Part shown: in pieces, positions 1 to 64,000 of the stretch | How the letters are laid out: each line of letters begins with the position of its first letter | Numbering within the stretch: the stretch's first letter is position 1 | Source: a bacterium | GTDB lineage: Bacteria > Patescibacteriota > JABMPQ01 > JBDRIV01 | Direction: 5' to 3' | NCBI GenBank assembly: GCA_043815505.1 | Contig: JBDRIV010000004.1 | Coordinates: 186,051 to 250,050 of the forward strand | DNA length: 64,000 bases | Made by a program: the position numbers and the translations under genes | Notes under the pieces: generated by a model | The model's database searches: none | Told to the model about the DNA's origin: nothing | What the model saw: the letters and a program-made list of their open reading frames with translations, nothing else

Positions 1-15
1 GTTTTTATGATTAAA

Positions 16-627
16 CTACTCAAGTTCAAATGTATTAATTATTGTATCAACCTCTTCTGTTCTATCACAGTAATCTCCATAATATATTTCACAATCTGCA
101 TCCCAAACATCATACGCATATACATAACTACTATCCTCTGTTATTTTTGTTGCCATAGTATTTGGTTTAGCAATCTCTTCTTCTATATCCCATTGATCAC
201 TTGTATAAACAAGTATTCTGAAAATGTGATTGCTACCACCCTTTTCAAATCCAAAGCTAATTATCTCTGGATCGGTTCTTGAAGTACTTGTTTGATAATC
301 TTCCCAATCTTCTGGGAACGTCATTGTAAAATTATAATCTAAATTTGAATAGATAATCCCAGAAATTGTATCGGTATCATCATCATCTTCTTCCATAGCT
401 TCCTCTTCTTCAGCTGCAGTGGCTAACACATCAACTGAATCTGAAAGTGTACTTTGTTTGTTGTTTAATTCAGTAATTTTAGCGTCAAGTTCATTGACTG
501 AGGTATCAAGATCACTTGATACATCTGTAATCATCATATAATTCCAATACAACCCTCCAGCTGCAAGCATTAGAACAACTAGTGCTGAAATGACAGCTAC
601 TGTTGTATTTCCTTGTTGATTTTTCAT
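16..627 (-). CDS. hypothetical membrane-anchored protein: N-terminal TM helix, coiled-coil segment and an acidic E/D-rich stretch
   Basis: Long ORF. N-terminal hydrophobic helix 'VAVISALVVLMLAAGGLYW' followed by a polar, acidic region. Confidence 0.5.
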   Translation of the reverse strand: MKNQQGNTTVAVISALVVLMLAAGGLYWNYMMITDVSSDLDTSVNELDAKITELNNKQSTLSDSVDVLATAAEEEEAMEEDDDDTDTISGIIYSNLDYNFTMTFPEDWEDYQTSTSRTDPEIISFGFEKGGSNHIFRILVYTSDQWDIEEEIAKPNTMATKITEDSSYVYAYDVWDADCEIYYGDYCDRTEEVDTIINTFELE

Positions 628-665
628 GATTTTATTTTAATTATTACTTAAATAATTTTAACTTT

Positions 666-1364
666 TTATTGTGCAAATGAAAATCCTTGAAGAAACTGAT
701 TGTAGAAAATCCAATCAGTGTAATCGGCAGCATGTAGAAAACTCATCATAAACAACTGACCATCTTTAGCAAAATAGTAATAGTCAGCACCATAAGCTTG
801 CGGTGAGCGTTCATCGATAAAATGAGCTGCCGTTAATCCAGCGATGGTGGTGTTGTCTTTTTGGGTATCATGCGGTTGACCACTAACCCAAGCAGCAATT
901 TCTACTCCTTCTGGCGGATGATATAAATCTGAATCAGTGTGCGTAACAGATACATTTGGCCAATAATCCTTTTGTCCTTCATTTTCAATTTCAGGTCCAG
1001 TGACTAAAACAGAAGTTGGTAAGTTGTTGGTATTTAAATTATATTCAGATGGATACTTAAACGAATATCCAAATTCATCGTTAGTATAAGTTTCCCAATT
1101 TGTATAATCATATTCTGTCGTTTCCATCTCAGTCACAATCTCTTTTTCGACTATATTTTCTTTTTCTTCTGCAATTGAATCTACTCGTTTTTGCAAAGTT
1201 GTAACCTGACTATTGATGGTGTTATATCTATCCACAACTTCGCTTTCGATGTCAGAAATAGAAAGTTTGCTCCAAGCATAAAAAGCTGCTCCACAAACTA
1301 GCACTGTAATTACAACAGCAATAAAAACTGCCGACGCTGCACTTTTGTGTTTTTCTTTTGTCAT
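666..1364 (-). CDS. hypothetical signal-anchored extracytoplasmic protein
   Basis: ORF with an N-terminal TM 'AVFIAVVITVLVCGAAFYAW'. The stop lies 2 nt before the next gene. Confidence 0.5.
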   Translation of the reverse strand: MTKEKHKSAASAVFIAVVITVLVCGAAFYAWSKLSISDIESEVVDRYNTINSQVTTLQKRVDSIAEEKENIVEKEIVTEMETTEYDYTNWETYTNDEFGYSFKYPSEYNLNTNNLPTSVLVTGPEIENEGQKDYWPNVSVTHTDSDLYHPPEGVEIAAWVSGQPHDTQKDNTTIAGLTAAHFIDERSPQAYGADYYYFAKDGQLFMMSFLHAADYTDWIFYNQFLQGFSFAQ

Positions 1365-1366
1365 TG

Positions 1367-1927
1367 TTATTCCTTAAATTTTTTAATTCCAATCCAAATT
1401 AACAAAGCTAAGGTTAGTCCTAAAATTGTAAAGCGTAAATAATCATCCATAGCTGACCAATAGCGCATGGTTCCAATTACAAGCGAAAGCAATCCACCAA
1501 AAGAGAAACCAATGGAAACCGGTCCAGTTTTTATCATGAAGAAGCCGATTAGAATTGCAATCATTCCGGCAATGACATGAATTACAAAAGCATTGCGATT
1601 ATACAAATCACGCTCTGTATCATAATCAACTGAACAGGTATAAGTTTCATCACAATATCCATCAGCGCCAATATCTTCTTTTTCGCGCGCTGAATCAAAA
1701 TTTGACCACAGACCACCCTCTTCTTCACATGACTCTTCGTTAGTTAAATTCTTAGCTGATAATTCTCGTGGACAATAATCTTCAAAATTAGGACTATCAT
1801 AAAATGTGGATACGCCATAACCAATAAATAGATTTAAAATAACAATCAATCCCAAAACGAGAATTATTTTTTTAAAACCCTTGTTAACATCTATGGGTTT
1901 TCTTGGTTTTAAATCATCTGTTTCCAT
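1367..1927 (-). CDS. hypothetical integral membrane protein (two or more TM helices)
   Basis: ORF with hydrophobic segments at both ends. Adjacent to and co-oriented with the previous gene. Confidence 0.5.
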   Translation of the reverse strand: METDDLKPRKPIDVNKGFKKIILVLGLIVILNLFIGYGVSTFYDSPNFEDYCPRELSAKNLTNEESCEEEGGLWSNFDSAREKEDIGADGYCDETYTCSVDYDTERDLYNRNAFVIHVIAGMIAILIGFFMIKTGPVSIGFSFGGLLSLVIGTMRYWSAMDDYLRFTILGLTLALLIWIGIKKFKE

Positions 1928-2369
1928 ATTTTTAAATTACTTTTAAAATCTTGACTTTTATGTTATTTTAAGTATACTATAATGTTCTTTGAAAAGAAAG
2001 ATATTACCCTTCTTTAGCTGATAAGTTGTCCTGAGTTGTTAGCTACAGGAGGGTAATAATTGCGAGGAAAAACATTTGATGGTACTGACTCATGTCGGTA
2101 CACGCAACCCTTCTCTAATCATTAATGTATAACTATGTTATACGCATTACGAGGAGGCTTGCTACTTGCGGTGACCATCATCGTATTCAAGTTTTTCCTC
2201 CCAGAGGTTGGTGTTCGATTGGTCGAATTGATCACCCGCGTGATCGATCTCGTGCTTTCCGCACTTGATCACATTCCCACCAACTTCTAGCTTAAAGAGG
2301 CTATCATATTCATTTTATCTTAATAGATAATCTAAGAATCACTGTTGCCTCTTTTTTCGTCTTTTTCTA

Positions 2370-2395
2370 GTGTACCCTTTACGTAAAGGGTACAC
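2370..2395. promoter_or_regulatory. perfect 26-bp palindrome gtgtaccctttac|gtaaagggtacac, a possible operator or bidirectional terminator
   Basis: The first 13 nt are the exact reverse complement of the last 13 nt. It lies ~70 nt downstream of the 2468..2977 stop and is flanked by T-runs. Confidence 0.4.
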
Positions 2396-2467
2396 TAATT
2401 TATATGTTTTTAAATATAAAAAACGGCGACAGACTTCGGATGAAGTTATCGCCGCACGTTGGCTTGT

Positions 2468-2977
2468 TTAAGTAATTTCAACTGCCAGTTTGTTTTGCGA
2501 TTCCAACTCGTGCAGGAAACGCTGTTTCAGACTGATGCCGCGGAACGAAGCTAGGAGAATCAGCCCAGCGGTAATGGCTAAGGATTCCGGCACCTGAACC
2601 ATCTCTGGACGCACCACCTGTAAAACATAGCAGATGATAGTCGTTAAAACCCAGCCCCATACGTAGATAGGACCGATGACCCGAGGTCTAATATCTCCTT
2701 TTGGCCGGTGCACCTTCTCTTTAGATTCGACGTACGAGCCAACGAGAAACAGGCAGAAGCAGATCATCTCCCATGGCACTTTGAAAATATCAGGAAGAGC
2801 GAACCACCAACCGCTGAACAACTGGAGCATGAAGCACCAATAGAGAGTAATCAACGGGATGTCGACGCAGAGCACGCGCCGGCGGTATATGGCCTCCTTG
2901 AATCCCGGATACAGACGATCTAGTATCCAACGAATAATGGCGACGACGATGGATTTTAACATGGCTTTATCCTCCAA
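2468..2977 (-). CDS. hypothetical multi-pass membrane protein on a GC-rich (~50%) segment
   Basis: ORF with 4-5 hydrophobic helices. Its GC content is markedly higher than the flanks (~33%). Confidence 0.5.
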   Translation of the reverse strand: MEDKAMLKSIVVAIIRWILDRLYPGFKEAIYRRRVLCVDIPLITLYWCFMLQLFSGWWFALPDIFKVPWEMICFCLFLVGSYVESKEKVHRPKGDIRPRVIGPIYVWGWVLTTIICYVLQVVRPEMVQVPESLAITAGLILLASFRGISLKQRFLHELESQNKLAVEIT

Positions 2978-3161
2978 TATTTCTCGAACGATTTCGAGTT
3001 TTCGATGACCAACTTATCTTTATGATATAGAACGAGTGCCAAAAATGACATAATAGAATATCATAATATAATTATATTGTCAATGATAGGCCATTTTTAT
3101 GGCTTGTTTAGACAAATAAAAAAACTCCAGCATTAAGCAATAAAGAGTTTTTAATATCTTT

Positions 3162-3968
3162 TTAACGCAAATCTCTTTTTTCTGACAAGAGCAGGCTTCC
3201 TAAAACAAGAACTAAACCTATTCCTCCCAACACAAATAAATTTATCCACTCTAAATTACCGGTGGAAAGAATCATTTGTGCATCACCATAATAATGAATA
3301 AAAGTAAACCATTTCAAATCAGCAGCCTTTTCTATTAGTTTGGAAATAATATCTAGAAAATATGATGCTGTGAGAAAGCCTCCTGCCAAGGCATAAACTC
3401 TACTTTTAGAATTTAACATGACCGATAAAAATGTGGCTAGAGCTAGCATAAAAAAAGAAGTAAAAATCATTGCTAAAAACAGAGCACCGAACCCTTCCCA
3501 TTTTGGAGTTTCATCAACAGCGTAAAATCCTAGAGCCGTACTAAAAAGAATCACAAAATTGATTACCACTTGAAATATAACACTAGAAACAAATTTGCTT
3601 ATTACAACCTTCCATCTTTTAATTGGCAAAGAAAAAGTAAATTCCGAAGTTCCTTTGTCAATTTCCCCTGCCATAATGGAAGCACCGAGTGAAAAAGAAA
3701 TTACTCCCATAATAATTAGCCAAACAATCGAAAAATATTCTACCGCTAAAAATCCTTCTAGAGTTCCAAATGTAGATACATCAATTCCAAAACCTTTAGT
3801 TATGGCTTCCGGATATACACTAATTAATTCATTAAACTTGGCTGATTGATCACGCAATGAGGGAAAAAAACTAACCATCATTAGAGAATATAAAACAAAA
3901 GTCAGGCCGTACCAAAACAAACTGCGCTTGAAATCAAAAAAGAATTTCTTAATTATAGTCCAACTCAT
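3162..3968 (-). CDS. ABC-2 type transporter permease
   Basis: Six predicted TM helices. There is a 4-nt start/stop overlap (ATGA) with the upstream ATPase gene. Confidence 0.8.
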   Translation of the reverse strand: MSWTIIKKFFFDFKRSLFWYGLTFVLYSLMMVSFFPSLRDQSAKFNELISVYPEAITKGFGIDVSTFGTLEGFLAVEYFSIVWLIIMGVISFSLGASIMAGEIDKGTSEFTFSLPIKRWKVVISKFVSSVIFQVVINFVILFSTALGFYAVDETPKWEGFGALFLAMIFTSFFMLALATFLSVMLNSKSRVYALAGGFLTASYFLDIISKLIEKAADLKWFTFIHYYGDAQMILSTGNLEWINLFVLGGIGLVLVLGSLLLSEKRDLR

Positions 3969-4858
3969 TTTTCCGTTTCATAATATTTAAGGAAAATTTC
4001 TTCTAAGTCTGGAAAATAAGCTGTGATATCAATTATTTTATATTGACTGAGCTTGTTTAATAATTCGTCCATACTGGCACTTTTAGCATAGAGATTCAAA
4101 TGTTCACCATTGGCTCCCAAAACTTCAACTCCGGGAATACTAGCAAAATCATCTTTTTTAAATTCTTGGCCAAAAATAATTTCTACTCTTTTTTTCCGGT
4201 GTTTTCGAATTTCCTCAACTGTTTCTACGGTTACTAATTTCCCCTCTTTAATAATTCCAATGCGATCGCAAATTTTTTCCACTTCTGCTAAATTGTGAGA
4301 AGAAAAGAAAATAGTAGTTCCCTCATTTTTTAGCTCACGTAAAATCTTATATAACTCTTGCTGAGAAAGTGGGTCTAAGCCAGAAGTTGGTTCATCTAAA
4401 ACAAGTAGTTTGGGCTTATGAAATAGTGCCATTAAAATTCCAATTTTTTGTTTATTACCTTTAGAAAGTTTTTTATATGGAACTTTCATCTCACAATCAA
4501 GACGCTTGGCTAAATTTTTGGTATATTCTTTATCTACGTCACGAAATAAACTACTAGCAAATTTTATCATTTTGTTGGCCGTCATTCTATCATACAACTG
4601 AACATCACCTGGCATATAACTAACATCCTGATAAATTTCTTCGTAATGATCTCGGGAATTTTTACCAAAAATAAACGCTTCTCCCTTAGTTGGTTTATAG
4701 AAATTGAGAAGTGTTTTTATAGTTGTGGTTTTGCCGGCACCATTTGGTCCCAGGAAACCAAAAATCTCACCCTTTTCAACTTTAAGATTAACATCAGAAA
4801 TTGCCCTCTTTTTACCATAGTCTTTGGTGAGATTTTTTAATTCAATTACGGAACTCAT
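3965..4858 (-). CDS. ABC transporter ATP-binding protein
   Basis: Walker A 'GPNGAGKTT', ABC signature 'LSKGNKQKIGI', Walker B 'LLVLDEPTSGLD'. Confidence 0.9.
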   Translation of the reverse strand: MSSVIELKNLTKDYGKKRAISDVNLKVEKGEIFGFLGPNGAGKTTTIKTLLNFYKPTKGEAFIFGKNSRDHYEEIYQDVSYMPGDVQLYDRMTANKMIKFASSLFRDVDKEYTKNLAKRLDCEMKVPYKKLSKGNKQKIGILMALFHKPKLLVLDEPTSGLDPLSQQELYKILRELKNEGTTIFFSSHNLAEVEKICDRIGIIKEGKLVTVETVEEIRKHRKKRVEIIFGQEFKKDDFASIPGVEVLGANGEHLNLYAKSASMDELLNKLSQYKIIDITAYFPDLEEIFLKYYETEK

Positions 4859-4861
4859 ATT

Positions 4862-5305
4862 TTATTTATTTTGTTTCGTAGTCTTACGTTTTGCAGTTTT
4901 TCGAGCTGTTTTTTTCTTAGCTGGTTTTCGTTTTTTTACAGCCCTGCGCTTTGCGGGCTTCTTTTTCTTATTTCTTTGTTTGGCTTTAAATGCCTTATAT
5001 TGCTTTTCTATATCTTTGCCAACTTTTTTGCCAACAGTTTCCATTTGACGCCCGAATTTTTTACCTTCTTCTGCAACCTTGCGACCAACTTTTTTGGCAC
5101 TTTTACCGGCTTTATTAAATTTATTTTGTACGTCTTCATCTTGAAAACGTTTGGCAAAAGCTTTGGCGGAAGCTTCGGTAGCCTTTCCTAAAGCTTTGGC
5201 TTTTTCTTTCAATTTTGGGTCATCGAAAATTTCTGCAATGGCTGAACCAAATTCAGCAAACATCGCCTTGAAATCATTACCCGTTGTTTTTTTCTTTTTG
5301 GGCAT
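4862..5305 (-). CDS. lysine/alanine-rich basic protein, histone H1/AlgP-like (possible nucleoid-associated protein)
   Basis: 147 aa. The C-terminal tail 'KAKQRNKKKKPAKRRAVKKRKPAKKKTARKTAKRK' is extremely K/R/A-rich. The plus-strand ORFs over it are antisense shadows. Confidence 0.65.
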   Translation of the reverse strand: MPKKKKTTGNDFKAMFAEFGSAIAEIFDDPKLKEKAKALGKATEASAKAFAKRFQDEDVQNKFNKAGKSAKKVGRKVAEEGKKFGRQMETVGKKVGKDIEKQYKAFKAKQRNKKKKPAKRRAVKKRKPAKKKTARKTAKRKTTKQNK

Positions 5306-5402
5306 TTTTGTTTGTTAATTATTTTGTTTTATTATAGCAAATTTGAAGAAAAGAAAAAAGTCCTGTTGTGTAACAGAACTTTGTTCTATTGGAAATGTGC
5401 GT

Positions 5403-5756
5403 TTATCTATACACTCCGAATTTTCTTCCGGTTCTATGAGACATCTCAAGGTTGTTTGTTTCTCTCCTTACTACTTTTGATGTTTCGTTAATCGCCCTTT
5501 TGAGAAGTTCTTTTTTAGCCTGGTCACCTGTGACCAGATTGAAGACTTTCCAGTAGGTGCGTTTTTTAGTAAGCTCGCCACAGTTATCAAGAATCCTTAC
5601 CTTGACGCTGTTGTTCCGAAATTCGATCAGCCGGGACTCATTCTTTCTAGGCAACAAACGACCAAAACTCTCACTGACCACATTGAATACCAGCTCACCA
5701 GAAGTTAGATCTCCAATGAATAGAGAATCTATAGTCATGGGTATTGGTTGTTTCAT
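5403..5756 (-). CDS. hypothetical protein (GC-richer segment)
   Basis: ORF of 117 aa. Local GC is elevated. No recognisable motif. Confidence 0.4.
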   Translation of the reverse strand: MKQPIPMTIDSLFIGDLTSGELVFNVVSESFGRLLPRKNESRLIEFRNNSVKVRILDNCGELTKKRTYWKVFNLVTGDQAKKELLKRAINETSKVVRRETNNLEMSHRTGRKFGVYR

Positions 5757-5870
5757 GATTTCACCTCACTTGACGATTTGCAATAGCCGGGACCTTGCTT
5801 GGCATCATCGGCATGAAATTTATGAATCCTTTTTTGAATTTCTCGCGCTTCAGTTAATCTTTTAGCGTTA

Positions 5871-6152
5871 TTATTTTGATTTCCAAAATGGTTTTAATCC
5901 TAGTTCTGCATGACCTATTTTTGCATCATAATCATGTTGAGCATCTAGAAACAAAGTCAAGGGATTATAACTTCCGCTCCCATCTCCCTCCTTCAGAACT
6001 CCTTCAACAGAGACTAAAATAGGATCTTTGGCATCGTGAGCTATTAATATCATGGTGATTCTTCTGCCAGATCTGGCAATAGCTTCATTAAGTTGCTCTA
6101 GAATAGTTTCAATTTTTTCATCTGACCACTTACCAGCTTTTTTGCTACTCAT
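5871..6152 (-). CDS. hypothetical protein
   Basis: ORF of 93 aa in a GC-richer segment. No recognisable motif. Confidence 0.4.
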   Translation of the reverse strand: MSSKKAGKWSDEKIETILEQLNEAIARSGRRITMILIAHDAKDPILVSVEGVLKEGDGSGSYNPLTLFLDAQHDYDAKIGHAELGLKPFWKSK

Positions 6153-6347
6153 TTTTACCTCCGTGTAAGGAACATTCTTATTTGTGACTAAATACTACCA
6201 TATTGGATTAATAATAGGCAAACTATTGACAAATTATAAAAAAAGTACTATTATTGACACATTATAATTAATCGTTAATTAGTTCATAAAAACGTCAATT
6301 TTCTAAAGTTGGTTTTAATATGAACAGTTAATATATAGGTCAATATA

Positions 6348-6506
6348 ATGGATCAAGACAATTCATTCGGTGATCGAAAAATGTTCCAGGGTAACTGGAA
6401 ATGTTCCGGCTGTGAAGCTGAAATCACCGAACTACCATTCGAACCGGATGGTGAACGTCCTCTATACTGCCGCGATTGTTATCGCAAGCAGAGAGACGAA
6501 CGATAA
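6348..6506 (+). CDS. small C4 zinc-ribbon protein (52 aa; CxxC-x17-CxxC with an 'ELPFEPDGERPLYCRDCY' core)
   Basis: Not in the ORF track (under 60 aa). ATG..TAA read manually. It has two CxxC pairs and elevated GC. The motif resembles zinc ribbons found at the C-termini of some bacterial DEAD-box helicases. Confidence 0.5.
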   Translation: MDQDNSFGDRKMFQGNWKCSGCEAEITELPFEPDGERPLYCRDCYRKQRDER

Positions 6507-6946
6507 AACAACTTTAGAAAGTTAACGTTCGAAAAAACCCAGCTCCATTTTTGCAGAACTCACCCAAAATAAAAGTGACTTCTCCAAAAATGGGGCTGGG
6601 TTTGTTTTTATAATTAAAAACCCCTGCCATTTCAATTGAAATGTTAGGGGTTTATTCTTCAGATGGCCACGTGTAACCGGTTTAGTTGATTTCCGCTGTG
6701 GGCATTTAATCCCACATTTTTTCGACCTTTTCAAACTCTTTCTACATTGCAACCAAAGTTGCATCAACAAGCGCAACCAAAATAATAAAACAGAAAGCGA
6801 CAATACATTTTTTCAATATTATTCCTCCAAAAAAGAACGTTTATAATTTGAAAATATTATAAGGTACCACATAATTCAATATTTTTAAGTGTTTATCAAA
6901 ATAAAAAACACCTAAATATTTTACTTAATATAAGTGTGTTTATTAT

Positions 6947-7651
6947 TTAACTAAAAGAAATAGAATTTAAAAATTCTTCAAAAATAGTTGGACCGTTTGG
7001 ATATTCATCCGGATTATAATTCATACGAATTGAAATGCCACTACTTCCCTTGGTAATAAATATTCCCATAAATTTTCCTTCTTTGGTTGAAGGTTCGGTA
7101 TAAGTTTTTAATTTACCGTTAATCCCATCCACGGTAAAATCTTTTTCTGATTCCACAATTGAATACATTGTAGGATCGGTAACATCAGTTGTAATATGAA
7201 TATTTATAAAAGCGCCTTTGTCTATGTAGGTTTCACTATATGGCCCTTCAGTTTCAACGGAATGGTCAGAATAATCAGTAGTTTTTAAATCGGTACTGGA
7301 AAGCTGGATTCCAGATGAGGTTTGCTTTTCAGTTACGGTAAATCCCTCTGGCAAAGTGGCGGTAAATAATTCTTTGGCATCACTAAAAACATTGTCAGAA
7401 CTTTCTTCTATTTTCGCATTAGTTGTTTCTTCTGTTGCTGAAGAATTTAATTCTGAATCTTCCTCAATTATATCACCCAAATCATTTTCGTCTTCGGGAA
7501 TGGAATAACCTTCATCTATATTTAGTTCTGTAGTTTCATCCATGAATAGTTCTTCTCCTTCTTTTTCTTTATCCACTAAAAAATACCAAAATACTACTAC
7601 CAAAATTATAATGACAATTATTAGAGTAATATAGAAAACGCTTTTTTTCAT
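6947..7651 (-). CDS. hypothetical signal-anchored acidic protein
   Basis: N-terminal TM 'VFYITLIIVIIILVVVFWYFLV' followed by a D/E-rich ectodomain. Confidence 0.5.
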   Translation of the reverse strand: MKKSVFYITLIIVIIILVVVFWYFLVDKEKEGEELFMDETTELNIDEGYSIPEDENDLGDIIEEDSELNSSATEETTNAKIEESSDNVFSDAKELFTATLPEGFTVTEKQTSSGIQLSSTDLKTTDYSDHSVETEGPYSETYIDKGAFINIHITTDVTDPTMYSIVESEKDFTVDGINGKLKTYTEPSTKEGKFMGIFITKGSSGISIRMNYNPDEYPNGPTIFEEFLNSISFS

Positions 7652-7738
7652 TGTTATTTGTTAATGCTTTCTTTATTATAACAAAATTTCACTCTAGCAA
7701 AAAGACCTCGCCAGTTCAGCCAAGGCCTTTTTGTTTTT

Positions 7739-7936
7739 TTATTCAGCAGGTGTCTGTGGTGCTTCTGGCTTATCTTTTTTGTCGGCCAAAGCGATAATGA
7801 AGGCAATGGCGCCAACAATTATCTTCACCCAAGCATGCCATAGTGGTTCTGTGGCCATTTCCAAAGATGGAAATAGTGCTAGGATTCCCATGATGAGAAG
7901 TCCCAAACCAATTATTATGAGAAAAGCTTTGCTCAT
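7739..7936 (-). CDS. small two-TM membrane protein
   Basis: 65 aa with two hydrophobic helices. Confidence 0.4.
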   Translation of the reverse strand: MSKAFLIIIGLGLLIMGILALFPSLEMATEPLWHAWVKIIVGAIAFIIALADKKDKPEAPQTPAE

Positions 7937-7980
7937 AATGGCTACTTTAATAATAAAGGTTTCTACTTTTGAAACTACAA

Positions 7981-8370
7981 ATTATTTTTCAGTATTACCA
8001 GTTTTATTCATTAATTTTTTAATAATTTCTACAAAACTATCGGCATTTATATCTGTTTTATTATAATATTCAACTTTGTTATTAGCATATTTTTCGGTTC
8101 TCACTTCAGCATCAATCATGTAATTAAAATAATCACTTATGCTTTTTTACTCCACTCATCATTACGTAAATATTTTTAATACTGAAACGCCATCCATTAC
8201 TGGCATCAGCATGTCTAGAATAATTAGATCTGGATGTTTTTAACTGCTATATCAAACCCCTCTTACCCGTTTTCAACTTCAATTACTTCAAATCCAGCAC
8301 TTTTCAATTTTTCACTTAAAGCAAAAAGAATTGTTTTTTCATCTTCTATTATTAGAATTGTCTTACTCAT
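7981..8370 (-). pseudogene. degraded response-regulator receiver (REC) domain gene
   Basis: Minus-strand translation gives 'MSKTILIIEDEKTILFALSEKLKSAGFEVIEVENG' then TAA. A -1 frame continues 'PDLIILDMLMPVMDGVSVLKIF', and a third frame gives a 'DYFNYMIDAEV...' tail. The central portion is missing. Confidence 0.55.
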
Positions 8371-8436
8371 TTGATATTTTAATGTTGGTTTTACCCTTTT
8401 TATTATAGCTAAATATTGCTTTTTTTACAAGTTAAA

Positions 8437-9171
8437 TTATTCTCTTTCCTTAAATGATAATGACCCTACCACAGTTAAAACCACAGCAAAAATTGCCAAA
8501 TAGCCAATATTAGCCCAGGCATCAGAATAATTTAATGTTGGTTCAATAGTTGCTTTTAAAACTGAGATGCCCGGTCGAATTGGAAAGAATTGTCCGACGA
8601 TTTCTGCCCAGCGCGGTAGCAGTGAAGTGTCGGCCATCAAACCTGAAAGAAAAGCTGGTAACACAACGAGCAGTGGAATAAAAGGAATGACATGCGCTTC
8701 CTTTCTGGCAAAAGTGGAAATGAATATTCCTAGCAACACTGAAACAACAGCCAAAACAAATAATCCAATACTCATCATCCAGATTACATCCCAACCATAA
8801 TTAAGTTCAAACAACCATAAAACTTCAATTAATACAAAAGCAGCTTGAATGACAGCTAATCCTAAATATCCTAAAACGTAACCAAGAATGATATCAATTT
8901 TATGCACGCCGCTGATTAACATACGACTGAGAGTTCCTTGAATTCTTTCCTGTACAAGTAAAAGCGCGCTTAAAATGAAAGTTAAAAAGTAAACAATATA
9001 GGCCATGAAAGGAACAACAAAAGCTTCGCGGGAAACAGCTTCTGGTAAGGTGTCAAAAAACAGTTTTAAAAAATAGGCAATAATAAGTGGAATGATAATT
9101 GTAAAAACCGCAAAGCGCTTGTCATGTCTAAGTTGTTGTAAAACTCTTCTGGCTATAATTAAAATATTCAT
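8437..9171 (-). CDS. ABC-2 type transporter permease
   Basis: Six TM helices. There is a 4-nt overlap with the upstream ATPase gene. Confidence 0.8.
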   Translation of the reverse strand: MNILIIARRVLQQLRHDKRFAVFTIIIPLIIAYFLKLFFDTLPEAVSREAFVVPFMAYIVYFLTFILSALLLVQERIQGTLSRMLISGVHKIDIILGYVLGYLGLAVIQAAFVLIEVLWLFELNYGWDVIWMMSIGLFVLAVVSVLLGIFISTFARKEAHVIPFIPLLVVLPAFLSGLMADTSLLPRWAEIVGQFFPIRPGISVLKATIEPTLNYSDAWANIGYLAIFAVVLTVVGSLSFKERE

Positions 9172-10022
9172 TGCTTTTTCTTTTGATTAAGAAGTTCAAT
9201 CATTACGTCTTCTAAATTTTTGGTATCTATGTCTAAACTTTCAATGTCTCGCGACAAACCATATTGATGCAACAAATTGGCCATAGCTTTTCCGGAGGCT
9301 TCAACTTTTTCTGTCCATTCTTCTTTGCTCTTATGAAATATTAATTTAGAAGTTCCTTTAGCAATTAAGTTTTTTGGTGTATCGTGAGCAATTACTTCAC
9401 CTTTTTGTAATAGAATTACACTATCACAAAGCATCGCTTCATCAATTAAATGAGTACTGATTAACAATGTTTTTCCTTCTTCAACAAATTCTCTAAATTT
9501 TTTCCAGAGATTTCTTTTTAGTAGCGGATCTAAAGCTGCTGTTGGTTCATCTAAAAGTAAAAGGTCTGGATCATGAACTAAAGCTGAGGCTAATGAAACA
9601 CGTTTTTTCATTCCTCCAGACAGAGTATAAACTGGGCTTTTAAAACGTTCTTCCAAGTTCAACATTTTTAGAAGTTCCTGAGCTTTCCCACGAGGATTTT
9701 TGACTTTGTGAAGACGAGCAAAAAAAGAAACATTTTCTCGAGCAGAAATATCTTCGTAGAGTGCTGAGTCTTGAGGCATATATCCTAAATTTTTCCGCAT
9801 TTTGTATCTATCTTTTATAGGATCAAAACCAAGCACTTCAATTGACCCGGCAGTTAAATTTAGAGTCCCAATAACCGATTTAATAAATGTAGACTTCCCT
9901 GCTCCATTTGGTCCAACGAGACCGGTAATCTGACTTTGAGGAATTTCCAAACCAACGTTCTTTAAAGCCTGAACGTTTTTATAATGTTTGGATAAATTTC
10001 TTGCAACAATTGCTTGCCTCAC
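9168..10022 (-). CDS. ABC transporter ATP-binding protein
   Basis: Walker A 'GPNGAGKST', signature 'LSGGMKKRVSLA', Walker B 'LLLLDEPTAALD'. Confidence 0.9.
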   Translation of the reverse strand: MRQAIVARNLSKHYKNVQALKNVGLEIPQSQITGLVGPNGAGKSTFIKSVIGTLNLTAGSIEVLGFDPIKDRYKMRKNLGYMPQDSALYEDISARENVSFFARLHKVKNPRGKAQELLKMLNLEERFKSPVYTLSGGMKKRVSLASALVHDPDLLLLDEPTAALDPLLKRNLWKKFREFVEEGKTLLISTHLIDEAMLCDSVILLQKGEVIAHDTPKNLIAKGTSKLIFHKSKEEWTEKVEASGKAMANLLHQYGLSRDIESLDIDTKNLEDVMIELLNQKKKQ

Positions 10023-10092
10023 GTTTTTATTGCAATACGACTAATAAACGACAATTACTATTATTTATAGTGATTTATACAACCACGGTATT

Positions 10093-11751
10093 TTATTCTG
10101 ATATTATCCCCTCTAAAAATTTAAATATCATTTTAATATACTGATCCCCTGGTTTACCCAATTCTGTTGATATTGTTTGGTGATCTCTATCTTCGGCACT
10201 TACTACCTCAGCATTAACATTTATATCCGTAAGACTATTAGCAAAAAGTTGAGCTTGGATACGAGCAACAATTCTATTACCTGCATAAAATAATTGTGCA
10301 GGTGGTATATCTTTTCGTTCTTCTACATTTAACCTCGGTGAAGCACTGATCCACACATTTTCATCATCTCCAAACTCTGGTCTTAATAATAAATCAAAAT
10401 GAGTAGGATTTAATTCGTAAACCACTGGTATATCATATTCAGCACCATCCAATAATACTAGTCCTTTAATATCAGAAAGGCTTAGTCCTTCATCATTTAA
10501 ATAATCTTGATTGGTTGCAGACAAAGAAATCATGTGTGTCCCAACAGAATGTCCCATAAGAAACAGTTTATCTGGATCGCCTTGGTACTTTTCAATATTA
10601 TTGTGAACCCAGGCAATGGCTTCAGCAACATCTTTAGTGTGATCAGGGTGCATGGTGTCTTGTTCTTCGGTGTCCAAGCGATAATTTATACTAACAAATA
10701 TATATCCATTATTTGTGAACGCAGCTCCTTTATTTGTGTGATTTCCTTTATCACCAATTTCCCAAGCTCCACCATGTACAAATATCATAACTGGGTAGTT
10801 AGAAGTGTTAGAATCTTCTAAAGAAGAGTCTTTTTTTAGTTTAGCTTCCGGTACATAAATATCAAGATATTGGAATGGGGAATCAGATTCATTATCATCT
10901 GAATACGAAATATCTTCGTAAAAAGTATAATTAGAATTATCCTCTATCAATGTTTCATCACAATCCGCATCAGCATCATCAATATAATTATCACAATCAT
11001 CATCAATATGGTTGTCACATATTTCGTAATTTAGAGAGCATTTTTTATGAAATATTTGGACAGCTGGATTACTAACATAAGATGAGTAAAGAAAACTTTT
11101 GTGCATTTCAAAGCCAAACTGAATGTATTTCTTGGTGGAAATAGATGATGGCATCTGGATAATGTCAAAGGCAGAATCGGTGATTTCTTGTCTACTCCAT
11201 TCAATTGTTGTGTCATCAGCTGTGAAGGCGGTGTTTGATGCTCTTACTATTAAATAGACTTTATTTCTTCCCCAAGCTAGACGTTTAGTATTGAAAGCTA
11301 CTTTGTATAGTCCCGATGGTGCCTCTGAGTAGACTGATGTATCTATAACTGGTGAGGTAGCTGTTCCTTCATCGCCGTTGATTTTGATAGCGTTGTAGTT
11401 ATCAAGCGCTTTTACATCTCCTGTCATGTTAAATTCTGTTATGTCGTAGGCTACATTAGTTTTAGTGTAGTCTCCAGGAGTAAGGAATGTATATGAATCG
11501 TTTGTATCAAAATCTTTTTCATATTCAGGTGGTACTATGTTCGTAGTATTTATATATTGTTGTTCATTAACTTCAATATAGGCCTTAGTATCTGGAAAAG
11601 TTGGTAATAGAGCCGTTGCGGCAACAAAAAATGCTGAAGTAAGAGATATTGTCCACAGCATTGTTTTAAGACGTTTTTTGGTCTTAGTTGTAGATGTTTT
11701 TAGTTTTGTTTTTGTTTGATTTGGTATATTTTCTTGGTTATTTTTTGGCAT
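10093..11751 (-). CDS. secreted alpha/beta-hydrolase (esterase/lipase-like) carrying the conserved 'MPKNNQENIPNQTKTK' leader and a Cys/Asp-rich 'DDDCDNYIDD' motif
   Basis: 'VMIFVHGGAWEIGDK' (HGG oxyanion-hole motif) and 'LMGHSVGTHM' (GxSxG nucleophile elbow). The N-terminus is a polar K/T-rich stretch followed by a TM helix. Confidence 0.7.
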   Translation of the reverse strand: MPKNNQENIPNQTKTKLKTSTTKTKKRLKTMLWTISLTSAFFVAATALLPTFPDTKAYIEVNEQQYINTTNIVPPEYEKDFDTNDSYTFLTPGDYTKTNVAYDITEFNMTGDVKALDNYNAIKINGDEGTATSPVIDTSVYSEAPSGLYKVAFNTKRLAWGRNKVYLIVRASNTAFTADDTTIEWSRQEITDSAFDIIQMPSSISTKKYIQFGFEMHKSFLYSSYVSNPAVQIFHKKCSLNYEICDNHIDDDCDNYIDDADADCDETLIEDNSNYTFYEDISYSDDNESDSPFQYLDIYVPEAKLKKDSSLEDSNTSNYPVMIFVHGGAWEIGDKGNHTNKGAAFTNNGYIFVSINYRLDTEEQDTMHPDHTKDVAEAIAWVHNNIEKYQGDPDKLFLMGHSVGTHMISLSATNQDYLNDEGLSLSDIKGLVLLDGAEYDIPVVYELNPTHFDLLLRPEFGDDENVWISASPRLNVEERKDIPPAQLFYAGNRIVARIQAQLFANSLTDINVNAEVVSAEDRDHQTISTELGKPGDQYIKMIFKFLEGIISE

Positions 11752-11949
11752 ATGAATTTATTAAAAGTTGCTTATATTATACAAGAAAATATGAATATGA
11801 GAAAGCCCAAAAACTTGCTATTTCTTAGTAAAATACTAGACTTAAAGCACGTACCTTTACAATTTGATTCGATTTAAGCTTGAAGTATATAACTTATCTT
11901 TAAAATACCAACTTCAAAGTAGCAAAAACATGCTAATAGGAGAAGAAGC

Positions 11950-13866
11950 ATGAGACACTTACAAGGCAATTTTGTCCCTAAGAACATTGTTTTTCTAGAA
12001 CCAAAAGCTAGGGATCCTCACACTTTTTCTGGACTTCCCATTCCCCGAGTCGGTTGTGTGGAGCTAGCTACTATGGCCAGGGACTGGCGTGGAAAAAATG
12101 TCCGAGTACTTGTTGAAGAGGTTGCCTCATTTAATCCTGAAGTTGTATTGGGTGATGATGTTGACATGGTATGCATTTCTACTCTCACCAATACTGCTCC
12201 CGAGGCTTACGAGTGGGCCAATCTTTGCGCCCTCGCTGGCAAACCTGTTGTATTAGGTGGAGTACACGCAACTTTCCTTCCCAACGAATCTCTATATCAT
12301 GCCCCTTTAGTAATCCGCGGGGAGGCGGAAGAATCTTTTCTAGATCTCTTGGATTGCCTGGCAGCAGGTGATGACTTATTTAAGGTTAGAGGACTTTCTT
12401 GGAAAGATGGTCTTGGCCATCATTTTCATAATCCTCCAACAGATCCCCTTGAAATGGTTCCCTCGTCAGAGTTTCTTAACACAATTCCTGTTCCTGATTT
12501 CAGTCTGGTAGAAGGCTACCAACTCAAGAAACCAGCAGCAATTCCCATCGCCACCATTCGTGGTTGTCCTCACATGTGCACTTTCTGTTCGGTCACTGCT
12601 TTTAATGGTAGACGTTACCGGCATCCGTCAGTTCTTTGGGTGCTAAATGCACTTGAAAAATACATCAAGGATTTTGGTAACGTACGTTGGTTCTTCTTTG
12701 TAGCTGATAACTTCATTGCTCATCCTAAATGGGCTGAAGAGTTAATGCTAGGGATAATTGAACGTCAGCTCAACATTTCTTGGGGAGCACAATTCACCAT
12801 CCATTTCACCAAGAACGAAAGGTTAATGGAACTGGCAGTTAAGGCTGGTTTGGACAGAGCTTTTCTCGGTTATGAATCACCAATCGATAAATCTTTAGCC
12901 GACTGTCATAAAAGCCAAACTACTGCCCAAATTGAAGAAGCTCAGAAAAAATTGAAGGAATTTGATATTCCTGACCATGGCATGTATATGATCTTTCCGT
13001 CTGATCCATCAGACATCGCTTCTCGCATAGTGGATTTTGCGGAAAGAAACAGTAACGACACTATCCAAATAATTCCTTTGGGTGCTAACCCTGGTTCAGA
13101 ATTATGGACAACGTTACAAACGTCTAGAGAACAACTTCTATCCCAAGACTGGCGACTGTTTAATGGACAGCAACCATTGCTGATTCCGAAAAACATGTCT
13201 CCCTTGAAGCAACATCAAACCACGGCAACTGCTTTGTCTCGATTCTATCGACCGACAAAGATCTGGCAATCATTTTTCGCTTACTTGAAAACTCGGGATA
13301 TAAAACAGCTTAAGACCATGATGATTAGACTAAAAGGGTGGCAACTCACTAAACTAATTAAATGGTCAAAAAGCAATCGTTTGTTTCTCAAATTCTTGAG
13401 GAGTCATCCGGAAACAACTGGCGAAACCTATGAATCCTGGGAATTGAAAAGAAGGCTGGCTCGGCGTATTACCATTCGCTGTCCGCAAAACCTCAGACAA
13501 ACCGTGAGTTCATTCCTGGCAGAATTGGGTTTTTCTAAAGTTCGTGTCAAACCAATTAAACATAAACCAAACCTATCTGGACAAAAAATTGGTGAAATCC
13601 GTATATCCTTGTCCAATTGGTTACGAAAGCAAAAAGCACATTTCGTTGTTTCTGATTTAAGCGAAATCGGCGACGATTGGCGTGAGCGCTTTGCTGACAT
13701 CGTAAACAGGTGGCCCAAATTCAGAAAACAATCCAAACTCATTTGTCTCCCCAGAACGTCTGAAAATAACACAATTAAGAATATGCTCAGACGACTGGGA
13801 GCGTATCTTTCTTCCAATGAAGAAACGATCGAATCAGCTATCAAAAAAATTCCCTTGAAGGATTGA
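11950..13866 (+). CDS. B12-binding-domain radical SAM protein with a ~250-aa C-terminal extension of unknown function
   Basis: N-terminal cobalamin-binding-like region ('DMVCISTLTNT...VVLGGVHATF'). Radical SAM 'GCPHMCTFCSV' CxxxCxxC motif. GC ~45-47% against ~33% flanks. Only sizeable plus-strand gene in the first 30 kb. Confidence 0.8.
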   Translation: MRHLQGNFVPKNIVFLEPKARDPHTFSGLPIPRVGCVELATMARDWRGKNVRVLVEEVASFNPEVVLGDDVDMVCISTLTNTAPEAYEWANLCALAGKPVVLGGVHATFLPNESLYHAPLVIRGEAEESFLDLLDCLAAGDDLFKVRGLSWKDGLGHHFHNPPTDPLEMVPSSEFLNTIPVPDFSLVEGYQLKKPAAIPIATIRGCPHMCTFCSVTAFNGRRYRHPSVLWVLNALEKYIKDFGNVRWFFFVADNFIAHPKWAEELMLGIIERQLNISWGAQFTIHFTKNERLMELAVKAGLDRAFLGYESPIDKSLADCHKSQTTAQIEEAQKKLKEFDIPDHGMYMIFPSDPSDIASRIVDFAERNSNDTIQIIPLGANPGSELWTTLQTSREQLLSQDWRLFNGQQPLLIPKNMSPLKQHQTTATALSRFYRPTKIWQSFFAYLKTRDIKQLKTMMIRLKGWQLTKLIKWSKSNRLFLKFLRSHPETTGETYESWELKRRLARRITIRCPQNLRQTVSSFLAELGFSKVRVKPIKHKPNLSGQKIGEIRISLSNWLRKQKAHFVVSDLSEIGDDWRERFADIVNRWPKFRKQSKLICLPRTSENNTIKNMLRRLGAYLSSNEETIESAIKKIPLKD

Positions 13867-13952
13867 GATAGCACAAAACCTCACACAAGATTTGCGTGAG
13901 GTTTTCTTTATTAGAAAACCTCGTTCAGTTTTCTGCGCGGGGTTTCTTTTTC

Positions 13953-13980
13953 AAAAAACCGCCCTTTTACAGGGCGGTTT
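13953..13980. terminator. bidirectional rho-independent terminator, the genome's typical 'aaaaaaccgcc-loop-ggcggttt' hairpin
   Basis: GC stem with A/T runs on both sides. It lies between convergent genes 11950..13866 and 13999..15273. Confidence 0.6.
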
Positions 13981-13998
13981 AGAATAATTATCTAGAAT

Positions 13999-15273
13999 CT
14001 ATTCATCGCTCCTAAGAACCCCTATTTCTGGCACTGTAAGAATCACTTCATCATTATCACTTGTTCCAATTTTCATTATTTGAACAGGATATCCTTCATC
14101 AGCACAAGCATTTATTTCTATGTTCCCTTCATCTTCTAGCACATTATTTTTATCGTATGCTTGATACTCAATTTGTGCCAGCCAAGGAAATGATTCATAA
14201 CAATGTCTAACTGAAGGATCTTCAATTGATTCCATTCCTAAGTATTTAACGTCAGTTCTTCCACCATCTTTTCTATCAAAACTTACTTCATTATATTCAG
14301 AATCGTTTCTCATATTTACAAACACACCCGCATTCACACTATTTGTCGAACTGGCAATTTCTGGAACCGTTATTATAATTGAGTAGGCTCCATAATCTCC
14401 AATTCGTAGAATTTCTATTTTTTTACCAACTTCACAAAACTTAACTTGAATATCTTGCTCTCCTGGTTCAATGACATCACCATTATCATCATATTCGGTA
14501 TAGGTAAAGTTTGCTTGCCAGGGATATCTTTCTTCACAAGTTGTTTCGCCTTCATATTCTTCCAAACCATTGTATAGAATTTCAATCTTTCCACCTTCAG
14601 CTGTATTGAATATTGAGTGTTTTTCATCAAATCTATTTGTTCTCACAACATACCCAGTTTTAGCAATATTTCTAAACTTATAATTATTATCCTTCTGCGG
14701 TGTTCCTAGAACAGGATTTCCTGGAACAACCTTTGTTACCATTGTATTAGGTTCATCGCTCCCATCAACCGTAGCTTTAAGTGTCATAGTTTTAATATCA
14801 CCACCATAAATCAAACAAGGGCCCTGAGGATAAGTTCCATTTGACCATTGAAGATCACCATCTGCATCATACGCAAACTCAATAATACCTGGTGATTCAG
14901 GATAATCTTGCTGACAAACAGTTTCACTAACATCAGATATTTGTCCGTCAAAGATAAATTCTATTCTACCAGCAAGATCATTATAATCTGTAAAACGATA
15001 ATTTGTTGCATAGTCTTCATTCAAACTATAAGCTTTTCCTAATTCATCAATTTTTACAGCCTTTTTTATACCACCAACTTCCAAACCATTTGTTTCAGAA
15101 TCTTGTGCAACACTAAAATTTTGATGAATCAGAGAATAAGCTGGCACTAAACCCATAGCTATTGCTGACACCAAAAAAACTGACCACACCATTACTTTCA
15201 TACTAATTTTTGTTGATGTTTTTTGTTTTGTTTTTGTTTGATTTGGTATATTTTCTTGGTTATTTTTTGGCAT
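13999..15273 (-). CDS. secreted repeat protein with the conserved 'MPKNNQENIPNQTKTK' leader and three or four ~90-aa Cys-bracketed internal repeats
   Basis: The N-terminal 16 aa and upstream DNA are near-identical to those of 10093..11751. Internal repeats include 'C..YP....EF.Y.ADGD..' modules. Confidence 0.6.
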   Translation of the reverse strand: MPKNNQENIPNQTKTKQKTSTKISMKVMVWSVFLVSAIAMGLVPAYSLIHQNFSVAQDSETNGLEVGGIKKAVKIDELGKAYSLNEDYATNYRFTDYNDLAGRIEFIFDGQISDVSETVCQQDYPESPGIIEFAYDADGDLQWSNGTYPQGPCLIYGGDIKTMTLKATVDGSDEPNTMVTKVVPGNPVLGTPQKDNNYKFRNIAKTGYVVRTNRFDEKHSIFNTAEGGKIEILYNGLEEYEGETTCEERYPWQANFTYTEYDDNGDVIEPGEQDIQVKFCEVGKKIEILRIGDYGAYSIIITVPEIASSTNSVNAGVFVNMRNDSEYNEVSFDRKDGGRTDVKYLGMESIEDPSVRHCYESFPWLAQIEYQAYDKNNVLEDEGNIEINACADEGYPVQIMKIGTSDNDEVILTVPEIGVLRSDE

Positions 15274-15426
15274 ATGAATTTGTTAAAAGCTGCTTAAATC
15301 TTATTAAAAAACCACCCAACTCCAGTTTTTTTAAATTAAACTTACTATATTTTAATACAAAAAATTATAATTTTTAATGTTATTGCTACAAAAATGAAAC
15401 TGTGTCTAGACGGTTTTTTTTGAATT

Positions 15427-15825
15427 TTATTCAGTTGTTGTTCCTTTAAAGTCTTCTTCGTTGGCTTCTGTTTCTTCTTTGGTTGCCCGCACGATGCCAT
15501 CTTTGTGATGAGCTGGTGAATAGATTGTGTAGAGCTTCAAATCATCCAAATCTGAAGTGTTAACTACATTATGTTCAGTTCCGGCTGGAACAACAATAGC
15601 AGAACCATCAAAAACCTCATATTCATTCCCATCAATTATTACTTTACCAGTTCCTTTTTCAAAACGGAAAAATTGATCATTTTCGTTGTGCACTTCCATA
15701 CCGATTTCTTCTTTTGGTTTCAGACTCATTAGAACGAGCTGGCTGTGCTTTGAAGTATAGAGAACCTTGCGAAAATTATCATTGGCCAAAGTATCTTTTT
15801 CTATATTGGAATTAAATCCTTTCAT
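15427..15825 (-). CDS. cupin-domain protein
   Basis: 'HNENDQFFRFEKGTGKVIIDGNEYEVFDGSAIVVPAGTEH' matches the cupin-2 barrel pattern. Confidence 0.65.
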   Translation of the reverse strand: MKGFNSNIEKDTLANDNFRKVLYTSKHSQLVLMSLKPKEEIGMEVHNENDQFFRFEKGTGKVIIDGNEYEVFDGSAIVVPAGTEHNVVNTSDLDDLKLYTIYSPAHHKDGIVRATKEETEANEEDFKGTTTE

Positions 15826-15834
15826 ATAATTTTG

Positions 15835-16242
15835 TTAATTCTTTATACATTGTAAGCATTTATAACGATGAATGCAAATCGTACCTTGGCATTTTTTGCA
15901 TTGCCATTTATTTTTTTCATTTTTTACAAACTCTCTAATCCCATTATCACGAATAAATTCTAGATTTGCAATCATGCTCATGCCATATCTTGTCCGATAT
16001 CTCTTATCAAGCTGTTTAAGCTTAGTGCAAGGAAACTTTTCACATTCATAACAAAATTTGTAACCATTTTCTACTAAAACATCACAATTTCTTTTTACAC
16101 ATTTTCTCTTGTAACTTTCTTTAAAGCCGTCCATATTGCGACAACCATAACATTTTTCTTTTTCCCGCTGGAATCCTAAGCACAAAGCACAATTCATTCC
16201 ACAAGAAGCTATTAAATTTTGTTTTATTAAACTTTTAGACAT
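15835..16242 (-). CDS. cysteine-rich protein, DUF3795-like (probable metal-binding)
   Basis: 'CGMNCALCLGF...CYGC' N-terminal Cys cluster plus further CxxC pairs. Reads as an operon with the flanking genes (overlaps). Confidence 0.55.
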   Translation of the reverse strand: MSKSLIKQNLIASCGMNCALCLGFQREKEKCYGCRNMDGFKESYKRKCVKRNCDVLVENGYKFCYECEKFPCTKLKQLDKRYRTRYGMSMIANLEFIRDNGIREFVKNEKNKWQCKKCQGTICIHRYKCLQCIKN

Positions 16243-16810
16243 TTATTTCAGCAATGTGTTTTGGATACACTCGCCACAAATAATAAATAATTAAAGCATC
16301 AACAATTATGAATATAAAAGTCAAAAATGAAAAAGCACTTATAAGCTGATAAATTCCAAATATGGTGACAAGAGAAAAGAATAGCAGAGCAATGTTTCTA
16401 ACTTTTTTTGATTTAAACCACAAACCAGCTATTAAAATAATTTTTAACAATCCCAACACAATTAGAATTATAGCTGATCTTAATAAATTATTTTGTGTGA
16501 AAACAAATGGACTTTGCGTAATTAACCAATTGGCAAAAATATCTGTTGGATCTTCTGTTAATTCATTAGCAAAAACATTTTCTAAAAATTGTGTAACTGG
16601 TAAATATTCAATAAAGAAAGATGATAAAAATGCCAAGGCACCTAAAACAATTTCCAAAAGTCCAGCCACTCCTTTATAAAGAAGCACGAGAATAAAACTT
16701 AATGGTCGGTTAAATAATTTCATGTATTCACTGTACCAAAAAACCGCCCAAATTATAAGGGCGGTTTCAATTTTAATATGATTAGACGGGTTTTTCAGTC
16801 CAGTCACCAT
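16235..16810 (-). CDS. hypothetical multi-pass membrane protein
   Basis: Four or more hydrophobic helices. Overlaps its neighbours by 8 and 29 nt. Confidence 0.5.
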   Translation of the reverse strand: MVTGLKNPSNHIKIETALIIWAVFWYSEYMKLFNRPLSFILVLLYKGVAGLLEIVLGALAFLSSFFIEYLPVTQFLENVFANELTEDPTDIFANWLITQSPFVFTQNNLLRSAIILIVLGLLKIILIAGLWFKSKKVRNIALLFFSLVTIFGIYQLISAFSFLTFIFIIVDALIIYYLWRVYPKHIAEINV

Positions 16811-18200
16811 ATGAACTAGTTATTACCCAGTTAGTGCCATCAACAGCCAATAAAGTAATTGTATCACCTATATCACCAGCTGTAATTTCCTTGCCTACGC
16901 CGCTGGTCATGCCTTGAATTTGATCAGCGTCGTCGGGATTGATTTCTATGGTTTCCCCGTCAACAACAACCGCAAAAATGTAAAACGTACCAATCGCAGT
17001 TGAAGCTTCCGGCAAATTCCAAACAGCAGTGCCACTAGCACCGGCATTGGTCTGGACGAAACCGGATTCAGTTATGGCCAGATCTTTACCAGTCGGCTCT
17101 TCGACTAGGCCTTTTCTTTCATTTAGATAAATGAGTCCGGTTGATAAATCACCGATGATGGCATCGCCGATGTTTAATTGATTGCTGGTAGTAGGAACTT
17201 CTACATCTGCCTGATAACCTATCATAATGTTGTTTGTACCAGAAGATATGTTAGATCCTGCTTGATAACCAAGGGCGGTATTATTGTCCCCGGTGGCTGC
17301 GGAAAGCGCTAAATATCCAACAGCCGTACTGGAATCAAGACCAGTGCCGTTACCAAGTGCTCCATAACCCACCGCTGTACTCCAAACACCGTTGGTATTA
17401 GCATCAAGGGCATAATTGCCGACGGCTACGTTTCGCTGGCCAGTGCCGGTATTGGCCACTAAAGCGTTATAGCCAATGGCTAAATTATCAGAACCTGTAT
17501 TATTGGCACCAAGAGCACCAGATCCTAGGGCCAGATTTCTATCACCAGTAGTAGTAGCATCACCAGCCTGGTATCCGATGAATGTATTGTCAATGCCACT
17601 ACTTTGAACTGAATTGGCTGCTTGATAACCTAGAGCGGTTAAATGCATATTGCTGGTATTATCAAAATTTATATAATCAGCTACCTGGATTGTGCTAGTT
17701 GGCGTAGCTGTTCCAATACCAACTCTTTCAGCATAACTACCAGCTGCATCACCAATAAACAAGGTACCATCTTCGATATTTAAGTCATCATCAAGTCCTG
17801 GACTATCAACTATATCTTTAAAACCAATGGTGTCAGCAATAATTTTATTGCTACCTACGGAATCATTTGCTAAATCTGTTTTTTGAATAGTACCATTATC
17901 AATCTGAGTGCTAGTTATTGCATCATCGGCAATATCAGAAGCAGTTATTGTTTTATTAGAAATTTTTGAACTGGTGACCGAATTCTTTCCCATGTCAGAA
18001 GCTGTAATTGTTCTTGTGGCAATTTTTGCACTGGTAACTGCTCCATTAGCAATATTATTAGTATTTATTATATTTGCATGAAATCCTTGATCGCTAGTAA
18101 TTTTAAAAATATCATTCCAGTCAGATGACGCTGAAACTATTCCAACAGAAATTACCATCACACTAACAATAATAATGGCAATTGATGTTTTCTTCTTCAT
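16782..18200 (-). CDS. secreted beta-helix/beta-roll repeat protein with YadA-head-like or tail-fibre-like 'N..A.G(Y)QA' repeats
   Basis: Signal peptide. Repeated 'ITASD..D.ITS..I' units are followed by 12 or more Gly/Asn-rich 'NxAxGYQAxxN' repeats. Confidence 0.6.
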   Translation of the reverse strand: MKKKTSIAIIIVSVMVISVGIVSASSDWNDIFKITSDQGFHANIINTNNIANGAVTSAKIATRTITASDMGKNSVTSSKISNKTITASDIADDAITSTQIDNGTIQKTDLANDSVGSNKIIADTIGFKDIVDSPGLDDDLNIEDGTLFIGDAAGSYAERVGIGTATPTSTIQVADYINFDNTSNMHLTALGYQAANSVQSSGIDNTFIGYQAGDATTTGDRNLALGSGALGANNTGSDNLAIGYNALVANTGTGQRNVAVGNYALDANTNGVWSTAVGYGALGNGTGLDSSTAVGYLALSAATGDNNTALGYQAGSNISSGTNNIMIGYQADVEVPTTSNQLNIGDAIIGDLSTGLIYLNERKGLVEEPTGKDLAITESGFVQTNAGASGTAVWNLPEASTAIGTFYIFAVVVDGETIEINPDDADQIQGMTSGVGKEITAGDIGDTITLLAVDGTNWVITSSYGDWTEKPV

Positions 18201-18275
18201 AGTTTTTCTTAATACTTATATATTCTATTTTAACAAAAAACCGCCCTTTTTGAAAATGGCTGTTTTCAACCTAAA

Positions 18276-20057
18276 TTATTTTTGTGTCAGTTCTTTTTTC
18301 CGCAAACGCACTGACTTAGGAGTGATTTCTAAAAGTTCATCCTCAGCCATCACTTCTAAACCGCGTTCTAAAGTAAGTTTTAAAGGTGGCGTTAAACTAA
18401 GAGCATCATCGGAACCTGCGGCGCGCATATTAGTTAATTGTTTTCCTTTAGTTGGATTTACCGTCATGTCTCTGCCCTTGCTGACGTTGCCAATTACCAT
18501 ACCCACATAAACTTCGGTGGTAGGACCAATGTATAAAATTCCGCGATCCTGCAAATTATAAAGAGAAAATCCCAAAGTTTTCCCATTTTCCATAGAAATC
18601 ATTGATCCAGTTTCACGACTTTTAATTTCGCCCACGTGCGGTCTGAAACCAATTACGCGCGAAGCCATAATCCCCTCACCCCGAGTATCAATTATAAATT
18701 CGGAACGCAGACCAATTAAACCGCGAGTAGGAATTTCAAAAATGAGACGCGAGTTAGCTTGATTATTTTTCATTTCTATTAAAGTTCCTTTGCGTTTGGC
18801 CAATTTTTCAATTATGGCACCTGACATTGATTCTGGCACATCAATTATTAATTCCTCAAACGGTTCCAAAGTTTGGCCATTCCCCTCTTTTAAAATTACT
18901 TGGGGTTGAGAAACTTGTAATTCAAATCCTTCCCGACGCATATTTTCAAGTAAAATTGCTATATGCATTTCCCCTCGTCCATGAACAATGTATTGGTCTT
19001 TGGCAGAAAAATCTATTTTTAATCCGACATTAACTTCCAATTCCTTTTCCAATCTTTCCTTCAATTGTGAATTGGTAACAAATTTTCCTTCGCGACCAGA
19101 AAAAGGAGAATTGTTAATCATAAATCCTAAAGAAATAGTTGGTTCATCAACTGCAATGTGGGGAAGAAGTTCAGACTGCTCATCTATTGTCATGGTATCG
19201 CCAATATAAATATCAGGAAATCCAGCCACCACCACAATGTCTCCGGCCGATGCTTCGGCAACTTCTTTTCGAGAGAAACCATCAAAAGTAAAAAGTTTAG
19301 TAACATTCCCTTTTTGCAAAGTGCCGTCAACTCGTTTAATAAATAGCTGATCTTTTTCTTTCACCGTTCCTTCATAAATTCTGGCAATGGCTAAACGTCC
19401 TAAATAATCGTCGTAATCTAAATTAAAAGATTGTAGACGTGCGGGTTTGGTTGTTTCTTGTTTGGCTGGAGCAACATTTTTTAGAATTGCATCTAATAGT
19501 GGTGTCATATCACCTAAATCATCAGTTAATTCTTTTTTAGCTTTTCCTTCTCGGCCAATGGTATAAACTGTGGCAAAATCAAGTTGCTCATCGTTAGCCC
19601 CTAAATCCATAAATAATTCTAATACTTCTTCTACAACTTCTTCTGGTCTGGCCGCTTCTTTATCTATTTTATTTATTACAACTAAAGGTTTCAACCCAAT
19701 TTCTAAAGACTTCTTTAGAACGAATTTTGTTTGTGGCATTGGACCTTCTCCCGCATCAACAACCAAAATAACAGAATCGATGGAACGCAAAACGCGCTCT
19801 ACCTCCGAACCAAAATCGGCATGACCAGGCGTGTCCACAATATTAATTTTAGTAGTAGCTTGCCCTGAGCTTGCCGAAGGGTAAAACATGGAAGCATTTT
19901 TGGCATAAATAGTAATACCACGCTCTTTTTCAAGCACGTTGGAATCCATACTCACAGACTCATTGGTAATAGCACCGGTTTGACGCATCAATGAATCGGT
20001 AATGGCGGTTTTCCCATGATCAACATGAGCAATAATGGCAATATTTCTAATTTCCAT
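18276..20057 (-). CDS. typA: translational GTPase TypA/BipA
   Basis: 'IRNIAIIAHVDHGKT' (G1), 'DTPGHADFG' (G3), 'NKIDK' (G4), with a BipA-like C-terminal region. The track start at 20165 is an unsupported N-terminal extension. Confidence 0.9.
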   Translation of the reverse strand: MEIRNIAIIAHVDHGKTAITDSLMRQTGAITNESVSMDSNVLEKERGITIYAKNASMFYPSASSGQATTKINIVDTPGHADFGSEVERVLRSIDSVILVVDAGEGPMPQTKFVLKKSLEIGLKPLVVINKIDKEAARPEEVVEEVLELFMDLGANDEQLDFATVYTIGREGKAKKELTDDLGDMTPLLDAILKNVAPAKQETTKPARLQSFNLDYDDYLGRLAIARIYEGTVKEKDQLFIKRVDGTLQKGNVTKLFTFDGFSRKEVAEASAGDIVVVAGFPDIYIGDTMTIDEQSELLPHIAVDEPTISLGFMINNSPFSGREGKFVTNSQLKERLEKELEVNVGLKIDFSAKDQYIVHGRGEMHIAILLENMRREGFELQVSQPQVILKEGNGQTLEPFEELIIDVPESMSGAIIEKLAKRKGTLIEMKNNQANSRLIFEIPTRGLIGLRSEFIIDTRGEGIMASRVIGFRPHVGEIKSRETGSMISMENGKTLGFSLYNLQDRGILYIGPTTEVYVGMVIGNVSKGRDMTVNPTKGKQLTNMRAAGSDDALSLTPPLKLTLERGLEVMAEDELLEITPKSVRLRKKELTQK

Positions 20058-20061
20058 AATT

Positions 20062-21357
20062 TTATTTGCGACGACGATAATTATTACGACGTCCTTTATA
20101 ATTTCGTTTATTTCCAGAATTATTTCTGTTACCTTGTTTATTGGAACGATTTCTGCCGCGACCATGACGACGATTTCCTTGAAACTGATTCTGATTTTGT
20201 TCCTGAGCTGGTCTTTGTCTAGCAGGAGGAAGTTGTGGTAATGACAAAACGGGTAAAGATTTTCTAATCAGTCGTTCAATTTTTTTAACATCTTTTTTCT
20301 GAGATGAAGTAATAAAAGTAATAGCCTTTCCCGATAATCCAGCGCGACCAGTTCTGCCTATGCGATGAACGTAATCTTCTGAACAATCTGGTAAATCAAA
20401 ATTAATTACTAAATCAATATTTCTGACATCAATTCCGCGCGCAGCAATGTCAGTGGCAATTAAAATTCGAAAAGTTCCCTTTTTAAATCCTTCCATCGCC
20501 GCTTTGCGTTGTCCTTGAGAACGATTGGAATGAATCTCTGTTACCGTATGACTCATGTTGAGAATATCGCGTGTAATTTTTTTAGCTCCATGTTTAGTGC
20601 GAGAAAATATTAAAACCTTGTCGTTTTTATTTTTTTCTAATACAGAATCCAACAAACGCATTTTGTTATCTTTTTCTACCACAAAAACTTTTTGAGAAAC
20701 ATTTTCGGCCGCAGTTCCCTGCGGAGCAATTTCTATTCTTAAGGGTAGTTTCATAAAAGCACTGGCCAACATGGAAATGGTTTTGGGCATAGTAGCAGAA
20801 AACAACATGGTTTGTCGCTTCTTTGGTGCAGCTTGTAAAATTCTTTTAATCTCTGGCAAAAATCCTACATCCAGCATTCGATCCGCTTCGTCCAAAATAA
20901 TAATACTAATTTGATTTAATTTATAAATTCCTTGTTTCATTAAATCAGCTAATCTTCCTGGTGTAGCCACCACAACGTGAGGATTTCTCCGCAAAGCTTT
21001 TACCTGCACTGCTTGAGATGCTCCTCCAATTACTACAGCTGTGCGTAGTCCAAGTGGTACACCAACTTGTCTAAGCGCTTCCTCTACTTGAAGTGCCAGC
21101 TCGCGAGTTGGAACTAAAACTAAACCTTGTCCTTTTGCTTTGGCAATGTGTTGAATCATAGGTATGCCAAAAGCTAAGGTCTTTCCCGTTCCGGTTTGGG
21201 CAATACCTACCACATCTTTTCCTTCCAAAGCGCCAGGAATAACCTGACATTGAATTGGCGTCGGGATAGAAAATTTATTTTTAGCAAGAATTGGCAGAAA
21301 TTTCTCAGCAATTCCTAGATCGCTAAAATGAATTATTGGTTGTTCTTTTCTGGGCAT
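20062..21357 (-). CDS. DEAD-box ATP-dependent RNA helicase with an Arg/Asn/Gly-rich C-terminal tail
   Basis: Q-motif, 'AQTGTGKT', 'PTRELA', 'DEAD', 'SAT', 'HRIGRTGR'. Confidence 0.9.
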   Translation of the reverse strand: MPRKEQPIIHFSDLGIAEKFLPILAKNKFSIPTPIQCQVIPGALEGKDVVGIAQTGTGKTLAFGIPMIQHIAKAKGQGLVLVPTRELALQVEEALRQVGVPLGLRTAVVIGGASQAVQVKALRRNPHVVVATPGRLADLMKQGIYKLNQISIIILDEADRMLDVGFLPEIKRILQAAPKKRQTMLFSATMPKTISMLASAFMKLPLRIEIAPQGTAAENVSQKVFVVEKDNKMRLLDSVLEKNKNDKVLIFSRTKHGAKKITRDILNMSHTVTEIHSNRSQGQRKAAMEGFKKGTFRILIATDIAARGIDVRNIDLVINFDLPDCSEDYVHRIGRTGRAGLSGKAITFITSSQKKDVKKIERLIRKSLPVLSLPQLPPARQRPAQEQNQNQFQGNRRHGRGRNRSNKQGNRNNSGNKRNYKGRRNNYRRRK

Positions 21358-21561
21358 AAAAATATGTGACCCGATGTTCTTTTTAGGTCACATTTGACGC
21401 AAAAATAGTCGAATCGCTAAAGATAATGAATTACTCTATTAAGCATAAACTATATAGTAAAAACATTATTCTGTCAATTATTATCTATTTAAATATTATA
21501 TTTTAGTATTATTTTACTACACTAAAAACATCTCTTATTTTCAAATAAGAATTAAATCTTC

Positions 21562-22314
21562 TTAAAGAGAGTTTGAGGATAAGGGTTCGAGAGGAATGGT
21601 TGTGCCTGCAGGAGCATATTCAATTTTTGTACCAGCTGGCCAAATTAATTGAATATCTTCGTTGTAAGAAAAATCCAAATAAATTTCTGCACCAGCAACT
21701 GTAAGGTTGGTCATATTTGACACACCTTCAAAATTAGCAGTATGTTCTCCAGAAATTGATTGCACATATTGAACAGAACCATCATTAGTAGCTGTTGTAG
21801 CTATAGCACTGTCTGGACAAGACCAGGTTCCAGGAGTACCGCTAACAGTTTCGTGAATCGTGCCTTTGGGATAAAAAGGTCCAGCATCTGGTAATTGATC
21901 TGCCGTTATTCCCAAATCCGAAAAATCAATTTCGATATAACCGTCAATATAAACAACCTGTTCTGTTAAATTTTGACAAACACTAGAATACATTGATAAA
22001 TCCGTACGCTGTACCTGACTGAAACTTATTTTCCAAGGTGTCAAATAAGCATTGTATTTAATACTTTCTGAATCCGCCAAAGAATGACCGACGATGTATT
22101 GATGATATGTCATTCCACCCAATGGTGCGGCTGATGAATCAGTATAAAATATGGTGTAATCGGTGCGATCAGTAACTTCTTTTGAACTGCCACTTTTATC
22201 AGTTATATTATTTGAAGTTGTTTTGTTGCCTCCCTGACAACTGAATCCTGTTAAAACAGTTACAGCCATTATAAGCAAAGTTACTGTAATAATTTTTGTT
22301 TTCATAGGTTTCAA
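21562..22314 (-). CDS. hypothetical lipoprotein
   Basis: Signal peptide with lipobox 'LTGFSC'. Confidence 0.5.
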   Translation of the reverse strand: MKPMKTKIITVTLLIMAVTVLTGFSCQGGNKTTSNNITDKSGSSKEVTDRTDYTIFYTDSSAAPLGGMTYHQYIVGHSLADSESIKYNAYLTPWKISFSQVQRTDLSMYSSVCQNLTEQVVYIDGYIEIDFSDLGITADQLPDAGPFYPKGTIHETVSGTPGTWSCPDSAIATTATNDGSVQYVQSISGEHTANFEGVSNMTNLTVAGAEIYLDFSYNEDIQLIWPAGTKIEYAPAGTTIPLEPLSSNSL

Positions 22315-22374
22315 TTAAAAATATCTTGATTATAATATAACATATATTCGTCTTTTTAATGATTTTTTGTTTTG

Positions 22375-22626
22375 TTATTTAACTCCCATAAATTGAAGCA
22401 ATTCATAAACCATAAACGCTGGCCAGACACAAGCTTTTAAAAATCCTAGAACGCCAATCCAAAATGAACCGGCAATGCTTATATAATATACCGCTGCACC
22501 AATAACACCAACACAATACACTCCGCCACCGCCAGTTTTTACCACATTCTTTTTCTTCCATTTTTTATCACCACACCAATCTTTTTCAAATTTATTTTTG
22601 AACCAATTTTCAATATTTTTTTCCAT
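22375..22626 (-). CDS. small membrane protein
   Basis: 83 aa with a Gly-rich stretch and two hydrophobic helices. Confidence 0.4.
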   Translation of the reverse strand: MEKNIENWFKNKFEKDWCGDKKWKKKNVVKTGGGGVYCVGVIGAAVYYISIAGSFWIGVLGFLKACVWPAFMVYELLQFMGVK

Positions 22627-22696
22627 TTCTTCATCTGAAAATGATTCTTTCTTATTGTTTTCTTCTTCTATAGTTTTTTATTAATTATTAATTTAT

Positions 22697-23494
22697 TTAA
22701 ACCGGTCTTAAAGTTCCGGCCCAAACCTGCCAAGCCAGCAAAGATTTAGCCACCAAACTTAAAATAATGTACATCCATTCACCATAGGTATAACTTCTCC
22801 ATTTGCCAACCTTTTTGTATTGCAGAATCATATTGATGGCAAAAATGTTAAAGAAGATAAACAGGGTGAAGAAAATCCAATAGACAAAAGTTGGCACTTC
22901 ACCATTTTCTCCCCCACTACCAATTAGATAAATTGCGATGGCCACCCATGGCACAAAACCGGCAATGCAACCAAAAATATAAGAAGTCCAATTGGTTTTT
23001 TCCGTCGATTGATTGTGTAGTTCCATTATCCAACCAAAGAGAATCATCATAGCATTCAAAAAGAAAATGAGAAGCAGACTTACACCATCGTAAATTCCCA
23101 CCAACATAGAAATGGCTACAATCATTAACGAAGAACTAAATGAATACTCAATCCAACGAGCGTAGTTGGCACCTTTTTTAAGATTCTTCACATACCATTT
23201 ATAAATTCTTGGCAATGAAACCATTAGATGAGCCAAAGCTGACATAAATAGAAAAGTAGCAATTATCGGACCGAGGGGAAGTTCCCAAGCAGTTTCTAAA
23301 GATGGCGCCAGTTTTTGTGTGGCGGTATCAAATTGAATAAATGAAGTTGTAATTGGTAACTTAAAATCACTACTCAAAACAACCATTAGCACACCTTGAA
23401 TTAGGTGTAAAAACATCATAAAGATGTTGAATTTGCGCAGATTAATAAACTTCTTTTCGTCCGTTTTTTCTTCTGGTTGTATATTTTCCTCCAT
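22697..23494 (-). CDS. heliorhodopsin (7-TM retinal protein, inverted topology)
   Basis: 'ARWIEYSFSSSLMIV', 'MILFGWIMELHNQ', 'FGCIAGFVPWVAIAIYLIG' and the lysine-bearing 'ILSLVAKSLLAWQVWAGTL' closely parallel heliorhodopsin 48C12 ('FRWVEYSLSSSVMIV', 'SMILFGWLQEKYTQ', 'FGCIAGIVPWIGLLIYVIA', 'SLVAKSALAWQIFSGTL'). Confidence 0.85.
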   Translation of the reverse strand: MEENIQPEEKTDEKKFINLRKFNIFMMFLHLIQGVLMVVLSSDFKLPITTSFIQFDTATQKLAPSLETAWELPLGPIIATFLFMSALAHLMVSLPRIYKWYVKNLKKGANYARWIEYSFSSSLMIVAISMLVGIYDGVSLLLIFFLNAMMILFGWIMELHNQSTEKTNWTSYIFGCIAGFVPWVAIAIYLIGSGGENGEVPTFVYWIFFTLFIFFNIFAINMILQYKKVGKWRSYTYGEWMYIILSLVAKSLLAWQVWAGTLRPV

Positions 23495-23578
23495 AAATAT
23501 TTTATTAATAATACTTTCCTTTATTTTACCAAAAAACTGCCTCTTAATAAAGGGGCGGCTAGATTCAAATTAACAAAT

Positions 23579-24775
23579 TTATCTTGTCACCATTTTCTTG
23601 AAAATTGGGACCGAGACTATCAAGGTTGTAACCCCAAATATTATCAAAATTATAAATTCAGTAGAAATATCTGAAATTCCACCACCAAGTATCATCACTT
23701 TTCGCAAAGCTTCAATGGCATATGTTAGAGGTAAAACGTGAGCAATTTTTTGCATGAATTCTGGCATTTGTTGGATAGGAAAGAAAGCGCCCGACAAAAA
23801 CAACATCGGAAACTGAAACATAAATAAAACTTGCGTGGCGGTTTCTTGTTCGGTTGCCGAAGCTGAAACTAAAACTCCTAAACCAACAAATGAAAACACG
23901 CCTAACAATAAAATTAGCAGAACTAAAAATAAATTACCATTGATGGTTACACCAAAAAGAAATACTGCCAGTAATAAAACGATGGCCCCCTGAATTAAAC
24001 CTCTGATTGATTGAGCAGCAGCTTTGCCTAGAATAATTGATAAACGACCAATGGGAGAGATTAAAATTCCGTCCAATGTCCCCTGCTCTTTTTCGCGCGA
24101 AACCGAACCAGCCAGACCTGTTAAAACTGCTGTCATGACAACCATGGCCATAATGCCCGGCGCCACAAATTCAAAATAATTTGTTTCTCCAGTAAATAAA
24201 CCAGCCAGACTGATTTTGATCGGTGTGACAATTGCTTGCACTAAATTTTGATCGGGCGGCGTTCCAGCCGAAACAGTCGAAGTTAGAATAGAACTTACTT
24301 TTTGTTGTTCTAAACCTTTGCTAAAACCGGTAACCATCTGACTTAAAGTTTGGGTAGTAATAGCCATGATTTGTGGATTGGATTGATCCTCCACGATGGT
24401 AACTTCTGTTTGTTCGTTGGCAGCAATCGCAGTAGCAAAATTTTCTGGAATAACAATACCACCAGAAACTTCTTGTTTTCTAATTCCTTCTTTTATAGCT
24501 TCCAAACTATCATAAGTTTCTACATTGAAAGCTTTTTTACCCTCAACTATTTCCAAATTAGCCACCGTGTCGATTAGTGCCTGACCCATTTGATCATCGT
24601 TGTTAACCACGCCGATTTCTATTCCTGTTAAAGTCGATTGACTAGGAAAAATAAAGCCAGTTAGAATCATCATAAAAATTGGCATGATAACAAACGTTAC
24701 CAAACGCATACGATCGCGAGAAAATTCCAGCAAATCTTTTTTAGTTATTTTCCAAATGTCATGTAAACTTTTCAT
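23579..24775 (-). CDS. ABC-2 family permease with a large N-terminal extracytoplasmic domain
   Basis: N-terminal TM, ~170-aa soluble domain, then five C-terminal TM helices. Confidence 0.75.
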   Translation of the reverse strand: MKSLHDIWKITKKDLLEFSRDRMRLVTFVIMPIFMMILTGFIFPSQSTLTGIEIGVVNNDDQMGQALIDTVANLEIVEGKKAFNVETYDSLEAIKEGIRKQEVSGGIVIPENFATAIAANEQTEVTIVEDQSNPQIMAITTQTLSQMVTGFSKGLEQQKVSSILTSTVSAGTPPDQNLVQAIVTPIKISLAGLFTGETNYFEFVAPGIMAMVVMTAVLTGLAGSVSREKEQGTLDGILISPIGRLSIILGKAAAQSIRGLIQGAIVLLLAVFLFGVTINGNLFLVLLILLLGVFSFVGLGVLVSASATEQETATQVLFMFQFPMLFLSGAFFPIQQMPEFMQKIAHVLPLTYAIEALRKVMILGGGISDISTEFIILIIFGVTTLIVSVPIFKKMVTR

Positions 24776-24792
24776 TGTTTTGTTTAATAATT

Positions 24793-25611
24793 TTACCTAA
24801 CTCGGTTTTGACCTCCACCACGCATGGGACCATGGCCACCGCCACTTGAAGGCGCGGCTTTTATCATTTCATTACGCACGTCAAAGCCAGTTAATTGTAA
24901 AAAGACATCTTCCAAAGTTGGATTATCTTTGTCTGGCACTTGTTTTTTCAACTCGTCAGTAGTTCCCACTGCCACAATTTTACCTTGATCAATTACTGCC
25001 AAGCGATCGCACAACGCTTCAGCTTCAATCATATTATGGGTTGTTAGAATTACCGTTGTGCCGTGTGCTCTCAATTCTTCAATAAATTTTCTGATTAAAT
25101 AGGTTGTTTGCGGATCAAGTCCCAATGTTGGTTCATCTAAAAATATAATTTCTGGTTCGGTTAGAAGCGCGCGCACAATATTAATTCTTTGTTTCATACC
25201 AGTAGAATATCCTCGCACTTTAGAATCCATCCAGTTTGTCATGCCTAGTCGGTCAACCCATTTTTCTGATCTTTTGTTAATTTCATCTTTGGATAAATTA
25301 TTTAAGCCACCAAAAAACTCCAGATTTTCTCTGGCGGTTAGAAGATTATAAAGAATTATTTTTTCTGCCACCAAACCAATTTTAGTACGGATTTCATCTT
25401 GATCTTTTTTTATATCATAACCAGCAATTTGGGCCGAGCCTTTTGTTGGTGTTAGCAAAGTTGTTAAAATTCTGATGGTGGTTGATTTACCGGCGCCGTT
25501 CGGTCCCAGAAATCCAAAAATTTCTCCCTTTTCCACATTAAAGGAAATGGAATCTACGGCAGTAAATTTCTTAAATTTTTTAGTTAAATTTTTTACTTCA
25601 ATTATACTCAT
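24793..25611 (-). CDS. ABC transporter ATP-binding protein with a Gly-rich C-terminal tail
   Basis: 'GPNGAGKST', 'YSTGMKQRINIVRAL', 'IIFLDEPTLGLD'. Confidence 0.9.
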   Translation of the reverse strand: MSIIEVKNLTKKFKKFTAVDSISFNVEKGEIFGFLGPNGAGKSTTIRILTTLLTPTKGSAQIAGYDIKKDQDEIRTKIGLVAEKIILYNLLTARENLEFFGGLNNLSKDEINKRSEKWVDRLGMTNWMDSKVRGYSTGMKQRINIVRALLTEPEIIFLDEPTLGLDPQTTYLIRKFIEELRAHGTTVILTTHNMIEAEALCDRLAVIDQGKIVAVGTTDELKKQVPDKDNPTLEDVFLQLTGFDVRNEMIKAAPSSGGGHGPMRGGGQNRVR

Positions 25612-25865
25612 TTCTTTTTGTTCTTGACTTTTTTCATTACTTTTTGTACAGCTTTCAATTTAGTTAATAAACTGGTTTCTATTTCTTGTAAATTGGCCAA
25701 TTTAAACATGGAAAGCATGCCATTATCCAAACCAAAAACTAAAAGTTTCTCTCCTTTTTTAAGCTTCATTTTTTCTCTTGCTTCGGAAGGAATTACCACT
25801 TGACCCTTTTCTCCTAGCGTCGTTGAACCATGAAACATGATATTGTAACATTTTTTACTGGTCAT
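25608..25865 (-). CDS. AbrB/MazE (SpoVT-AbrB) family DNA-binding protein
   Basis: 'TTLGEKGQVVIPSEAREKMKLKKGEKLLV' matches the swapped-hairpin motif. 4-nt overlap with the ABC ATPase gene. Confidence 0.6.
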   Translation of the reverse strand: MTSKKCYNIMFHGSTTLGEKGQVVIPSEAREKMKLKKGEKLLVFGLDNGMLSMFKLANLQEIETSLLTKLKAVQKVMKKVKNKKK

Positions 25866-25883
25866 AAAATTGCTTTAATAAAT

Positions 25884-25899
25884 ATCCTACATGTAGGAT
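25884..25899. promoter_or_regulatory. perfect 16-bp palindrome atcctacatgtaggat, a candidate operator just upstream of the AbrB-like gene
   Basis: Exact inverted repeat ~20 bp upstream of the 25608..25865 start. Confidence 0.35.
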
Positions 25900-26566
25900 T
25901 TAGATACTAAGTAAACATATTCGTTCTGATATTTTGTGTCAAGAGGATAACTTAAAAATGCTCACTATTAAATGCAAGCAGAATTATTTAGAACGATAGC
26001 TTCTCTAAAGGCGCTTAATTTATTAACCGGCTCCGCCCTTTCTCCTCGTACAATACGAGAAGGAATTTTAAATAGTCGATAAATAAATATTAAGCTGACA
26101 ATAATTCCCGTTGTCCAATAAATAATTTGCATTATCAAGCTTCCTGAATCGGTGCCAATAAAAACTCCGTGAATGAAAAGGGCTGTAAAAGTAATATAAG
26201 TAAGATAATAAAGAAGCCTCCAAAAATTGTATTTTTGAAATTTTTTTCTTCTCCCCCTTCGATTAATTCAAGTCTTTTTTGTAACAATTCTAGCGCCTAT
26301 TTCTCTTTATTAGGACAATCCGCAAATTTCTCTCAATAGATGCCACCTTTCTTCTTCCGTTCCATTTAACAAGCTTAGCTTCACGAAATTCATTTGAAAC
26401 CCTTAATCTAACATTTCAGGGTTTCTCATAAATATAGTTTTAGTTGCTTAACCGCTAATTATGATGATGGTAATTGATGTCTTATTCTTCATAGTTATCT
26501 TTTAATAGTATTGATTTCAATCTATTAAAAAACCGCTACGAAAGCGATGTTTTTGTTAATTTAATA

Positions 26567-27145
26567 TCAGTTTAATGTAAAACTTTTTTTCATCTGTTTA
26601 AAACCTTTGCGGAATAACCCTTCGTCTTTCAGATTTTCATAGTTGCAACTTAATCCTCGACCGGTGTCATCATCAAGCATTATATAAACGTCTCTATAGG
26701 CTTTGCCTGTTTGTCCATAAATTACTTCTCGGGCTTCTTCGCCTGCCATTGTTGTTTCTTCTTCTTGAATTGATTCTGTGGTCGGATCACTCAACAGCCA
26801 ATCAATAAATTGATCTAGCGTCTGTGGATTTCCTTCTTCATTAAATAAAGCATTTTGAAATCCATAAGCGTGGCAGGTTACCTTACCATCTTCTGATGTA
26901 AAAGTGCGACCATCGTTATTGGTTGGTGCTTCACCTAAAATCCAATCAGGAGGATACTCCACACTAAATCCGTAGCGCGTATTGGAATAATTTTGCCATT
27001 CGCCAATAGTATTAGAAAATATTCTAACTTCATCCACATCCGGTTCTGTTTCATCATCAAAATATCCATTTATATAGTAAATATACAAAACTAGAAGTCC
27101 AATAACAATTAGTAAGATTATTAAGATAAACCAAGTTTTTTTCAT
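26567..27145 (-). CDS. hypothetical signal-anchored protein
   Basis: N-terminal TM 'WFILIILLIVIGLLVLYIYYI'. Confidence 0.5.
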   Translation of the reverse strand: MKKTWFILIILLIVIGLLVLYIYYINGYFDDETEPDVDEVRIFSNTIGEWQNYSNTRYGFSVEYPPDWILGEAPTNNDGRTFTSEDGKVTCHAYGFQNALFNEEGNPQTLDQFIDWLLSDPTTESIQEEETTMAGEEAREVIYGQTGKAYRDVYIMLDDDTGRGLSCNYENLKDEGLFRKGFKQMKKSFTLN

Positions 27146-27639
27146 ACTTCTTTTACTTTATTACTTCTCATTAATAGCATTATGTTGCCACTAATCAAAA
27201 TGGCCGTTGTGACAATAACGGTAACTTTGATGCTTGAAATACCAGAATATATTTCCAATAGCGACATAAACTGAATAATCAGAACTGATATTGACCAAAT
27301 TGCCAAATACCAAATATTTCCAGTACTAAGCACCTTACCACCAACTTTGGTGACTTTAGTTGTCATGCTAAGTCCAATTCCTATGCCAGCACCAACAAGC
27401 GGCCACAATCCATAGTAAATCCATTTGGAACCGGGTGCAAAGTTTAAACCATATAACCAATCAAAGATAAATAGCATGCCGACAGCCATAATAATAGACA
27501 TGATTAACGAATTAGATTTTACCTCTTTGCTTTTTTTGAAGTTGACAACTTCAGAAAAGATAGTAAAGAAGAAAAGGACTAAGAACAATATGCCAATTAT
27601 TTTTAATCCCCAGTTTAGTAAAAAGTATAGTATTTCCAT
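27142..27639 (-). CDS. hypothetical 4-TM membrane protein
   Basis: Four hydrophobic helices. 4-nt overlap with the downstream gene. Confidence 0.5.
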   Translation of the reverse strand: MEILYFLLNWGLKIIGILFLVLFFFTIFSEVVNFKKSKEVKSNSLIMSIIMAVGMLFIFDWLYGLNFAPGSKWIYYGLWPLVGAGIGIGLSMTTKVTKVGGKVLSTGNIWYLAIWSISVLIIQFMSLLEIYSGISSIKVTVIVTTAILISGNIMLLMRSNKVKEV

Positions 27640-27644
27640 AATAT

Positions 27645-29093
27645 TTATTTATTTTTCTTGCCACAATTGGTGCAGAAATTGGCGCCAATCGCTAATTGGT
27701 TTCCGCAGCTAGTGCAGAATTTTTTGCCCACATCTGGCTTATCTTTCTTAGTTGCCTTATTAACAGCTTCATCTTTAATTTCAGCATTTTGTTCTTCTTT
27801 GGTTTTTGGCGTTTTTGCATTCTGACTTGAAGTAGTTTTCTTCATTTTGAATAATCCATTTTGTCCAAATAAACTATCAAAACGCTGCTTAAAATTAAAT
27901 CCGCCTGATGTCCAATATGCAAACAAAGTTCCAGCTACACCGGCTGTAGCAGCTCCAGCTGCTTTTTTAGCATTATTTTTAGCCTCTGCCTTACTGGCTT
28001 CTATATCTATTACTTTTTCGGTATCTAATTTTCCGCCACCAGCCTTAGTAATTTTTTTTAATTCATCTTTAGCTGTTGTTTCTAGATTGTAACCGACAAT
28101 CTTAAAATCAATATCAATTGAAGCTGATTTCAATGAACTGGCAGCCGCAATAGGATCACCGGAGCAATTTTCTCCGCCGTCAGTATAGATTACTAATTTT
28201 CCTTTTTCGCCATGATGATTGTTCTCCAAATAATTCTTGCCTTTTTCTATAGATTCAGCCACTGGCGAAGCTCCTCCCTGAGCTGTTGCCTGATCAAGTG
28301 CATTGAGTATTTTTGAATAGTCCTGAGTAAAACCTTGTAGCATCGGTACGGTACCGCAGTAAGTGAACATAAAAAGGGCAGCCTCATCGTCAGTTTTAGA
28401 AAGTTTGTTTACCAGTTTTGTAACTTCCTCTTTGGCTGTCTTAATCTTTTCACCGGCCATGGATCCAGATGAATCAATTACAATTACTACCGACGTCCCA
28501 TCAATGGTACTGGTCACATCATCAGTATTATCCTGCTCTAATGGTTCAGGCAAAATAATACCATTTTGGGCAGCTTCATTAGAATTTCCCTTATCTCTTA
28601 AACCATACCAGCGATCAATAATAGCGTAATATGTTTCGTTATTCTTCGTCCAAGAAACATAAATACCATATTTTCTAACGCTGAAAATCTGGACATTATT
28701 GCCAACCATAGAAGCAAGATTGGTATCCAATGTAATAATTTTACCAACACTACTGGGATAATCGGTGGTAGCTGAAAGACAAATTACTTTCAGAGTTGAA
28801 TTGTTCATAAAAACTGCAAAAACAGAATTATCGGCTTCTTCTACTAAAAACCTACTATCGGTTGTTTTCAAATAACCGCTCTCATTTACTCGTCCGGAAT
28901 AATCCTGATAATCATAGTAAACCGTTTTTATATCTGGCTGTACATCAAAATTATAGGTTGTTCCCATGCCATCTTGAACCGATATATTCTGATTTTGAGC
29001 CGCAGTTACTCCTGCAATAAAAATTCCTATAACCACTAAAGTTAATATTGCCAATTTACTACCAGTTGAAATTTTTAAATTCTTTATGCTCAT
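27645..29093 (-). CDS. von Willebrand factor A (VWA) domain protein with a C-terminal double zinc ribbon
   Basis: 'VVIVIDSSGSMAGEKI' MIDAS motif. The C-terminus is 'KKFCTSCGNQLAIGANFCTNCGKK'. N-terminal signal anchor. Confidence 0.7.
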   Translation of the reverse strand: MSIKNLKISTGSKLAILTLVVIGIFIAGVTAAQNQNISVQDGMGTTYNFDVQPDIKTVYYDYQDYSGRVNESGYLKTTDSRFLVEEADNSVFAVFMNNSTLKVICLSATTDYPSSVGKIITLDTNLASMVGNNVQIFSVRKYGIYVSWTKNNETYYAIIDRWYGLRDKGNSNEAAQNGIILPEPLEQDNTDDVTSTIDGTSVVIVIDSSGSMAGEKIKTAKEEVTKLVNKLSKTDDEAALFMFTYCGTVPMLQGFTQDYSKILNALDQATAQGGASPVAESIEKGKNYLENNHHGEKGKLVIYTDGGENCSGDPIAAASSLKSASIDIDFKIVGYNLETTAKDELKKITKAGGGKLDTEKVIDIEASKAEAKNNAKKAAGAATAGVAGTLFAYWTSGGFNFKQRFDSLFGQNGLFKMKKTTSSQNAKTPKTKEEQNAEIKDEAVNKATKKDKPDVGKKFCTSCGNQLAIGANFCTNCGKKNK

Positions 29094-29109
29094 AAATTTA
29101 TTCTAGATA

Positions 29110-29682
29110 TTAGTTGGAGATGCTTGTAAAAGGCGGAAATTCCACTACGTAATCGGTTCCTTCTTCTTTGTTGCTGTAATAAATCCAAATTTCAACCTTT
29201 TTATTATTGGCATTCTTATAAATAGCACTTCTATTGCTGTCCTCACTTACTTTGTTCCAACCGAGATCAGGGAGTTCTTCTGCATAATAATCCAACACAG
29301 TTTTTCCGGTAGCTCCTTTAGGGGTTTTATAGGTTGCACTAACATATTCATCTTCATCGGTATATGCCCGCATGGTTGATTTGGGATAAATGGGAATATT
29401 AGCCACCTCTTTTACTGTTGAATTATCATCTTTGTCAGTCTTTGTACTATCATCAGTAGTTGTTTTATCGCTTTTACTTTCTTCGGGCGGCGTGTCCAAA
29501 TCAGATTTATCAAACGGAACTTGTGGTGTATCTAAAGTGACATCTTCATCATCAGCCTGATTTGTATTCTCTTGATCATTATTATTAAAAAAATAATTGT
29601 ATCCCCAATAGCCAGCGTAACCGATTGCTCCTAATAACAATACAATTATAATTATTATAATAATTATTTTTTTTGTTTTCAT
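29110..29682 (-). CDS. hypothetical signal-anchored protein
   Basis: 'KKIIIIIIIIVLLLGAIGYAGYWGY' TM helix followed by an acidic linker. Confidence 0.5.
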   Translation of the reverse strand: MKTKKIIIIIIIIVLLLGAIGYAGYWGYNYFFNNNDQENTNQADDEDVTLDTPQVPFDKSDLDTPPEESKSDKTTTDDSTKTDKDDNSTVKEVANIPIYPKSTMRAYTDEDEYVSATYKTPKGATGKTVLDYYAEELPDLGWNKVSEDSNRSAIYKNANNKKVEIWIYYSNKEEGTDYVVEFPPFTSISN

Positions 29683-29691
29683 ATTTTTGTG

Positions 29692-30435
29692 TTAATTAAC
29701 TGCTAGACAATCAATGCTTGCAATAACCCAGTCATCGTCGCTGATTTTCAGATTAAAATCCCACATATCTTTCATATTGCCGCCGTATTCTGCGCCGACG
29801 GTAACAATAGCTGTGTTACCAGAAATTTCGGCTGTACCTATATTTACACTAGTTGGTCCGTCTTGAATACAATACGATAACGGCACAAATCCCGGTGTAT
29901 CAATTTGTTGTTTAAGATTTGATGACAAATATTTTTTGGCGGCATCATAATCAACATTAGAATTTGGTAACATTCCCAGAGTATTATTTATATAATTAGT
30001 AACTACCTTTTCTGGTTTAATGCTTGGGGTGGTAGTTGTGTTATTTAAACTTGTATCAGTGTCATCATCAATATTTTTATCTGTTTCTTCATTAAACATT
30101 TCTTCCCAAAAATTTGGATTGTTTTCTATCTCATCTTGATACCAATTTCTGGCAACAATAAAACCCCAAATTGAGAGCCCTATTACAATAACTACAACTC
30201 CTAAACAGCCTAAACCAATTATTTTTCCCCCCGAATTTTTTTTCCTATTCGGTGAGACTACCGCATTTTCAGCCGGAGTTTCTTTAGGAACTTCCTCTTT
30301 TTGAGGCGTTTCTTCTCTTTGAGGCGTTTCTTCTTTTTTATTTTCTTTTTGTTTTTCTGGAGAATTTACTGTTCCACATTTAGCGCAAAATTTAGCATTA
30401 TCTGCAAGCTTTTCTCCACATTTTGAACAATACAT
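29692..30435 (-). CDS. N-terminal zinc-ribbon, single-TM protein with an extracytoplasmic domain
   Basis: 'MYCSKCGEKLADNAKFCAKCG', a P/E/K-rich linker, a TM helix and a ~130-aa C-terminal domain. Confidence 0.55.
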   Translation of the reverse strand: MYCSKCGEKLADNAKFCAKCGTVNSPEKQKENKKEETPQREETPQKEEVPKETPAENAVVSPNRKKNSGGKIIGLGCLGVVVIVIGLSIWGFIVARNWYQDEIENNPNFWEEMFNEETDKNIDDDTDTSLNNTTTTPSIKPEKVVTNYINNTLGMLPNSNVDYDAAKKYLSSNLKQQIDTPGFVPLSYCIQDGPTSVNIGTAEISGNTAIVTVGAEYGGNMKDMWDFNLKISDDDWVIASIDCLAVN

Positions 30436-30567
30436 TACCCTCTTTTAATGATTTTGTTATTTCTATTATACAATAGATAAATAATTGAAGCAATACCTTT
30501 AATTCACAACCTGACTTTTCTAAAATTTATAAAGAGTGTAAAATAAGTAATGACTTAATGAAACATT

Positions 30568-31116
30568 ATGAAAAAGTGGTTCATAACAACTATAATAATT
30601 ATTGTCTTATTAATTTTGTTTCCTGTTGCTTGGTATTATTTTGATTTAAATTGGCCGTGGTCTGACTTAGGTGAAGATGATTTAAACAATAATGATTCGG
30701 GAGAATTTGTTTCGTATTCAGAAAACTGCAATAACCTAGTCAATAATTCTATTCCTCTAAAAGACAAACAAACTTTCTTTGATACTAATTACACAGCAGT
30801 GACTTTGACTTCACGTGATGCCTGGGATCAGGAAAAACTACCAGCTCAAGTAACAGAACTTGAAAGCCAGGACTATATTTGTTATCCGATGCCTTATGAT
30901 TTCTCTGAATACTCTGAACCGGCCGGCATAAATGCTGAATTGGAAGTCACTAAAGTACAATGGGACTGTGAGTTAGAATACAACGACTATAAATATTTAG
31001 AAAGTTCTGAAACAACAACGAGGGAAGATTTGGTAACAAATGGCTATTCCTGTAAGGAACAAGAATGTGAAGAAAATGACGGCACAGAGAGTTCTATCTG
31101 GTTATGCGCTAAATAA
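30568..31116 (+). CDS. hypothetical secreted Cys-containing protein
   Basis: N-terminal TM/signal. RBS-like 'aatgaaacattATG'. Confidence 0.5.
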   Translation: MKKWFITTIIIIVLLILFPVAWYYFDLNWPWSDLGEDDLNNNDSGEFVSYSENCNNLVNNSIPLKDKQTFFDTNYTAVTLTSRDAWDQEKLPAQVTELESQDYICYPMPYDFSEYSEPAGINAELEVTKVQWDCELEYNDYKYLESSETTTREDLVTNGYSCKEQECEENDGTESSIWLCAK

Positions 31117-31165
31117 ATTCACTAAAAAGAGCTAAAATTTACCTTAGCTCTTTTTTATTTAACTA

Positions 31166-31927
31166 TTATTCTGTAACACTAATCTTGTATGTCGCTTCAA
31201 TCTCTCCTTCCTCCAATGCTTTAGCTTCATCAATTCCCCAACTTTCGTATCCTTCACTATTCTCTTGATAATAAAATGGTGAGACATCAATGATATCAAA
31301 TTGATCTTTGTTAAATAAAGCATCATAATCAAATTCATCACAGGATCGATATTCAGCATGAGTATTGTAGAAGGTCTCCGTGGTCATGCCATATGATCCT
31401 ACTGGCGGCAAACAGCTACGATAATAATCAAAAGCAGAATCTAAGTTATCAGCCACAGCTATCGGATCTGGTAAACCGCTCTTATTGCAATATGCTCCAC
31501 CTATTGACCCACTAGAATATGTGCCCGATTGACCCTTTGTTTTCAGACTTCCAATATAATGATATCCCAAACCAACATCATTACTCGCTTGCTTTTGTGG
31601 TAAGGCCTCATCAATTCGTAATGCGTATATTATCTTTACTGGTGGCAATGCTTCCCCGTCAACCTCACTCTCCTCATCAATAACAATTCCTATTTGTCCT
31701 TCGAGTTTACCGCTTGTGGAAGATATGTCTAAAATTGTACCATTATACTTTTCTACCTCCGCACACTCACCAGCATTAGATGTTTTTGTTTTTTCTTCTG
31801 AGTTTATAGTTTTTTCTGTTTTTGTATCTTCATCACCAATTGAGTCTTGAGTAAATTTCCAAATAAGATATCCACCGATTGCCAGAACTATTATTAGTAT
31901 GATTATTATGATTGATTTCTTGTTCAT
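31166..31927 (-). CDS. hypothetical signal-anchored protein
   Basis: N-terminal TM 'IIIIILIIVLAIGGYLIW'. Confidence 0.5.
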   Translation of the reverse strand: MNKKSIIIIILIIVLAIGGYLIWKFTQDSIGDEDTKTEKTINSEEKTKTSNAGECAEVEKYNGTILDISSTSGKLEGQIGIVIDEESEVDGEALPPVKIIYALRIDEALPQKQASNDVGLGYHYIGSLKTKGQSGTYSSGSIGGAYCNKSGLPDPIAVADNLDSAFDYYRSCLPPVGSYGMTTETFYNTHAEYRSCDEFDYDALFNKDQFDIIDVSPFYYQENSEGYESWGIDEAKALEEGEIEATYKISVTE

Positions 31928-31963
31928 ACTTTTTATATAAATATTATGCTTCTATACTACCAA

Positions 31964-32017
31964 AAAACCGCCTGTTCAACAATCCTAGTTTTCTGTTTTG
32001 TTAAGGCGGTTTTTAGT
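31964..32017 (-). terminator. rho-independent terminator of 32028..33773, ending in the genome-typical 'ggcggttttttggtag'
   Basis: Minus-strand reading: 'aaaaccgcc...ggcggttttttgg' hairpin followed by a U-run. Confidence 0.6.
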
Positions 32018-32027
32018 TGTTTAAGCG

Positions 32028-33773
32028 CTAATTAGCAGATGGCATATCATCCCATACTTCTAAATCATCAATGCCGTGGTATATTCCTGCCGGCGGTGTG
32101 CCGTTGGAAAAATTAGCTTGGATGATAAAATGTCCAGCTTTTTCAATGTTGCCAAATTGACCACTATCGTCTATCCATTCTCCGGTCGCATTGTCTGCAG
32201 TTTCATTATCTTCATCAACCCAAATACGGGCAATAGCGGCATCAAAATCAAAGAAGAAAGACCATTTATGCCAATTACCATCATTAACATCTTCTACAGG
32301 AAAAGTGTCTAAGCCTGTGTTGGTTCCATATTGTAGTCTTACGTCAGTATCATCGCCATCAAAAATATCGTTAACAGTGGTGAGGAAAATTATATGAGAA
32401 TCTAATTCACTTTCATACGGATAACCGTATACTCTAATCCATTTGTTTTTTGGATAATAGGGGGGATTAGGCCACACAAAACCACTGTTGCGAGACCAGA
32501 ATCTGACAAACAGTTTTTCTGTATTAATATCTTCATCTATATCTAGACCGTTGGTGCTACAAGCCGAACCATTATATCCAATATTTCCTCTAACATTTAC
32601 CAAACCACAATCAATACCATCAACTTCTGGATTGAGAGGGATGTAGTTACCTTGGTCACAGGTAGTAGAGCTATCTGATCCACGGCTATCATTTTGCAGA
32701 AGGAAATAATTACCCGAATGTGGTGCCCAATTACTATAATTTTCTACAATTTCCGTAGCATGATCTTGCATACTACAATATTCCGGCTCACCGCTGGATA
32801 ATGGAAATCCTTCCGGTCGGGAATCAACTTCACCGCTAAAATTCTCAAACCCATAAGAGTAGAGCAGATTGGCATCACCTTGCTGTTCACAATCCTCAGG
32901 ACAAGTAACATAGTTCTCTCCTTCTTCACATTCACCATTGCCACATTCTGCTTCTTCACAATCAAAGTCCTCATCATCAATGTAGTTATCACAATCATTA
33001 TCAATTCCGTCGGAGCATTCAGTTTCGGTGGTAGTACATCTTTGTTCTAGGACTTGATAGACTACGTTACCCACTTTAGGGCGATAGTAAGAATCCCTTT
33101 TCAACCGAAAACCGAATTGAAAATATTGCCAGTCGTAAGTAACGGTAGAGGGAACTGATATAACATGAAAACCATTGGTTGTAATAGGAATGGAGTACCA
33201 AGACAAAGTACTGTCATCAACATCAGCTGCAAACTGTTCCTCTGATCCTCTAAGGAAAAAATCAAATTCGTTGTTACTACCAATAAATTTACTAAACTGA
33301 GAGAAATTGAGAGGAGAAAGGAGAGTAGTGAAAGCTACTTTAGAAAGACCGGTGGCGGCGCTGTCTTCATCACCAAGAGAATCAGTGTCTATTACTTCAG
33401 AAGTAACCTTTATAATTCCATTTTTAGCCGCAATAGCATTATTGAAACGAGGTAGTTGTTCATAATCTCCTTCTATATTAAAAGTAGTCATATCATAAGG
33501 AGTGTTGTGTTTAATATATTTACCGGGGACATAAACAGTGGGCTCACCACTAAGTCCACTGGCATCAAAGTTTGATTCTCTGATATCTTCGGGTGGAATG
33601 ATAGGAAGAACCGCTGCTCCAGCTACGGCCAGAGCAGAGATTATAAAGACACTCCAGACCATTAGCTTGAGGCGTTTTTTGGTTTTGGTTTGAGCGGTTG
33701 TTTGCTCTGTTTGGGTTTGTTTGACCATCATATTTTTGTTGTTATTTGTTTTATTTTGATTATTTTGAGACAT
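32028..33773 (-). CDS. secreted protein, paralog A of the 'MSQNNQNKTNNNK' leader family, with a Cys/Asp-rich 'DNDCDNYIDDEDFDCEE' putative metal-binding motif
   Basis: The N-terminal ~290 aa and the 5' DNA are near-identical to those of 44567..46609. The C-terminal part is unique. Confidence 0.65.
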   Translation of the reverse strand: MSQNNQNKTNNNKNMMVKQTQTEQTTAQTKTKKRLKLMVWSVFIISALAVAGAAVLPIIPPEDIRESNFDASGLSGEPTVYVPGKYIKHNTPYDMTTFNIEGDYEQLPRFNNAIAAKNGIIKVTSEVIDTDSLGDEDSAATGLSKVAFTTLLSPLNFSQFSKFIGSNNEFDFFLRGSEEQFAADVDDSTLSWYSIPITTNGFHVISVPSTVTYDWQYFQFGFRLKRDSYYRPKVGNVVYQVLEQRCTTTETECSDGIDNDCDNYIDDEDFDCEEAECGNGECEEGENYVTCPEDCEQQGDANLLYSYGFENFSGEVDSRPEGFPLSSGEPEYCSMQDHATEIVENYSNWAPHSGNYFLLQNDSRGSDSSTTCDQGNYIPLNPEVDGIDCGLVNVRGNIGYNGSACSTNGLDIDEDINTEKLFVRFWSRNSGFVWPNPPYYPKNKWIRVYGYPYESELDSHIIFLTTVNDIFDGDDTDVRLQYGTNTGLDTFPVEDVNDGNWHKWSFFFDFDAAIARIWVDEDNETADNATGEWIDDSGQFGNIEKAGHFIIQANFSNGTPPAGIYHGIDDLEVWDDMPSAN

Positions 33774-34052
33774 ATGATTATGCTAATAGTTGGTTTTATT
33801 GTAGCAGGAAATTGGCATTGAGTCAATGTTAGTTTTTTTATATTATTAAAATTAAACTATTTTTCTATCCACTTTTTGGCTAGGCAATTTTTATTCAAAA
33901 TTCAAGTTTCATACGTTAGTTTCTTAAAAAAAGTAAAACTGGGATTATAAATAATTGCCTTAAAATATCAAAATTGATTAATGTGCCAATTTGATTTATA
34001 CTTTAAGTAGAATATTTATCTTTTCACATTGTTATAATATAGGGAGATTACA

Positions 34053-34232
34053 ATGGCAAAATATGAAGATGAACCAGATATGACAAATGCAGCTTTCACT
34101 GTAAACACCAATCCTATCATCAATGGTAGCCACATTCCCAACAATATTCCTCGAATAACTCAAGGACACAAAATATTAGCAGAACTTAGACGCCTTTTAG
34201 AAGAGGCTGATGAATTTGACTTGTTAGATTGA
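34053..34232 (+). CDS. small hypothetical protein (59 aa)
   Basis: Not in the ORF track. It is preceded by a 'tataat' -10 (34033-38) and RBS 'agggag' 6 nt before the ATG. Stop is TGA. Confidence 0.45.
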   Translation: MAKYEDEPDMTNAAFTVNTNPIINGSHIPNNIPRITQGHKILAELRRLLEEADEFDLLD

Positions 34233-34466
34233 CCACTACAAAAAAGAAGTGATCAAGTATCATCCATATTTAAAAAAACCGGAACAGAATTATATCAATT
34301 TCTGTTCCCTTTTTTTACTTAAAATACAAACAGTTATAGTTTTTCCCGTTCTAATATGTTCACAGGATTATAAATAGAGTTAGTTTTATAAAATTTTGAT
34401 TATTTCCATCCTACTAAAAAAACCTCTAAATATTAGAGATTTCTTATTAATTCCACCTAAATTATA

Positions 34467-37400
34467 TTAAAATTCACTAGTTGTTATATTCAATCCCTCT
34501 CTCAAATTTTTATTATACACAAAGAAGCTCATTAAAACATTTGTCTCGGCATCAAAAGTCTTTACATGTGGACCTCCTCCCTGATCAGGAGCTGTTACTA
34601 TTTCTGCATTACCATCATTATTCATGTCGCCAACCGCTACATTAACTCCGCACGAATAATTTGAATCATAAGCAAAGAACGAAGATAATAATTTTGCATT
34701 TAACGGATTGAACACTTTAACATTAGGACCGTTTCCAGAGGAAACACCGGTTACAACCTCTACTGTTCCATCTCCTGTGAGATCTCCGGCTGCCACAGTA
34801 ACTCCGGTAAAATAATTTGTGCTATCATATGCTTTCCATTCTGATACTAATTCGGCTTGGTGATTAAATATTTTGACAGTAGCTGGAAAATAACCACCAC
34901 CACCAGAACCAACAATAATTTCTTCCCTGCCATTATTTGATGTATCACCAGTAGTTATGTATCCAGCTGCTCTTCCTGTATCTGGATAGGCAAAAAAACT
35001 ACTAAGCAGCTTTCCGGTTTGATCCCAAATTTTTACGTGAGCAGGAGCAGCTTTAGCAGGAATTGTAATTATTTCCTTTTGGCCATTACCATTTGTGTCT
35101 CCAACAGCCACTTTTATTCCAAAACGGGCATTGGAGCTATATGCCATGAATTGACTAAGAAGAACCCCATTTTGATCAAATATTCTAACTTGAGGTCCTC
35201 CTCCTCCACCTGGACCTGTTACTATTTCTGTTTTGCCATCCATGTTTAAATCTCCTGCCGCTACATTTACCCCGAATCGATAATTTGAATCGTAGGCAAA
35301 AAAAGTGGTTAATGGATCACCATCTTGATTATCAAAAACACTAACTTGGGGGCCATCACCCTGTCCGGCACCAACAACAATATTATGTGAACGTTTTAAA
35401 TTGGTCATGGAAACTGACGCCGATTTCGTATTATTTGCAAGATTACTATCTTCGCCATCACTAGAAACACTTACTGTGATAATAAAATCATTGGCTAATG
35501 AATTTGCATTTACAATAATTGTGATTTCATTCGCTTCTGCGCCGCTATCTATTATTGATGTCTCACAGGTTACTTCACCGTTCAATTCTTCACAGCTCCA
35601 GCCTGTTCCTGATGCTGAAATAAACGTGGAGTTTGGAGGTAGAATTATGGAAGCAACAACGTTTTCCGCTTCATCAGGACCATTATTGCTAATACTTATT
35701 CCGTAAGTAATGTTGTTTGTTGTCGGGTCCGCGCTAGTATTAATTTCCACTTTTAAATCAGTATTTTTATACGCTACCAAAACACTTTTTGAGGTAGTAT
35801 TATTTGTAATATCATCATCAGTGGTATTTGAACTTATAGTGGCTTGAGTAGTAATTGTCCCCTCTGTTTGAGGAGCTTTTATTTTTATAGAAATATTGTC
35901 ATTAGATGATGATTGCTTATTGAATATATTAATATTTTTTTCTTGCCTCCATATATCTACACTTGAACTGGCAGACAGAGATATTCTTGTACAAGTAACT
36001 TTCAAATTTGACTCATAACAACTCCAGCCGGTGCCAGAAGCAGAAACATATGTTGAACCTGATGGTAAGGTGGTTGTAGAAATTAAATTTTCGGCTTCAT
36101 TGGGACCATTATTGGTAATACTAACTGTATAAATAATTGAATCTCCCGGCTCGACGGATGAAGCGCTAGCATTGATTGATGTAGAAAGATCAGCTGATAA
36201 ACTATCATCATCTAATATAGTGTATGTATAATTTGTATTGGTGGTGGAATCACCACTCGCATCTCCAACTACAACATAGCTCGATGGATTCTGAAGGCCA
36301 AATATTATTGTTTCATTATTTTCTACTTTAGTATCGTTTTTAATAGTCAGAGGAATTGTCACCTTGGTTAGGGTTGTATAATCTGCGTTTGGTATAGTAA
36401 TTGTTTTGGGACTTGAAAATGTATAATCTGTTCCCGTTGTTGCCGTACCTCCCGTAACAGCTACTTTTATTGTTAATGTGCCACTATAACCAGTGGCATC
36501 TCCACCACTGACACTTAATTTAAATACTGGACTGGTTACCGTCTCTGACTTACTGTTTGTTGCCTTGGTAAATTCTACTGTTAAACCATCGTCCTCGGTA
36601 ATAGTAGCAGTTGCCGTTGATCGATTCGTTGTATCTTCATCGGCATCACCACTAATAGCACCGGCAGAGAAATTGTTCAGAGAAAGATTGATTGTTTCAT
36701 TCCCTTCCAAAAGATTATCGTCGGTTACAGTAATTGAAAAAGCTACAGATTGAACAGTTGTGTAATCTCCTATCGGGATTGTAACAGATATTGGACCAGC
36801 GACATAATCTGTTCCTGCTGTAGCAGTGTTATCAGCTAATACCACGTTCACACTTTCACTAGCTGCTATTATTCCTCCGCGCACACTAAGATTACCACTA
36901 ATAGAACCACTCGCCTCTGCTTCTGAGTAGGCTATATTATTGAACTCTACTAAAAGATAACTATGATCAGTAAAGTCTACTACGAAATCAGTCTTTGAAT
37001 AATTCGTAACATTGGCGGCCGAAGTTGTGTTGGTAAAGGCTCCATCTAGCCAGACTATTTCCAAATTAGATATATCGTCAGCATCAGTATGACTAGTAGC
37101 ATTACCAGTGAGGGAAACTTCTATGGTTGTTGCTCCTGTTCTATTTACCGAAGCACTTAGCCCTGCTGGTACATTGTTAACTTGAACATGAACACCAAGA
37201 GTTATTGGATCTACAAAGGTATCACCTGTTAAGGTAGCTGTGGTTGGATCATTGCCTATAGAGCCATCATTCGCTGCGTCCTCTGTAAAAGTAGTAACAT
37301 CATAAGCAATGCTTGGTTGATCAGCAAAGTCTACACCCAGAGAACTGGAAGCTGGTCCAGTAGCATTATCTACATTGGCTGCTGTAGTGGTATTGGTGAA

Positions 37401-40400
37401 AGCGCCATCTTGGAAAGCAAAAGTAATGTCAGCTACATCATCGGCATCTAAGTGATTGGTAGCATTACCAGTCAGAGTTAGAGTGGCTACTGTATCTCCT
37501 GCTGACAGGGTAATAACAGCGGTGAGTCCAGTTGGCACATCAGCTAATACCAGTTCTGTGGTTTCATCAAGAATATCATCAGTGTCTGTATCTTGATAAG
37601 TGTCACCTGTTAGAGTAGCAATAATTGATCCGGTGACGGAGCCATCATTGGCTGTGGCTTCAGTAAACCCTGCTCCTGTATAAGCAATGCTTGGTTGATC
37701 AGCAAAGTCTATTTGACCTGTATTGTCAGTATAACCAACAACATCACTGGCCGTTGCATTGTTTGTAAACACACCATCGACGAAGGTAACTGTAAGGTCA
37801 GCTACATCATTTGCATCCAAATGATTGGTGGCATTACCGGTGAGAGTAAGAGTTGCCACAGTAGAACTGGTTTTGGTTAACACTGCCGTTAAACCGGTTG
37901 GAACATTGGCTACAGTATAGTGGGTGGTTTCAGTAAAAGGATTACCATTGGCAATTCCAGCTATGTAGGTATCATTTGTTAGAGTGGCCGTTCTTGATCC
38001 CGTAACTGATCCATCATTCGCTGTGGCTTCGGTAAAATTTCCTGACCAGGCGATACTTGCCCCCCCTTCAGTAACAATAGAAAAATAATCACCGTCGGTA
38101 ACTGCGACGGTGTTCTTAGAATAAATGTTATCTGCTGCAATGGCATCGCCATTGCTCGCATCATCATAAAGTTGATACTCTATAGCACCACTAGAAAAAT
38201 CGCCATCAGCATCAACGAGAAGATAATAATTTGTTTGTGCAGCGGGAAGATCAAAGTCTGCGTCCTCTGCATCAATAGTAAATGTCACCGTACCAACATC
38301 GCCCGTTTCTTGAATTTTCCATACCCGGTCTAGAATTTCCCGACCTGTGGGGGCACCAGTTGTACTAAAGGTGGCAGCGCCATTATCATTTCCCCAAATA
38401 AGAGATTCTAGACTACCCTGATCTGTAGCTGAACCAATAGAAACAATTCCGTCTGCGTTTTCTGATTTTGAGGTAACTTGATTCAGTTCAGAATCAGTGT
38501 CTTCCTCTACACCCGCCACATCATTATGATAAGTCTGATTAACAGAGGCATCCCAAACTACGGTGTCATCACTTAAGACATAATCTCCTTCGTGAATACC
38601 ATCGGCGTTGGGAGCTTCAAAAGTGGTAGAGTCACCGTTATTGTCATTGGAGAGAGTAAGACCATATTTTAGCGCTAAATAGGATTCAATTTTTTGTAGG
38701 TCAGCTAAAGATACAGCATCGTCATAAACAATAGCTTCGGCGATTTTTCCGTCGAGGAAATTGGCGGAACGGTAAGCTCCGATTTGTAAATTACTAGTAG
38801 TACCTAAAAAACCCCCTGAATCAAGACCAGCATTTGCTTCCTCTTTCCCGTTAATATTAATAATCGTATCCACTAAACCGTTCCCATGCAACCCTGTCCC
38901 AATATAAGGCGTACTATCAAGTTGATCATTGGTGGTTTCTATGTCAAAGCTAGTACCATTACGTAAATTCATTCTTGCTGACCCGAGCCCAAAATTCATT
39001 GAATGGTTGCCGTTTGCTGGAGTTGATCCAGCAGAAATAAGGTTACCACTATAACTAGTATTATCACGAATAAAAACAACTACCTTAGTATAAGCATTAC
39101 CGTTGGGAATTATCCCTGCAGTTACCGTTTCCATATAATCGCTATTAGCGCCATTAAATTCTATTACGGGGTTAAAATTTATTAGATCAGTGGTTCCACT
39201 TTCATAAGTTGGTTCATTCCCACCAGGTGCTGAAACATCATTGCCGTAACCTGATTGATCTGACCAGCTGGTCAGATTGGCTCCGTCGATGACGGTGGAG
39301 GTTCCTGTATTTGCTTTAAGCCACCATTTTATGTTAGTTAAGACACCTCCAGGTGTACCGCTAATAAAATCAATAACAGCATCATCTTTCTCGTATCTTC
39401 CCACATCAATCGCTGACGCAGTTGTAGTAAAGGCGCCGTCTTGCCAAGTTATAGTTAGATCACTAACATCATCTAAATTATTATGATAAGTAGCATTACC
39501 AGTGAAAGTTAGGGTAGCAGTATCCCCAGGACCACTAACATTCATGACAGCAGTTAATCCAGCTGGTTTATTGGTCAAAATAAAGTGAACTCCTTCAGTT
39601 AGAGTACTGCCACCGTTAACAAAAGTGTCATCAGTGATAGTAGCTACAACTGATCCGGTAACTGACCCATCATTATTTGCACTTTCAGTGAAAGATCCGG
39701 AGTAAGCAATAAAGGGATCCATGGCTTCATCTATAAACGGATCGGCTGGTAAGTTATAAGTGCTGGAATCAGTTGGCACAGTTTCTCCGGCAGCGTCGTT
39801 GCTATCACCCAAACTAACTGTTACTGTTCCGGTGGCAGCCGCAGATAAAGTTATAGTAATTTCATCAGTAGCGGTACGATCAATACTATCGATGGCAACT
39901 GGGGTACCATTATTTTTAACTTCAAATCCTCCTAATCCAGATGTTGGCAAAAGAGGTAAATTGTCATCAGAGAAAGACATGGTAACCAAAGTATTAGTGT
40001 CATCAATAAAAGCATTGAGTAGTATGGGGCCACGACCATCAGAACCACCATAAAAATGTTCTTCTAGTGCTGCCCACCAACGATCAGCTGCAGTTTGTCC
40101 TTCAGCATCAGTAGTAAGATGAACACCATCAGCTAATGGCCCAAGATCATAGATTTGAGGTCCATAAAGAATACCAGCATTGTCATCCCAAGCTTCTATG
40201 GTAGCAGCACGGATACCACTAACATAATTGGGAGCTGTCCCTACTTGCCCGATTACTGCTGCCACCATAGGAGGAGCGCCGGGAAGATCAGCCGCCATGT
40301 CAGAAGCAACTTGATCAAACGCGGTATTATAATCATTTTGACTAACATTATTATTAGCATCTCGTTCTCCTTGATGCCACAAAACAGCTTTGACTGCATT

Positions 40401-43400
40401 AACTCCAGAATCAGTAACTTGCTGCTGCATATTCTCGTACTGTCCTGATCCAGTACCACCTTTTTTCCAATCTTCATCAGGAGTAACTAAACCAGTTGCA
40501 CTATCAGCAGTAGTAATAAAAGCAACTGGTACATCTTGGTTACCCATAATATGAGTTGCTAGTAATGGCCAAACGGAACCTTTTTCAGCTGGGTCAGGAT
40601 CGGTAGGGTCATTACCTTCTAACCAATTATCATCCTCGTCAAAAACAGCTGCTTTAAGTGAGGCATGGGAATAGCTTTTTTGGTTGGTTAATCGACCTTC
40701 AGCATTTGACTGGCCTGCTACAACATAAACATCACCGATGCCAACATCAGCGACTGTGTCTTGAGTATCAGTATCTGATTCACATCTTACTATCAAACTA
40801 CCTTGACCAGCTGATTGACTAGATAACGTTCCACTAAAAGTACCGCCTGCTAAACTACTGTCAATAGTAGCGTAGGCACCACCATTAAAAGAAGCTTCAG
40901 CATTATCACTATCACAGCCAACATAAGTACCAGTGATAGAAATATCAGCCTCATCACCACCATCGCGTTGATAAGTTTGATACTGAACTGGACTGGTAAT
41001 AATAAGAGAGGCTGAAGTTATAAAAGAAAAGTAATCACCATTATTAAAATCTATGGTTGCTTCTAAATTATCACCATTAACTGAAAGTGTGACTTCGCGG
41101 TCAGATGTGGCAAAGCTAGGATCAGTGTGTACTACCATTTTTTCCAAGTCCGCTACTGCAGCTGACGGAATAGATACGGTAATAGTCCCAACATCACCTG
41201 TCTCTTGAACTTTCCAAACACGAGCAACACGTTTGTTAGAAATCCCGTTATAACTTGCTGTAGCTGCTAGCGCGCCGCCATCATTACCCCAAATAAGTGC
41301 TTCTCCATCGTCTTGCCCAGTAGCACCAGATATGATAATTTTATCTTCACCATCACTATCATCAGCACTGGATTGAGTTTGGTCTAGAGCTGAAGTATCA
41401 TCTTGAGCAATTCCCGCCACATCATTATGATAAGTCTGATTAACAGAAGCATCCCAAGCTACGGTGTCGTCACTTAAGACATAATCTCCTTCGTGGATAC
41501 CATCGGCGTTGGGAGCTTCAAAGGTGGTAGAGTCACCGTTATTGTCATTGGAGAGAGATAAACCATATTTTAAAGCCAGATAAGATTCAACCTTTTGAAG
41601 ATTAGCTAGTGTTATGTCATCATCATAAATAATAGCTTCAGCAATCTTGCCATCGAGGAAGTTGGCGGAACGATAGGCGCCAAGCTGAATGGTGCCATTA
41701 CCATTGAAAGCGTGGGCACCAGTATTATCACTGACTTCCTCTTTACCATTAACATCAACAATAGCATCGGTAATGCCAGCGCCATATTTTGCCACGCCAA
41801 TATAGGGAGTAGCGATGCTTTGTGCTGTTGCGGATCCGATGTTTAGAGTAGTGATATGATATAAGCGCAACTGACTTATACCTGGTCCATACAAGAAAGC
41901 GTGAGTATCAGGTGTTGCCCCAGAGGAAATAAGGTTGTTGGCATAACCAGTGCTTTTAATTATATATACAGCTATTTTTGTATAAGCATTGTTACTACCA
42001 ATTATTCCCGTGGCGGCGGTTCCTAAATAATCGCTATTAGCGCCAGTAAATTCTATTACTGGATTAAAATTTATTAAATCAGTAGTTCCACTTTCATAAG
42101 TTGGTTCATTTCCCCCTGGCGCTGTGACATTATTGCCGTTACCTGATTGATCTGACCAGCTGGTTAGATTAGCTCCGTCGATGACGGTGGATGTCCCCAT
42201 ATCAGCTTTGAGCCAGAGTCCTAAATTTGTCATTACTCCTCCTGGTCCATCAGTTGGTGGTGTATCATTAGCAATCTGCCAAAAGCGATCTTCTTTTATT
42301 TTGATGGATTTTTCTTCTAGATTCATTGAAGGTGAAGAATTTTCATTTTTAAGTTCAAGAGGACCAATAGTATAGTATTCTGGAGAAATATCAGGAGCAT
42401 TAAAATCATAATTATACATTAAAGTATCACCTGCTACTGCCGAAACATTCCAAATAATTGTTTTACTATCTTTGGCTTCAGATATTCCTATAGCTCCTTC
42501 ATTAGAAAGATTAGATATCTCAAAACTATCTGGAACAACATCAACAATATTTCCCTGATAATCTTCGTTAAATTTAACCTCGAGAGTCATAGGAGTTGGT
42601 CCTAGAGGATAGTTCCTGGTAGCTGAAGTTCTTCTAACAACAAAATCAGGTTTATCAACTTCATCAAAAACATTGATTTTTGAACTAATAGTTTTTTCAC
42701 CGCTACCAATATCAGCTGTGAGTGTCATTAAGTATTCCCCTGCTTCGGTAAAAGTGTAATTGGCTTGGTAATCGGGAATAATGTGTCCTACTTCAAGAAC
42801 CTCACATTCTCCGGTATTTTGCACTTCTGGTTGATCAATAATTTGGTTAGGAGTGGTAATTTCTAGTCTTACTTCAGCATTACAAACTGGTACGCCAAAA
42901 TCATTAAGAACACCTATGTGAACATCCGCTTTTTCCCCAATCTGATAAGTATCTTTGTCAGTATTAACAGCCAAAACTCCCCAAACAAAGTCTTGAGTGA
43001 ATATTTTTGTATTTTTATTTTTTTGACTAGAAACAGTTGCTTCTAAAGTATAAAGTCCCGGAGTAAAAGATCGCAATGGTTTTACTATCATTACTACTGA
43101 TCCAGCTTGAAAACGAAGGTGGTCATTGGGAATGGTAAATTTATTTCCTTTAGTGTCAGTAACTGTGGCATCAACTTCCGCTTCGGTATCGTCAATAAGA
43201 ACAGTTAAAGCTTCCTCCTTAGTCAACTCATCTCCCGTCTTTTTGTCTGGAATACTATTTTCAGAAAGTTTAAATGCTGTTTCACCAGTAACTAAATTTG
43301 GAACATCAGCAATAACCTGGGAAGATGATATGTATTCCTTATCACTGACAAAATTATCGTTAAAAACGAAAAAATAAATGCTTCCCAAAATCAGCAGTAA

Positions 43401-43508
43401 TACACCAAAAATAATTGGTAAAATTGTATTTTTATTCTGGCCTATCTCCTCCTTACTAAAATAACCAAAAATGGTTTGAATTTTTCCTCCCACTTCAGTA
43501 TTTTTCAT
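34467..43508 (-). CDS. giant (3013 aa) surface adhesin-like multidomain protein (domains listed under evidence)
   Basis: N-terminal TM. Two LamG-like copies ('LWLKA..GTSTVIDGANLTSWSDQSG'). 'VVAGQSNAEGR' plus 'VLWHQGERD' SGNH/sialate-O-acetylesterase motifs. Calx-beta 'LADNTATAGTDY...LLEGNETI'. DUF11-like 'TVSITNNGPNEAEN' (x2). Seven or more FG-GAP-like 'FAYDSNYRFGVNVAAGDLNMDG' repeats at the C-terminus. Confidence 0.85.
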   Translation of the reverse strand: MKNTEVGGKIQTIFGYFSKEEIGQNKNTILPIIFGVLLLILGSIYFFVFNDNFVSDKEYISSSQVIADVPNLVTGETAFKLSENSIPDKKTGDELTKEEALTVLIDDTEAEVDATVTDTKGNKFTIPNDHLRFQAGSVVMIVKPLRSFTPGLYTLEATVSSQKNKNTKIFTQDFVWGVLAVNTDKDTYQIGEKADVHIGVLNDFGVPVCNAEVRLEITTPNQIIDQPEVQNTGECEVLEVGHIIPDYQANYTFTEAGEYLMTLTADIGSGEKTISSKINVFDEVDKPDFVVRRTSATRNYPLGPTPMTLEVKFNEDYQGNIVDVVPDSFEISNLSNEGAIGISEAKDSKTIIWNVSAVAGDTLMYNYDFNAPDISPEYYTIGPLELKNENSSPSMNLEEKSIKIKEDRFWQIANDTPPTDGPGGVMTNLGLWLKADMGTSTVIDGANLTSWSDQSGNGNNVTAPGGNEPTYESGTTDLINFNPVIEFTGANSDYLGTAATGIIGSNNAYTKIAVYIIKSTGYANNLISSGATPDTHAFLYGPGISQLRLYHITTLNIGSATAQSIATPYIGVAKYGAGITDAIVDVNGKEEVSDNTGAHAFNGNGTIQLGAYRSANFLDGKIAEAIIYDDDITLANLQKVESYLALKYGLSLSNDNNGDSTTFEAPNADGIHEGDYVLSDDTVAWDASVNQTYHNDVAGIAQDDTSALDQTQSSADDSDGEDKIIISGATGQDDGEALIWGNDGGALAATASYNGISNKRVARVWKVQETGDVGTITVSIPSAAVADLEKMVVHTDPSFATSDREVTLSVNGDNLEATIDFNNGDYFSFITSASLIITSPVQYQTYQRDGGDEADISITGTYVGCDSDNAEASFNGGAYATIDSSLAGGTFSGTLSSQSAGQGSLIVRCESDTDTQDTVADVGIGDVYVVAGQSNAEGRLTNQKSYSHASLKAAVFDEDDNWLEGNDPTDPDPAEKGSVWPLLATHIMGNQDVPVAFITTADSATGLVTPDEDWKKGGTGSGQYENMQQQVTDSGVNAVKAVLWHQGERDANNNVSQNDYNTAFDQVASDMAADLPGAPPMVAAVIGQVGTAPNYVSGIRAATIEAWDDNAGILYGPQIYDLGPLADGVHLTTDAEGQTAADRWWAALEEHFYGGSDGRGPILLNAFIDDTNTLVTMSFSDDNLPLLPTSGLGGFEVKNNGTPVAIDSIDRTATDEITITLSAAATGTVTVSLGDSNDAAGETVPTDSSTYNLPADPFIDEAMDPFIAYSGSFTESANNDGSVTGSVVATITDDTFVNGGSTLTEGVHFILTNKPAGLTAVMNVSGPGDTATLTFTGNATYHNNLDDVSDLTITWQDGAFTTTASAIDVGRYEKDDAVIDFISGTPGGVLTNIKWWLKANTGTSTVIDGANLTSWSDQSGYGNDVSAPGGNEPTYESGTTDLINFNPVIEFNGANSDYMETVTAGIIPNGNAYTKVVVFIRDNTSYSGNLISAGSTPANGNHSMNFGLGSARMNLRNGTSFDIETTNDQLDSTPYIGTGLHGNGLVDTIININGKEEANAGLDSGGFLGTTSNLQIGAYRSANFLDGKIAEAIVYDDAVSLADLQKIESYLALKYGLTLSNDNNGDSTTFEAPNADGIHEGDYVLSDDTVVWDASVNQTYHNDVAGVEEDTDSELNQVTSKSENADGIVSIGSATDQGSLESLIWGNDNGAATFSTTGAPTGREILDRVWKIQETGDVGTVTFTIDAEDADFDLPAAQTNYYLLVDADGDFSSGAIEYQLYDDASNGDAIAADNIYSKNTVAVTDGDYFSIVTEGGASIAWSGNFTEATANDGSVTGSRTATLTNDTYIAGIANGNPFTETTHYTVANVPTGLTAVLTKTSSTVATLTLTGNATNHLDANDVADLTVTFVDGVFTNNATASDVVGYTDNTGQIDFADQPSIAYTGAGFTEATANDGSVTGSIIATLTGDTYQDTDTDDILDETTELVLADVPTGLTAVITLSAGDTVATLTLTGNATNHLDADDVADITFAFQDGAFTNTTTAANVDNATGPASSSLGVDFADQPSIAYDVTTFTEDAANDGSIGNDPTTATLTGDTFVDPITLGVHVQVNNVPAGLSASVNRTGATTIEVSLTGNATSHTDADDISNLEIVWLDGAFTNTTSAANVTNYSKTDFVVDFTDHSYLLVEFNNIAYSEAEASGSISGNLSVRGGIIAASESVNVVLADNTATAGTDYVAGPISVTIPIGDYTTVQSVAFSITVTDDNLLEGNETINLSLNNFSAGAISGDADEDTTNRSTATATITEDDGLTVEFTKATNSKSETVTSPVFKLSVSGGDATGYSGTLTIKVAVTGGTATTGTDYTFSSPKTITIPNADYTTLTKVTIPLTIKNDTKVENNETIIFGLQNPSSYVVVGDASGDSTTNTNYTYTILDDDSLSADLSTSINASASSVEPGDSIIYTVSITNNGPNEAENLISTTTLPSGSTYVSASGTGWSCYESNLKVTCTRISLSASSSVDIWRQEKNINIFNKQSSSNDNISIKIKAPQTEGTITTQATISSNTTDDDITNNTTSKSVLVAYKNTDLKVEINTSADPTTNNITYGISISNNGPDEAENVVASIILPPNSTFISASGTGWSCEELNGEVTCETSIIDSGAEANEITIIVNANSLANDFIITVSVSSDGEDSNLANNTKSASVSMTNLKRSHNIVVGAGQGDGPQVSVFDNQDGDPLTTFFAYDSNYRFGVNVAAGDLNMDGKTEIVTGPGGGGGPQVRIFDQNGVLLSQFMAYSSNARFGIKVAVGDTNGNGQKEIITIPAKAAPAHVKIWDQTGKLLSSFFAYPDTGRAAGYITTGDTSNNGREEIIVGSGGGGYFPATVKIFNHQAELVSEWKAYDSTNYFTGVTVAAGDLTGDGTVEVVTGVSSGNGPNVKVFNPLNAKLLSSFFAYDSNYSCGVNVAVGDMNNDGNAEIVTAPDQGGGPHVKTFDAETNVLMSFFVYNKNLREGLNITTSEF

Positions 43509-43797
43509 TAAAAATGATTAATTATAAATTATGAAAGGATGCCCTTTCTTTATTGCAGTTTACATAAAAAATCTTTCCTAGTCAATCGTAAATATCCGCA
43601 ATTAAGGTATTTTTGATACTTATAACAATTTTCATCAGAATTGCAGTTTTTTTGTATATTAAAAGTTTGTCCGCCACCCGTCAACTGATGGGGGCAGAGG
43701 CAATTCTTTGTGTAATATTATGTGTCTTTTGCTAAAACTCGTATTGGGTGCATCTTAAGGGAGATGCTATTAGAAATAAAGTTATCTAACTATGTAA

Positions 43798-44353
43798 TTA
43801 TTTAAAATGTCTGGGGTATTTAAAATATGTTTGTACAATACCAAAAATTGAATCTCCGACCCATATTTCACCATTCTTTACCATCTCTAATGCTTTTTTG
43901 GAAGAAACTTTTAATACCTCAATCTCTTCTGTCATATCTAAATTCTGTTTGGAATTAAATTCCAGATCTTTGGCATAATAACAATGAGTTACTTGTTTAG
44001 TTTTTGTGGGATTACTTGATATTTTTCCTATAAATTCTAAATTGTCTTCTGTTGTTTTTAATACCCACCTCTTCTTCTAGTTCTACTAAGGCTGATTCTT
44101 TTAAAGTTCTATTCTTTTGTTGAAATCCTCCTGGCAATTCAATCATTGTTTCTCCTACTGCGTGCTTATACTATTTAACTAAAACAATCTCATTATTAGT
44201 TGTAATAGGCAACACCATTACAACATTACCTAGTGGGGAGAAAAAATAATCATCAATAATAGTTCCCTCTAGTAATTCAACCTCATGGCGAATAACAGGA
44301 AACCATTTACTTGGTGAAACGTCTTCTTCTTTTATTACTTTCCATTTTTTCAT
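43798..44353 (-). pseudogene. NUDIX hydrolase (ADP-ribose pyrophosphatase-like) disrupted by an in-frame TAG and a frameshift
   Basis: The N-terminus 'MKKWKVIKEEDV...VMVLPITTNNEIVLVK' stops at TAG. The frame then resumes 'YKHAVGETMIELPGGFQQKNRTLKESALVELEEEVG'. After a frameshift it continues 'LEFIGKISSNPTKTKQVTHCYYAKDLEF...EVLKVSSKKALEMVKNGEIW'. Confidence 0.6.
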
Positions 44354-44566
44354 ATATTTTGTTTAATCTTTCACTACACAAAACATTCTAAATGAAAGAC
44401 AATTTCATCTGCTTATTTGTTGAAATTTATTTCGTCATTCTGCCTCAAATTAGGATGCCATCAACAACACAAATTTTTTCCTACCGTACAGCAACTTGAA
44501 AACATCCTTAGACAAAAGATTAGTATTTCTTATAATTTCAGAACAAAAATTCTCACTTAGACAAAC

Positions 44567-46609
44567 CTACCTGTTATTTTCGTTCCCAATCTCTGCGTTC
44601 AAGTTTACATCATAGAAGTTTTTATATGAACCTCCGACTTGTTGTGTCCAAGTCCATTCCACTGGCCCACCATAATTCCACCACGTCTGATACCTCAATG
44701 GGTATTTACAACCACCTCTTTCCGCATCATAGTTGTCATCACTTGTTTGCCATGTTTCTCCCAAATCAGGTGACACCAGCATTTTAGGACGGCTTCTGTC
44801 ACCACAACTTCCCCCAGATATACCCGTGTCTTTACTGCTCCGAGATGCAACATATATTGTTTGACCGTCTGCTCCCAACCCAGGACTTGGATCACTATAA
44901 CCGCATGTCTCTTCAATTAATTGCCATTCAGTCCAAGTATCTCCTAAATTATCAGATTGTTTAAATACTAAGCCAGTATATGTCGCCGTACTTTGAGCAA
45001 ACACAAAGAGTTGATTAGCGCCTACTGTAAGAATTGCTGGATTGCTGGTGTTTTCATCTGACAAGGAAGTTCTTGTCCATGTTTCACCTTGATTGGATGA
45101 TTTGGCAAACCACAACTCTCTTTCTGGAGATGCCATTTCAGAATAAGTTGCCACCAACACATTTTCAGAAGTAACCTCAAAATGAGGGTAATAGAATATA
45201 CCACTGCCAGAACTTACGGTATATGGATCTGACCAGTTGTTTCCTCCATCTATTGACTTAAGTAAATATATTGGCTCATTAGATGAACCCCAATGAGTTG
45301 CAACATATAACGTTCCTGATTCATCTACGGTAGCATTCACGCTTCTATATACCCCAGTTGATGATTCTGACAAACTGGAATTCGTATATATTGTCTGTGG
45401 TGAAGGAGGTGTTTCATTATATCCAAATTTGACCATTTTCAAATTATCACCATCTCTATAAAAATGATAAACCATTTCATTGGGCCCAGAAATTAAACTG
45501 CTGGAGTAAATACCATCAGTATCTATGCGTGTCCAAGTTTCACCGTTATCAGTGGAACGATAAGTATGGTCATAACTACCAGCACTGGCCAAGGTAACTA
45601 TAGTATCATTAATTCTAACCATTCTACGCCCACCAGAGTTATAATGGCAGTTATTTGAACTTATAGTTGAATCAATAATGATTGGTTCGTGTTCATACCA
45701 ACCGCCTACTATCTCTTCACAATCCTCAGGACAAGTCTCGTGATTTTCCCCTTCCTCACAAACATCATTACCACATTCATTAGTAACTTCTTCACAATCA
45801 AAGTCCTCCTCGTCAACAAAGCTATCACAGTCATTATCTAAGTTATCTGTGCATTCAGTTTCTGTGGTGGTACATCTTTGCTCTAAGACTTGGTAGACTA
45901 CGTTACCCACTTTAGGGCGATAGTAAGAGCCTTTGTTGAGACGGAAGCCAAATTGGACATATTGCCAGTTGTAGGTAACGGTAGAAGGAACAGAAATAAC
46001 ATGAAAACCATTGGTAGAAATGGAAGTTGAATACCAAGGGACAATACTATCATCGGTAGTAGCATCAAACTGTTCGTCTGTTCCTCTAAGAAAGAATTCT
46101 AATTCATTGTTACTACCTAAGAAATTGCCAAATAAGGAAGAATTAAGAGGTGAAAGTAAGGCGGTGAAAGCTACCTTGGAGAGACCAGTAGCAGCACTAT
46201 TTTCATCACCGAAGGAAGCGGTGTCTATTACCTCTGAAGTTACCTTAACTATGCCATTATTATTTTCAATGGCGTTGTTGTAACGAGGTAGTTGTTCGTA
46301 ATCTCCTTCTATATTAAAAGTAGTCATATCATAAGGAGTGTTGTGTTTAATATATTTACCGGGGACATAGACGGTTGGTTCTCCTGATAGTTCGTCGGCT
46401 TGGAAGTCTGATTCTCTGATTTCTTCTTTGGGGATAACGGGGAGAACGGCTGCTCCAGCTACGGCTAGAGCAGAGATTATAAAGACACTCCAGACCATTA
46501 GCTTGAGGCGTTTTTTGGTTTTGGTTTGAGCAGTTGTTTGCTCTGTTTGGGTTTGTTTGACCATCATATTTTTGTTGTTATTTGTTTTATTTTGATTATT
46601 TTGAGACAT
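44567..46609 (-). CDS. secreted protein, paralog B of the 'MSQNNQNKTNNNK' leader family: shared N-terminal module + 'DNDCDSFVDEEDFDCEE' motif + C-terminal BNR/Asp-box beta-propeller
   Basis: Five Asp-box repeats: 'STDNGETW', 'SIDGGNNW', 'SSNQGETW', 'SDNLGDTW', 'SPDLGETW'. Confidence 0.7.
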   Translation of the reverse strand: MSQNNQNKTNNNKNMMVKQTQTEQTTAQTKTKKRLKLMVWSVFIISALAVAGAAVLPVIPKEEIRESDFQADELSGEPTVYVPGKYIKHNTPYDMTTFNIEGDYEQLPRYNNAIENNNGIVKVTSEVIDTASFGDENSAATGLSKVAFTALLSPLNSSLFGNFLGSNNELEFFLRGTDEQFDATTDDSIVPWYSTSISTNGFHVISVPSTVTYNWQYVQFGFRLNKGSYYRPKVGNVVYQVLEQRCTTTETECTDNLDNDCDSFVDEEDFDCEEVTNECGNDVCEEGENHETCPEDCEEIVGGWYEHEPIIIDSTISSNNCHYNSGGRRMVRINDTIVTLASAGSYDHTYRSTDNGETWTRIDTDGIYSSSLISGPNEMVYHFYRDGDNLKMVKFGYNETPPSPQTIYTNSSLSESSTGVYRSVNATVDESGTLYVATHWGSSNEPIYLLKSIDGGNNWSDPYTVSSGSGIFYYPHFEVTSENVLVATYSEMASPERELWFAKSSNQGETWTRTSLSDENTSNPAILTVGANQLFVFAQSTATYTGLVFKQSDNLGDTWTEWQLIEETCGYSDPSPGLGADGQTIYVASRSSKDTGISGGSCGDRSRPKMLVSPDLGETWQTSDDNYDAERGGCKYPLRYQTWWNYGGPVEWTWTQQVGGSYKNFYDVNLNAEIGNENNR

Positions 46610-46639
46610 ATGATTATGCTAAGGATTGATTTTATTATA

Positions 46640-46747
46640 ACAAAAAACCGCCCTTCTGTATATTGCTTGCTCTGCTTGTCCCGAATTATTTTGAGGGGAG
46701 CTTATCGAAGAAGTTTACTCTGAGTTTATCGAAGAGGCGATTCTTTG
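46640..46747. repeat. cassette-array repeat, copy R0 (terminator module with an internal direct repeat)
   Basis: 'caaaaaaccgccc...gagtttatcgaagaggcgattc' is shared with copies R2 and R4. Confidence 0.6.
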
Positions 46748-46765
46748 TTTATTATAGACGATTTG

Positions 46766-47074
46766 CTAGAGATTTAATTCTTTTTCAGTAACAATACCCT
46801 TTGCAATTAAAACTTGCTTGATCTTTTCAACACGAGCTGCAATGATTTTAGAATCTTCATACCACCTTTCGACAGTTTTAATTAGATTGTCTATTGAGTT
46901 AGTAAGATTATCTATCTTCTTGCTTAAAGGTTTAACCTCTGTTTCAAAGCGCCTATTTACCTCTTCTGTTAAACTGTCAATTTTATTATCAACGCTGTCA
47001 AACTCTTTTTTAAATATCCTTGCTAGTCCTTCAAGGCCTTTGTCCAGTTCTTTTTTAGTTAGTGGTTCTGCCAT
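46766..47074 (-). CDS. small coiled-coil protein (cassette gene, paralog 1)
   Basis: The N-terminus 'MAEPLTKKELDKGLE' and ~150 bp of upstream DNA are identical to those of 47884..48225. Confidence 0.6.
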   Translation of the reverse strand: MAEPLTKKELDKGLEGLARIFKKEFDSVDNKIDSLTEEVNRRFETEVKPLSKKIDNLTNSIDNLIKTVERWYEDSKIIAARVEKIKQVLIAKGIVTEKELNL

Positions 47075-47096
47075 TTTGATTGATTAAAGTAGTAAT

Positions 47097-47124
47097 AGTA
47101 TATCAAATCGGTTTTCAGTGTCAA
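47097..47124 (-). promoter_or_regulatory. sigma70-like promoter TTGACA-16-TATACT for 46766..47074
   Basis: Minus-strand 'TTGACActgaaaaccgatttgaTATACT', ~22 nt upstream of the ATG. Duplicated exactly at 48248..48275. Confidence 0.5.
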
Positions 47125-47140
47125 ACACTTTGGAAGTGAA

Positions 47141-47286
47141 TCACTTGGCAACTTTGCTTATTGGCTTAAGTGTCGCTTGCCCGCGGATGCGGGACGCAGC
47201 CAGTTTACTCGCCGATTGCAAAGCAATCAAGGGGTGAACGTTGCCTGCCCGCTCCAAAACTTTAGTGAAAAAGGGTTAGAACAAGG
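47141..47286. repeat. cassette-array repeat, copy R1 (B-core tail + diverged C module)
   Basis: 'tcacttggcaactttgcttattggc' ... 'gggttagaacaagg'. Confidence 0.6.
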
Positions 47287-47421
47287 TTAATAGATATACC
47301 AAGCTCTAGTCTTTGACAATTCTCACACTATATACTACATTATATAGTCAATGAGTGACAAAACCTGTTTTTTAATTATATCACTTAGGACAAAATGTTC
47401 TCTTTATTGGAGGAAAAGACT

Positions 47422-47691
47422 ATGAACGCATTAATTCCTGGCTTCTTTGTTATTGTTGCTTTTATTGTAGCTGCTTACATTCATAAGAATAGTGAATGGC
47501 TCATCATTTCCTATTTCGTTACAGGAGCTGTTGGCTATGTTTTGGACTACCTACTACAATCTTTTCTCGAAAATCAACTCAGTAACTATACACTTTTCAG
47601 TCCGAATAGTGTGGATTTTACCGTTATGTATGCTGTATTGTTCGTTATTCCACTCGTTGTTATTTTCAGAAACAAATTGATGCGCTCCTGA
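47422..47691 (+). CDS. small 3-TM membrane protein (start revised to the Met preceded by GGAGG)
   Basis: 'ttggaggaaaagactATGAACGCA'. Putative -35 TTGACA at 47313-47318 with TACATT 16 nt downstream. Confidence 0.55.
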   Translation: MNALIPGFFVIVAFIVAAYIHKNSEWLIISYFVTGAVGYVLDYLLQSFLENQLSNYTLFSPNSVDFTVMYAVLFVIPLVVIFRNKLMRS

Positions 47692-47883
47692 ACTATCTCA
47701 AATACTGCTAGTGGTTCTTCTAAATGAGACCCTTGTATTTATTTCAACTTCAATTGTGAAGATGGAATGATGCATGGGTTTTTTTGTCAAAAAACCGCCC
47801 TTCTGGCTATCAAGCTTGCTCTGAGCTTGCCGAAGAGGCGATCTTCTTTCAGGTGAACAGTTTTTTGTTTATTAACTCTTTTA

Positions 47884-48225
47884 TTATGTGAGGTTTAATT
47901 CTTTTTCCGTGGCAATTCCTTTTTTTATTAGAACCTTCTTCATCCTTTCAATTCTTGCGGCAAGAATTTTAGACTCTTCTTGCCACTCTTCAACTTTCTT
48001 AACGTATTTATCTAGCATATTTATAAATCTGTCAAATTTATCATCAATTGCTTTAAACTTTTTGTTCATTTCTAATTTTAGAGAATCTATTTGCATATCT
48101 ACACCATCAAGTCGCTTATCAATACCGTCAAAACGCTTATCAATTCTATTAAATTCTCCTTTAAAAGTTTGTGCTAACTTTTCAAGGCCTTTGTCCAGTT
48201 CTTTTTTAGTTAGTGGTTCTGCCAT
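47884..48225 (-). CDS. small coiled-coil protein (cassette gene, paralog 2)
   Basis: Same N-terminus and promoter (48248..48275) as 46766..47074. Confidence 0.6.
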   Translation of the reverse strand: MAEPLTKKELDKGLEKLAQTFKGEFNRIDKRFDGIDKRLDGVDMQIDSLKLEMNKKFKAIDDKFDRFINMLDKYVKKVEEWQEESKILAARIERMKKVLIKKGIATEKELNLT

Positions 48226-48291
48226 TTTGATTGATTAAAGTAGTAATAGTATATCAAATCGGTTTTCAGTGTCAAACACTTTGGAAGTGAA

Positions 48292-48373
48292 TCACTTGGC
48301 AACTTTGCTTATTGGCTCAGTGTCGCGTGTCCAGCTGAACTGTGTGCAGCTGGGTGGACGTTGTTAGAACCAA
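48292..48373. repeat. cassette-array repeat, copy R3 (B-core tail + long C module with a palindromic insert)
   Basis: 'tcacttggcaactttgcttattggctcagtgtcgcgtgtccagctgaactgtgtgcagctgggtggacgttgttagaacc'. Confidence 0.7.
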
Positions 48374-48491
48374 GTTAGTCTCAAATGCTTGACATTTTCG
48401 TTATTATGTGTTAACATGTAATGTTCCTATTCTAGGGACAAAAGTGCCTATCCTTTGATGGGCTAGCCATTTCACCGAGGAGGATGAGAAA

Positions 48492-48827
48492 ATGGCTAAG
48501 AAGAAATCGAAGACGTTCTTTGGGTCAATTTGGGATGAGGATCAGCGAGTTGAGTCTATGAATTTTCAACTCCATGACGCGACTGGGGAACTCGATCAAC
48601 GTTGCGTCCAGAAATGTCATGCTCGCACAACACCCGAGGTTGATTTCTTTATCAGATTGGCTTCTCAAGCTGAGTCTGGCACCATCTACGAAAGAGCGCT
48701 TCATCTCTCGAAAGCCGAAGATGGACGCTTCATTCTAAGAGAAGGTGTCCGAACCCTGTATCTGAATCACCTAGAGTTCACCACCCATGATTTACCGAGA
48801 TTCCTCGGCTACAAAATGGGTTTCTAA
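48492..48827 (+). CDS. hypothetical protein (GC-richer cassette gene)
   Basis: RBS 'gaggagg' 8 nt before the ATG. TTGACA-17-TAACAT at 48389-48417. Followed by an 'acgacc...ggtcgttttt' terminator. Confidence 0.6.
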   Translation: MAKKKSKTFFGSIWDEDQRVESMNFQLHDATGELDQRCVQKCHARTTPEVDFFIRLASQAESGTIYERALHLSKAEDGRFILREGVRTLYLNHLEFTTHDLPRFLGYKMGF

Positions 48828-48891
48828 AACAACAAATCAGGCTGCTTCTTTTGAAGCTACAACGACCCGCCATATAAGAGGTCGTTTTTAC

Positions 48892-49018
48892 TTACCAAAA
48901 AACCGCCCTCCTGTATATTGCTTGCTCTGAGTTTATCGAAGAGGCGATTCTTTGGGTGCCGAACGACCAAACCTATCTTGGATAGGAACGGGTCACTTGG
49001 CAACTTTGCTTATTGGCT
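48892..49018. repeat. cassette-array repeat, copy R4 (terminator module + full B core)
   Basis: 'ccaaaaaaccgccctcctg...ggcgattctttgggtgccgaacgaccaaacctatcttggataggaacgggtcacttggcaactttgcttattggct'. Confidence 0.7.
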
Positions 49019-49093
49019 CCCCAGTCCAAAGCTTATTATAATCCTTAAAGATGCCCGCTATCTAGCGGAACTGAAGGAGCAATTATTAGCAAT

Positions 49094-49324
49094 TCAGGCG
49101 TTGTTGTGATGACTGTTCCTACTCCCGTGTTCAATTCCACGGTTTTCATTAATCCCTTTACTTCCTAACGTTTTGTTCTTTTTCGCTTTGTTGTTCTTAT
49201 TGTTTCTCTTTTTGTTGTTATAAAGACACTGGTCCCATAAGATGTCTGCTAGTTGCTCGGTTCCCATGTCTAATATCTCTTTCTTTGTAAATTTGTCATA
49301 GCTATTATTGCTGTTCTTTGACAT
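49094..49324 (-). CDS. low-complexity K/N-rich small protein (uncertain)
   Basis: ORF downstream of the oxidoreductase gene. Its C-terminal part overlaps a degenerate repeat. Start placed at an internal Met. Confidence 0.25.
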   Translation of the reverse strand: MSKNSNNSYDKFTKKEILDMGTEQLADILWDQCLYNNKKRNNKNNKAKKNKTLGSKGINENRGIEHGSRNSHHNNA

Positions 49325-49437
49325 AAAATCATCTTTTAATAGCAGGTTATTAGTCCAATTACATGGCAAGGATATTATGATAGCACACCATATCATCCTC
49401 TATTATATTTAAACTGCTAGAACTAATTATATGTTTT

Positions 49438-50553
49438 CTAAAGCTTTCTAGGATCTCTTAAATGTTTTGAGTATATCAATCTGGCAAGTGGGTAAATTGC
49501 TTTTTTCAACAAAGATGGTCTATAAAAATCACCAAGGAATCTAATGGGATCCGCATTGTCGTGGAGCATTCCTACAAACAATCTATATGATCTACGTCCT
49601 AACATATGATACAGTAATCTGTTAGAAATAGATGTTTTTAGTCTAGGTAAAACCACTTTCTTAAATAGAGAATAATAATCTTTATTATCTATGATACTTT
49701 TAGCAGCTATATAACCTGTTGTCATTGCATGTCTAATCCCAAACCCCCATAAGTAATCTTGAGTTCCATTGGCTTCACCCACATATATTTTTCCGTCACT
49801 GGGTTCCTTAGGCAAGAAGAAATTTCCTGTCCCTCCGAATTGTTTTACATTAGTCATTGTAAAATTGATAGATTCTTTGCAAAGCTTGAGTGTTTTGTCA
49901 CGATATTCATTTAGATTCTTGAAGTCATTGAAAATACAAGTAGCAATGACACCATGCCCATTATGGACGAGAAAATAGGAATATCCATCTTTGGCATATT
50001 TGTCATCTGCAATCATTACAATTCGATCTTCGGAATCTGTTTTAAATGTATAACCGCTAGCGAAACCATCTTTAACAGGATCGTTTACTGCTGGCCCAGT
50101 AGCTACAACATCTACTTCTTCAGGTTTTACCAAAGTATTATAAGCGACCTTGATATTGTCATATCTCATAATTTGTTGATTGAGACCATGGTCTAGTGAT
50201 CTTTTTTCAACACCTCGCTTGACCATATAAAAAGCGGGGCGCTCTACATCAAATTCTCTTCTAAATCCATCAGGACCCCAGAAAGATATCTCTTTAAATC
50301 CGGGATGATCAAAATTTGTTTCTATATTAGCTCTCTCTAAAAAATCAAGAGCGTCTTCTTCAAAGCTCCAGTTTTCAATTCCTTGGAAATCCCCTTCAAA
50401 TCTTTTTCCTGAAGTTTCATTTTTCTCATAGATTTCGACCTCATACCCTTCTTTGGCTAAACATAAGGCTGTAGTTATTCCGGATACACCTGCACCTGCA
50501 ATTTTTATCTTTTTACCTTTCATAGTCTTTATTATTTTTTTTAATCCTATCAA
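49438..50553 (-). CDS. FAD/NAD(P)-binding oxidoreductase (geranylgeranyl-reductase-like family)
   Basis: N-terminal Rossmann motif 'KIKIAGAGVSGITTALCLAKEGYEVEIYEK' (GxGxxG + acidic residue). Confidence 0.7.
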   Translation of the reverse strand: MIGLKKIIKTMKGKKIKIAGAGVSGITTALCLAKEGYEVEIYEKNETSGKRFEGDFQGIENWSFEEDALDFLERANIETNFDHPGFKEISFWGPDGFRREFDVERPAFYMVKRGVEKRSLDHGLNQQIMRYDNIKVAYNTLVKPEEVDVVATGPAVNDPVKDGFASGYTFKTDSEDRIVMIADDKYAKDGYSYFLVHNGHGVIATCIFNDFKNLNEYRDKTLKLCKESINFTMTNVKQFGGTGNFFLPKEPSDGKIYVGEANGTQDYLWGFGIRHAMTTGYIAAKSIIDNKDYYSLFKKVVLPRLKTSISNRLLYHMLGRRSYRLFVGMLHDNADPIRFLGDFYRPSLLKKAIYPLARLIYSKHLRDPRKL

Positions 50554-50710
50554 AAAACCGCACTTTTGTACATCAGAGCAAGCGTGTTTGGCGATTTTTT
50601 GATATCTGGATTATCTATCTAGCCATCTTTAGTGGTGAGATTAGACAGGATATGTGTTATCCACAGTTTAGGGGGGTTAATTTGCTTTAAAAGTTATATT
50701 TTCATAGCTA

Positions 50711-50743
50711 AAACTCAGTGTCGTGGACATTGTTAGAACCAGG
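50711..50743. repeat. cassette-array repeat, copy R5 (short C module)
   Basis: 'aaaactcagtgtcgtggacattgttagaaccagg'. A degenerate terminator module lies at 50549-50610. Confidence 0.6.
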
Positions 50744-50811
50744 ATAACAAAAAAGGCGTACGTAGATACTACTTAGTTCTACGACGCCCATTTGATTCTC
50801 CCCTTTGTTGT

Positions 50812-51408
50812 TTACTCCTTGAATCTCTTGATTTCGACGTGATCTTCTCTTATCTTTATCAATTTGTTGACCACAGCTGTCGTTTTATTAGTTGAGATAA
50901 ACTCTATAAATTGGATTTCTGAATTCTGAAAAACGGTTTTGGTTAACGTTTCTCCAGGGTTGAGTTCCTGCAGAACACTGTCCTGCTTGGGGTCATGTAG
51001 GATAAGAATAACTTCTTCATCATCTGTTACAACTCGTTGCAAAATTAGAAGATAAAGAGTCAGGATCTCATCACCAACATTGGTGAAATTCGCGAGGTAT
51101 TGATTATCTTCTGATTCCTCAACACATAATTCGACTCTGTGAAGAAGTTTGGTTTCACCAAAATCGATTAACTCTTCTACTTCCAATGGTTCATTTCCAC
51201 CATTGGAATTAATATCACCAATCGACCTCGGCTCAAAAACGACCTCCTTTTCATTAACTACATCCGTAAACGCTGGTAGAAAGAAAACCCTCTTTCCTTT
51301 CACGGTACCTTCAGTAACGTTGATAGCAACGTAAATGAGTGCAACGATTGCTGCTCCCGCCAACAAACAGGCAATAAACCTTATAACATTTGCTGTTTCG
51401 ACTTTCAT
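50812..51408 (-). CDS. hypothetical signal-anchored protein
   Basis: N-terminal TM 'FIACLLAGAAIVALIYVAI'. Followed by an own terminator, 'gggcgtcgtag...ctacgtacgcc' + T-run. Confidence 0.5.
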   Translation of the reverse strand: MKVETANVIRFIACLLAGAAIVALIYVAINVTEGTVKGKRVFFLPAFTDVVNEKEVVFEPRSIGDINSNGGNEPLEVEELIDFGETKLLHRVELCVEESEDNQYLANFTNVGDEILTLYLLILQRVVTDDEEVILILHDPKQDSVLQELNPGETLTKTVFQNSEIQFIEFISTNKTTAVVNKLIKIREDHVEIKRFKE

Positions 51409-51473
51409 TTTTTTCTTCCTCCCAATGAATTTGTTTTTGAAACTATTTCGAGATGTAAGAGTGCTATATTTAT

Positions 51474-51678
51474 CCTACTAAAAACCGCCCTCCTGCGCAA
51501 TGCTCCTGAGCGGGCAGGCCTGTTTTTTACCAGCCTGGGGCGGGGGCGATTTTTTGGATGCCATACGACCAAACCTATCTTGGATAGGAACGGGTCACTT
51601 GGCAACTTTGCTTATTGGTTTGAGTGTCGCGTGTCCAGCTGAACTGCGTGCAGCTTGAGTGGATGTTGTTAGAACCAG
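51474..51678. repeat. cassette-array repeat, copy R6 (terminator + B + long C; full-length form)
   Basis: Contains all three modules, with a few substitutions relative to R4 and R10. Confidence 0.7.
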
Positions 51679-51805
51679 ATTGATGGTTAGTACTTGACAA
51701 TTGTATAATAAAGTGTTATTCTTCTATGATTCAATGAGTACAAGTTTCTGCTTTATAAACAGCTACTTCCTTGTTGAAGTATGCACATTTCTGGAGGTAC
51801 AGAAA

Positions 51806-51928
51806 ATGTTTTGGTGGCAAAGGACAAACATTGTTCACGGTGGATATCGAGTCGAATACGAAGTGATGAATAACATCGTGGCTGGTACACAAACATACAC
51901 AGGCAGGCATCGTTATGTTCCTGCCTAA
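51806..51928 (+). CDS. small protein (40 aa; start revised to the Met with a GGAGG RBS)
   Basis: 'ggaggtacagaaaATG'. A terminator hairpin 'ggggcgttagtgaaactaacgtcc' follows the stop. Confidence 0.45.
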   Translation: MFWWQRTNIVHGGYRVEYEVMNNIVAGTQTYTGRHRYVPA

Positions 51929-51976
51929 ACAGTATCTTTGCCTTCGGGGCGTTAGTGAAACTAACGTCCTTTTCTT

Positions 51977-52077
51977 CTACCAAAAAACCGCCTGTTTGGC
52001 GATTTTTTGTTTACAACTGAAGTGTCGCGTGTCCAGCTGAACTGTGTGCAGCTGGGTGGACGTTGTTAGAACCAGGA
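51977..52077. repeat. cassette-array repeat, copy R7 (terminator + long C)
   Basis: It ends exactly at the stop codon of 52078..52482. Confidence 0.7.
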
Positions 52078-52482
52078 TTACTCAAAGAAATTATCCATTA
52101 TCTGCTTAGCGTCTTCTAAATCACCATATTTCTTGCAATCAACACCTGACCCTAGAATCATACCTGATACTCTTTTCCCATCTTGTAGTTTGTATAAACA
52201 TAGTATTTTTTTATCGTTCTCCAATGCTCTACCAATTTCGTATCCAACCCCCAATGATGGAATTGTAATTTCTGCAACAACCACATCTGAACTTAAAAGC
52301 CATTTCATATCACGATTATGTATAATTTCATCTTTCTCATTCTCTCCTAGACTGTTTAGATTACTATCACCAATATGCTCTGTAAGCACTTCTCCATATT
52401 TTTTTAGATGTTCAATGATTTGTAAATACAAATCTGTATCATCTCTGCCACCTCTTATGGCTCCAGCAAAATATATTTTCAT
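52078..52482 (-). CDS. 2'-deoxynucleoside 5'-phosphate N-hydrolase (DNPH1/Rcl; nucleoside 2-deoxyribosyltransferase-like fold)
   Basis: 'KIYFAGAIRGGRDDTDLY...VLTEH...DVVVAEITIPSLGVGYEIGRA...KKILCLY...GKRVSGMI' parallels DNPH1 'SVYFCGSIRGGREDRALY...VLTEH...DVVVAEVTQPSLGVGYELGRA...KRILCLF...SGRVLSAMI'. Confidence 0.8.
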   Translation of the reverse strand: MKIYFAGAIRGGRDDTDLYLQIIEHLKKYGEVLTEHIGDSNLNSLGENEKDEIIHNRDMKWLLSSDVVVAEITIPSLGVGYEIGRALENDKKILCLYKLQDGKRVSGMILGSGVDCKKYGDLEDAKQIMDNFFE

Positions 52483-52507
52483 TTTTGAAATTTAATTACT
52501 TCTACAT

Positions 52508-52576
52508 CCTACCAAAAAACCGCCACTTTGGCGATTTTTTGTTTACAACTCCGCATTGTAGACAACATTAGAACCA
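52508..52576. repeat. cassette-array repeat, copy R8 (terminator + variant C)
   Basis: 'cctaccaaaaaaccgccactttggcgattttttgtttacaactccgcattgtagacaacattagaacc'. Confidence 0.6.
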
Positions 52577-52997
52577 TATTAATGAAGCAGAAAGGGTGTG
52601 TTTATATACCAGACTTAAGGCCAGAAGCCTTAAAGAAGTAATTACCCCACACCTGTTTACACTATATATCAAATAAAAAAAGACCTTTTAACAATGTAGA
52701 GGTCTAACTGCGGTTGTGGTTTATGGATCAACATTGGGGAGAAATTCGACTTTTAGAATGGCAGAGAATTCTACTTCAATTCTTGTGCCGAAGTTTTCGA
52801 TAATCCTGTCGCAAACTCGTTCGATCTCCGTTATAACTGATGCCACCTGCGATTCCATCAGGGGAGAATACATTCCGATGTTCCCATCAAGGGTGTAACT
52901 ACCCCTCTTAATTATCACGTTGCAGGTCCCGACTGTGAGCTTGTTTTAACTGGGTTTCTTAGAATTGTTGGGGATTTTAGCAATACATAATAGAAAA

Positions 52998-53828
52998 TCA
53001 CGACTTTTTTAATGCAGCACTTAGTTGTTTCACAAATCTTTCATTACTCTTAGATGCCTCATCTTGCTCCTTTGAAATGTTTGTTACAGAGTTAATTGTC
53101 TTTATTAGTTCAAATAGTAGACTTCCCGTATTCATAAATAGAGTCGTATGGTTCTTTTCCATATGCATTTCCAGGCTTTCCATTTCGGGAGTCTCACCAG
53201 GTGTAAATACCCCAGTATGAAACAAGAACCCATATAATGACCCGTGCAGTGATTCAGAAGCATCTGTATAATACAGGGTCTGATAAATTAGAAAATGACC
53301 TATATTTGATTCTGAATTCTCCCCAATGATTTTTATTCTCTCCGGTATAGATGTATTGGTCCACCTTCTGATTTCTTTACCTTTTTTTGTAGTAAACTTT
53401 TTTAGAGCAATATCTAATTCTGACCCCTTCTTTGGTTCTTTCTTACCAGAATATTCTAATTTTATTTTTTGATCTCCAGCTTTAAATTCCTGATCAAGCC
53501 TTCGATAGGCTTTTTGTATTGTATATAAATAGTAATTATTGAACTCATCATCGGAACAAGTCAGTAAGTAGCAAATATTTACTACTCCCTCAAAATATCC
53601 TCTCGCAATCATTACAGATGCATTATAAAATCTATCATCTTCACTGAGCCTTTCCAATGCTCCTACGGTAGATAGTAAACTTCCAATAGCTACCAATATT
53701 TTTTTAACCCTTTCATGCTTGGGCGATTTCTTGAAAATTCCGTATACAATACTTGCTTGCTCTGATAAGAATATTCTTGATTTAGCTGTAAGGATTTTTG
53801 AACCAAAAAAGAGAGCACTCTGATTCAT
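52998..53828 (-). CDS. hypothetical protein (cassette gene)
   Basis: ORF of 276 aa with no recognisable motif. Confidence 0.5.
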   Translation of the reverse strand: MNQSALFFGSKILTAKSRIFLSEQASIVYGIFKKSPKHERVKKILVAIGSLLSTVGALERLSEDDRFYNASVMIARGYFEGVVNICYLLTCSDDEFNNYYLYTIQKAYRRLDQEFKAGDQKIKLEYSGKKEPKKGSELDIALKKFTTKKGKEIRRWTNTSIPERIKIIGENSESNIGHFLIYQTLYYTDASESLHGSLYGFLFHTGVFTPGETPEMESLEMHMEKNHTTLFMNTGSLLFELIKTINSVTNISKEQDEASKSNERFVKQLSAALKKS

Positions 53829-53855
53829 ATAAATTCTTTAATAATTTTGTTCCAT

Positions 53856-53927
53856 CCTACCAAAAAACCGCCTGTTTGGCGATTCTTTGTTTACAACTCA
53901 GTGTCGTGGACGTTGTTAGAACTAGAA
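53856..53927. repeat. cassette-array repeat, copy R9 (terminator + short C)
   Basis: It ends exactly at the stop codon of 53928..54968 and lies ~28 nt upstream of the 52998..53828 start codon (53828). Confidence 0.7.
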
Positions 53928-54968
53928 TCACTTCTCTACAATCGTAATTATTCCTTTCTCGGCGTCAACTTCTACTTTATCGCCATCTTTAAGCACTTGT
54001 GTTGCATTCTTTGTGCCAACTATACATGGGACACCTAGTTCTCTGGCGATAATAGCTGCGTGACATAAAAGCCCTCCTTCATTTGTTACTATGGCAGAAG
54101 CTTTTTTCACTGCATGCAATAGTCTGGGAGTTGTCATTATAGAAACCAAAACATCTCCTTGCTTAATTTTTTTGATATCAGCTTTGGTATTCACAATACG
54201 AACAATACCCACCACCTTACCAGAATAAGCTTTAATGCCGGCTATTTCACTAGTTTTAGCTATCTTTTCCGGTAACAATTGACTCTTTTCAATTTCTTTT
54301 GCTTTATTCTTTGTAAATATTTGTATTTTATTATTTTGTAACCAAAGAACATAGTATTTTTCTCTTTCACTCAATTTTTTACTATCAATCAATTTATCGT
54401 TTTGAATAAGACCAAGGAATTCACTGGGTAAGTAGAACATCAGATTCTTCTGAGAGATTCCATACTTTTCTGAGAGACTGATAAAAAATGGTGATGTCTT
54501 ATCCCAAGCAGCACAACTTTCAACTTCGGCTTGTTCGTGCCATTTCCCAACTATATTTAGATCTTTTAGTTTGTTATTTTTTGATTCTAAGTACTTAATC
54601 ACATATTCTGTATAATACACAATACCTCTTGCTAATTTATATTGACTTATAAAGCGTTTAAGTTCTTTATAGTTTTTTTTAGTTATTAGGGAATTAGTAG
54701 AATTTTTGAGCTCACTCAATATATGTTCCCAGGAAGGAATTAGTCTTTCCAAATAGCCATTTTTGTATTCCCTTCTAATGATTTCCTGTTGACCTTCAAT
54801 ATCGGAAGCAAGTTCATATACTGCTGTTAAGCTGTCATTGTTAACAACAAATAAATTTCTAACCTTAAACTCTGATTTATTACCAAACATTTCTCTGTAA
54901 CCATCAATACGAATGAATCTCTCTAATAGAACGGTTTCTCTTGTAACAAGAAGTTTCCAATCGTTCAT
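53928..54968 (-). CDS. protein with a C-terminal PEP-utilising-enzyme mobile (phosphohistidine swivel) domain and an unknown N-terminal domain
   Basis: 'GDVLVSIMTTPRLLHAVKKASAIVTNEGGLLCHAAIIARELGVPCIVG' matches the swivel domain of PEP synthase / PPDK / rifampin phosphotransferase. Confidence 0.7.
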   Translation of the reverse strand: MNDWKLLVTRETVLLERFIRIDGYREMFGNKSEFKVRNLFVVNNDSLTAVYELASDIEGQQEIIRREYKNGYLERLIPSWEHILSELKNSTNSLITKKNYKELKRFISQYKLARGIVYYTEYVIKYLESKNNKLKDLNIVGKWHEQAEVESCAAWDKTSPFFISLSEKYGISQKNLMFYLPSEFLGLIQNDKLIDSKKLSEREKYYVLWLQNNKIQIFTKNKAKEIEKSQLLPEKIAKTSEIAGIKAYSGKVVGIVRIVNTKADIKKIKQGDVLVSIMTTPRLLHAVKKASAIVTNEGGLLCHAAIIARELGVPCIVGTKNATQVLKDGDKVEVDAEKGIITIVEK

Positions 54969-55008
54969 AATAAACTATCAATTAAAAATATTTCTTTCAT
55001 AACTCAAT

Positions 55009-55159
55009 CCTACCAAAAAACCGCCCTTCGGTAAACTCAGGATATATACCTGTTTGGCGATTCTTTGGGTGCCGAACGACCTTTGCAGTTCCGGATAGGA
55101 ACGGGTCACTTGGCAACTTTGCTTATTGGCTCAGTGTCGTGGACGTTGTTAGAACCAGG
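55009..55159. repeat. cassette-array repeat, copy R10 (terminator + B + short C; full-length form)
   Basis: 'cctaccaaaaaaccgcccttcgg...ggcgattctttgggtgccgaacgacc...gggtcacttggcaactttgcttattggctcagtgtcgtggacgttgttagaaccagg'. Confidence 0.7.
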
Positions 55160-55225
55160 ATAATAAAAACTCAGAATCATTTTTATATCATTGATTAGAA
55201 TATGGTATAATACTATGTAGAAAAT

Positions 55226-56041
55226 ATGTCTTTGTGTTTATGTGCAAAGATTCGTAAACTTCGTATCCTTATTCATCGCTGTATGAAAAGAGTAACAAAA
55301 ACTACCTTGATAGCTGTTGGTTCTATAATAGGACTGATAATTCTTGTGTATCTTTATTTCTTTTTTGGGGAAATCAGAAGAATGCATTTTTCAAGTTGTG
55401 ATACTGCTGTAACTGAAACATCATCCTTAGAAAAAATTGAACAAGTTTCAATGGCTTATTATAAATCTCCAAACCCCGATATTGTTGTTCCAATGATTAA
55501 TACTCTTACAGAACAAGACACATTTCAAACAAATTCCTTTGGTCCAATGGCTGCATTTTTTAGTAGAATCTTTGCAGATAACCCAGACAAATTAGAAAGA
55601 TGGGTTATGCAAGACCTTTGTGGTTTAAATAATCAACCTCTTTCAACTTTTGATGTGGTTGTAAATGCTTTATGGATGGCCGATACCCCTGAAGCAAGAG
55701 ACATTCTTAATAAAATTGAAGATACAACAAAAGTCCCTGATGGAAAAAATTATATTGAAAGTCAAATAACTAGAGAGGTATTGGATTTAAAAACTATGAG
55801 TGTTACAACCTCTTTGGATTTAGATATTATTTGGTCCGCATTTTTTGCAACTGGAGATAAAGAATATATTGAACAAATTGTCTCTGTTCTCTATTCAGAT
55901 GATGAAAATTCGTCTAATGATGTCTTATTAGAATCTACTGCTAAGTGGTCCCTTAAATCAAATTACGCGGACAATCCAAAAATAAAGGAAGTATGTGACT
56001 TGAATTCTGAATGCAAGAATCAACTTTTTTCTGAAGAATAA
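55226..56041 (+). CDS. hypothetical signal-anchored protein
   Basis: TM 'TTLIAVGSIIGLIILVYLYFFF'. TATAAT at 55203-55208. The true start may be the internal Met at 55283. Confidence 0.5.
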   Translation: MSLCLCAKIRKLRILIHRCMKRVTKTTLIAVGSIIGLIILVYLYFFFGEIRRMHFSSCDTAVTETSSLEKIEQVSMAYYKSPNPDIVVPMINTLTEQDTFQTNSFGPMAAFFSRIFADNPDKLERWVMQDLCGLNNQPLSTFDVVVNALWMADTPEARDILNKIEDTTKVPDGKNYIESQITREVLDLKTMSVTTSLDLDIIWSAFFATGDKEYIEQIVSVLYSDDENSSNDVLLESTAKWSLKSNYADNPKIKEVCDLNSECKNQLFSEE

Positions 56042-56058
56042 TAAATAAAAAGATTTTC

Positions 56059-56204
56059 TTTACCAAAAAACAGGGTTATTCCCTGTTTTTATTTTCAACT
56101 CACTCACTGGGACGATTTTCGAACTTTCAAATGGATTGATGGGAACATCGAAGAGCTACTTAGTGAAATTAAAACTCAGTGTCGTGGACGTTGCTAGAGC
56201 TGAT
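56059..56204. repeat. cassette-array repeat, copy R11 (terminator-like hairpin + unique spacer + variant C)
   Basis: 'taccaaaaaacagggttattccctgttttt' ... 'aaaactcagtgtcgtggacgttgctagagctg'. It lies between convergent genes. Confidence 0.55.
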
Positions 56205-56238
56205 GCAGCGTTTAATTATTCTATACTTGATATGATTA

Positions 56239-59200
56239 TTATGTGTTCAGTAGCGATACAATGTCTTTGATTATTATTCCCTTGTCATTCCTCTGATTCG
56301 TCCAATCTGAATATTTTATTCTATAAAAGTCCCACCCAGCAACCTCTAATCTTTCCTGTCTATCAAGGTCATTCTGTACATATATTGATAATTCATCGTC
56401 AAGTTCATCTTTGAAATGAGTTGGGCCATCACATTCAAAAGCGATTTTTTGACCATTGCTCTTATTATGTATCACGAAGTCAATTATATAACCACAACTG
56501 TTAACCTGGCTACGAATAGAGTAATCTTTGCCAAGCTCACTTCTCAAATAATCGTATACATTCTCTTCGAATTTATTTGTACATTTTATTTTCTCGTTAG
56601 TGAGATCGCCAATCTCTCCATTTTTATTAACATATTCTAAATATCTTTTTATCCAAATACCGCCAGGAATCTCAGAAATCGGCATACTTATAAAGCAATG
56701 AACCTGCTTTTTAGCTCTAGAGAAAGCAACATTTACTCGTCCCGTATTTATTGCTCCTTGAATATCTCCGCCCTCTCCAGTTAATGGTACGTATTTTCGT
56801 TTATCTTCTTTATTTTTTATTACAAATGAATAAAGAACTATGTCCTTCTCATCACCTTGAATTCCCTCAATTATACTTATTTTATAATTATCCTCTTCTT
56901 CTTTGTATCCTGCTTCTTCAAATACTTCTCTAATGTAAGATGCCTGTGCGTTAAAGAATGTTAAAATCCCAACAGACATCTCTGAGCACCGTTTTTCTTT
57001 TCTAATTTCTCCAAAATATTTAAGTATTGCTTTTGCTTCACTAACATTTATCTTGTCTGAAATCTCCTCACTTAAATCTACCTCTACTTGATTAATGGTC
57101 ATTATTCTGTTTGTATTCTTGTATGTTATATAGTTATCGTTTACAACTACCAGACCTTTGTTTTTTGGTTTATAGAAATACTTATTACTAAAACCTATTA
57201 ATTCTCTAGGTGACCTATAATGATATCTGAGAGATATCATTTGAGTTCCCCTTAATTCCGAAATATCAAGCACAGATTGCACCGCATCACCAGTTGCTTT
57301 AATTTTTAGTTCGTCAGGAATATTATATTTTTTAGCCAACTCATCAAAAAACTTATTTGATTTAAACCGTGTAGTACCATCTTTCATTTGCTCACTATCA
57401 CCAACGAATATAACCTTTTTCCCCCTAAACATTGAGGGTAATGTGTATGCTATATTGCATTCGGAAGCTTCGTCAAGTATTACAATATCAAAAATATTGG
57501 GGTCCAGTGGAATAAGACGACTCGCATCATCTAGTTCCATAACCCAAGTAGGTATAAGATCAACTATTGTTCTAAAATTTTCTGGGTTCTTCCTGAGGTC
57601 ATCAAAGGTTTTAAAGGCTCTTTTTGATTTTCTGAATGCTTTTGCTAATTTACTTATAATTGCTCTATTTTTTTGAATTTTCCACTTTTCAAACAATTTA
57701 TTATTAATAATATTTTGCAAATAGTTTGCAATATGATCATTCTTTCCCTTTCTTGCATTCTTAATCTTTTTGGAAATATCATTTATATTGAATCTTGTCG
57801 ATTTCTCCAATTCTCTTCTTTGCTTTTCTAATTTGTATACTTTAATAACATTATCTTTTGCGCTATCAAAATTCCTTTTTGACTTTTCAATAACTAGACT
57901 ATTAAACAGCTTGAAGCTATTTTCAGATAAGCCACAAGTCTCTAGACTCTTCTTTACTACTGTTTTTAATTCCTTAATTTTGTTTTTATTCTCGCAAAAT
58001 ACTAGATAGTTTTCTAACTCCATTAACTCAATTTCTTGTGATTTTCTTGAAGACTCTTTATTTAGTGCTTCATCAATATAGTCAATAATTTCCTTAGGTA
58101 GTTTTTCTCGTGTTCGTTTCAACCTTACTTTACGCTTAAGATTATTAAATGCTCTTATTATATTTGAATTTCTGTCGTAGCCAGTTTTATGTACATCACT
58201 TAAAATACTCTTAATGGCGACAGAGAAACCTTTTACTGTTAAATCATAGTTGTGAAATAATTCATCAAATTTATTCTTATGGCTAGAAGTATGATATTCT
58301 TCTCTCTCTTCTTGGATTCTATTGACTAATGTCCTATTATTGTTTATTTCTTTCCACATCTTCTCATCGAAAGTATCTGTGAGCTTAGATACATTTCTAA
58401 TTGGAACAATAAAACTCTCTAGATCACTAATTTTCTGAGATTTTGAGAAAATTTCTCTTTGGACCTCTACTACGCTATTAAACAGTTTTTTTAATTTATT
58501 TAGTTCTGTAGATTCTTTGTTAATTAGTTTTTTAGAATCATCGTGTAAATCATTCTTATTATACTCGATAAGTTTTTTTCTAATATCAGTATTAATTCCG
58601 ATGTTTTCCATATGTGCAGCTAAACTAGTTAGCATATTTGCCACACCATCTTTTTCATCAATTTCGTTAACCTGTGCTGAAGACAAATTTGGAATATAAC
58701 CAAAAAGGTATGCAACATTAAGTTCCTTTAGCTTGTCCTTCACTACTTTTACTGCTTGTGATTTTTGGCTCACAAATAACACTCTCTTTCCAGTAGCTGA
58801 ATAATGACATATGAGATTTGCTATTGTTTGAGATTTTCCAGTCCCAGGAGGACCCTGAATAATAGAAGCTTTGTTTTTTGATAAACCAAGAGATCTATAT
58901 TGTGACTCATCATAAGGAAATGGGAAATATACTTCCTTGTCGGTGACACTGTCACCAAAGCCATCGAATTCATCATCCCAATCCTCCGTCCAGCTGGATA
59001 AAGAGGTTTCATTAAGATCCTTTTCATCAACATTTATCATATTCTGGAGATCTTCAGCCAGGAAATAATTTGACTTTGAACTCAGTGCTATTTGCATTTC
59101 TTCTAATGAAAAGGATTTCTCATCATATATTGCTTCAGTTGTTTTTAGAAGTGCTTTTGTTTTATGCCATATATCAATAAATACTTTGTCATCTGTTATA

Positions 59201-59805
59201 GGTATATTAAGATCGCCCTTATCTTCAAGTATTTTTATTTCTTCAATCAATTGATAAAAAAGATTTTCACCTAACACATCCTCTAATAGACTGGTATTAA
59301 CTTGTACTTCCGTATTGCTTGTATATATATGGTACTTACCCCTAGATTTTTTTTCAATATGAATTGGCATAGAAAACAATGGAAACCTATCAACTCGTTT
59401 ACTAAAATCTTCTGGTAAATCATCATCCGTATCGTTCGTATCGTCATTTTCTAAAACTGGTAACTCAATTTCAAAGAAACCAAAGTTTAAGACTATTTGT
59501 TTTATATACTCATTATTACGATACTTGCTATATATATCCTCAACTTTACTTGCAATACTCTTCTCCTTCTCATATTGTTCTGAGTCTTTTTCAGTTACTT
59601 GTTTTGGATCGAGTGAATAAAAAATATCTAATTTTAGTAATTCTTCTAAATGACCGTCTGTATCACCATTTAGAAGTCCTATAAGTGACACTTGCTCTTC
59701 CGAAATAGACACAAAGTTTTTTCTTTGAGATGCAAAATTTCTCTGACGAGCTAACTTAACGTAATCAAGACAGTATTTGATATAGTTTTCAAGATTGTCA
59801 TTCAT
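56239..59805 (-). CDS. Upf1/DNA2-like superfamily-1 helicase (COG1112; AAA_11/AAA_12) fused to a C-terminal DUF559/Vsr-like endonuclease-fold domain, preceded by a ~300-aa N-terminal region
   Basis: Walker A 'IIQGPPGTGKSQT', Walker B 'IVILDEASEC', 'GDSEQM', 'IEGIQGDEKDIVLYSF', 'NVAFSRAKKQVHCF'. C-terminal 'IIDFVIHNKSNGQKIAFECDGPTHF...ERLEVAGWDFYRIKYSDW'. Confidence 0.8.
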   Translation of the reverse strand: MNDNLENYIKYCLDYVKLARQRNFASQRKNFVSISEEQVSLIGLLNGDTDGHLEELLKLDIFYSLDPKQVTEKDSEQYEKEKSIASKVEDIYSKYRNNEYIKQIVLNFGFFEIELPVLENDDTNDTDDDLPEDFSKRVDRFPLFSMPIHIEKKSRGKYHIYTSNTEVQVNTSLLEDVLGENLFYQLIEEIKILEDKGDLNIPITDDKVFIDIWHKTKALLKTTEAIYDEKSFSLEEMQIALSSKSNYFLAEDLQNMINVDEKDLNETSLSSWTEDWDDEFDGFGDSVTDKEVYFPFPYDESQYRSLGLSKNKASIIQGPPGTGKSQTIANLICHYSATGKRVLFVSQKSQAVKVVKDKLKELNVAYLFGYIPNLSSAQVNEIDEKDGVANMLTSLAAHMENIGINTDIRKKLIEYNKNDLHDDSKKLINKESTELNKLKKLFNSVVEVQREIFSKSQKISDLESFIVPIRNVSKLTDTFDEKMWKEINNNRTLVNRIQEEREEYHTSSHKNKFDELFHNYDLTVKGFSVAIKSILSDVHKTGYDRNSNIIRAFNNLKRKVRLKRTREKLPKEIIDYIDEALNKESSRKSQEIELMELENYLVFCENKNKIKELKTVVKKSLETCGLSENSFKLFNSLVIEKSKRNFDSAKDNVIKVYKLEKQRRELEKSTRFNINDISKKIKNARKGKNDHIANYLQNIINNKLFEKWKIQKNRAIISKLAKAFRKSKRAFKTFDDLRKNPENFRTIVDLIPTWVMELDDASRLIPLDPNIFDIVILDEASECNIAYTLPSMFRGKKVIFVGDSEQMKDGTTRFKSNKFFDELAKKYNIPDELKIKATGDAVQSVLDISELRGTQMISLRYHYRSPRELIGFSNKYFYKPKNKGLVVVNDNYITYKNTNRIMTINQVEVDLSEEISDKINVSEAKAILKYFGEIRKEKRCSEMSVGILTFFNAQASYIREVFEEAGYKEEEDNYKISIIEGIQGDEKDIVLYSFVIKNKEDKRKYVPLTGEGGDIQGAINTGRVNVAFSRAKKQVHCFISMPISEIPGGIWIKRYLEYVNKNGEIGDLTNEKIKCTNKFEENVYDYLRSELGKDYSIRSQVNSCGYIIDFVIHNKSNGQKIAFECDGPTHFKDELDDELSIYVQNDLDRQERLEVAGWDFYRIKYSDWTNQRNDKGIIIKDIVSLLNT

Positions 59806-59929
59806 ATTATTCTAGCATTTAATATCCTTTTGATTCATACTCTAAAATTACCACCAATTCATATATTGATCAAATGAAAAACGGGTGGAGCTTTTTAGGC
59901 TTCACCCGTGTTGTTTGTTGTAGGTATTC

Positions 59930-61477
59930 TTATTGCACGCCCATCACGATACAAGCATCTGTGTCTGTATCACCAGAGGGCGGATAAGGAGGTTGGTTAT
60001 ATGGTGAAGGTGTAATGTCTTCACCAAAAAGTGTGAACACATTGTTCCCAAACACACTGCCGGATCTCGGAAGAGTTGCGCTGAAATGATACGAGAAGTT
60101 GTTGAAGCTAGTGAGGGTTTTCGTACCCTGCTTCCAATTATCAAAAACCGTACCATTTGCCAAATCTACTCGTATTTTGGCATATACTGTTCGAGGTGAA
60201 TCGAAGTGCTTGGTGAGCAATACGTAGAAATCAACATTGAAAGGAAGGACCCCAGCTGGAGGTAGGCATTCGAGATTTACGGAGATTCTTTCTGTGCCAG
60301 GATTGAAAGTATCGAATACATAAGCTGACCCTGCAACGTTTATACTGGCACTATCTCGGTGAGCTCCAACAAGTGCATTATATCCATCAAGTGCTACTGC
60401 GGAGCCAAACCAAGCATCTTCAGTGAAGTCCGAAGGGATAAGTTTGTTTTCTTCAGTCCATTCTGTTCCATTCCGCTTGAACACATAGGCATCTTCATAG
60501 TGAGTTCCAATGACGATATAATCACCGTCAATAGATAAACTCCAACCGAAACTATCCCAATCCTGTCTATCAGAAGCCATTAATTCGGCTTCTTCCGTCC
60601 AGACAATGCCGTTTCTGTGGTAGACATATGCTGAACCTTTATAGCCATCGGTGCCTGTTGCTCCGATAACGGCGTAGTCACCATTTATGGAAACGACGTG
60701 TCCAAAGTAGTCATACGTCAGTCCATTAGATGCAGTAAGTTTTGCTTCCTCTGTCCAAGTTGAGCCTTCTCTGTGAAAGATGTAGGCTGAACCTGTGTAG
60801 GAATCATCTGCAACAGCACCGATAACTGCATAATCACCACATATGAACACTGATTGTCCAAAATGGTCATTTGCCACTCCGTCGCTTGCAAGAAGTTTCG
60901 TGTCTTCAGTCCAATCGACTCCGTCAAAACGGAAGATATAGGCTGAGCCTGAATCACCTCCGTTATCGTCGTCAACATAAGCTCCTAATACTGCATACTC
61001 GCCATCAAAATCAACGGAATACCCCAAAGAATCACCAGCTTCTCCGTCAGATGCAAAGAGCTTGGTGTCTTCAGTCCAAGTTATTCCATCTCTTTTAAAA
61101 ACATAGACGGCACCCGCATTAGTAGCAACGTCATCGTCGCCGTGTGTACCTATAAGAATGATGTCTCCATAAATGCTTACAGATGATCCGAAAACATCAT
61201 TTGCCTCACCAAAATTTGGTATAAGTTTTTGTTGTTGAATCCACAATCCATCTTCACGATGGAATACGTAAACTGAACCACCGTCCTGACCAATGTCATC
61301 ATCGTATGTGGCGCCTACTACAGCGTAATCGCCATCAATGTCAACGGAATAACCAAAGTAGTCACCCTCTTGTGCATCAAGAGCAGCCAATTTGGCTGTT
61401 TCGGAGATTTGTCCGTGAGCTACACTACAGCTCACAAAAAAGACTGCTATAAAAACCAAGAGTGCTTTCTTAAACAT
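59930..61477 (-). CDS. secreted FG-GAP / integrin-alpha-like beta-propeller repeat protein
   Basis: Signal peptide. Seven or more repeats of the form 'FG.SV.I.GDYAV(I/V)GA..DD....GSAY(V/I)F' that match the FG-GAP repeat. Confidence 0.7.
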   Translation of the reverse strand: MFKKALLVFIAVFFVSCSVAHGQISETAKLAALDAQEGDYFGYSVDIDGDYAVVGATYDDDIGQDGGSVYVFHREDGLWIQQQKLIPNFGEANDVFGSSVSIYGDIILIGTHGDDDVATNAGAVYVFKRDGITWTEDTKLFASDGEAGDSLGYSVDFDGEYAVLGAYVDDDNGGDSGSAYIFRFDGVDWTEDTKLLASDGVANDHFGQSVFICGDYAVIGAVADDSYTGSAYIFHREGSTWTEEAKLTASNGLTYDYFGHVVSINGDYAVIGATGTDGYKGSAYVYHRNGIVWTEEAELMASDRQDWDSFGWSLSIDGDYIVIGTHYEDAYVFKRNGTEWTEENKLIPSDFTEDAWFGSAVALDGYNALVGAHRDSASINVAGSAYVFDTFNPGTERISVNLECLPPAGVLPFNVDFYVLLTKHFDSPRTVYAKIRVDLANGTVFDNWKQGTKTLTSFNNFSYHFSATLPRSGSVFGNNVFTLFGEDITPSPYNQPPYPPSGDTDTDACIVMGVQ

Positions 61478-61922
61478 TTCAGGTCTCCTTTTCTTGTGTT
61501 TGCTTGAACTGGCGTTTCAATCAAATAAGCCCTTTTCTCCTTTCTGGATTTGGAGTTATGTCATTAACCAACCAATTGTAAAAGAGCGAATTACTTCAAA
61601 TCATAATACAACTAATCTAGTATCAAGTCAAAAAAACCGCCTATTATAACGGTTTTTGTTTACTCTTAAGATATAAATCATAAAAGTCTAACTTTGTGGC
61701 TTATCATAAATCAAAATAGTAGTTAAACTCAATTATTGTATAGTGCTACTAATTTATTAGTGTTTAAACTAGATGATTAGGGTTGATTTCGCGTGTTTAA
61801 ACACACAAAAAAATCAATTAATCTGATTCCCCATCTCACTCGGGGGAATTTTGATGAACTTGTAGTACAGGAGGTGCATGGGACCCATCCATATAAAACT
61901 CAACAAAAATGTAACTGAAAAT

Positions 61923-62741
61923 CTACCAATTAATACATTTATTATAGTAATCATCTTGTGCTTTGTCTGCATCTTTTCGAATTACTACAGCAGCTTTCTC
62001 TGGTATTCTAATTCTATCACGATCTCTCCAAGAAATTTTATCATTTACACAAAGTTGTATAAAACGCTCTTGACTACATTCATTTTCTAGTTCTTCTGTT
62101 GATTTATATAATTCAGGATAGTTTATGGGCATTTGCTCTTTAAAAGCAGCTAGTCTGTCTTCATATATACGATCTCCTGTTGCTTTTGCCTCATACTCAC
62201 AATTTGCAAATTTTAATGTCTGGTCCTCTTTTTCATTCGATTGTTCTGATACCTCATTATTAGTATCTGGTTTTACTTCTTTTTGAATAACGGCAGGGGC
62301 AGAATATGTTTGTGCTGAAACTTCTTTTTCTTCTTCAAATACACCTTTTAGAGTAAGAGTTTTTTCAACTACACTTTCATTGTATTCTGCAACAATTCTT
62401 ATATTGTTATCTCCATTTTCAAGTTCCAAAACCATTCCAAAATCACCACTTTCTGACACTCCTGACTGACTACCATTTATCTTCACAGTTGCGCTAGGTA
62501 TTGAAACGTTTCCTTTAATTTCAAATTCCTTTGTATGAATTTCGTCATAATCATTGGCATTTGATATCTCAAGTTTTAGCTCTTCAGTTTCATTATTCTC
62601 TCCATCAGCTTTTTCATTTTGTAAGCTATTTATGACAGAACCTTCTGTACTATTATCACTAAATTCGTTCCAACCATATACTGAAACTAAGGCAACCAAT
62701 ACTACTACGCCTACAATTATAGATATTGCTTTTTTGTTCAT
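61923..62741 (-). CDS. hypothetical signal-anchored protein
   Basis: N-terminal TM 'AISIIVGVVVLVALVSVYGW'. Confidence 0.5.
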   Translation of the reverse strand: MNKKAISIIVGVVVLVALVSVYGWNEFSDNSTEGSVINSLQNEKADGENNETEELKLEISNANDYDEIHTKEFEIKGNVSIPSATVKINGSQSGVSESGDFGMVLELENGDNNIRIVAEYNESVVEKTLTLKGVFEEEKEVSAQTYSAPAVIQKEVKPDTNNEVSEQSNEKEDQTLKFANCEYEAKATGDRIYEDRLAAFKEQMPINYPELYKSTEELENECSQERFIQLCVNDKISWRDRDRIRIPEKAAVVIRKDADKAQDDYYNKCINW

Positions 62742-62808
62742 TTTTTCGATTTATTAATTAACGTTTTACTATACTTTAGAATGCATTATTTTGCAACTAG
62801 TCACCAAT

Positions 62809-63324
62809 TTAGTAATTACGTTGTTCCCAATAATCAAAATCAATAGTATATGAATCGTCATTATCACAGTTTGGGTCCATATTAAGCAATCCTCTATAAT
62901 TATCATCATTCTCATTTACATATGCATATATAAATATTTTAGCACTTAAACTTTTTTTCTTGTCATAAACATCTTTGAGAACGGCCTCTATCTGTTTTTG
63001 AGTAGCACTTTCACTTACTATTAATCTGTATTCTATTCTTTTACATCCAACATATGATAAATCTGATTCACTATAAATATTATATTCTATTAGATTGTCA
63101 TCAATTGTATTATTATCGTCTTCTATTCCATTGATATTCTCATCATTCAGTTCAGTTTCAGTAATTGCTTTATTTTTAGTAGAAATATTTTCCGTATTTT
63201 GTTCACTATTTATATTTTCATTAGCTTCTTTACTTTTTTCATAATTATTTGATGCTACAATCCAATATATCATCCCTGAAATAATAATTATAAATATTAC
63301 TATTGTTATTATTACTTTTTTCAT
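62809..63324 (-). CDS. hypothetical signal-anchored protein
   Basis: N-terminal TM 'VIITIVIFIIIISGMIYWIV'. Confidence 0.5.
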   Translation of the reverse strand: MKKVIITIVIFIIIISGMIYWIVASNNYEKSKEANENINSEQNTENISTKNKAITETELNDENINGIEDDNNTIDDNLIEYNIYSESDLSYVGCKRIEYRLIVSESATQKQIEAVLKDVYDKKKSLSAKIFIYAYVNENDDNYRGLLNMDPNCDNDDSYTIDFDYWEQRNY

Positions 63325-63333
63325 AGTATTGAA

Positions 63334-64000
63334 TTAATTACATAAAGTTTCACAGGGTATACCGTCTTTATCATTATCTCTTATGCTACATCCACAAGTA
63401 TTGAGCTGATAATAGGCCTCATCACAAGATGTAATCTGAGTACAGGTTCTTGAACAGTCGCACGTGTATGTTGTTGTTGCTGGAGGAACAACTGGAATTG
63501 CCTTATCTTCTTGTGTTGTTTCATCAACCTTATCTTGAACAGGTGGAGTTGAAATTGGTTCAGGTTCGATAAGTTCTGTAGACCCATTACATGTATCTTC
63601 CGCCCACAAACCAATCTTAGACTCCCTGGCCTGCTTTTCGTATTCTTTGTATTTATCAGTCATCGATACAGGATATTTCAAATAAGCATAAGCATAACCT
63701 TGCTTAATCATTTCAGCTCCAATATCAGTATTATTAAGATAAACATATCTGAGCAATCTTCCATATCTGTCTTTGTCGCCTTGTGACAAATCAACTAACA
63801 AGATTACTTTTTTTCCATTCACATATTCAGTCATTTTCTTTGATGCTTCTTCTCCAAAACATTGAACTGGTTTTCTAGGGTCTTTAGTTTCTGGTGTGTC
63901 AATTCCAAGTATTCTGACTTTGTTGCCGTCCGAAAGTTTAATTGTGTCTCCATCAATTACTTCTGAAACAATTGCTTCAGAGCCCACAGGATTGATTATG
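63334..64000 (-). CDS. thermonuclease (staphylococcal-nuclease fold) with a C-terminal Cys-rich Excalibur-like Ca-binding domain; 5' end outside the window
   Basis: 'VIDGDTIKL...VRILGIDTPE...DRYGRLLRYVY...KIGLW' is the SNase pattern. The C-terminal 'DNDKDGIPCETLC' is an Excalibur motif. The frame stays open upstream of the track start up to the window edge. Confidence 0.7.
   Translation of the reverse strand, partial: IINPVGSEAIVSEVIDGDTIKLSDGNKVRILGIDTPETKDPRKPVQCFGEEASKKMTEYVNGKKVILLVDLSQGDKDRYGRLLRYVYLNNTDIGAEMIKQGYAYAYLKYPVSMTDKYKEYEKQARESKIGLWAEDTCNGSTELIEPEPISTPPVQDKVDETTQEDKAIPVVPPATTTYTCDCSRTCTQITSCDEAYYQLNTCGCSIRDNDKDGIPCETLCN

What the first reader, a model, noticed from the sequence alone, without database searches (positions are those of the whole stretch)
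22697..23494. Heliorhodopsin in a CPR-like, reduced genome
The protein matches heliorhodopsin 48C12 closely, including the Schiff-base lysine in 'SLVAKS' (see the feature evidence). Heliorhodopsins have long photocycles and unknown function, and the organism would probably have to acquire retinal externally.

The neighbours are a small Gly-rich membrane protein (22375..22626) and a lipoprotein, not obvious partners.
Basis: partly seen in the sequence, partly recalled or inferred. Interest (0 to 1): 0.6.

Follow-up and report, generated by a model that had tools for sequence, protein, structure and literature searches.

The report
Ordinary heliorhodopsin in a CPR bacterium
The gene is a genuine, textbook heliorhodopsin (a retinal-binding light sensor with inverted membrane orientation) in a Patescibacteria/CPR genome, but this exact protein is already labelled as such in NCBI and heliorhodopsins in CPR bacteria are already published, so it is ordinary.

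Summary
Confirmed, but not new. The ORF at 22697..23494 (minus strand, 265 aa) is a full-length heliorhodopsin. It matches Pfam PF18761 (E = 2e-101) and the NCBIfam equivalog NF038020 (352 bits, cut-off 100). It is 56.5 % identical to TaHeR and 46.8 % to 48C12, so TaHeR is the closer relative, not 48C12.

The Schiff-base Lys (K250, in SLVAK), the counterion Glu (E116), H30, H89, S85 and S246 are all present. Of 43 structurally important 48C12 residues, 37 are identical. Loop charges put the N-terminus in the cytoplasm. The predicted fold matches HeR structures (E ~1e-17) and type-1 rhodopsins only weakly (E ≥ 2e-3).

The host is CPR: the closest TypA and HeR relatives are all from Patescibacteria. 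An identical protein is already in NCBI as "heliorhodopsin HeR", and HeRs in CPR are published.

The 83-aa Gly-rich neighbour is not linked to HeR: none was found in 80 HeR loci. That adjacency recurs in only 1–3 of 80 loci and is not enriched.

No retinal or carotenoid genes lie in the window. The likely role is a slow-cycling light sensor that uses scavenged retinal; its partner is unknown.

The parts
22697..23494 (-). Heliorhodopsin (HeR) coding sequence, 265 aa, seven predicted TM helices plus a long AB beta-hairpin
   Evidence: ORF. Pfam PF18761 E = 2.1e-101. NCBIfam NF038020, 352 bits. PDB TaHeR 6is6 E = 2e-80. AlphaFold2 model with pLDDT 75.7; Foldseek places HeR structures at E 1e-17 to 1e-14.
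22745..22747 (-). Codon of K250, the predicted retinal Schiff-base lysine in the S246-L-V-A-K250 (SxxxK) motif of TM7
   Evidence: Aligns with K241 of 48C12 and the SLVAKS Lys of TaHeR. Invariant in 24 CPR HeRs. Codon read directly.
23147..23149 (-). Codon of E116, the predicted Schiff-base counterion in TM3 (RWIEYS)
   Evidence: Aligns with E107 of 48C12 and the TaHeR Glu that is replaced in 7clj, the E108D entry. Role of Glu107 as counterion from PMC7049168. Invariant.
23579..24775 (-). Context only: ABC-2 family permease (398 aa), 84 bp upstream of HeR on the same strand. Speculative HeR partner.
   Evidence: Pfam ABC2_membrane_3 E = 2e-55. DrrB-like, below the NCBIfam cut-off. No strong terminator in the 84-bp gap. 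Adjacency not conserved.
24793..25611 (-). Context only: ABC transporter ATPase (272 aa), DrrA-like
   Evidence: Pfam ABC_tran E = 1.4e-33. TIGR01188 drrA 301 bits, just under its cut-off of 312.
25608..25865 (-). Context only: AbrB/MazE/SpoVT-type DNA-binding protein (85 aa). Its stop overlaps the ATPase start by 4 nt.
   Evidence: Pfam MazE_antitoxin E = 1e-6. TIGR01439 AbrB-family domain, 38 bits against a cut-off of 28.3.
22375..22626 (-). Neighbour, not part of the HeR system: 83-aa Gly-rich small membrane protein of a widespread uncharacterised ~60-aa family
   Evidence: 178 homologues, including in Bacteroidota, Clostridiales and Woesearchaeota. No member found in 80 HeR loci by phmmer, tblastn or a family HMM. 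Contexts of its homologues lack HeR.
21562..22314 (-). Neighbour, not part of the HeR system: 250-aa secreted or lipoprotein-like protein with no known family
   Evidence: No Pfam or NCBIfam hit. No homologue next to HeR in 80 loci. Conserved only in a 99.8 %-identical fragment of the same species, L081.

Best explanation
The gene encodes a canonical heliorhodopsin. It is a seven-helix membrane protein inserted with its N-terminus in the cytoplasm. It should bind all-trans retinal as a protonated Schiff base on K250, stabilised by the counterion E116 and by S246, S85 and S120, with H30 and H89 lining the Schiff-base cavity.

By analogy with characterised prokaryotic HeRs (48C12, TaHeR), light should isomerise the retinal and start a slow, seconds-long photocycle without net ion pumping. 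The protein would then act as a light sensor or regulator that passes a conformational signal to another protein.

The host is a Patescibacteria (CPR) bacterium. It most likely cannot make retinal and loads the opsin with retinal scavenged from neighbouring or host cells.

Shown here: family membership, the catalytic residues, the charge topology, the fold and the CPR origin. Inferred: retinal binding, the slow non-pumping photocycle, the sensory role and the external retinal source. The partner protein is not identifiable from this locus.
For: Family: Pfam PF18761 E = 2e-101 over the full length; NCBIfam HeR equivalog 352 bits against a cut-off of 100; PDB hits are heliorhodopsins only, with TaHeR at E = 2e-80.

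Residues: K250, E116, H30, H89, S85, S120 and S246 are conserved, and 37 of 43 residues singled out in the 48C12 structure paper are identical (roles from PMC7049168). The same residues are invariant in 24 CPR HeRs.

Topology: about 13 K/R lie on the N-terminal tail plus loops 2-3, 4-5 and 6-7, against about 3 on the other face.

Fold: the model has seven helices plus an AB beta-hairpin. Foldseek gives HeR structures E 1e-17 to 1e-14 with TM ~0.8, and type-1 rhodopsins E >= 2e-3 with TM 0.5-0.6.

CPR origin: TypA best hits at 78-83 % identity are all Patescibacteria or Parcubacteria. The closest HeRs are Patescibacteria MAGs, and the window's HeR nests in a CPR clade.

Retinal: no blh or crt family among the ~50 window ORFs scanned. 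Absence of blh in rhodopsin-bearing Saccharibacteria and fast uptake of external retinal by TaHeR are reported in PMC9296517.

Sensory role: HeRs are described as non-pumping with a long-lived photoactivated state (PMC11109279) and as sensory switches restricted to monoderms (PMC8612252).
Against: No experiment on this protein exists, so retinal binding, absorption and photocycle are all inferred. No signalling partner is evident. No histidine kinase or response regulator lies within +/-10 kb, and no neighbour is conserved across 80 HeR loci. Only 64 kb of a >= 255 kb contig could be inspected, so absence of retinal synthesis in the genome is not shown. Some HeRs do transport protons (viral V2HeR3), and a 2025 preprint argues for a light-harvesting role with a carotenoid antenna. 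The 'sensor' assignment for the family therefore remains debated.
Confidence: 0.85

Rival explanations
1. The HeR is co-transcribed with the upstream AbrB-like, ABC ATPase and ABC-2 permease genes and modulates that DrrAB-type exporter in the light by direct membrane protein-protein contact. This would parallel the published actinobacterial OcHeR and its OmrDE multidrug ABC exporter.
For: Same strand, with the transporter upstream of helR as in the published ABC group (PMC11109279). The gap is 84 bp, with no convincing terminator and no strong promoter match. L014 (Doudnabacteria) also has an ABC ATPase plus ABC-2 permease directly upstream of HeR. L036 has an ATPase directly upstream.
Against: The adjacency occurs in only 1-3 of 80 HeR loci. 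ABC ATPases within 1.5 kb of HeR number 4, against about 2.4 expected from the flank-wide density, which is not significant. The closest HeR relative with context (L001, 72 % identity) has no ABC neighbour. The window itself holds three ABC-2 pairs in 64 kb, so chance adjacency is likely. The L014 permease is 259 aa against 398 aa here and only weakly similar (E = 2e-20), so it is not an orthologous arrangement. OmrDE is described as a heterodimeric multidrug ABC exporter. Here the ATPase (DrrA-like) and the ABC-2 permease are separate genes, which from general knowledge belongs to a different ABC class.
Confidence: 0.1
2. The HeR is an energy- or ion-handling protein rather than a sensor. It would be either a light-gated proton transporter like viral V2HeR3, or a two-chromophore light harvester that recruits exogenous xanthophylls through its outward-facing fenestration.
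For: The literature reports proton transport by a viral HeR (cited in PMC11109279). A 2025 preprint proposes a conserved carotenoid-binding site in HeRs, suited to monoderms that take up exogenous pigments. A CPR episymbiont living on pigment-producing hosts would fit that picture.
Against: This protein belongs to the prokaryotic clade of 48C12 and TaHeR. Bacterial HeRs are described as lacking ion-pumping activity (PMC11109279). 37 of 43 residues of non-pumping 48C12 are identical. Neither carotenoid-site residues nor transport could be tested here.
Confidence: 0.08
3. The gene is a relic: an apo-opsin that never receives retinal in this organism and has no light-dependent function.
For: No retinal or carotenoid genes in the window. 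CPR genomes are metabolically reduced (PMC9166423).
Against: The ORF is intact. All chromophore-contacting residues are conserved and invariant across 24 CPR homologues at 64-74 % identity, which indicates purifying selection on the retinal pocket. There are hundreds of CPR homologues. Uptake of external retinal by HeR is documented (PMC9296517).
Confidence: 0.04
4. The protein is a type-1 rhodopsin, or the contig is a non-CPR contaminant. Either way the 'HeR in CPR' reading would be wrong.
For: None found, apart from the uninformative NCBI label '[bacterium]' and some near relatives carrying 'uncultured Gammaproteobacteria' labels.
Against: Bac_rhodopsin (type-1) is not among the Pfam families listed at E <= 0.01. 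Foldseek hits to type-1 structures are about 14 orders of magnitude weaker than hits to HeRs. TypA on the same contig is 78-83 % identical to Patescibacteria proteins only. The 'Gammaproteobacteria' HeRs are interspersed among CPR HeRs in the tree, so those labels are probably wrong.
Confidence: 0.01

Closest known systems
TaHeR, heliorhodopsin of Thermoplasmatales archaeon SG8-52-1 (PDB 6is6, 7u55, 7clj)
   Same: 56.5 % identical over 248 aligned residues. Same SLVAKS Lys motif, RW(I/F)EYS counterion motif and both His residues. Met at the position near the beta-ionone ring (48C12 Q213 becomes M in both). Best sequence match (E = 2e-80) and best structural match (Foldseek E = 3.6e-17, TM 0.79-0.83).
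   Different: TaHeR is archaeal; this host is a CPR bacterium. At the two residues that Kovalev et al. link to fenestration width, the window protein has F180 (as in TaHeR) and F212 (as in 48C12; TaHeR has Ala). The opening may therefore be narrower than in TaHeR. This is inferred from the alignment only.
Heliorhodopsin 48C12 (PDB 6su3, 6uh3), the founding member
   Same: 46.8 % identical. 37 of 43 structurally highlighted residues are identical, including K241/K250, E107/E116, H23/H30, H80/H89, S237/S246, S76/S85, N101/N110, R104/R113, E149/E158, E230/E239 and W246/W255.
   Different: Differences: R91 to W100, R231 to W240, Q213 to M222, L227 to T236, S201 to T210, I170 to F180. 48C12 is the most distant sequence in the distance tree.
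Published CPR/Patescibacteria heliorhodopsins (cluster 'C17' of Bulzu et al. 2021; the HeRs of Chiriac et al. 2022)
   Same: Same clade. The nearest relatives (64-74 % identity) are Patescibacteria MAG proteins already annotated 'heliorhodopsin HeR'. The TM7 motif SLVAK is the commonest motif reported for CPR HeRs.
   Different: Nothing of kind. It is a further species-level member, and the identical sequence is already in NCBI.
OcHeR-OmrDE (HeR-modulated multidrug ABC exporter of Ornithinimicrobium cerasi, Cho et al. 2024)
   Same: ABC transporter genes lie directly upstream of helR on the same strand.
   Different: OmrDE is described as a heterodimeric multidrug ABC exporter. Here a separate DrrA-like ATPase and an ABC-2 permease are found. 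The adjacency is not conserved among relatives and is statistically unremarkable. No interaction has been tested.

Membership tests
Heliorhodopsin (Pfam PF18761 / NCBIfam NF038020) | Full-length match to the family profile above the curated threshold | tested here: met
   PF18761 338.7 bits (cut-off 26.7), covering profile positions 1-242 of 242. NF038020 equivalog 352.4 bits (cut-off 100).
Heliorhodopsin (Pfam PF18761 / NCBIfam NF038020) | Retinal-binding Lys in TM7 within an SxxxK motif (Ser in place of the type-1 Asp) | tested here: met
   S246-L-V-A-K250 aligns with S237/K241 of 48C12. Motif definition from PMC9166423 and PMC8612252.
Heliorhodopsin (Pfam PF18761 / NCBIfam NF038020) | Single Glu counterion in TM3 (48C12 E107 / TaHeR E108), plus the conserved His pair of the Schiff-base cavity | tested here: met
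   E116, H30 and H89 align with E107, H23 and H80. Roles from PMC7049168.
Heliorhodopsin (Pfam PF18761 / NCBIfam NF038020) | Inverted membrane topology (N-terminus cytoplasmic, C-terminus outside) | tested here: met
   Positive-inside rule: about 13 K/R on the N-tail and loops 2-3, 4-5 and 6-7, against about 3 on the opposite side. This is a prediction from sequence, not an experimental topology.
Heliorhodopsin (Pfam PF18761 / NCBIfam NF038020) | Seven-TM rhodopsin fold with a long AB-loop beta-hairpin, closer to HeR structures than to type-1 structures | tested here: met
   The AlphaFold2 model (pLDDT 75.7) has seven helices plus strands at 45-56 and 61-73. Foldseek: HeRs E 1e-17 to 1e-14 with TM ~0.8; best type-1 E = 1.9e-3 with TM ~0.56.
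Heliorhodopsin (Pfam PF18761 / NCBIfam NF038020) | Binds all-trans retinal, with a slow photocycle and no ion pumping | not testable with these tools
   Requires expression, spectroscopy and transport assays.
Heliorhodopsin (Pfam PF18761 / NCBIfam NF038020) | Host is a monoderm lineage (reported distribution of HeRs) | tested here: met
   The host is assigned to Patescibacteria by TypA and HeR relatives. [quoted passage not shown]
Type-1 microbial rhodopsin (Pfam PF01036 Bac_rhodopsin) | Match to the Bac_rhodopsin profile; DxxxK motif in TM7; N-terminus outside | tested here: not met
   PF01036 is not among the Pfam families listed at E <= 0.01. TM7 has SxxxK rather than DxxxK. The charge distribution indicates N-in. 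Structural similarity to type-1 is only at the level of the generic fold.
HeR-ABC transporter regulatory pair (OcHeR-OmrDE type) | ABC transporter genes upstream of helR in one operon, recurring among related HeRs | tested here: inconclusive
   The upstream, same-strand arrangement is present, and no terminator was found in the 84-bp gap. It recurs in only 1-3 of 80 loci without enrichment.
HeR-ABC transporter regulatory pair (OcHeR-OmrDE type) | Partner is a heterodimeric multidrug ABC exporter that physically binds the HeR | tested here: not met
   The transporter here has a separate DrrA-like ATPase and an ABC-2 permease, not the heterodimeric exporter type described in PMC11109279. Physical binding is not testable here.

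The most novel reading that the evidence does not exclude
The HeR is transcribed together with the AbrB-like regulator and the DrrAB-type ABC-2 exporter, and gates that exporter by light. This would extend HeR-ABC coupling, known from one actinobacterial multidrug exporter, to a different ABC class and to the CPR. One possible link is the export or exchange of lipophilic compounds at the episymbiont-host interface.
Probability: 0.08. Interest if true: 0.5.

Novelty: already known. Interest (0 to 1): 0.12.

Why it matters
It matters little beyond correct annotation. The locus adds one more species-level example to a documented pattern: metabolically reduced, monoderm CPR bacteria keep an intact heliorhodopsin while probably lacking retinal synthesis. 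That pattern bears on two open questions, what HeRs do and how episymbionts obtain chromophores. This locus gives no new handle on either, because no conserved partner gene accompanies it. The one mildly useful lead is the upstream ABC-2 transporter, which could be tested as a second HeR-ABC pair.

Tried and rejected
1. Co-occurrence of the 83-aa Gly-rich protein with HeR. phmmer (E < 1e-5), tblastn (E <= 10) and a 121-sequence family HMM (E <= 1) against 80 HeR loci found nothing. Contexts of its homologues P0130 and P0131 contain no HeR. Rejected as a partner.

2. The lipoprotein-like neighbour. No family, and no homologue near HeR in the other loci. Rejected.

3. Unbiased clustering of +/-3 neighbours in 80 loci. 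The largest cluster covers 6 loci from one Chloroflexota sub-lineage. Photolyase appears in 4 loci and an ABC ATPase in 3. There is no general partner.

4. Enrichment of ABC ATPases near HeR. Four lie within 1.5 kb, against about 2.4 expected. Not significant.

5. Histidine kinase or response regulator genes near HeR, as reported by Bulzu et al. None among the ORFs scanned within +/-10 kb.

6. Retinal or carotenoid genes. None in the window. The flavoprotein at 49438..50553 matches CrtI, CrtD and geranylgeranyl-reductase models only through its N-terminal Rossmann motif, far below their cut-offs.

7. Terminator or promoter signals to decide operon structure. Counts were near shuffle expectation and nothing was decisive.

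8. Exact-sequence look-up of the HeR's contig. Not on record, so the rest of the genome could not be inspected.

9. tRNA and Rfam scans for a taxonomic marker. Nothing in the window. TypA was used instead.

Full report
**Observation.** It is an ATG-started, 265-codon reading frame at 22697..23494 on the minus strand. It matches the Pfam heliorhodopsin family PF18761 from end to end (E = 2.1e-101). Bac_rhodopsin (type-1) is not among the Pfam families listed for it at E <= 0.01. It also scores 352 bits against the NCBIfam equivalog NF038020 'heliorhodopsin HeR', whose cut-off is 100. Against all PDB chains, the only hits are heliorhodopsins: TaHeR (6is6, E = 2e-80), then 48C12 (6su3, E = 3e-62).

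**Residues, topology and fold.** A three-way alignment gives 56.5 % identity to TaHeR and 46.8 % to 48C12.
- The Schiff-base lysine is K250, in S246-L-V-A-K250 (codon 22745..22747).
- The counterion is E116 (codon 23147..23149). It aligns with E107 of 48C12 and with the position changed in the TaHeR E108D entry 7clj.
- Of 43 residues that Kovalev et al. (PMC7049168) single out in the 48C12 structure, 37 are identical. They cover the Schiff-base ligands, the His23/His80 cavity, the Arg104-Glu149-Tyr226-Glu230 polar cluster, the Gln26/Ser242/Trp246 surface cluster and Pro40 of the AB loop. The same positions are invariant in 24 CPR homologues.
- The loop charges follow the positive-inside rule for an N-in, C-out protein: about 13 K/R on one face against about 3 on the other.
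- An AlphaFold2 model (pLDDT 75.7) shows seven helices and the long AB beta-hairpin.
- Foldseek places the model with HeR structures at E 1e-17 to 1e-14 (TM ~0.8). Type-1 rhodopsins reach only E >= 2e-3 (TM 0.5-0.6, 8-17 % identity).

**Organism.** The window has no tRNA or Rfam hit, so proteins were used instead.
- TypA (window 18276..20165) has an identical copy on an NCBI contig of 255,102 bp labelled 'MAG: ... [bacterium]'. The identical HeR copy lies on a contig of the same length.
- Nearly all source-named TypA hits, including every one at 78-83 % identity, are Patescibacteria, Parcubacteria or a named CPR candidate phylum.
- The closest HeRs (64-74 % identity) are Patescibacteria MAG proteins.
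- In a distance tree of 80 genome-derived HeRs plus TaHeR and 48C12, all CPR sequences form one clade that contains the window protein. TaHeR groups with archaeal HeRs, and 48C12 is the most distant.
- Low GC (0.36), many ORFs without a known family and a 3013-aa surface protein fit a CPR genome.

'CPR-like' is supported.

**Is it new?** No. The identical protein is already deposited and named 'heliorhodopsin HeR'. Chiriac et al. 2022 (PMC9166423) screened CPR genomes and found 115 rhodopsins, all but 17 inferred to be HeRs, with SLVAK among the commonest TM7 motifs. Bulzu et al. 2021 describe a Patescibacteria-dominated HeR cluster and the restriction of HeRs to monoderms.

**The 83-aa and lipoprotein-like neighbours.** It does not. 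phmmer, tblastn at E <= 10 and a family HMM built from 121 homologues all fail to find it in any of 80 HeR loci with up to 8 kb of flank. The protein belongs to a widespread, uncharacterised family with a ~60-aa core. The family also occurs in Bacteroidota, Clostridiales and Woesearchaeota, and its members sit in contexts without HeR. The lipoprotein-like gene has no family and no recurrence. The only other place with the same arrangement is a 99.8 %-identical fragment of the same species (L081).

**The upstream ABC transporter.**
- an AbrB/MazE-type DNA-binding protein, whose stop overlaps the next start by 4 nt;
- a DrrA-like ABC ATPase;
- an ABC-2 permease, 17 bp further on, which ends 84 bp before the HeR start.

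The 84-bp gap has no convincing terminator and no strong promoter match, so co-transcription is possible. This is relevant because Cho et al. 2024 (PMC11109279) showed that an actinobacterial HeR binds and light-activates the multidrug ABC exporter encoded upstream of it.

The evidence here is weak, however:
- An ABC ATPase plus permease directly upstream of HeR recurs only in L014 (Doudnabacteria). Its permease is shorter (259 aa against 398 aa) and only distantly similar.
- A lone ATPase is adjacent in L036, and another lies close by in L051.
- ABC ATPases within 1.5 kb of HeR number 4, against about 2.4 expected from the flank-wide density.
- The closest relative with context (L001) has none.
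- The window itself carries three ABC-2 pairs in 64 kb.
- The transporter class differs from OmrDE.

An unbiased clustering of +/-3 neighbours finds no family in more than 6 of 80 loci. No histidine kinase or response regulator lies within +/-10 kb.

**Retinal supply.** None of the ~50 window ORFs scanned matches Blh or carotenoid-pathway families. The flavoprotein at 49438..50553 matches CrtI, CrtD and geranylgeranyl-reductase models only through its Rossmann motif, far below their cut-offs. Jaffe et al. 2022 (PMC9296517) found no blh in rhodopsin-bearing Saccharibacteria. They also note that TaHeR rapidly binds external retinal through an opening in the apoprotein. At the two residues Kovalev et al. 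link to fenestration width, the window protein has two bulky side chains (F180, F212). This hints at a narrower opening than in TaHeR, from the alignment only.

**Mechanism.** Best-supported (confidence 0.85 for identity and chromophore chemistry, roughly 0.6 for the sensory role): an N-in seven-helix opsin binds scavenged all-trans retinal on K250 with E116 as counterion. It undergoes a slow, non-pumping photocycle and relays a conformational signal to an unidentified partner. Rivals:
- light modulation of the upstream ABC-2 exporter (~0.1);
- ion transport or carotenoid-assisted light harvesting (~0.08);
- a functionless apo-opsin (~0.04), which the invariant retinal pocket argues against;
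- a misassigned family or contaminant contig (~0.01).

**Verdict.** The feature is already known, both as this very sequence and as a kind. Interest is low (0.12).

Noticed in passing
window 3162-4858, 8437-10022, 23579-25611 (all minus strand): Three separate ABC ATPase plus ABC-2 permease pairs lie within 64 kb. This is a high density of DrrAB-like exporters for a small genome, and it raises the chance that one sits next to HeR by accident.
   Followed up: partly
window 34467-43508 (minus): A giant 3013-aa protein with SASA (sialate O-acetylesterase-like), Calx-beta, DUF11 and FG-GAP domains. Its GC is 0.41-0.42, against ~0.35 for the window. It is probably a surface or adhesion protein of the kind common in CPR episymbionts.
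   Followed up: no
window 11950-13866 (plus): A B12-binding radical SAM enzyme, HpnJ/BchE-like but far below those models' cut-offs. It is the only large gene on the plus strand and sits in a GC-rich patch (0.426), so it may be horizontally acquired.
   Followed up: no
whole window: Almost every sizeable ORF is on the minus strand, and GC skew is negative across nearly all 64 kb. This suggests a single replichore with strong gene-strand bias.
   Followed up: no
window 18276-21357; loci L013, L034, L050, L019, L004: TypA lies 0.6-4 kb downstream of HeR on the same strand in three CPR loci (L034, L050, L013), and 2.5 kb downstream in the window. A DEAD-box helicase sits directly upstream of HeR in L019, and between HeR and TypA in the window. 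This looks like residual HeR-TypA microsynteny within the CPR, with the 83-aa and lipoprotein genes as local insertions.
   Followed up: partly
loci L001, L002, L004, L011: Four of the closest HeR relatives come from third-party (TPA) MAGs labelled 'uncultured Gammaproteobacteria bacterium'. Their HeRs are interspersed among CPR HeRs in the tree. The labels are therefore probably wrong, rather than evidence of HeR in diderms.
   Followed up: partly
window 22375-22626 and proteins P0121-P0240: The 83-aa protein belongs to an unnamed, widespread family. The conserved ~60-aa core has the consensus ...GAVYGLGVIGAAVYYISTATSFWIGVLGFLKALVWPAFLVYELLKFLG. The family has no Pfam or NCBIfam model and occurs in CPR, Bacteroidota, Clostridiales and DPANN archaea. 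The window copy has an extra Lys/Trp-rich N-terminal tail.
   Followed up: partly
loci L023, L028, L045, L075: A photolyase-like gene lies 1-3 genes downstream of HeR in four actinobacterial or Chloroflexota loci. This fits the published HeR-photolyase group. No such gene lies near the window's HeR.
   Followed up: no
window 56239-59805 (minus): A 1188-aa superfamily-1 helicase (AAA_11/AAA_12) is fused to a C-terminal REase_MTES_1575/DUF559 endonuclease domain. It may be a defence or repair nuclease-helicase.
   Followed up: no
window 18276-20165 (minus): The mechanical 629-aa TypA ORF is over-extended at its 5' end and overlaps the DEAD-box helicase ORF. The identical NCBI protein is 593 aa, so the real start is about 36 codons downstream.
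   Followed up: yes

Follow-up and report, generated by a model that had tools for sequence, protein, structure and literature searches.

A lineage-restricted family of exported proteins in a Patescibacteria genome with a common leader, different C-terminal domains and pairwise near-identical gene starts

The window, a stretch of 64,000 nucleotides, lies on a 255-kb contig of a Patescibacteria (Parcubacteria-type, CPR) MAG. Compared with MAG sequences from Patescibacteria and Colwellbacteria, the BipA encoded in it shows 82% and 78% identity. Four genes of interest, here called A to D, are all full-length open frames on the minus strand, each with its own upstream region, and a giant surface-protein gene, whose SASA domain is of the sialate O-acetylesterase type (Pfam), lies between A and B (Table 1).

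Table 1. Coordinates of the genes and features within the window.
Feature	Position	Strand	Description
Gene A	32028..33773	-	581 aa; NCBI MFH1509494, hypothetical
Gene B	44567..46609	-	680 aa; NCBI MFH1509499, 'sialidase family protein'
Surface protein between A and B	34467..43508	-	3013 aa; SASA, Calx-beta, DUF11 and FG-GAP domains; 25-residue n-region
Gene C	10093..11751	-	552 aa; MFH1509472; esterase
Gene D	13999..15273	-	424 aa; MFH1509474, ABIE68_04885
N-domain	A 33039..33551 (residues ~75-245), B 45875-46387, C 11041-11538	-	Predicted beta-sandwich or jelly roll; profile search
Acidic four-Cys motif	A 32952..33038, B 45788-45874, C 10954-11040	-	C-x6-C-x-D-G-I-D-N-D-C-D-N-Y-I-D-D-E-D-F-D-C (A); regex
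Second Cys knot ECGNGECEEGENYVTCPEDCE (CGNG)	A 32886..32948, B ~45716-45780	-	Last element common to A and B
A/B near-identical 5' tract, A copy	33612..33806	-	-33 to +162; -10 box, short 5' UTR, polar n-region, most of hydrophobic segment
A/B near-identical 5' tract, B copy	46448..46642	-	-33 to +162
Second identical patch, A/B	A 33463..33533, B 46299-46369	-	71 nt, codons 81-103; exact match
C/D shared 5' tract, C copy	11688..11777	-	-26 to +64; 85/90 nt identical (94%), exact run 57 nt
C/D shared 5' tract, D copy	15210..15299	-	-26 to +64; 85/90 nt
Promoter-like site of A	33798..33826	-	TTGACT-17-TACAAT, TG before -10 hexamer; consensus match only
Promoter-like site of B	46634-46662	-	TATACA-17-TATAAT; consensus match only

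The product of gene A consists, in order, of a leader, an N-domain, an acidic disulfide repeat, a CGNG Cys knot and an unassigned C-terminal domain (residues 299-581). No Pfam family matches A at E<=0.01, its C-terminal part yields only a weak Laminin_G_2 match (E 0.12), and a search of the PDB by sequence returned no relative. The preliminary description of this DNA had A and B sharing about 290 N-terminal residues before diverging completely, and this is what the alignment gives: the two are collinear over 293 codons (83% aa and 81.6% nt identity), 228 of the first 275 residues are identical, and self-BLASTN aligns 32883-33806 with 45713-46642 at 81.6% over 930 nt. Homology ends exactly after '...TCPEDCE' in a Cys-rich linker, at the 3' edge of the second Cys knot, beyond which the C-terminal domains are non-homologous. 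In B the shared part is followed by a BNR/Asp-box beta-propeller (residues 443-638; Pfam BNR_2, 42.9 bits against a cut-off of 31.4), and by BNR_2 and its Asp boxes B is sialidase-like, but it may not be a sialidase.

Gene C encodes a C/D-type leader, the N-domain (72-237), the acidic disulfide repeat (~238-266) and an alpha/beta-hydrolase esterase (~295-525; Pfam BD-FAE at 91.3 bits, also Abhydrolase_3). Only a related 'DDDCDNYIDD' motif had been reported for this esterase; a regex search finds it, and beyond it the whole N-domain is homologous, with 33% aa identity to A and 31% to B over ~190 residues (BLASTP E 6e-21 and 1e-19). Gene D carries the family leader but lacks the N-domain; its orphan ectodomain contains internal Cys-containing repeats (38% identical over 63 aa, E 1e-11), its protein has only residues 1-46 in common with that of C, and a word-indexed search of 5.8e9 proteins returned only D itself.

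An exhaustive HMMER search of 1.84e9 representative proteins with the N-domain profile gave true matches only to A, B, C and two further proteins, P0005 and P0004. P0005, a fifth member of the family, is encoded on the same contig as A-D but outside the window, and carries ~190 residues of repeats between leader and N-domain; P0004, from the ACD68 aquifer MAG, is the sole N-domain protein from another MAG among these representatives. The leader is homologous across all six proteins. Thus, of the single N-terminal module proposed earlier, the sharing stands and the unity does not: leader and N-domain are separable, since D has the leader only and P0005 has repeats between both, and the 'module' is a composite. 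These data support the earlier description of a paralogous secreted-protein family. With P0005, the genes A to D form a lineage-restricted family of exported proteins that have a common leader and differ at the C-terminus, where B has the BNR propeller, C the esterase and A the unassigned domain.

No Pfam family matches the N-domain at E <= 10. Its AF2 model (core pLDDT ~80-90) folds as a lectin/CBM-like jelly roll, with Foldseek matches to the Fbs1 sugar-binding domain, legume lectins, the CE2 N-terminal sandwich and the BT0996 CBM, at generic scores (TM 0.35-0.57, E ~1e-4). Because these fold matches are generic, the idea that the domain binds a glycan of its own cell envelope or of a host surface is just a plausible guess. 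The domain is under purifying selection between A and B (pN 0.12, pS 0.57). The arrangement resembles multimodular extracellular carbohydrate-active enzymes, in which a lectin/CBM-type beta-sandwich is linked to different catalytic domains, the counterparts of which would be the propeller of B and the esterase of C; in contrast to those, the present N-domain is outside all Pfam families at the above threshold, is only generically similar in fold to solved structures, and has putative carbohydrate binding.

The acidic four-Cys motif had been described as a putative metal-binding, 'MopE-like' motif, a label that we do not retain: no Pfam family, MopE included, matches the motif segments at E <= 10. 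Their best match is the NCBIfam acidic double-disulfide repeat NF033662, at E 6.4e-5 in A (22.6 bits), 3.3e-5 in B (23.5 bits) and 0.12 in C, all below the 41-bit cut-off, and residues 248-274 of A and 248-276 of B align to positions 2-28 and 2-30 of the 32 in the profile. A and B resemble this family in having a ~30-residue, highly acidic four-Cys segment, and differ from it in carrying a single copy with sub-cut-off scores. A regex search did not find the second Cys knot in C.

The leader opens with a polar stretch of 24-36 residues, enriched in Asn, Gln, Lys and Thr and carrying a net charge of +3 to +8. Next come a conserved [KR]x[KR]x[MF][VL]W[ST][VI] start and a run of 20-25 uncharged residues with LP at its end. 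Its hydrophobic stretch starts at residue 21-33, versus 0-5 in the 16 other N-terminally hydrophobic proteins of the window. The possibility that it is simply a common low-complexity signal peptide finds no support: we did not find the motif in 1.3 Mb from 80 other Patescibacteria loci, nor in the window's remaining exported proteins, whose n-regions are short and ordinary. The leader is unusual for this genome. One may argue that it is a dedicated, lineage-specific sorting signal, in which a [KR]x[KR]xMVW(S/T)V leader would direct its cargo to a specific location in the CPR cell or into a specific export pathway and would be kept uniform because it is portable between unrelated ectodomains. 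Conservation as protein in all six members, one of them from a different MAG, its presence on the otherwise unrelated D, and its absence from those other exports and loci all fit such a role, which would recall the YSIRK-G/S and KxYKxGKxW signal peptides of Gram-positive bacteria, likewise with an unusually long positive n-region and on a subset of surface exports in a narrow lineage. However, neither motif is present in this leader (regex; no NCBIfam match at E<=1) and the host is a CPR bacterium; Tat, lipobox and prepilin motifs are missing as well, and we know of no link of this leader to the accessory Sec system or to septal secretion. Moreover, the n-region is poorly conserved between subfamilies (39-44% identity), the window holds no candidate processing or export gene, and D is the sole cargo without an N-domain, so that the leader hardly extends beyond one family and descent alone may account for its conservation. 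A dedicated sorting role is thus possible, but as the account of the uniform leader we regard it as unlikely.

In the A/B tract there are 2 differences in 162 coding nt, with exact runs of 90 and 65 nt; upstream of the ATG the adjoining 13 nt are identical and ~28 of the next 33 match. The near-identity reported earlier is thus real, whereas its interval (~33560-33790 and ~46390-46630) was too wide and is shifted (Table 1): 33560-33611 belongs instead to the most divergent stretch of the alignment, codons 51-75, with 23 differences and the highest pN (0.225), which directly follows a sharp boundary of identity at codons 54-56. pS is 0.136 in codons 1-57 versus 0.57 in codons 58-275, so the 5' identity lies far above the synonymous divergence elsewhere, and chance is excluded (binomial P of at most 2 differences in 162 nt, 6e-15; for synonymous sites, 4e-10). 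Identity is also patchy. The longest runs of identical third positions span 25, 23 and 21 codons; by permutation the first of these has P = 0.001 and the next P <5e-5, and the 23-codon run, that of the internal 71-nt patch, keeps P = 1.5e-4 when the first 54 codons are excluded. C and D share leader and upstream DNA as previously described, and D is itself mosaic: in the n-region its DNA matches that of C at 94%, whereas its hydrophobic segment (MVWSVF) resembles those of A, B and P0004, not C. A small coiled-coil pair is a third such pair in the window.

Patchy identity, the pS contrast and the run permutation support the earlier proposal of gene conversion, which we infer from a single genome. 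Were A and B instead very recent duplicates, the 5' identity would give their true age and the sequence 3' of codon 54 would have diverged fast under positive selection, as the pN peak just past the identical tract might suggest. But a downstream synonymous divergence of 0.57 is beyond what positive selection on the protein can yield, overall pN/pS is ~0.2, as under purifying selection, and the C-terminal domains are entirely non-homologous; the synonymous-site contrast inside one alignment contradicts recent duplication, which we consider highly improbable. Because the source is a MAG contig, an assembly artefact has to be weighed, whereby strain variants would have been wrongly joined or made uniform at a repeat during metagenome assembly. 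It is scarcely credible here, given that the longest exact common run, 90 nt, is below the largest k-mers commonly used by assemblers, that A-D are complete with individual upstream regions, and that the pattern is seen three times (A/B, C/D and the coiled-coil pair).

The upstream DNA itself requires a more careful reading. A shared promoter and UTR had been claimed for A and B; a common -10 box and short 5' UTR hold, but not the whole promoter region, as the common upstream DNA covers only ~33 nt. The promoter-like sites of A and B lie at an equal offset to the ATG, and the -35 region of B falls inside a terminator-like hairpin 3' of the preceding gene. These features bear on whether the near-identity was kept, without recombination, by purifying selection on the nucleotide sequence, that is, on a regulatory or translational element or mRNA structure: a common -10 box and UTR with an unstructured A/C-rich initiation region, in an organism mostly without Shine-Dalgarno sites. 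All four genes have a recognisable common -10/UTR layout; most window genes lack a Shine-Dalgarno site and have a TTAA-like motif near -12, A-D included; and no other window genes are as poor in G+T over their first 105 nt as A, B and C (0.20-0.23 vs a median of 0.52). The 5' region of A also folds better than its shuffles (z -3.8), that of B less clearly (z -2.6). The extremely A/C-rich leader DNA and the better-than-random fold of A leave some room for selection on mRNA. Nevertheless, the predicted structure is not found in C (z -1.8) or D (z -1.1), and UTR differences between A and B weaken rather than compensate it. The A/B and C/D pairs encode the conserved peptide TKTKKRLK by different codons, five of the eight differing synonymously between A and C, which shows that no constraint acts at this site on the nucleotides as such. 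In addition, the identity reaches codon 54 through the hydrophobic segment and stops abruptly, only to return in a second patch 240 nt into the gene. Nucleotide selection without recombination is accordingly an explanation to which we give little weight.

On balance, we think that these genes probably encode a Sec-exported, modular, glycan-active family built by domain shuffling behind a common promoter and leader, with 5' ends homogenised by short-tract gene conversion. In this model, A, B, C, D and P0005 would descend from one promoter-proximal/leader sequence. The leader would most likely be a Sec-dependent signal-anchor that keeps the N-terminus inside, although it may instead be a cleaved signal peptide. 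After it, A, B and C would have a ~170-residue lectin/CBM-type jelly roll, then the acidic four-Cys repeat (with the CGNG Cys knot in A and B) as a putative disulfide-stabilised, possibly Ca-binding linker, to which domain shuffling would have joined the BNR propeller, the esterase or the unassigned domain. The A/B duplication would be old (pS 0.57, ~1 synonymous change per site after correction), and later short-tract conversion between directly oriented paralogs would have homogenised the 5' ends recently, over ~195 nt plus the 71-nt internal patch in A/B and over 90 nt in C/D. Such conversion would explain why the -10 box, 5' UTR and leader of paired genes match at almost every base.

Similar arrangements are known elsewhere. 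The erp genes of Borrelia burgdorferi (OspE/OspF/Elp, with an 'upstream homology box') are likewise paralogs with conserved promoter-proximal DNA and leader, whose exposed parts are independent in origin and recombine. However, Erp proteins are lipoproteins with a lipobox, which the present family lacks, and erp genes occupy allelic sites on cp32 prophage plasmids with defined operator sites and regulators, whereas the present genes lie 3.5-13 kb apart on one CPR contig, have only ~26-33 nt of upstream DNA in common, and in three members also share a 170-residue domain. The bab/sab/hom outer-membrane paralogs of Helicobacter pylori undergo segmental homogenisation by RecA-type gene conversion (PMC3960876). 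There, too, the paralogs of one genome have a segment in which they are nearly identical and diverge elsewhere; in contrast to the present family, these are beta-barrel outer-membrane proteins, and in bab/hom it is the 3' end that is under concerted evolution, with functional chimeras that change adhesion, whereas here the 5' end is homogenised. We saw no silent cassettes, inverted repeats or recombinase gene, and no sign of programmed surface diversity. Pairwise near-identical gene starts by gene conversion would thus be a real but familiar route to surface-protein families.

The open reading frames of genes A, B, C and D were all confirmed as first described, and they fall into two pairs with different extents of sharing. 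A and B align without a gap over 275 codons, with 228 identical residues, and carry a single 2-codon indel up to codon 293; at the DNA level, BLASTN aligns them at 81.6% identity over 930 nt (32883-33806 against 45713-46642). This homology stops exactly at the 3' edge of a Cys knot ending in TCPEDCE, and the DNA past that point is unrelated. In C and D, 85 of 90 nt are identical (11688-11777 against 15210-15299), comprising 26 nt upstream and the first 64 coding nt, and the two proteins have only residues 1-46 in common. The 5' ends of all four genes are nonetheless homologous, each consisting of a -10 box, a UTR of ~20 nt and a protein start of the form M-[SP]-[QK]-N-N-Q.

Coordinates of the paralogous genes, their promoter-like sites and the large surface protein between A and B
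Feature	Position	Strand	Remark
Gene A	32028-33773	-	
Gene B	44567-46609	-	
Gene C	10093-11751	-	
Gene D	13999-15273	-	
Promoter-like site of A	33826-33798	-	offset equal to that of B
Promoter-like site of B	46662-46634	-	offset equal to that of A
3013-aa surface protein between A and B	34467-43508	-	SASA, Calx-beta, DUF11 and FG-GAP domains

At their 5' ends, A and B have two differences within the first 162 coding nt, and the 13 nt ahead of the ATG are identical. Similarity runs upstream to about -33 and then ends, since a repeat copy (46640-46750) adjoins the -10 box of B. By the Nei-Gojobori method, pS is 0.136 and pN is 0 over codons 1-57, against a pS of 0.57 and a pN of 0.12 over codons 58-275. 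The boundary is sharp, as codons 51-75 form the most divergent stretch of the alignment (23 nt differences), and a second patch of 71 identical nt lies over codons 81-103. A binomial test gives P = 6e-15 for the tract at all sites and 4e-10 at synonymous sites; in third-position permutations, the longest run (25 codons) has P = 0.001, the second (23 codons) P <5e-5, and the internal patch taken alone P = 1.5e-4. Thus, the possibility raised in the preliminary description, that 5' identity might be no higher than synonymous divergence elsewhere, clearly does not hold, with P values from 6e-15 to 1e-3. Tract identity significantly above the synonymous divergence in the rest of the alignment, with sharp boundaries, is the pattern expected of gene conversion between paralogs.

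Such identity could also arise from selection on the nucleotide sequence itself, but recent recombination is favoured by the codons of a conserved peptide, by the conservation pattern of the leader and by the mosaic structure of D. First, the peptide TKTKKRLK is kept between A and C, yet five of its eight codons differ synonymously, so its DNA is free to vary. Second, the polar n-region of the leader is the least conserved part between the subfamilies (39-44% among A/B, C/D and two relatives outside the window, P0005 and P0004) and the most conserved part inside each pair. Third, the first 64 nt of D are 94% C-like, whereas its hydrophobic segment, MKVMVWSVFLVSAIA, resembles those of A, B and P0004 (MVWSVFIISALA, FVWSVFIVSALA) rather than that of C (MLWTISLTSAFF). 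A conserved mRNA structure at the 5' end was considered as well. The predicted 5' fold surpasses random sequence in A (z -3.8) and B (z -2.6) and fails to do so in C (z -1.8) and D (z -1.1); the UTR differences between A and B weaken it with no compensation, and conserved structure was rejected, being absent from C and D. Mis-assembly, which would make the identity an artefact, is unlikely, because the longest exact common run is 90 nt, all the genes are intact and their flanks are distinct.

A third paralog pair of the window behaves in the same way. Two small coiled-coil genes (46766-47074 and 47884-48225, minus strand; 'MAEPLTKKELDKGLE...') give weak matches to DUF2120. They share 194 nt at 89% identity (46973-47166 against 48124-48317), which corresponds to the first ~89 coding nt plus ~105 nt upstream, and are 73% identical further in. 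As this repeats the pattern of A/B and C/D, end-biased homogenisation of adjacent paralogs seems to be a habit of the genome. It does not appear to be a programmed system: antigenic or phase variation was rejected, since neither silent cassettes nor inverted repeats nor a recombinase gene came to light in the regions and proteins scanned. A, B, C and D are each complete with a promoter-like site of their own, inverted repeats were found neither near them by self-BLASTN of the window nor at 46.5-55.4 kb by repeat search, and no recombinase domain occurs in the ~40 window proteins scanned, a set that leaves out several ORFs beyond 53.9 kb.

Behind the leader, A, B and C carry a domain of ~170 residues (the N-domain), and its AlphaFold2 model, built from five sequences, is a beta-sandwich with a core pLDDT of ~80-90. 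Foldseek matches in the PDB are mostly glycan-binding jelly rolls, including the Fbs1 sugar-binding domain, legume lectins, the N-terminal sandwich of a CE2 esterase and a Bacteroides CBM, along with Eph ligand-binding domains, all at E ~1e-4 and TM 0.35-0.57; matches to a predicted model at this level settle its fold class and no more. The acidic segment that follows, with four Cys visible in the sequence, had been likened to the metal-binding motif of MopE. This assignment found no backing in Pfam, either with the motif segments of A and C at E<=10, where HMMER filters may discard very weak matches, or with the full proteins at E<=0.01. The best match of the segment is to the acidic double-disulfide repeat NF033662 of NCBIfam, a four-Cys unit of about 32 residues, but every score falls below the cut-off of 41 bits: 22.6 in A (E 6.4e-5), 23.5 in B (E 3.3e-5) and 12.1 in C (E 0.12). 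This cut-off is a whole-protein value that a single repeat cannot attain. Only A and B have a second knot, CGN[GD]xCEEGENxxTCPEDC.

The C-terminal domains differ from gene to gene. The BNR/Asp-box propeller proposed for B is borne out by BNR_2 (42.9 bits against a gathering threshold of 31.4), and repeated Asp boxes (S-x-D-x-G-x-T-W) are readable in the translation, for example STDNGETW, SIDGGNNW, SNQGETW, SDNLGDTW and SPDLGETW. Sialidases are marked by a catalytic Arg triad, a nucleophilic Tyr/Glu pair and a FRIP motif. The name 'sialidase family protein' for B is an automatic NCBI annotation, and the only sequence relative of B in the PDB is a non-sialidase propeller, the dispase autolysis-inducing protein (E 0.009). 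C ends in an alpha/beta-hydrolase esterase domain according to Pfam (BD-FAE 91.3 bits against 26.8, COesterase 68.2, Abhydrolase_3 50.4). For the C-terminal domain of A, Pfam returned nothing convincing (Laminin_G_2, E 0.12), and sequence searches of Pfam and the PDB with this domain, the D ectodomain and the N-domain gave nothing useful. The D ectodomain itself contains internal repeats, each ~65 residues long and marked by two conserved Cys (C-E/Y-E-x-[YF]-P-W ... TVPEI); two of the copies are 38% identical (E 1e-11).

The relation of C to A and B, first noted from its related Cys motif, goes further, since the entire N-domain is present in C, with identities of 33% to A and 31% to B over ~190 residues (E 6e-21 and 1e-19). 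The shared module proposed earlier is not a single unit: leader and N-domain are separable, and D has the leader only. To assess how widely the N-domain occurs, 1.84 billion representative proteins were searched with a profile of this domain and no other part. The profile recovered A, B, C and two true relatives (E 1.4e-19 and 2.0e-19); the other two matches listed are weak (E 1.5e-4 and 5e-4) and come from repetitive proteins. One relative, P0005 (MFH1509451, ABIE68_04770), is encoded on the same contig, outside the window and about twenty genes before C. In this protein, the leader is followed by short repeats over ~190 residues, then by the N-domain and a truncated Cys motif, and an enzyme domain is absent. 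The other, P0004 (EKD46200, ACD_68C00106G0001), comes from an aquifer MAG whose contig ends after the N-domain, at 236 residues. Both have a leader of the same kind as the window family, and the DNA upstream of P0004 has no obvious similarity by eye to that of the window genes. The profile search supersedes a word-indexed search with residues 1-298 of A, which returned zero matches although A is itself a cluster representative in that collection, so this negative is unreliable and others from the same kind of search call for caution; D had no relative in this type of search, which can miss true members.

Scans of a genome collection, of metagenomes (two scans) and of viruses for the module gave nothing further. 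TBLASTN of A-D against the BipA loci of 80 Patescibacteria found no matches, the leader motif does not occur in 1.3 Mb around BipA in these 80 genomes, and synteny with the closest loci is almost nil, with BipA and a cupin gene alone matching. In addition, no literature was found that joins CPR with gene conversion, sialidase or the name of the repeat. The family of A, B, C, P0005 and P0004 is thus real, tiny and restricted to its lineage.

The leader is of unusual form. In all six proteins (the five family members and D), 24-36 polar residues with a net charge of +3 to +8 precede 20-25 uncharged residues, usually ending in LP. A positive n-region ahead of an unbroken hydrophobic stretch is what is expected of a Sec-type signal peptide or signal anchor. 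Ala-x-Ala-like sites are present within the hydrophobic stretch, and its length of 20-25 residues favours a putative anchor over a cleaved signal peptide. The hydrophobic stretch starts at residue 21-33 in the family, against residue 0-5 in sixteen other N-terminally hydrophobic proteins of the window. No gene in the window has a start poorer in G+T than the leader DNA of A, B and C. Known leader classes were rejected because their naming motifs are missing: regular expressions for YSIRK-G/S, KxYKxGKxW, twin-arginine (Tat), lipobox and prepilin motifs found none in the six leaders, and NCBIfam signal-motif models gave no match at E<=1. The absence of a Shine-Dalgarno site from A-D is nothing special, as most window genes lack one, and a TTAA-like motif lies near -12 (TTAA(C/T), ~10-14 nt 5' of the ATG, in many genes). 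Separately, the 3013-aa protein has an n-region of 25 residues ahead of its hydrophobic segment.

The preliminary description saw in this n-region a candidate sorting signal, and we regard a dedicated sorting role as improbable. In a fuller version, the promoter-plus-leader cassette would be a transferable signal for export or sorting, peculiar to this Parcubacteria lineage. A dedicated route would recognise its long polar n-region and conserved KKRLKxMVW(S/T)V start, or these would be sited at a particular place, for example the host-cell contact zone. Conversion would keep the cassette uniform and graft it onto new ectodomains, of which D appears to be a case; this version, too, is doubtful.

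The source is a Parcubacteria-type CPR bacterium as judged from BipA (18276-20165), whose top matches all come from such bacteria; its identity is 82% with the BipA of a Patescibacteria MAG and 78% with that of a Candidatus Colwellbacteria MAG. An exact look-up matched the window proteins to NCBI entries from a MAG (locus tags ABIE68_*), encoded on a single contig of 255,102 bp. G+C is ~35%, nearly every gene is on the minus strand, and tRNA and Rfam searches gave zero matches within the window. Neighbouring genes encode ABC-2 transporters, a heliorhodopsin (22697-23494, minus strand, Pfam E 2e-101, beside an ABC-2 pair), a DEAD-box helicase and VWA/zinc-ribbon membrane proteins. A B12-binding radical SAM protein (11950-13866) is the sole long plus-strand gene between C and D; its region has a G+C of 0.43 against ~0.34, and, unlike most genes here, it has a clear AGGAG site. 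The SASA (sialate O-acetylesterase-type) domain of the 3013-aa protein fits a glycan-processing theme, without proving it, and the gene of this protein contains large internal duplications (38512-38780 against 41413-41681, 87%; 39019-39323 against 41911-42215, 78%). Repeats occur elsewhere, too. Between 46630 and 55170, copies of a repeat family occupy almost every intergenic gap: 'CCAAAAAACCGCC..GGCGATTYTTTGG' occurs nine times, 'GTGGACGTTGTTAGAACCA' six times and a 74-nt unit three times. The core folds on the minus strand in the manner of a bidirectional intrinsic terminator (A-tract, GC stem, loop and U-tract; z -2.6 to -3.6), with the loop widened to 26-80 nt in three copies; Rfam gave nothing at E<=1 for 46.5-55.4 kb. 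A perfect 30-nt palindrome, found by self-BLASTN against the reverse complement, lies at 2368-2397 between ORFs 1367-1927 and 2468-2977, and an 83-nt direct repeat at 76% identity (18163-18244 against 26455-26536) falls in intergenic or gene-end regions.

The proteins are most likely exported by Sec; their charged n-region would remain inside, and their long hydrophobic stretch would either anchor them or be cleaved. The lectin-like sandwich and the acidic, disulfide-rich linker would then lie outside the membrane, bearing at the far end an enzyme or binding domain of a different kind in each member. A single ancestral promoter and leader was most likely followed by domain shuffling at the linker and, repeatedly, by gene conversion in short tracts. 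The converting paralogs are direct repeats that lie 3.5 kb (C/D) and 12.8 kb (A/B) from each other. The closest organisation is that of the Borrelia erp genes (OspE/F/Elp, 'upstream homology box'), in which one promoter, leader and localisation sequence is joined to many unrelated recombining sequences (PMC10016077). The bab and hom paralogs of H. pylori evolve in concert at their 3' segment (PMC3960876). Their mechanism of homogenisation is similar, but it acts on the opposite end of the gene, and the window genes belong to neither group, as they lack a lipobox, are not outer-membrane barrels and come from another phylum. Enzymes that combine a CBM with a catalytic domain have a similar architecture.

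Once corrected, the original reading of gene conversion and module sharing is largely right. Domain shuffling and concerted evolution of paralog ends have long been established in pathogens, so the value of the locus is descriptive rather than conceptual: the protein family that it presents is new and very rare, and it adds a CPR example of a well-known mode of surface-protein evolution. CPR bacteria (Patescibacteria) live attached to other cells, their genomes are very small, and most of their surface proteins lack annotation. Here is a concrete case of such an organism building and keeping surface enzymes: a single promoter/leader start and a single lectin-like domain serve again and again before different glycan-active domains, and recombination has most likely kept the starts alike. 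The domain family, not previously filed, numbers five proteins among the 1.84 billion representatives. Moreover, the atypical leader is a candidate localisation signal, and if it did act in sorting, a symbiont with a minimal genome would gain a simple means of recruiting new surface functions.

Follow-up and report, generated by a model that had tools for sequence, protein, structure and literature searches.

This locus raises two questions: what a 3013-aa giant protein does at the surface of its cell, and how it came to carry two copies of one internal module. The window (the whole 64,000-nucleotide stretch of DNA analysed here) is a cellular genome region encoding TypA, a DEAD-box helicase and ABC transporters, and the relatives of TypA place it in Patescibacteria/Paceibacteria, in agreement with the CPR origin implied by the original prediction. 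The giant protein is encoded by a single uninterrupted open reading frame on the minus strand, as had been predicted (34467..43508, stop codon included; translation table 11), and all features of the gene given below lie on this strand. No phage genes were found near it in the window. The protein is a singleton in a collection of 5.8 billion proteins, and no full-length relative was found in the databases searched. The best reading of its sequence is a transmembrane (TM)-anchored lectin and glycan O-acetylesterase at the cell surface.

The predicted surface-protein layout was recovered: a TM anchor at the N terminus is followed by a long series of beta-rich extracellular domain types. Pfam searches identified a SASA/SGNH esterase, two Calx-beta domains, two DUF11 domains and a C-terminal FG-GAP region, which confirmed the predicted domain list. 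The probable signal anchor is a hydrophobic helix at aa ~28-49 (43362..43427), the sole strongly hydrophobic 19-mer of the protein (Kyte-Doolittle value, 2.6); a sequence scan detected no LPXTG motif. The adjoining Ig-like/MG2-like region (aa 50-421; 42246..43361) gave only weak Pfam matches (Invasin_D3, PKD and MG2). Its residues ~115-419 match, at 39-49% identity, the corresponding part ahead of the LamG-DUF8202 module of some 12 further large proteins, at least two of which have CPR-like genome contexts.

The C-terminal part is built of repeats. Three tandem repeats of ~120 aa, R1-R3 (aa 1816-2182; 36963..38063), were delimited by self-BLAST (47-65% identity) and phmmer domain matches, and a first copy of this unannotated beta-rich repeat, R0 (aa ~1263-1385; 39354..39722), lies upstream and is 49-51% identical to R1-R3. 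The repeat has no match in Pfam or PDB, and one other protein (P0043) carries it 12 times. R1-R3 are followed by two Calx-beta domains (aa ~2183-2425; 36234..36962; PF03160 in two stretches, E value 1.2e-12, and an internal repeat) and two DUF11/B_ant repeat domains (aa ~2426-2700; 35409..36233; PF01345, E value 8e-24; TIGR01451, E value 4e-12). The C-terminal region (aa 2701-3013; 34470..35408) matches Pfam FG-GAP and FG-GAP_3 and contains internal repeats with a period of ~52 aa, five full and one split, with Ca-type GDxNxDGxxE motifs. It probably forms a beta-propeller, for which we infer six blades.

The esterase cassette (aa 832-1262; 39723..41015) comprises a beta-sandwich, the SASA/SGNH esterase domain (aa 926-1137; 40098-40733; Pfam SASA, E value 9e-21) and a C-terminal beta domain. 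Absence of the catalytic Ser/His/Asp residues had been named as an observation that would speak against an esterase; they were found to be present. The predicted nucleophile Ser934 (codon at 40707..40709) lies in a GQSN motif that aligns to GQSNMAGR of 2APJ, and Asp1127-Gly-Val-His1130 (40119..40130), the DxxH block V of SGNH hydrolases, aligns to DNLHLTT of the same structure. Among 121 aligned sequences, Ser934 is kept in 120, His1130 in all 121 and Asp1127 in 108; these three residues, Gly977 and QGE1046-1048 are conserved across the 120 homologues, and all of them align with 2APJ. The Ser-Asp-His triad is thus intact, and the enzyme is apparently active. Profile matches in PDB were 2APJ, 1ZMB, 9EGA and 7KMM. 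Since these closest solved relatives include CE6-type proteins resembling acetyl-xylan esterases as well as sialate O-acetylesterases, the predicted "sialate" specificity cannot be inferred. The entire cassette matches standalone proteins of 450-750 aa (42-52% identity over 99-100% of its length), one of which is encoded in a phage-like tail-fibre gene row, and also phrog_4201, a tail fibre family. From these matches, the cassette looks like a unit that was fused into the giant protein.

The cassette is flanked by the two predicted module copies, A1 (aa 422-831; 41016..42245) and, beyond R0, A2 (aa 1386-1815; 38064..39353). In A1, which was delimited by self-BLAST and alignment with A2, a LamG-like jelly roll is followed by a helix, an Asp/Asn-rich loop and a DUF8202 beta domain; A2 has the same LamG-like and DUF8202 parts. 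The segment ALKYGL(S/T)LSNDNNGDSTTFEAPNADGIHEGDYVLSDDTV occurs in both copies, as had been noted. A PF26628 (DUF8202) assignment was available precomputed for the 3013-aa protein. The LamG-like label stands in part: the Pfam Laminin_G_3 model gave no direct match on the protein itself, and the label is kept because of the predicted structure and of Laminin_G_3 matches in homologues. The AF2 model of A2 (pLDDT, 86.5; pTM, 0.90) was compared with known structures by Foldseek, and its N-terminal half resembles lectin-type jelly rolls with ganglioside or glycan ligands (clostridial neurotoxin HC, the PilC lectin module and a trans-sialidase lectin domain). No structural relative of the DUF8202 half was found in this comparison. 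A2 also matches phrog_10356. Modules of this kind are present in up to 11 copies per protein across hundreds of giant proteins. By alignment, A1 and A2 resemble one another more than either resembles any other module (455 bits, against a maximum of 200 bits elsewhere; ~58% amino acid identity, against 32-38%).

Overall, we favor, with somewhat better than even confidence, an N-terminally anchored, Paceibacteria-like giant surface protein that combines lectin modules with an esterase and carries an old module duplication. Outward from the membrane, the chain would run from the Ig/MG2-like region through A1, the SGNH/SASA esterase cassette, R0 and A2 into a stalk of beta-sandwich repeats (three R, two Calx-beta and two DUF11), with the FG-GAP beta-propeller at the distal end. 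The lectin-type modules and the propeller would attach to carbohydrates or proteins of another surface, and the esterase between the modules would strip O-acetyl groups from a surface glycan; candidate targets are capsule, O-antigen, peptidoglycan, a teichoic-acid-type polymer or an acetylated plant polysaccharide. The protein would thereby bind and edit its target in the manner of phage tail-fibre esterases and viral haemagglutinin-esterases. Host adhesion is plausible by analogy with what has been proposed for other CPR bacteria: a host-attachment function for giant membrane proteins that carry DUF11 and integrin-type domains (PMC8080830), and a role of ConA-like lectins as attachment proteins (bioRxiv 10.1101/2025.02.25.640227). 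As a counterpoint, with the anchor at the N terminus the propeller would lie at the tip and the esterase and both lectin-type modules within the 60% of the chain nearest the membrane, a geometry that is not obviously the best one for acting on another cell.

A scavenging role would fit the sequence equally well, because acetyl-xylan esterases with a nutritional function belong to the esterase family too. The protein would then mainly be a cell-bound esterase for acetyl-xylan-type or other polysaccharides, removing acetyl groups from environmental or dead-cell material without attaching to a living host, and LamG-DUF8202, Calx-beta and the other domains would be carbohydrate-binding or spacer modules. 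The closest solved relatives (CE6-type 2APJ and 1ZMB, of which 1ZMB bears the name "acetylxylan esterase related"), the frequent use of ConA-like modules as CBM-like units and a separate alpha/beta-hydrolase esterase gene of the BD-FAE type at 10093-11751 are consistent with this role. However, a 3013-aa DUF11/Calx-beta/FG-GAP architecture typifies adhesin-like proteins and not secreted CAZymes (PMC8080830), the genes seen adjoining the giant gene included none for a glycoside hydrolase or for sugar uptake, and the nearest relatives of the cassette include a phage tail-fibre-type protein. We consider a mainly nutritional role unlikely. A structural envelope or S-layer-like fibre without a specific ligand, whose lectin-like and esterase domains would act on wall polymers of the producing cell (de-O-acetylating its peptidoglycan or glycans, for instance), appears quite improbable. 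The N-terminal anchor would suit such a fibre, as would the strongly acidic composition of the protein, with its abundant Thr, Ser, Asp, Asn and Gly and its many putative Ca-binding motifs. Some SGNH esterases, such as the Ape family, do remove O-acetyl groups from the peptidoglycan of their own cell; however, the cassette falls in the SASA/CE6 branch and not among the Ape1-type peptidoglycan esterases, and the protein is a singleton, not an envelope component conserved in related genomes.

The second question concerns the origin of A1 and A2. The original prediction was a recent tandem duplication of ~2.9 kb with near-identical DNA, that is, a unit of ~965 aa copied head to tail. Repeated DNA was found close to the positions claimed (38512-38780 against 41413-41681, and 39108-39354 against 42000-42246), in the same strand and frame, and one tract of 174 nt is ~95% identical. 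However, the identity was 87% over 269 nt and 78-81% over 247-305 nt, and the longest exact run in common was 35 nt. The 2892-2901 nt are the start-to-start distance of the copies and not the size of the repeated unit, which is the ~1.25-kb (~410-430-aa) LamG-like and DUF8202 module. Homology was confined to aa 422-831 and 1386-1815; the intervening 1.66 kb (~555 aa; aa 832-1385), which encodes the esterase cassette and R0, had no counterpart at the tandem offset after A2 in self-BLAST, and R0 matches R1-R3 at other offsets and no more closely than these match each other. The NG86 dS across the module is ~1.2, and at 4-fold sites outside aa 641-698 the identity is 0.34-0.39, where saturation predicts 0.32; synonymous sites in this background are saturated. 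The missing tandem-offset homology and this saturation refute a recent 2.9-kb tandem duplication as stated, and we give it hardly any credence. Because synonymous sites are saturated except in one tract of ~170 nt, the duplication is old.

The low-divergence tract covers aa 641-698 of A1 (41415..41588) and aa 1608-1665 of A2 (38514..38687) and encodes the ALKYGL...HNDVAG motif. Its 4-fold sites agree at 19 of 23 positions (0.83), against 24 of 65 in the background (Fisher p, 2e-4); the same codon is used at 36 of 40 consecutive codons for identical amino acids (scan p, ~0.001), and dS is 0.17-0.44. The mismatches are mostly third-position transitions, without adenine specificity. These values point to a probable gene conversion, as judged from one tract of ~58 codons; a second candidate (aa 433-480) was not significant. 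In the proposed history, the LamG-DUF8202 module may have been duplicated long ago inside the gene or its lineage, the cassette, a standalone gene elsewhere, would have come to sit between the copies, and conversion would later have homogenised the tract that encodes the most conserved motif of the module family. That the second copy arose as an artefact of assembly, either by false expansion of a repeat or as a chimera of two strains or genes, is scarcely credible: the source contig is probably metagenome-assembled and the gene was found in no second genome in the databases searched, but artefact copies would be identical, whereas A1 and A2 differ at ~40% of their amino acids with no exact common run above 35 nt, the 9-kb frame is open across every junction and multi-copy LamG-DUF8202 arrays are the norm for the family.

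Compared with known systems, the protein is a fairly ordinary member of the CPR giant "adhesin-like" proteins. Multi-module DUF8202 (PF26628)/Laminin_G_3 giants are mostly Bacteroidota T9SS cargo (e.g., P0005 and P0007), with a Patescibacteria subgroup (P0046, P0089 and P0028). They share the ~410-430-aa module at the above 32-38% identity, including invariant W/D/Y/K/Q positions and an ESYLALKYG...EGDY...W motif, and in the Patescibacteria subgroup the similarity extends into the ~300 aa ahead of the module (39-49% identity). The protein differs from these giants in having an N-terminal TM helix anchor and no T9SS C-terminal sorting domain, in having only two modules with the esterase cassette between them, an arrangement found in no other listed relative, and in its additional R, Calx-beta, DUF11 and FG-GAP regions. 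The loci of P0046 and P0089 have a MiaB-like neighbour in common, which is absent at the 3013-aa gene. With the SASA/CE6-type SGNH O-acetylesterases (PF03629), the cassette shares an above-threshold Pfam match, the GQSN Ser, the block II Gly, the QGE block III and the DxxH block V; those enzymes are of 260-750 aa, whereas this one sits inside a giant surface protein. Its identity to any solved structure is low, and a substrate (sialate, xylan or another glycan) is not assignable.

The best Foldseek matches of the A2 model, the clostridial neurotoxin HC receptor-binding domain and the PilC lectin module of Streptococcus sanguinis type IV pili (E values of ~1e-9), share the lectin-type jelly roll. 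With TM-scores of only ~0.4, an rmsd of 15 A for two-domain matches and 9-17% sequence identity, this modelled likeness is one of fold only and not of family membership; the second domain of the module is not a beta-trefoil and gave no structural match. Phage tail-fibre and tailspike proteins with SGNH esterase or lectin modules (phrog_4201, phrog_10356 and P0132 of locus L085) are a further comparison: P0132 is 45% identical to the cassette over the whole length and has neighbours that match tail-fibre and minor-tail PHROGs. The cassette and A2 each match a phage virion-protein family, and the common logic may be to bind and de-acetylate a surface glycan, although the 3013-aa protein is membrane-anchored and not part of a virion. 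The CPR predator Vampirococcus lugosii likewise encodes giant proteins (>1400-4000 aa) with a predicted membrane location, DUF11 and integrin-type (FG-GAP) domains and a proposed role in host recognition and attachment (PMC8080830). An esterase or DUF8202 module is not reported there (PMC8080830), and V. lugosii belongs to the Absconditabacteria and not to a Paceibacteria-like lineage; the two are likened by domain content and not by sequence relationship.

On the minus strand, the giant gene occupied a single open reading frame (ORF) from 43508 to 34467, which encodes a protein of 3013 aa. The predicted domain order comprised a transmembrane (TM) segment, an N-region (aa 50 to 421), a LamG-like module with a DUF8202 half (A1), an esterase cassette, a repeat of about 120 aa (R0), a second LamG-DUF8202 module (A2), three further repeat copies (R1, R2, and R3), two Calx-beta domains, two DUF11 domains, and FG-GAP repeats. 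R1 to R3, the Calx-beta domains, and the DUF11 domains are read as beta-sandwich repeats. Pfam placed a SASA/SGNH carbohydrate esterase at aa 926 to 1137 (E value of 9e-21), the Calx-beta pair at aa ~2186 to 2421, the DUF11 pair at aa ~2440 to 2699 (with concordant NCBIfam results), and the FG-GAP repeats up to the C terminus (FG-GAP, 44.5 bits against a cutoff of 22.1; FG-GAP_3, 28.4 bits); thus, the domains listed in the original prediction were borne out. The FG-GAP region consisted of five to six repeats of ~52 aa with four GDxNxDGxxE motifs, which are putative Ca-binding loops of the DxDxDG type. By its sequence, this region belongs to the FG-GAP/integrin-alpha-type repeats and may close into a propeller. 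The protein is very acidic, with abundant Thr, Gly, Asp, Ser, and Asn, and aa ~28 to 49 represent its sole strongly hydrophobic segment. A scan of the protein for LPxT[GAN] motifs returned none, and Pfam gave no match to the T9SS sorting domain PF18962. An LPXTG sortase-anchored adhesin and a T9SS cargo protein were therefore both rejected: a C-terminal sorting signal is absent, and the chain ends within the FG-GAP repeats.

The ~120-aa R repeat occurs in four copies in the giant protein and in 12 copies in P0043, a protein of 3223 aa with a T9SS domain. PDB sequence searches gave nothing significant for the repeat and Pfam nothing convincing, and assignment to "choice_anch_X" was rejected since the score (19.8 bits) lay under the cutoff of that family. 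The copies (36963 to 38063 and 39354 to 39722) follow the consensus ...FTEATANDGSVTGS...TLTG(D)TF...VPAGLTAV...TLTLTGNATNH.DADDV.DLT..F.DGAFT.... The GC content, about 35% for the window, was 41 to 42% at 36001 to 42000 in the middle of the giant gene versus about 33 to 37% over most of the window; comparable bumps were seen at 12 to 14 kb (radical SAM gene) and at 60 to 62 kb (FG-GAP_2 gene). The mid-gene increase may reflect amino acid composition or a foreign origin of modules.

A recent internal tandem duplication of ~2.9 kb with near-identical DNA had been proposed for this gene. Direct-repeat and BLAST self-comparison detected two DNA matches, 38512 to 38780 versus 41413 to 41681 (269 nt, 87%) and 39108 to 39354 versus 42000 to 42246 (247 to 305 nt, 78 to 81%), and the start-to-start distance was 2892 to 2901 nt for both. 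At the protein level, the homologous units were A1 (aa 422 to 831; 41016 to 42245) and A2 (aa 1386 to 1815; 38064 to 39353). They were ~58% identical overall, with a gradient from 84% over the first 76 residues to less than 40% over the last 130. Homology extended over only ~1.25 kb per putative 2.9-kb unit, and the ~555 residues between A1 and A2 (cassette and R0) had no counterpart at the tandem offset after A2. R0 showed 49 to 51% identity to R1 to R3, which are located downstream of A2. The single-copy cassette lies between A1 and A2; the repeated unit is the 1.25-kb module and not a 2.9-kb segment, and a tandem segmental duplication was rejected because the units are not head-to-tail homologous over their whole length.

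The proposed recent age did not hold either. With the Nei-Gojobori method, codon-aligned A1 and A2 yielded a dS of ~1.2 and a dN of ~0.34. Across most of the module, the same codon was used at a fraction of 0.49 to 0.54 of the identical-amino-acid codons, with 0.45 to 0.46 expected at saturation from the codon usage of the giant gene itself; identity at 4-fold degenerate sites, outside a single tract of 174 nt, was 0.34 to 0.39 versus 0.32 expected at saturation. As both measures were near saturation, the sequences indicate that the duplication of the LamG-DUF8202 module is old. A1 and A2 matched each other with 455 bits and 58% identity, versus at most 200 bits and 32 to 38% identity to any other module. 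Because each copy is nearer to the other than to any other module, the two were derived from a duplication within the giant gene or its lineage. An alternative explanation, in which the second copy is an assembly artifact, is unlikely: the longest exact run common to A1 and A2 is 35 nt, the copies differ at about 40% of their residues, the reading frame is open across every junction, and members of the family typically carry this module in multicopy arrays.

The exceptional tract (A1, aa 641 to 698, 41415 to 41588; A2, aa 1608 to 1665, 38514 to 38687; minus strand) displayed a dS of only 0.17 to 0.44. The same codon was used in 36 of 40 consecutive identical-amino-acid codons (scan P of about 0.001), and 19 of 23 4-fold sites were identical (Fisher P of 2e-4 compared to the remainder of the module). 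The neighboring stretch, aa 610 to 640, is 83% identical in amino acids yet saturated at synonymous sites; therefore, constraint at the protein level cannot account for the synonymous identity of the tract. Gene conversion within the gene, over a short stretch, is the probable and best explanation of this pattern. Another candidate, aa 433 to 480, was not significant at 4-fold sites (P of 0.23). Within the 269-nt match, 26 transitions were found versus 9 transversions, and the mismatches were symmetric between the copies and fell mainly (23 of 35) on third codon positions, as judged from the sequence a pattern of ordinary young divergence. A DGR TR/VR target was rejected, as the mismatches were not confined to the adenines of one copy and a Pfam search of about 24 larger ORFs in the window found no reverse transcriptase. 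In terms of genome dynamics, an old module duplication with a probable gene-conversion patch is ordinary. Of the original observation, the domains and the two copies thus stood and the recent 2.9-kb tandem event did not; its interpretation was partly supported.

No relative of the full-length protein was found among 5.8 billion proteins, leaving it a singleton; the same search returned hundreds of giant proteins (1.7 to 5 kaa) that matched ~14% of the query, i.e., the module only. Searches with the whole protein gave no relative in the GTDB species genomes and weak FG-GAP matches only in JGI metagenomes, and an exact-sequence lookup gave no contig. In the matched giant proteins the module was annotated as PF26628 (DUF8202), frequently alongside PF13385 (Laminin_G_3), and the full 400- to 430-aa module occurred in up to 11 copies per protein. 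Most of these proteins were from Bacteroidota and carried a T9SS sorting domain; a few were from Patescibacteria or Peribacteria. Pfam assigned no family to the isolated A1 and A2 at an E value of ≤1, neither PF26628 nor Laminin_G_3. Membership of the giant protein in PF26628 was found by precomputed annotation, which covered nearly all matches as well, and by direct alignment. In an alignment of 23 sequences including A1 and A2, W11, W30, D32, F66, E206, Y225, K229, Y230, D285, Q292, and W345 (A2 numbering) were invariant. The ALKYGL-type segment already spotted in the original prediction is part of the best-conserved motif family-wide, ESYLALKYG...EGDY...W...HNDVAG, which was retained even in Bacteroidota.

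About a dozen other large proteins shared with the giant protein a ~300-aa region upstream of the module (39 to 49% identity) plus one module, and at least two of them, P0046 and P0089, were encoded in CPR-like genome contexts. No esterase was found in the four N-region relatives scanned with Pfam. The CPR-type genes for P0089 and P0046 (loci L087, 8001 to 14294, and L088, 8001 to 13502), each encoding the N-region and one LamG-DUF8202 module, are both divergent from an adjoining MiaB-like radical SAM gene, and the two loci were considered orthologous because of this shared neighbor. The giant gene differs from them in its neighbors and has no MiaB-like gene alongside.

An AlphaFold2 model of A2 was built with 22 homologues (pLDDT of 86.5, pTM of 0.90). 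It comprised a beta jelly roll (residues 1 to 212), one helix carrying the LALKYG motif, an ordered Asp/Asn-rich loop, and a second beta domain. Foldseek matched A2 in the PDB (E values of about 1e-9, TM of about 0.4) to the HC domains by which clostridial neurotoxins bind their receptors, to the PilC pilin lectin module of S. sanguinis (7oa7; root mean square deviation of 5.2 over 256 columns), and to the T. cruzi trans-sialidase lectin domain. These matches to lectin domains argue for a LamG/ConA-type lectin fold in the first half of the module. Pfam being silent on A1 and A2 themselves, the description as LamG-like is supported by the predicted structure and by Laminin_G_3 matches of homologous modules (E values of 5e-21 for P0046 and 1e-22 for P0089). 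Among phage families, A2 also matched phrog_10356, annotated as "virion structural protein" (E value of 2e-11). The DUF8202 half modeled alone (aa 1597 to 1815, 38064 to 38720; A1 equivalent, 41016 to 41621) gave a pLDDT of 88.5 and a pTM of 0.87. Foldseek against the PDB and BFVD returned nothing better than an E value of 0.02, and a GAIN domain was rejected as its fold since the top match was insignificant (TM of 0.36). The DUF8202 half may thus constitute a structurally uncharacterized beta domain that is very widespread in giant proteins, and a literature search on DUF8202 found no publication. It would be a worthwhile structural target, since its model is confident, neither database gave a structural relative, and the module is present in hundreds of proteins and in up to 11 copies in one protein.

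In the esterase cassette (aa 832 to 1262; 39723 to 41015), a small beta-sandwich precedes the SGNH domain, which is followed by a C-terminal beta domain that has a weak SWM_repeat match. The SASA profile (PF03629) scored 75 bits against a cutoff of 24.8 and was covered at 212 of 226 positions, and the domain could be aligned with CE6-type 2APJ. The absence of the catalytic triad would have argued against an esterase; the triad check found Ser934, Asp1127, and His1130 to be present and conserved. In an alignment of the giant protein with 120 homologues (121 sequences), Ser934 in VAGQSNAEG (block I, G-x-S-x), which aligned with GQSNMAGR of 2APJ, was Ser in 120 of 121. For block V (D1127-G-V-H1130, Asp-x-x-His), His was found in all 121 and Asp in 108 sequences. 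Of the oxyanion hole, G977 (block II) was conserved in 116 of 121 and the Gly of Q1046-G1047-E1048 (block III, WHQGE) in 120 of 121. Sequence membership in the SASA/SGNH (CE6-like) esterase family is therefore certain. A profile of the cassette matched 2APJ, 1ZMB ("acetylxylan esterase related"), and the "sialate O-acetylesterases" 9EGA, 7KMM, and 8F9Q in the PDB. Judged from these residues, the enzyme is predicted to be an active glycan O-acetylesterase; its structural relatives are named as both acetylxylan and sialate types, and its substrate may be 9-O-acetyl sialic acid, acetyl-xylan, or another glycan.

The cassette matched standalone proteins of 450 to 750 aa with 42 to 52% identity over 99 to 100% of the length; as these match end to end, it was pre-formed and is now embedded between A1 and R0. 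One such protein, P0132 (669 aa), contains the whole cassette at 45% identity. Its gene (locus L085, 8001 to 10010, on a 62-kb Logan contig from SRR25158397) lies among genes that all run on the same strand and lack Pfam matches; P0132 itself matched a tail-fiber PHROG, and the preceding gene matched tail-fiber and minor-tail PHROGs (E values of 1e-18 to 2e-21). L085 is thus probably a phage receptor-binding gene cluster with the same esterase cassette. Another cassette homologue, P0129, was found in a small-genome bacterial context. The cassette of the giant protein matched tail-fiber family phrog_4201 (E value of 1e-11). Among the ~240 relatives listed for one part or the other, none had DUF8202 together with SASA.

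The closest matches of the window TypA/BipA were in a "Patescibacteria group bacterium" metagenome-assembled genome (MAG; 82% identity) and a Candidatus Colwellbacteria MAG (78% identity), followed by Paceibacteria/Parcubacteria- and Saccharibacteria-labeled MAGs; the context of episymbiotic bacteria is reasonable. Rfam and tRNA scans of the window returned nothing. Upstream of the giant gene, three short consecutive minus-strand ORFs (60, 44, and 45 aa; 43798 to 44353) when joined matched Pfam NUDIX (E value of 2.5e-4, 21.5 bits against a cutoff of 21.1) and probably represent a frame-broken NUDIX hydrolase pseudogene between the giant gene and a BNR gene (44567 to 46609, minus strand). In the 680-aa BNR protein, an N-terminal TM helix and a Cys-rich acidic linker (CTDNLDNDCDSFVDEEDFDC...) precede a BNR/Asp-box propeller at the C terminus, in which five SxDxGxTW boxes were found (BNR_2 E value of 5e-11); these features identify the protein as a predicted second surface protein next to the giant gene. 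Its PDB matches were weak, restricted to dispase autolysis-inducing protein, and included no sialidase. A sialidase-esterase gene pair was rejected on this basis and because the two genes have the NUDIX pseudogene between them. Next come two small coiled-coil ORFs that are paralogous (46766 to 47074 and 47884 to 48225, minus strand; 102 and 113 aa). Both begin with MAEPLTKKELDKGLE and end in ...KGI(V/A)TEKELNL, and their Pfam matches were only nonspecific coiled-coil ones. Plus-strand ORFs close to 46.6 and 48.9 kb contain similar short peptide strings (NRP(S/P)VYCLL), which hints at a repeated DNA element surrounding the coiled-coil pair. At 56239 to 61477 (minus strand), an 1188-aa superfamily 1 helicase (AAA_11/AAA_12) with a C-terminal REase_MTES_1575/DUF559 nuclease-like domain adjoins a 515-aa protein of seven FG-GAP_2 repeats (E value of 1e-112).

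To our knowledge, host recognition is almost unknown in Patescibacteria outside the Saccharibacteria. A predicted surface protein in which an apparently active O-acetylesterase for glycans is joined to lectin-type modules provides a concrete candidate for what these cells bind and modify. The giant protein would be displayed on the cell surface via its N-terminal anchor, with the LamG-DUF8202 modules binding glycans, the distal propeller possibly binding other ligands, and the esterase de-O-acetylating a glycan of a cell surface or of the environment. Of the single readings, a function in partner-cell contact, argued by analogy, is the likeliest. A nutritional role as a polysaccharide esterase is a serious rival, and the relatives of the esterase include acetylxylan types. 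We consider it improbable that the protein acts as a cellular "hemagglutinin-esterase," i.e., a receptor-binding and -destroying device of a CPR bacterium built from modules shared with phage tail fibers (the SGNH esterase cassette and the LamG-DUF8202 module). Such a device would recognize an O-acetylated surface glycan of the host and then deacetylate it, which would control attachment and release or expose the wall, and its DUF8202 half would determine specificity and have a new fold. Contact with a partner cell is favored by analogy to CPR giant proteins, which carry DUF11 and integrin-type domains (PMC8080830); ConA-like lectins, which have been proposed to function in CPR attachment (bioRxiv 10.1101/2025.02.25.640227); and the esterases of phage tail fibers. 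The giant protein is an ordinary example of the modular giant surface proteins, with a fused esterase cassette.
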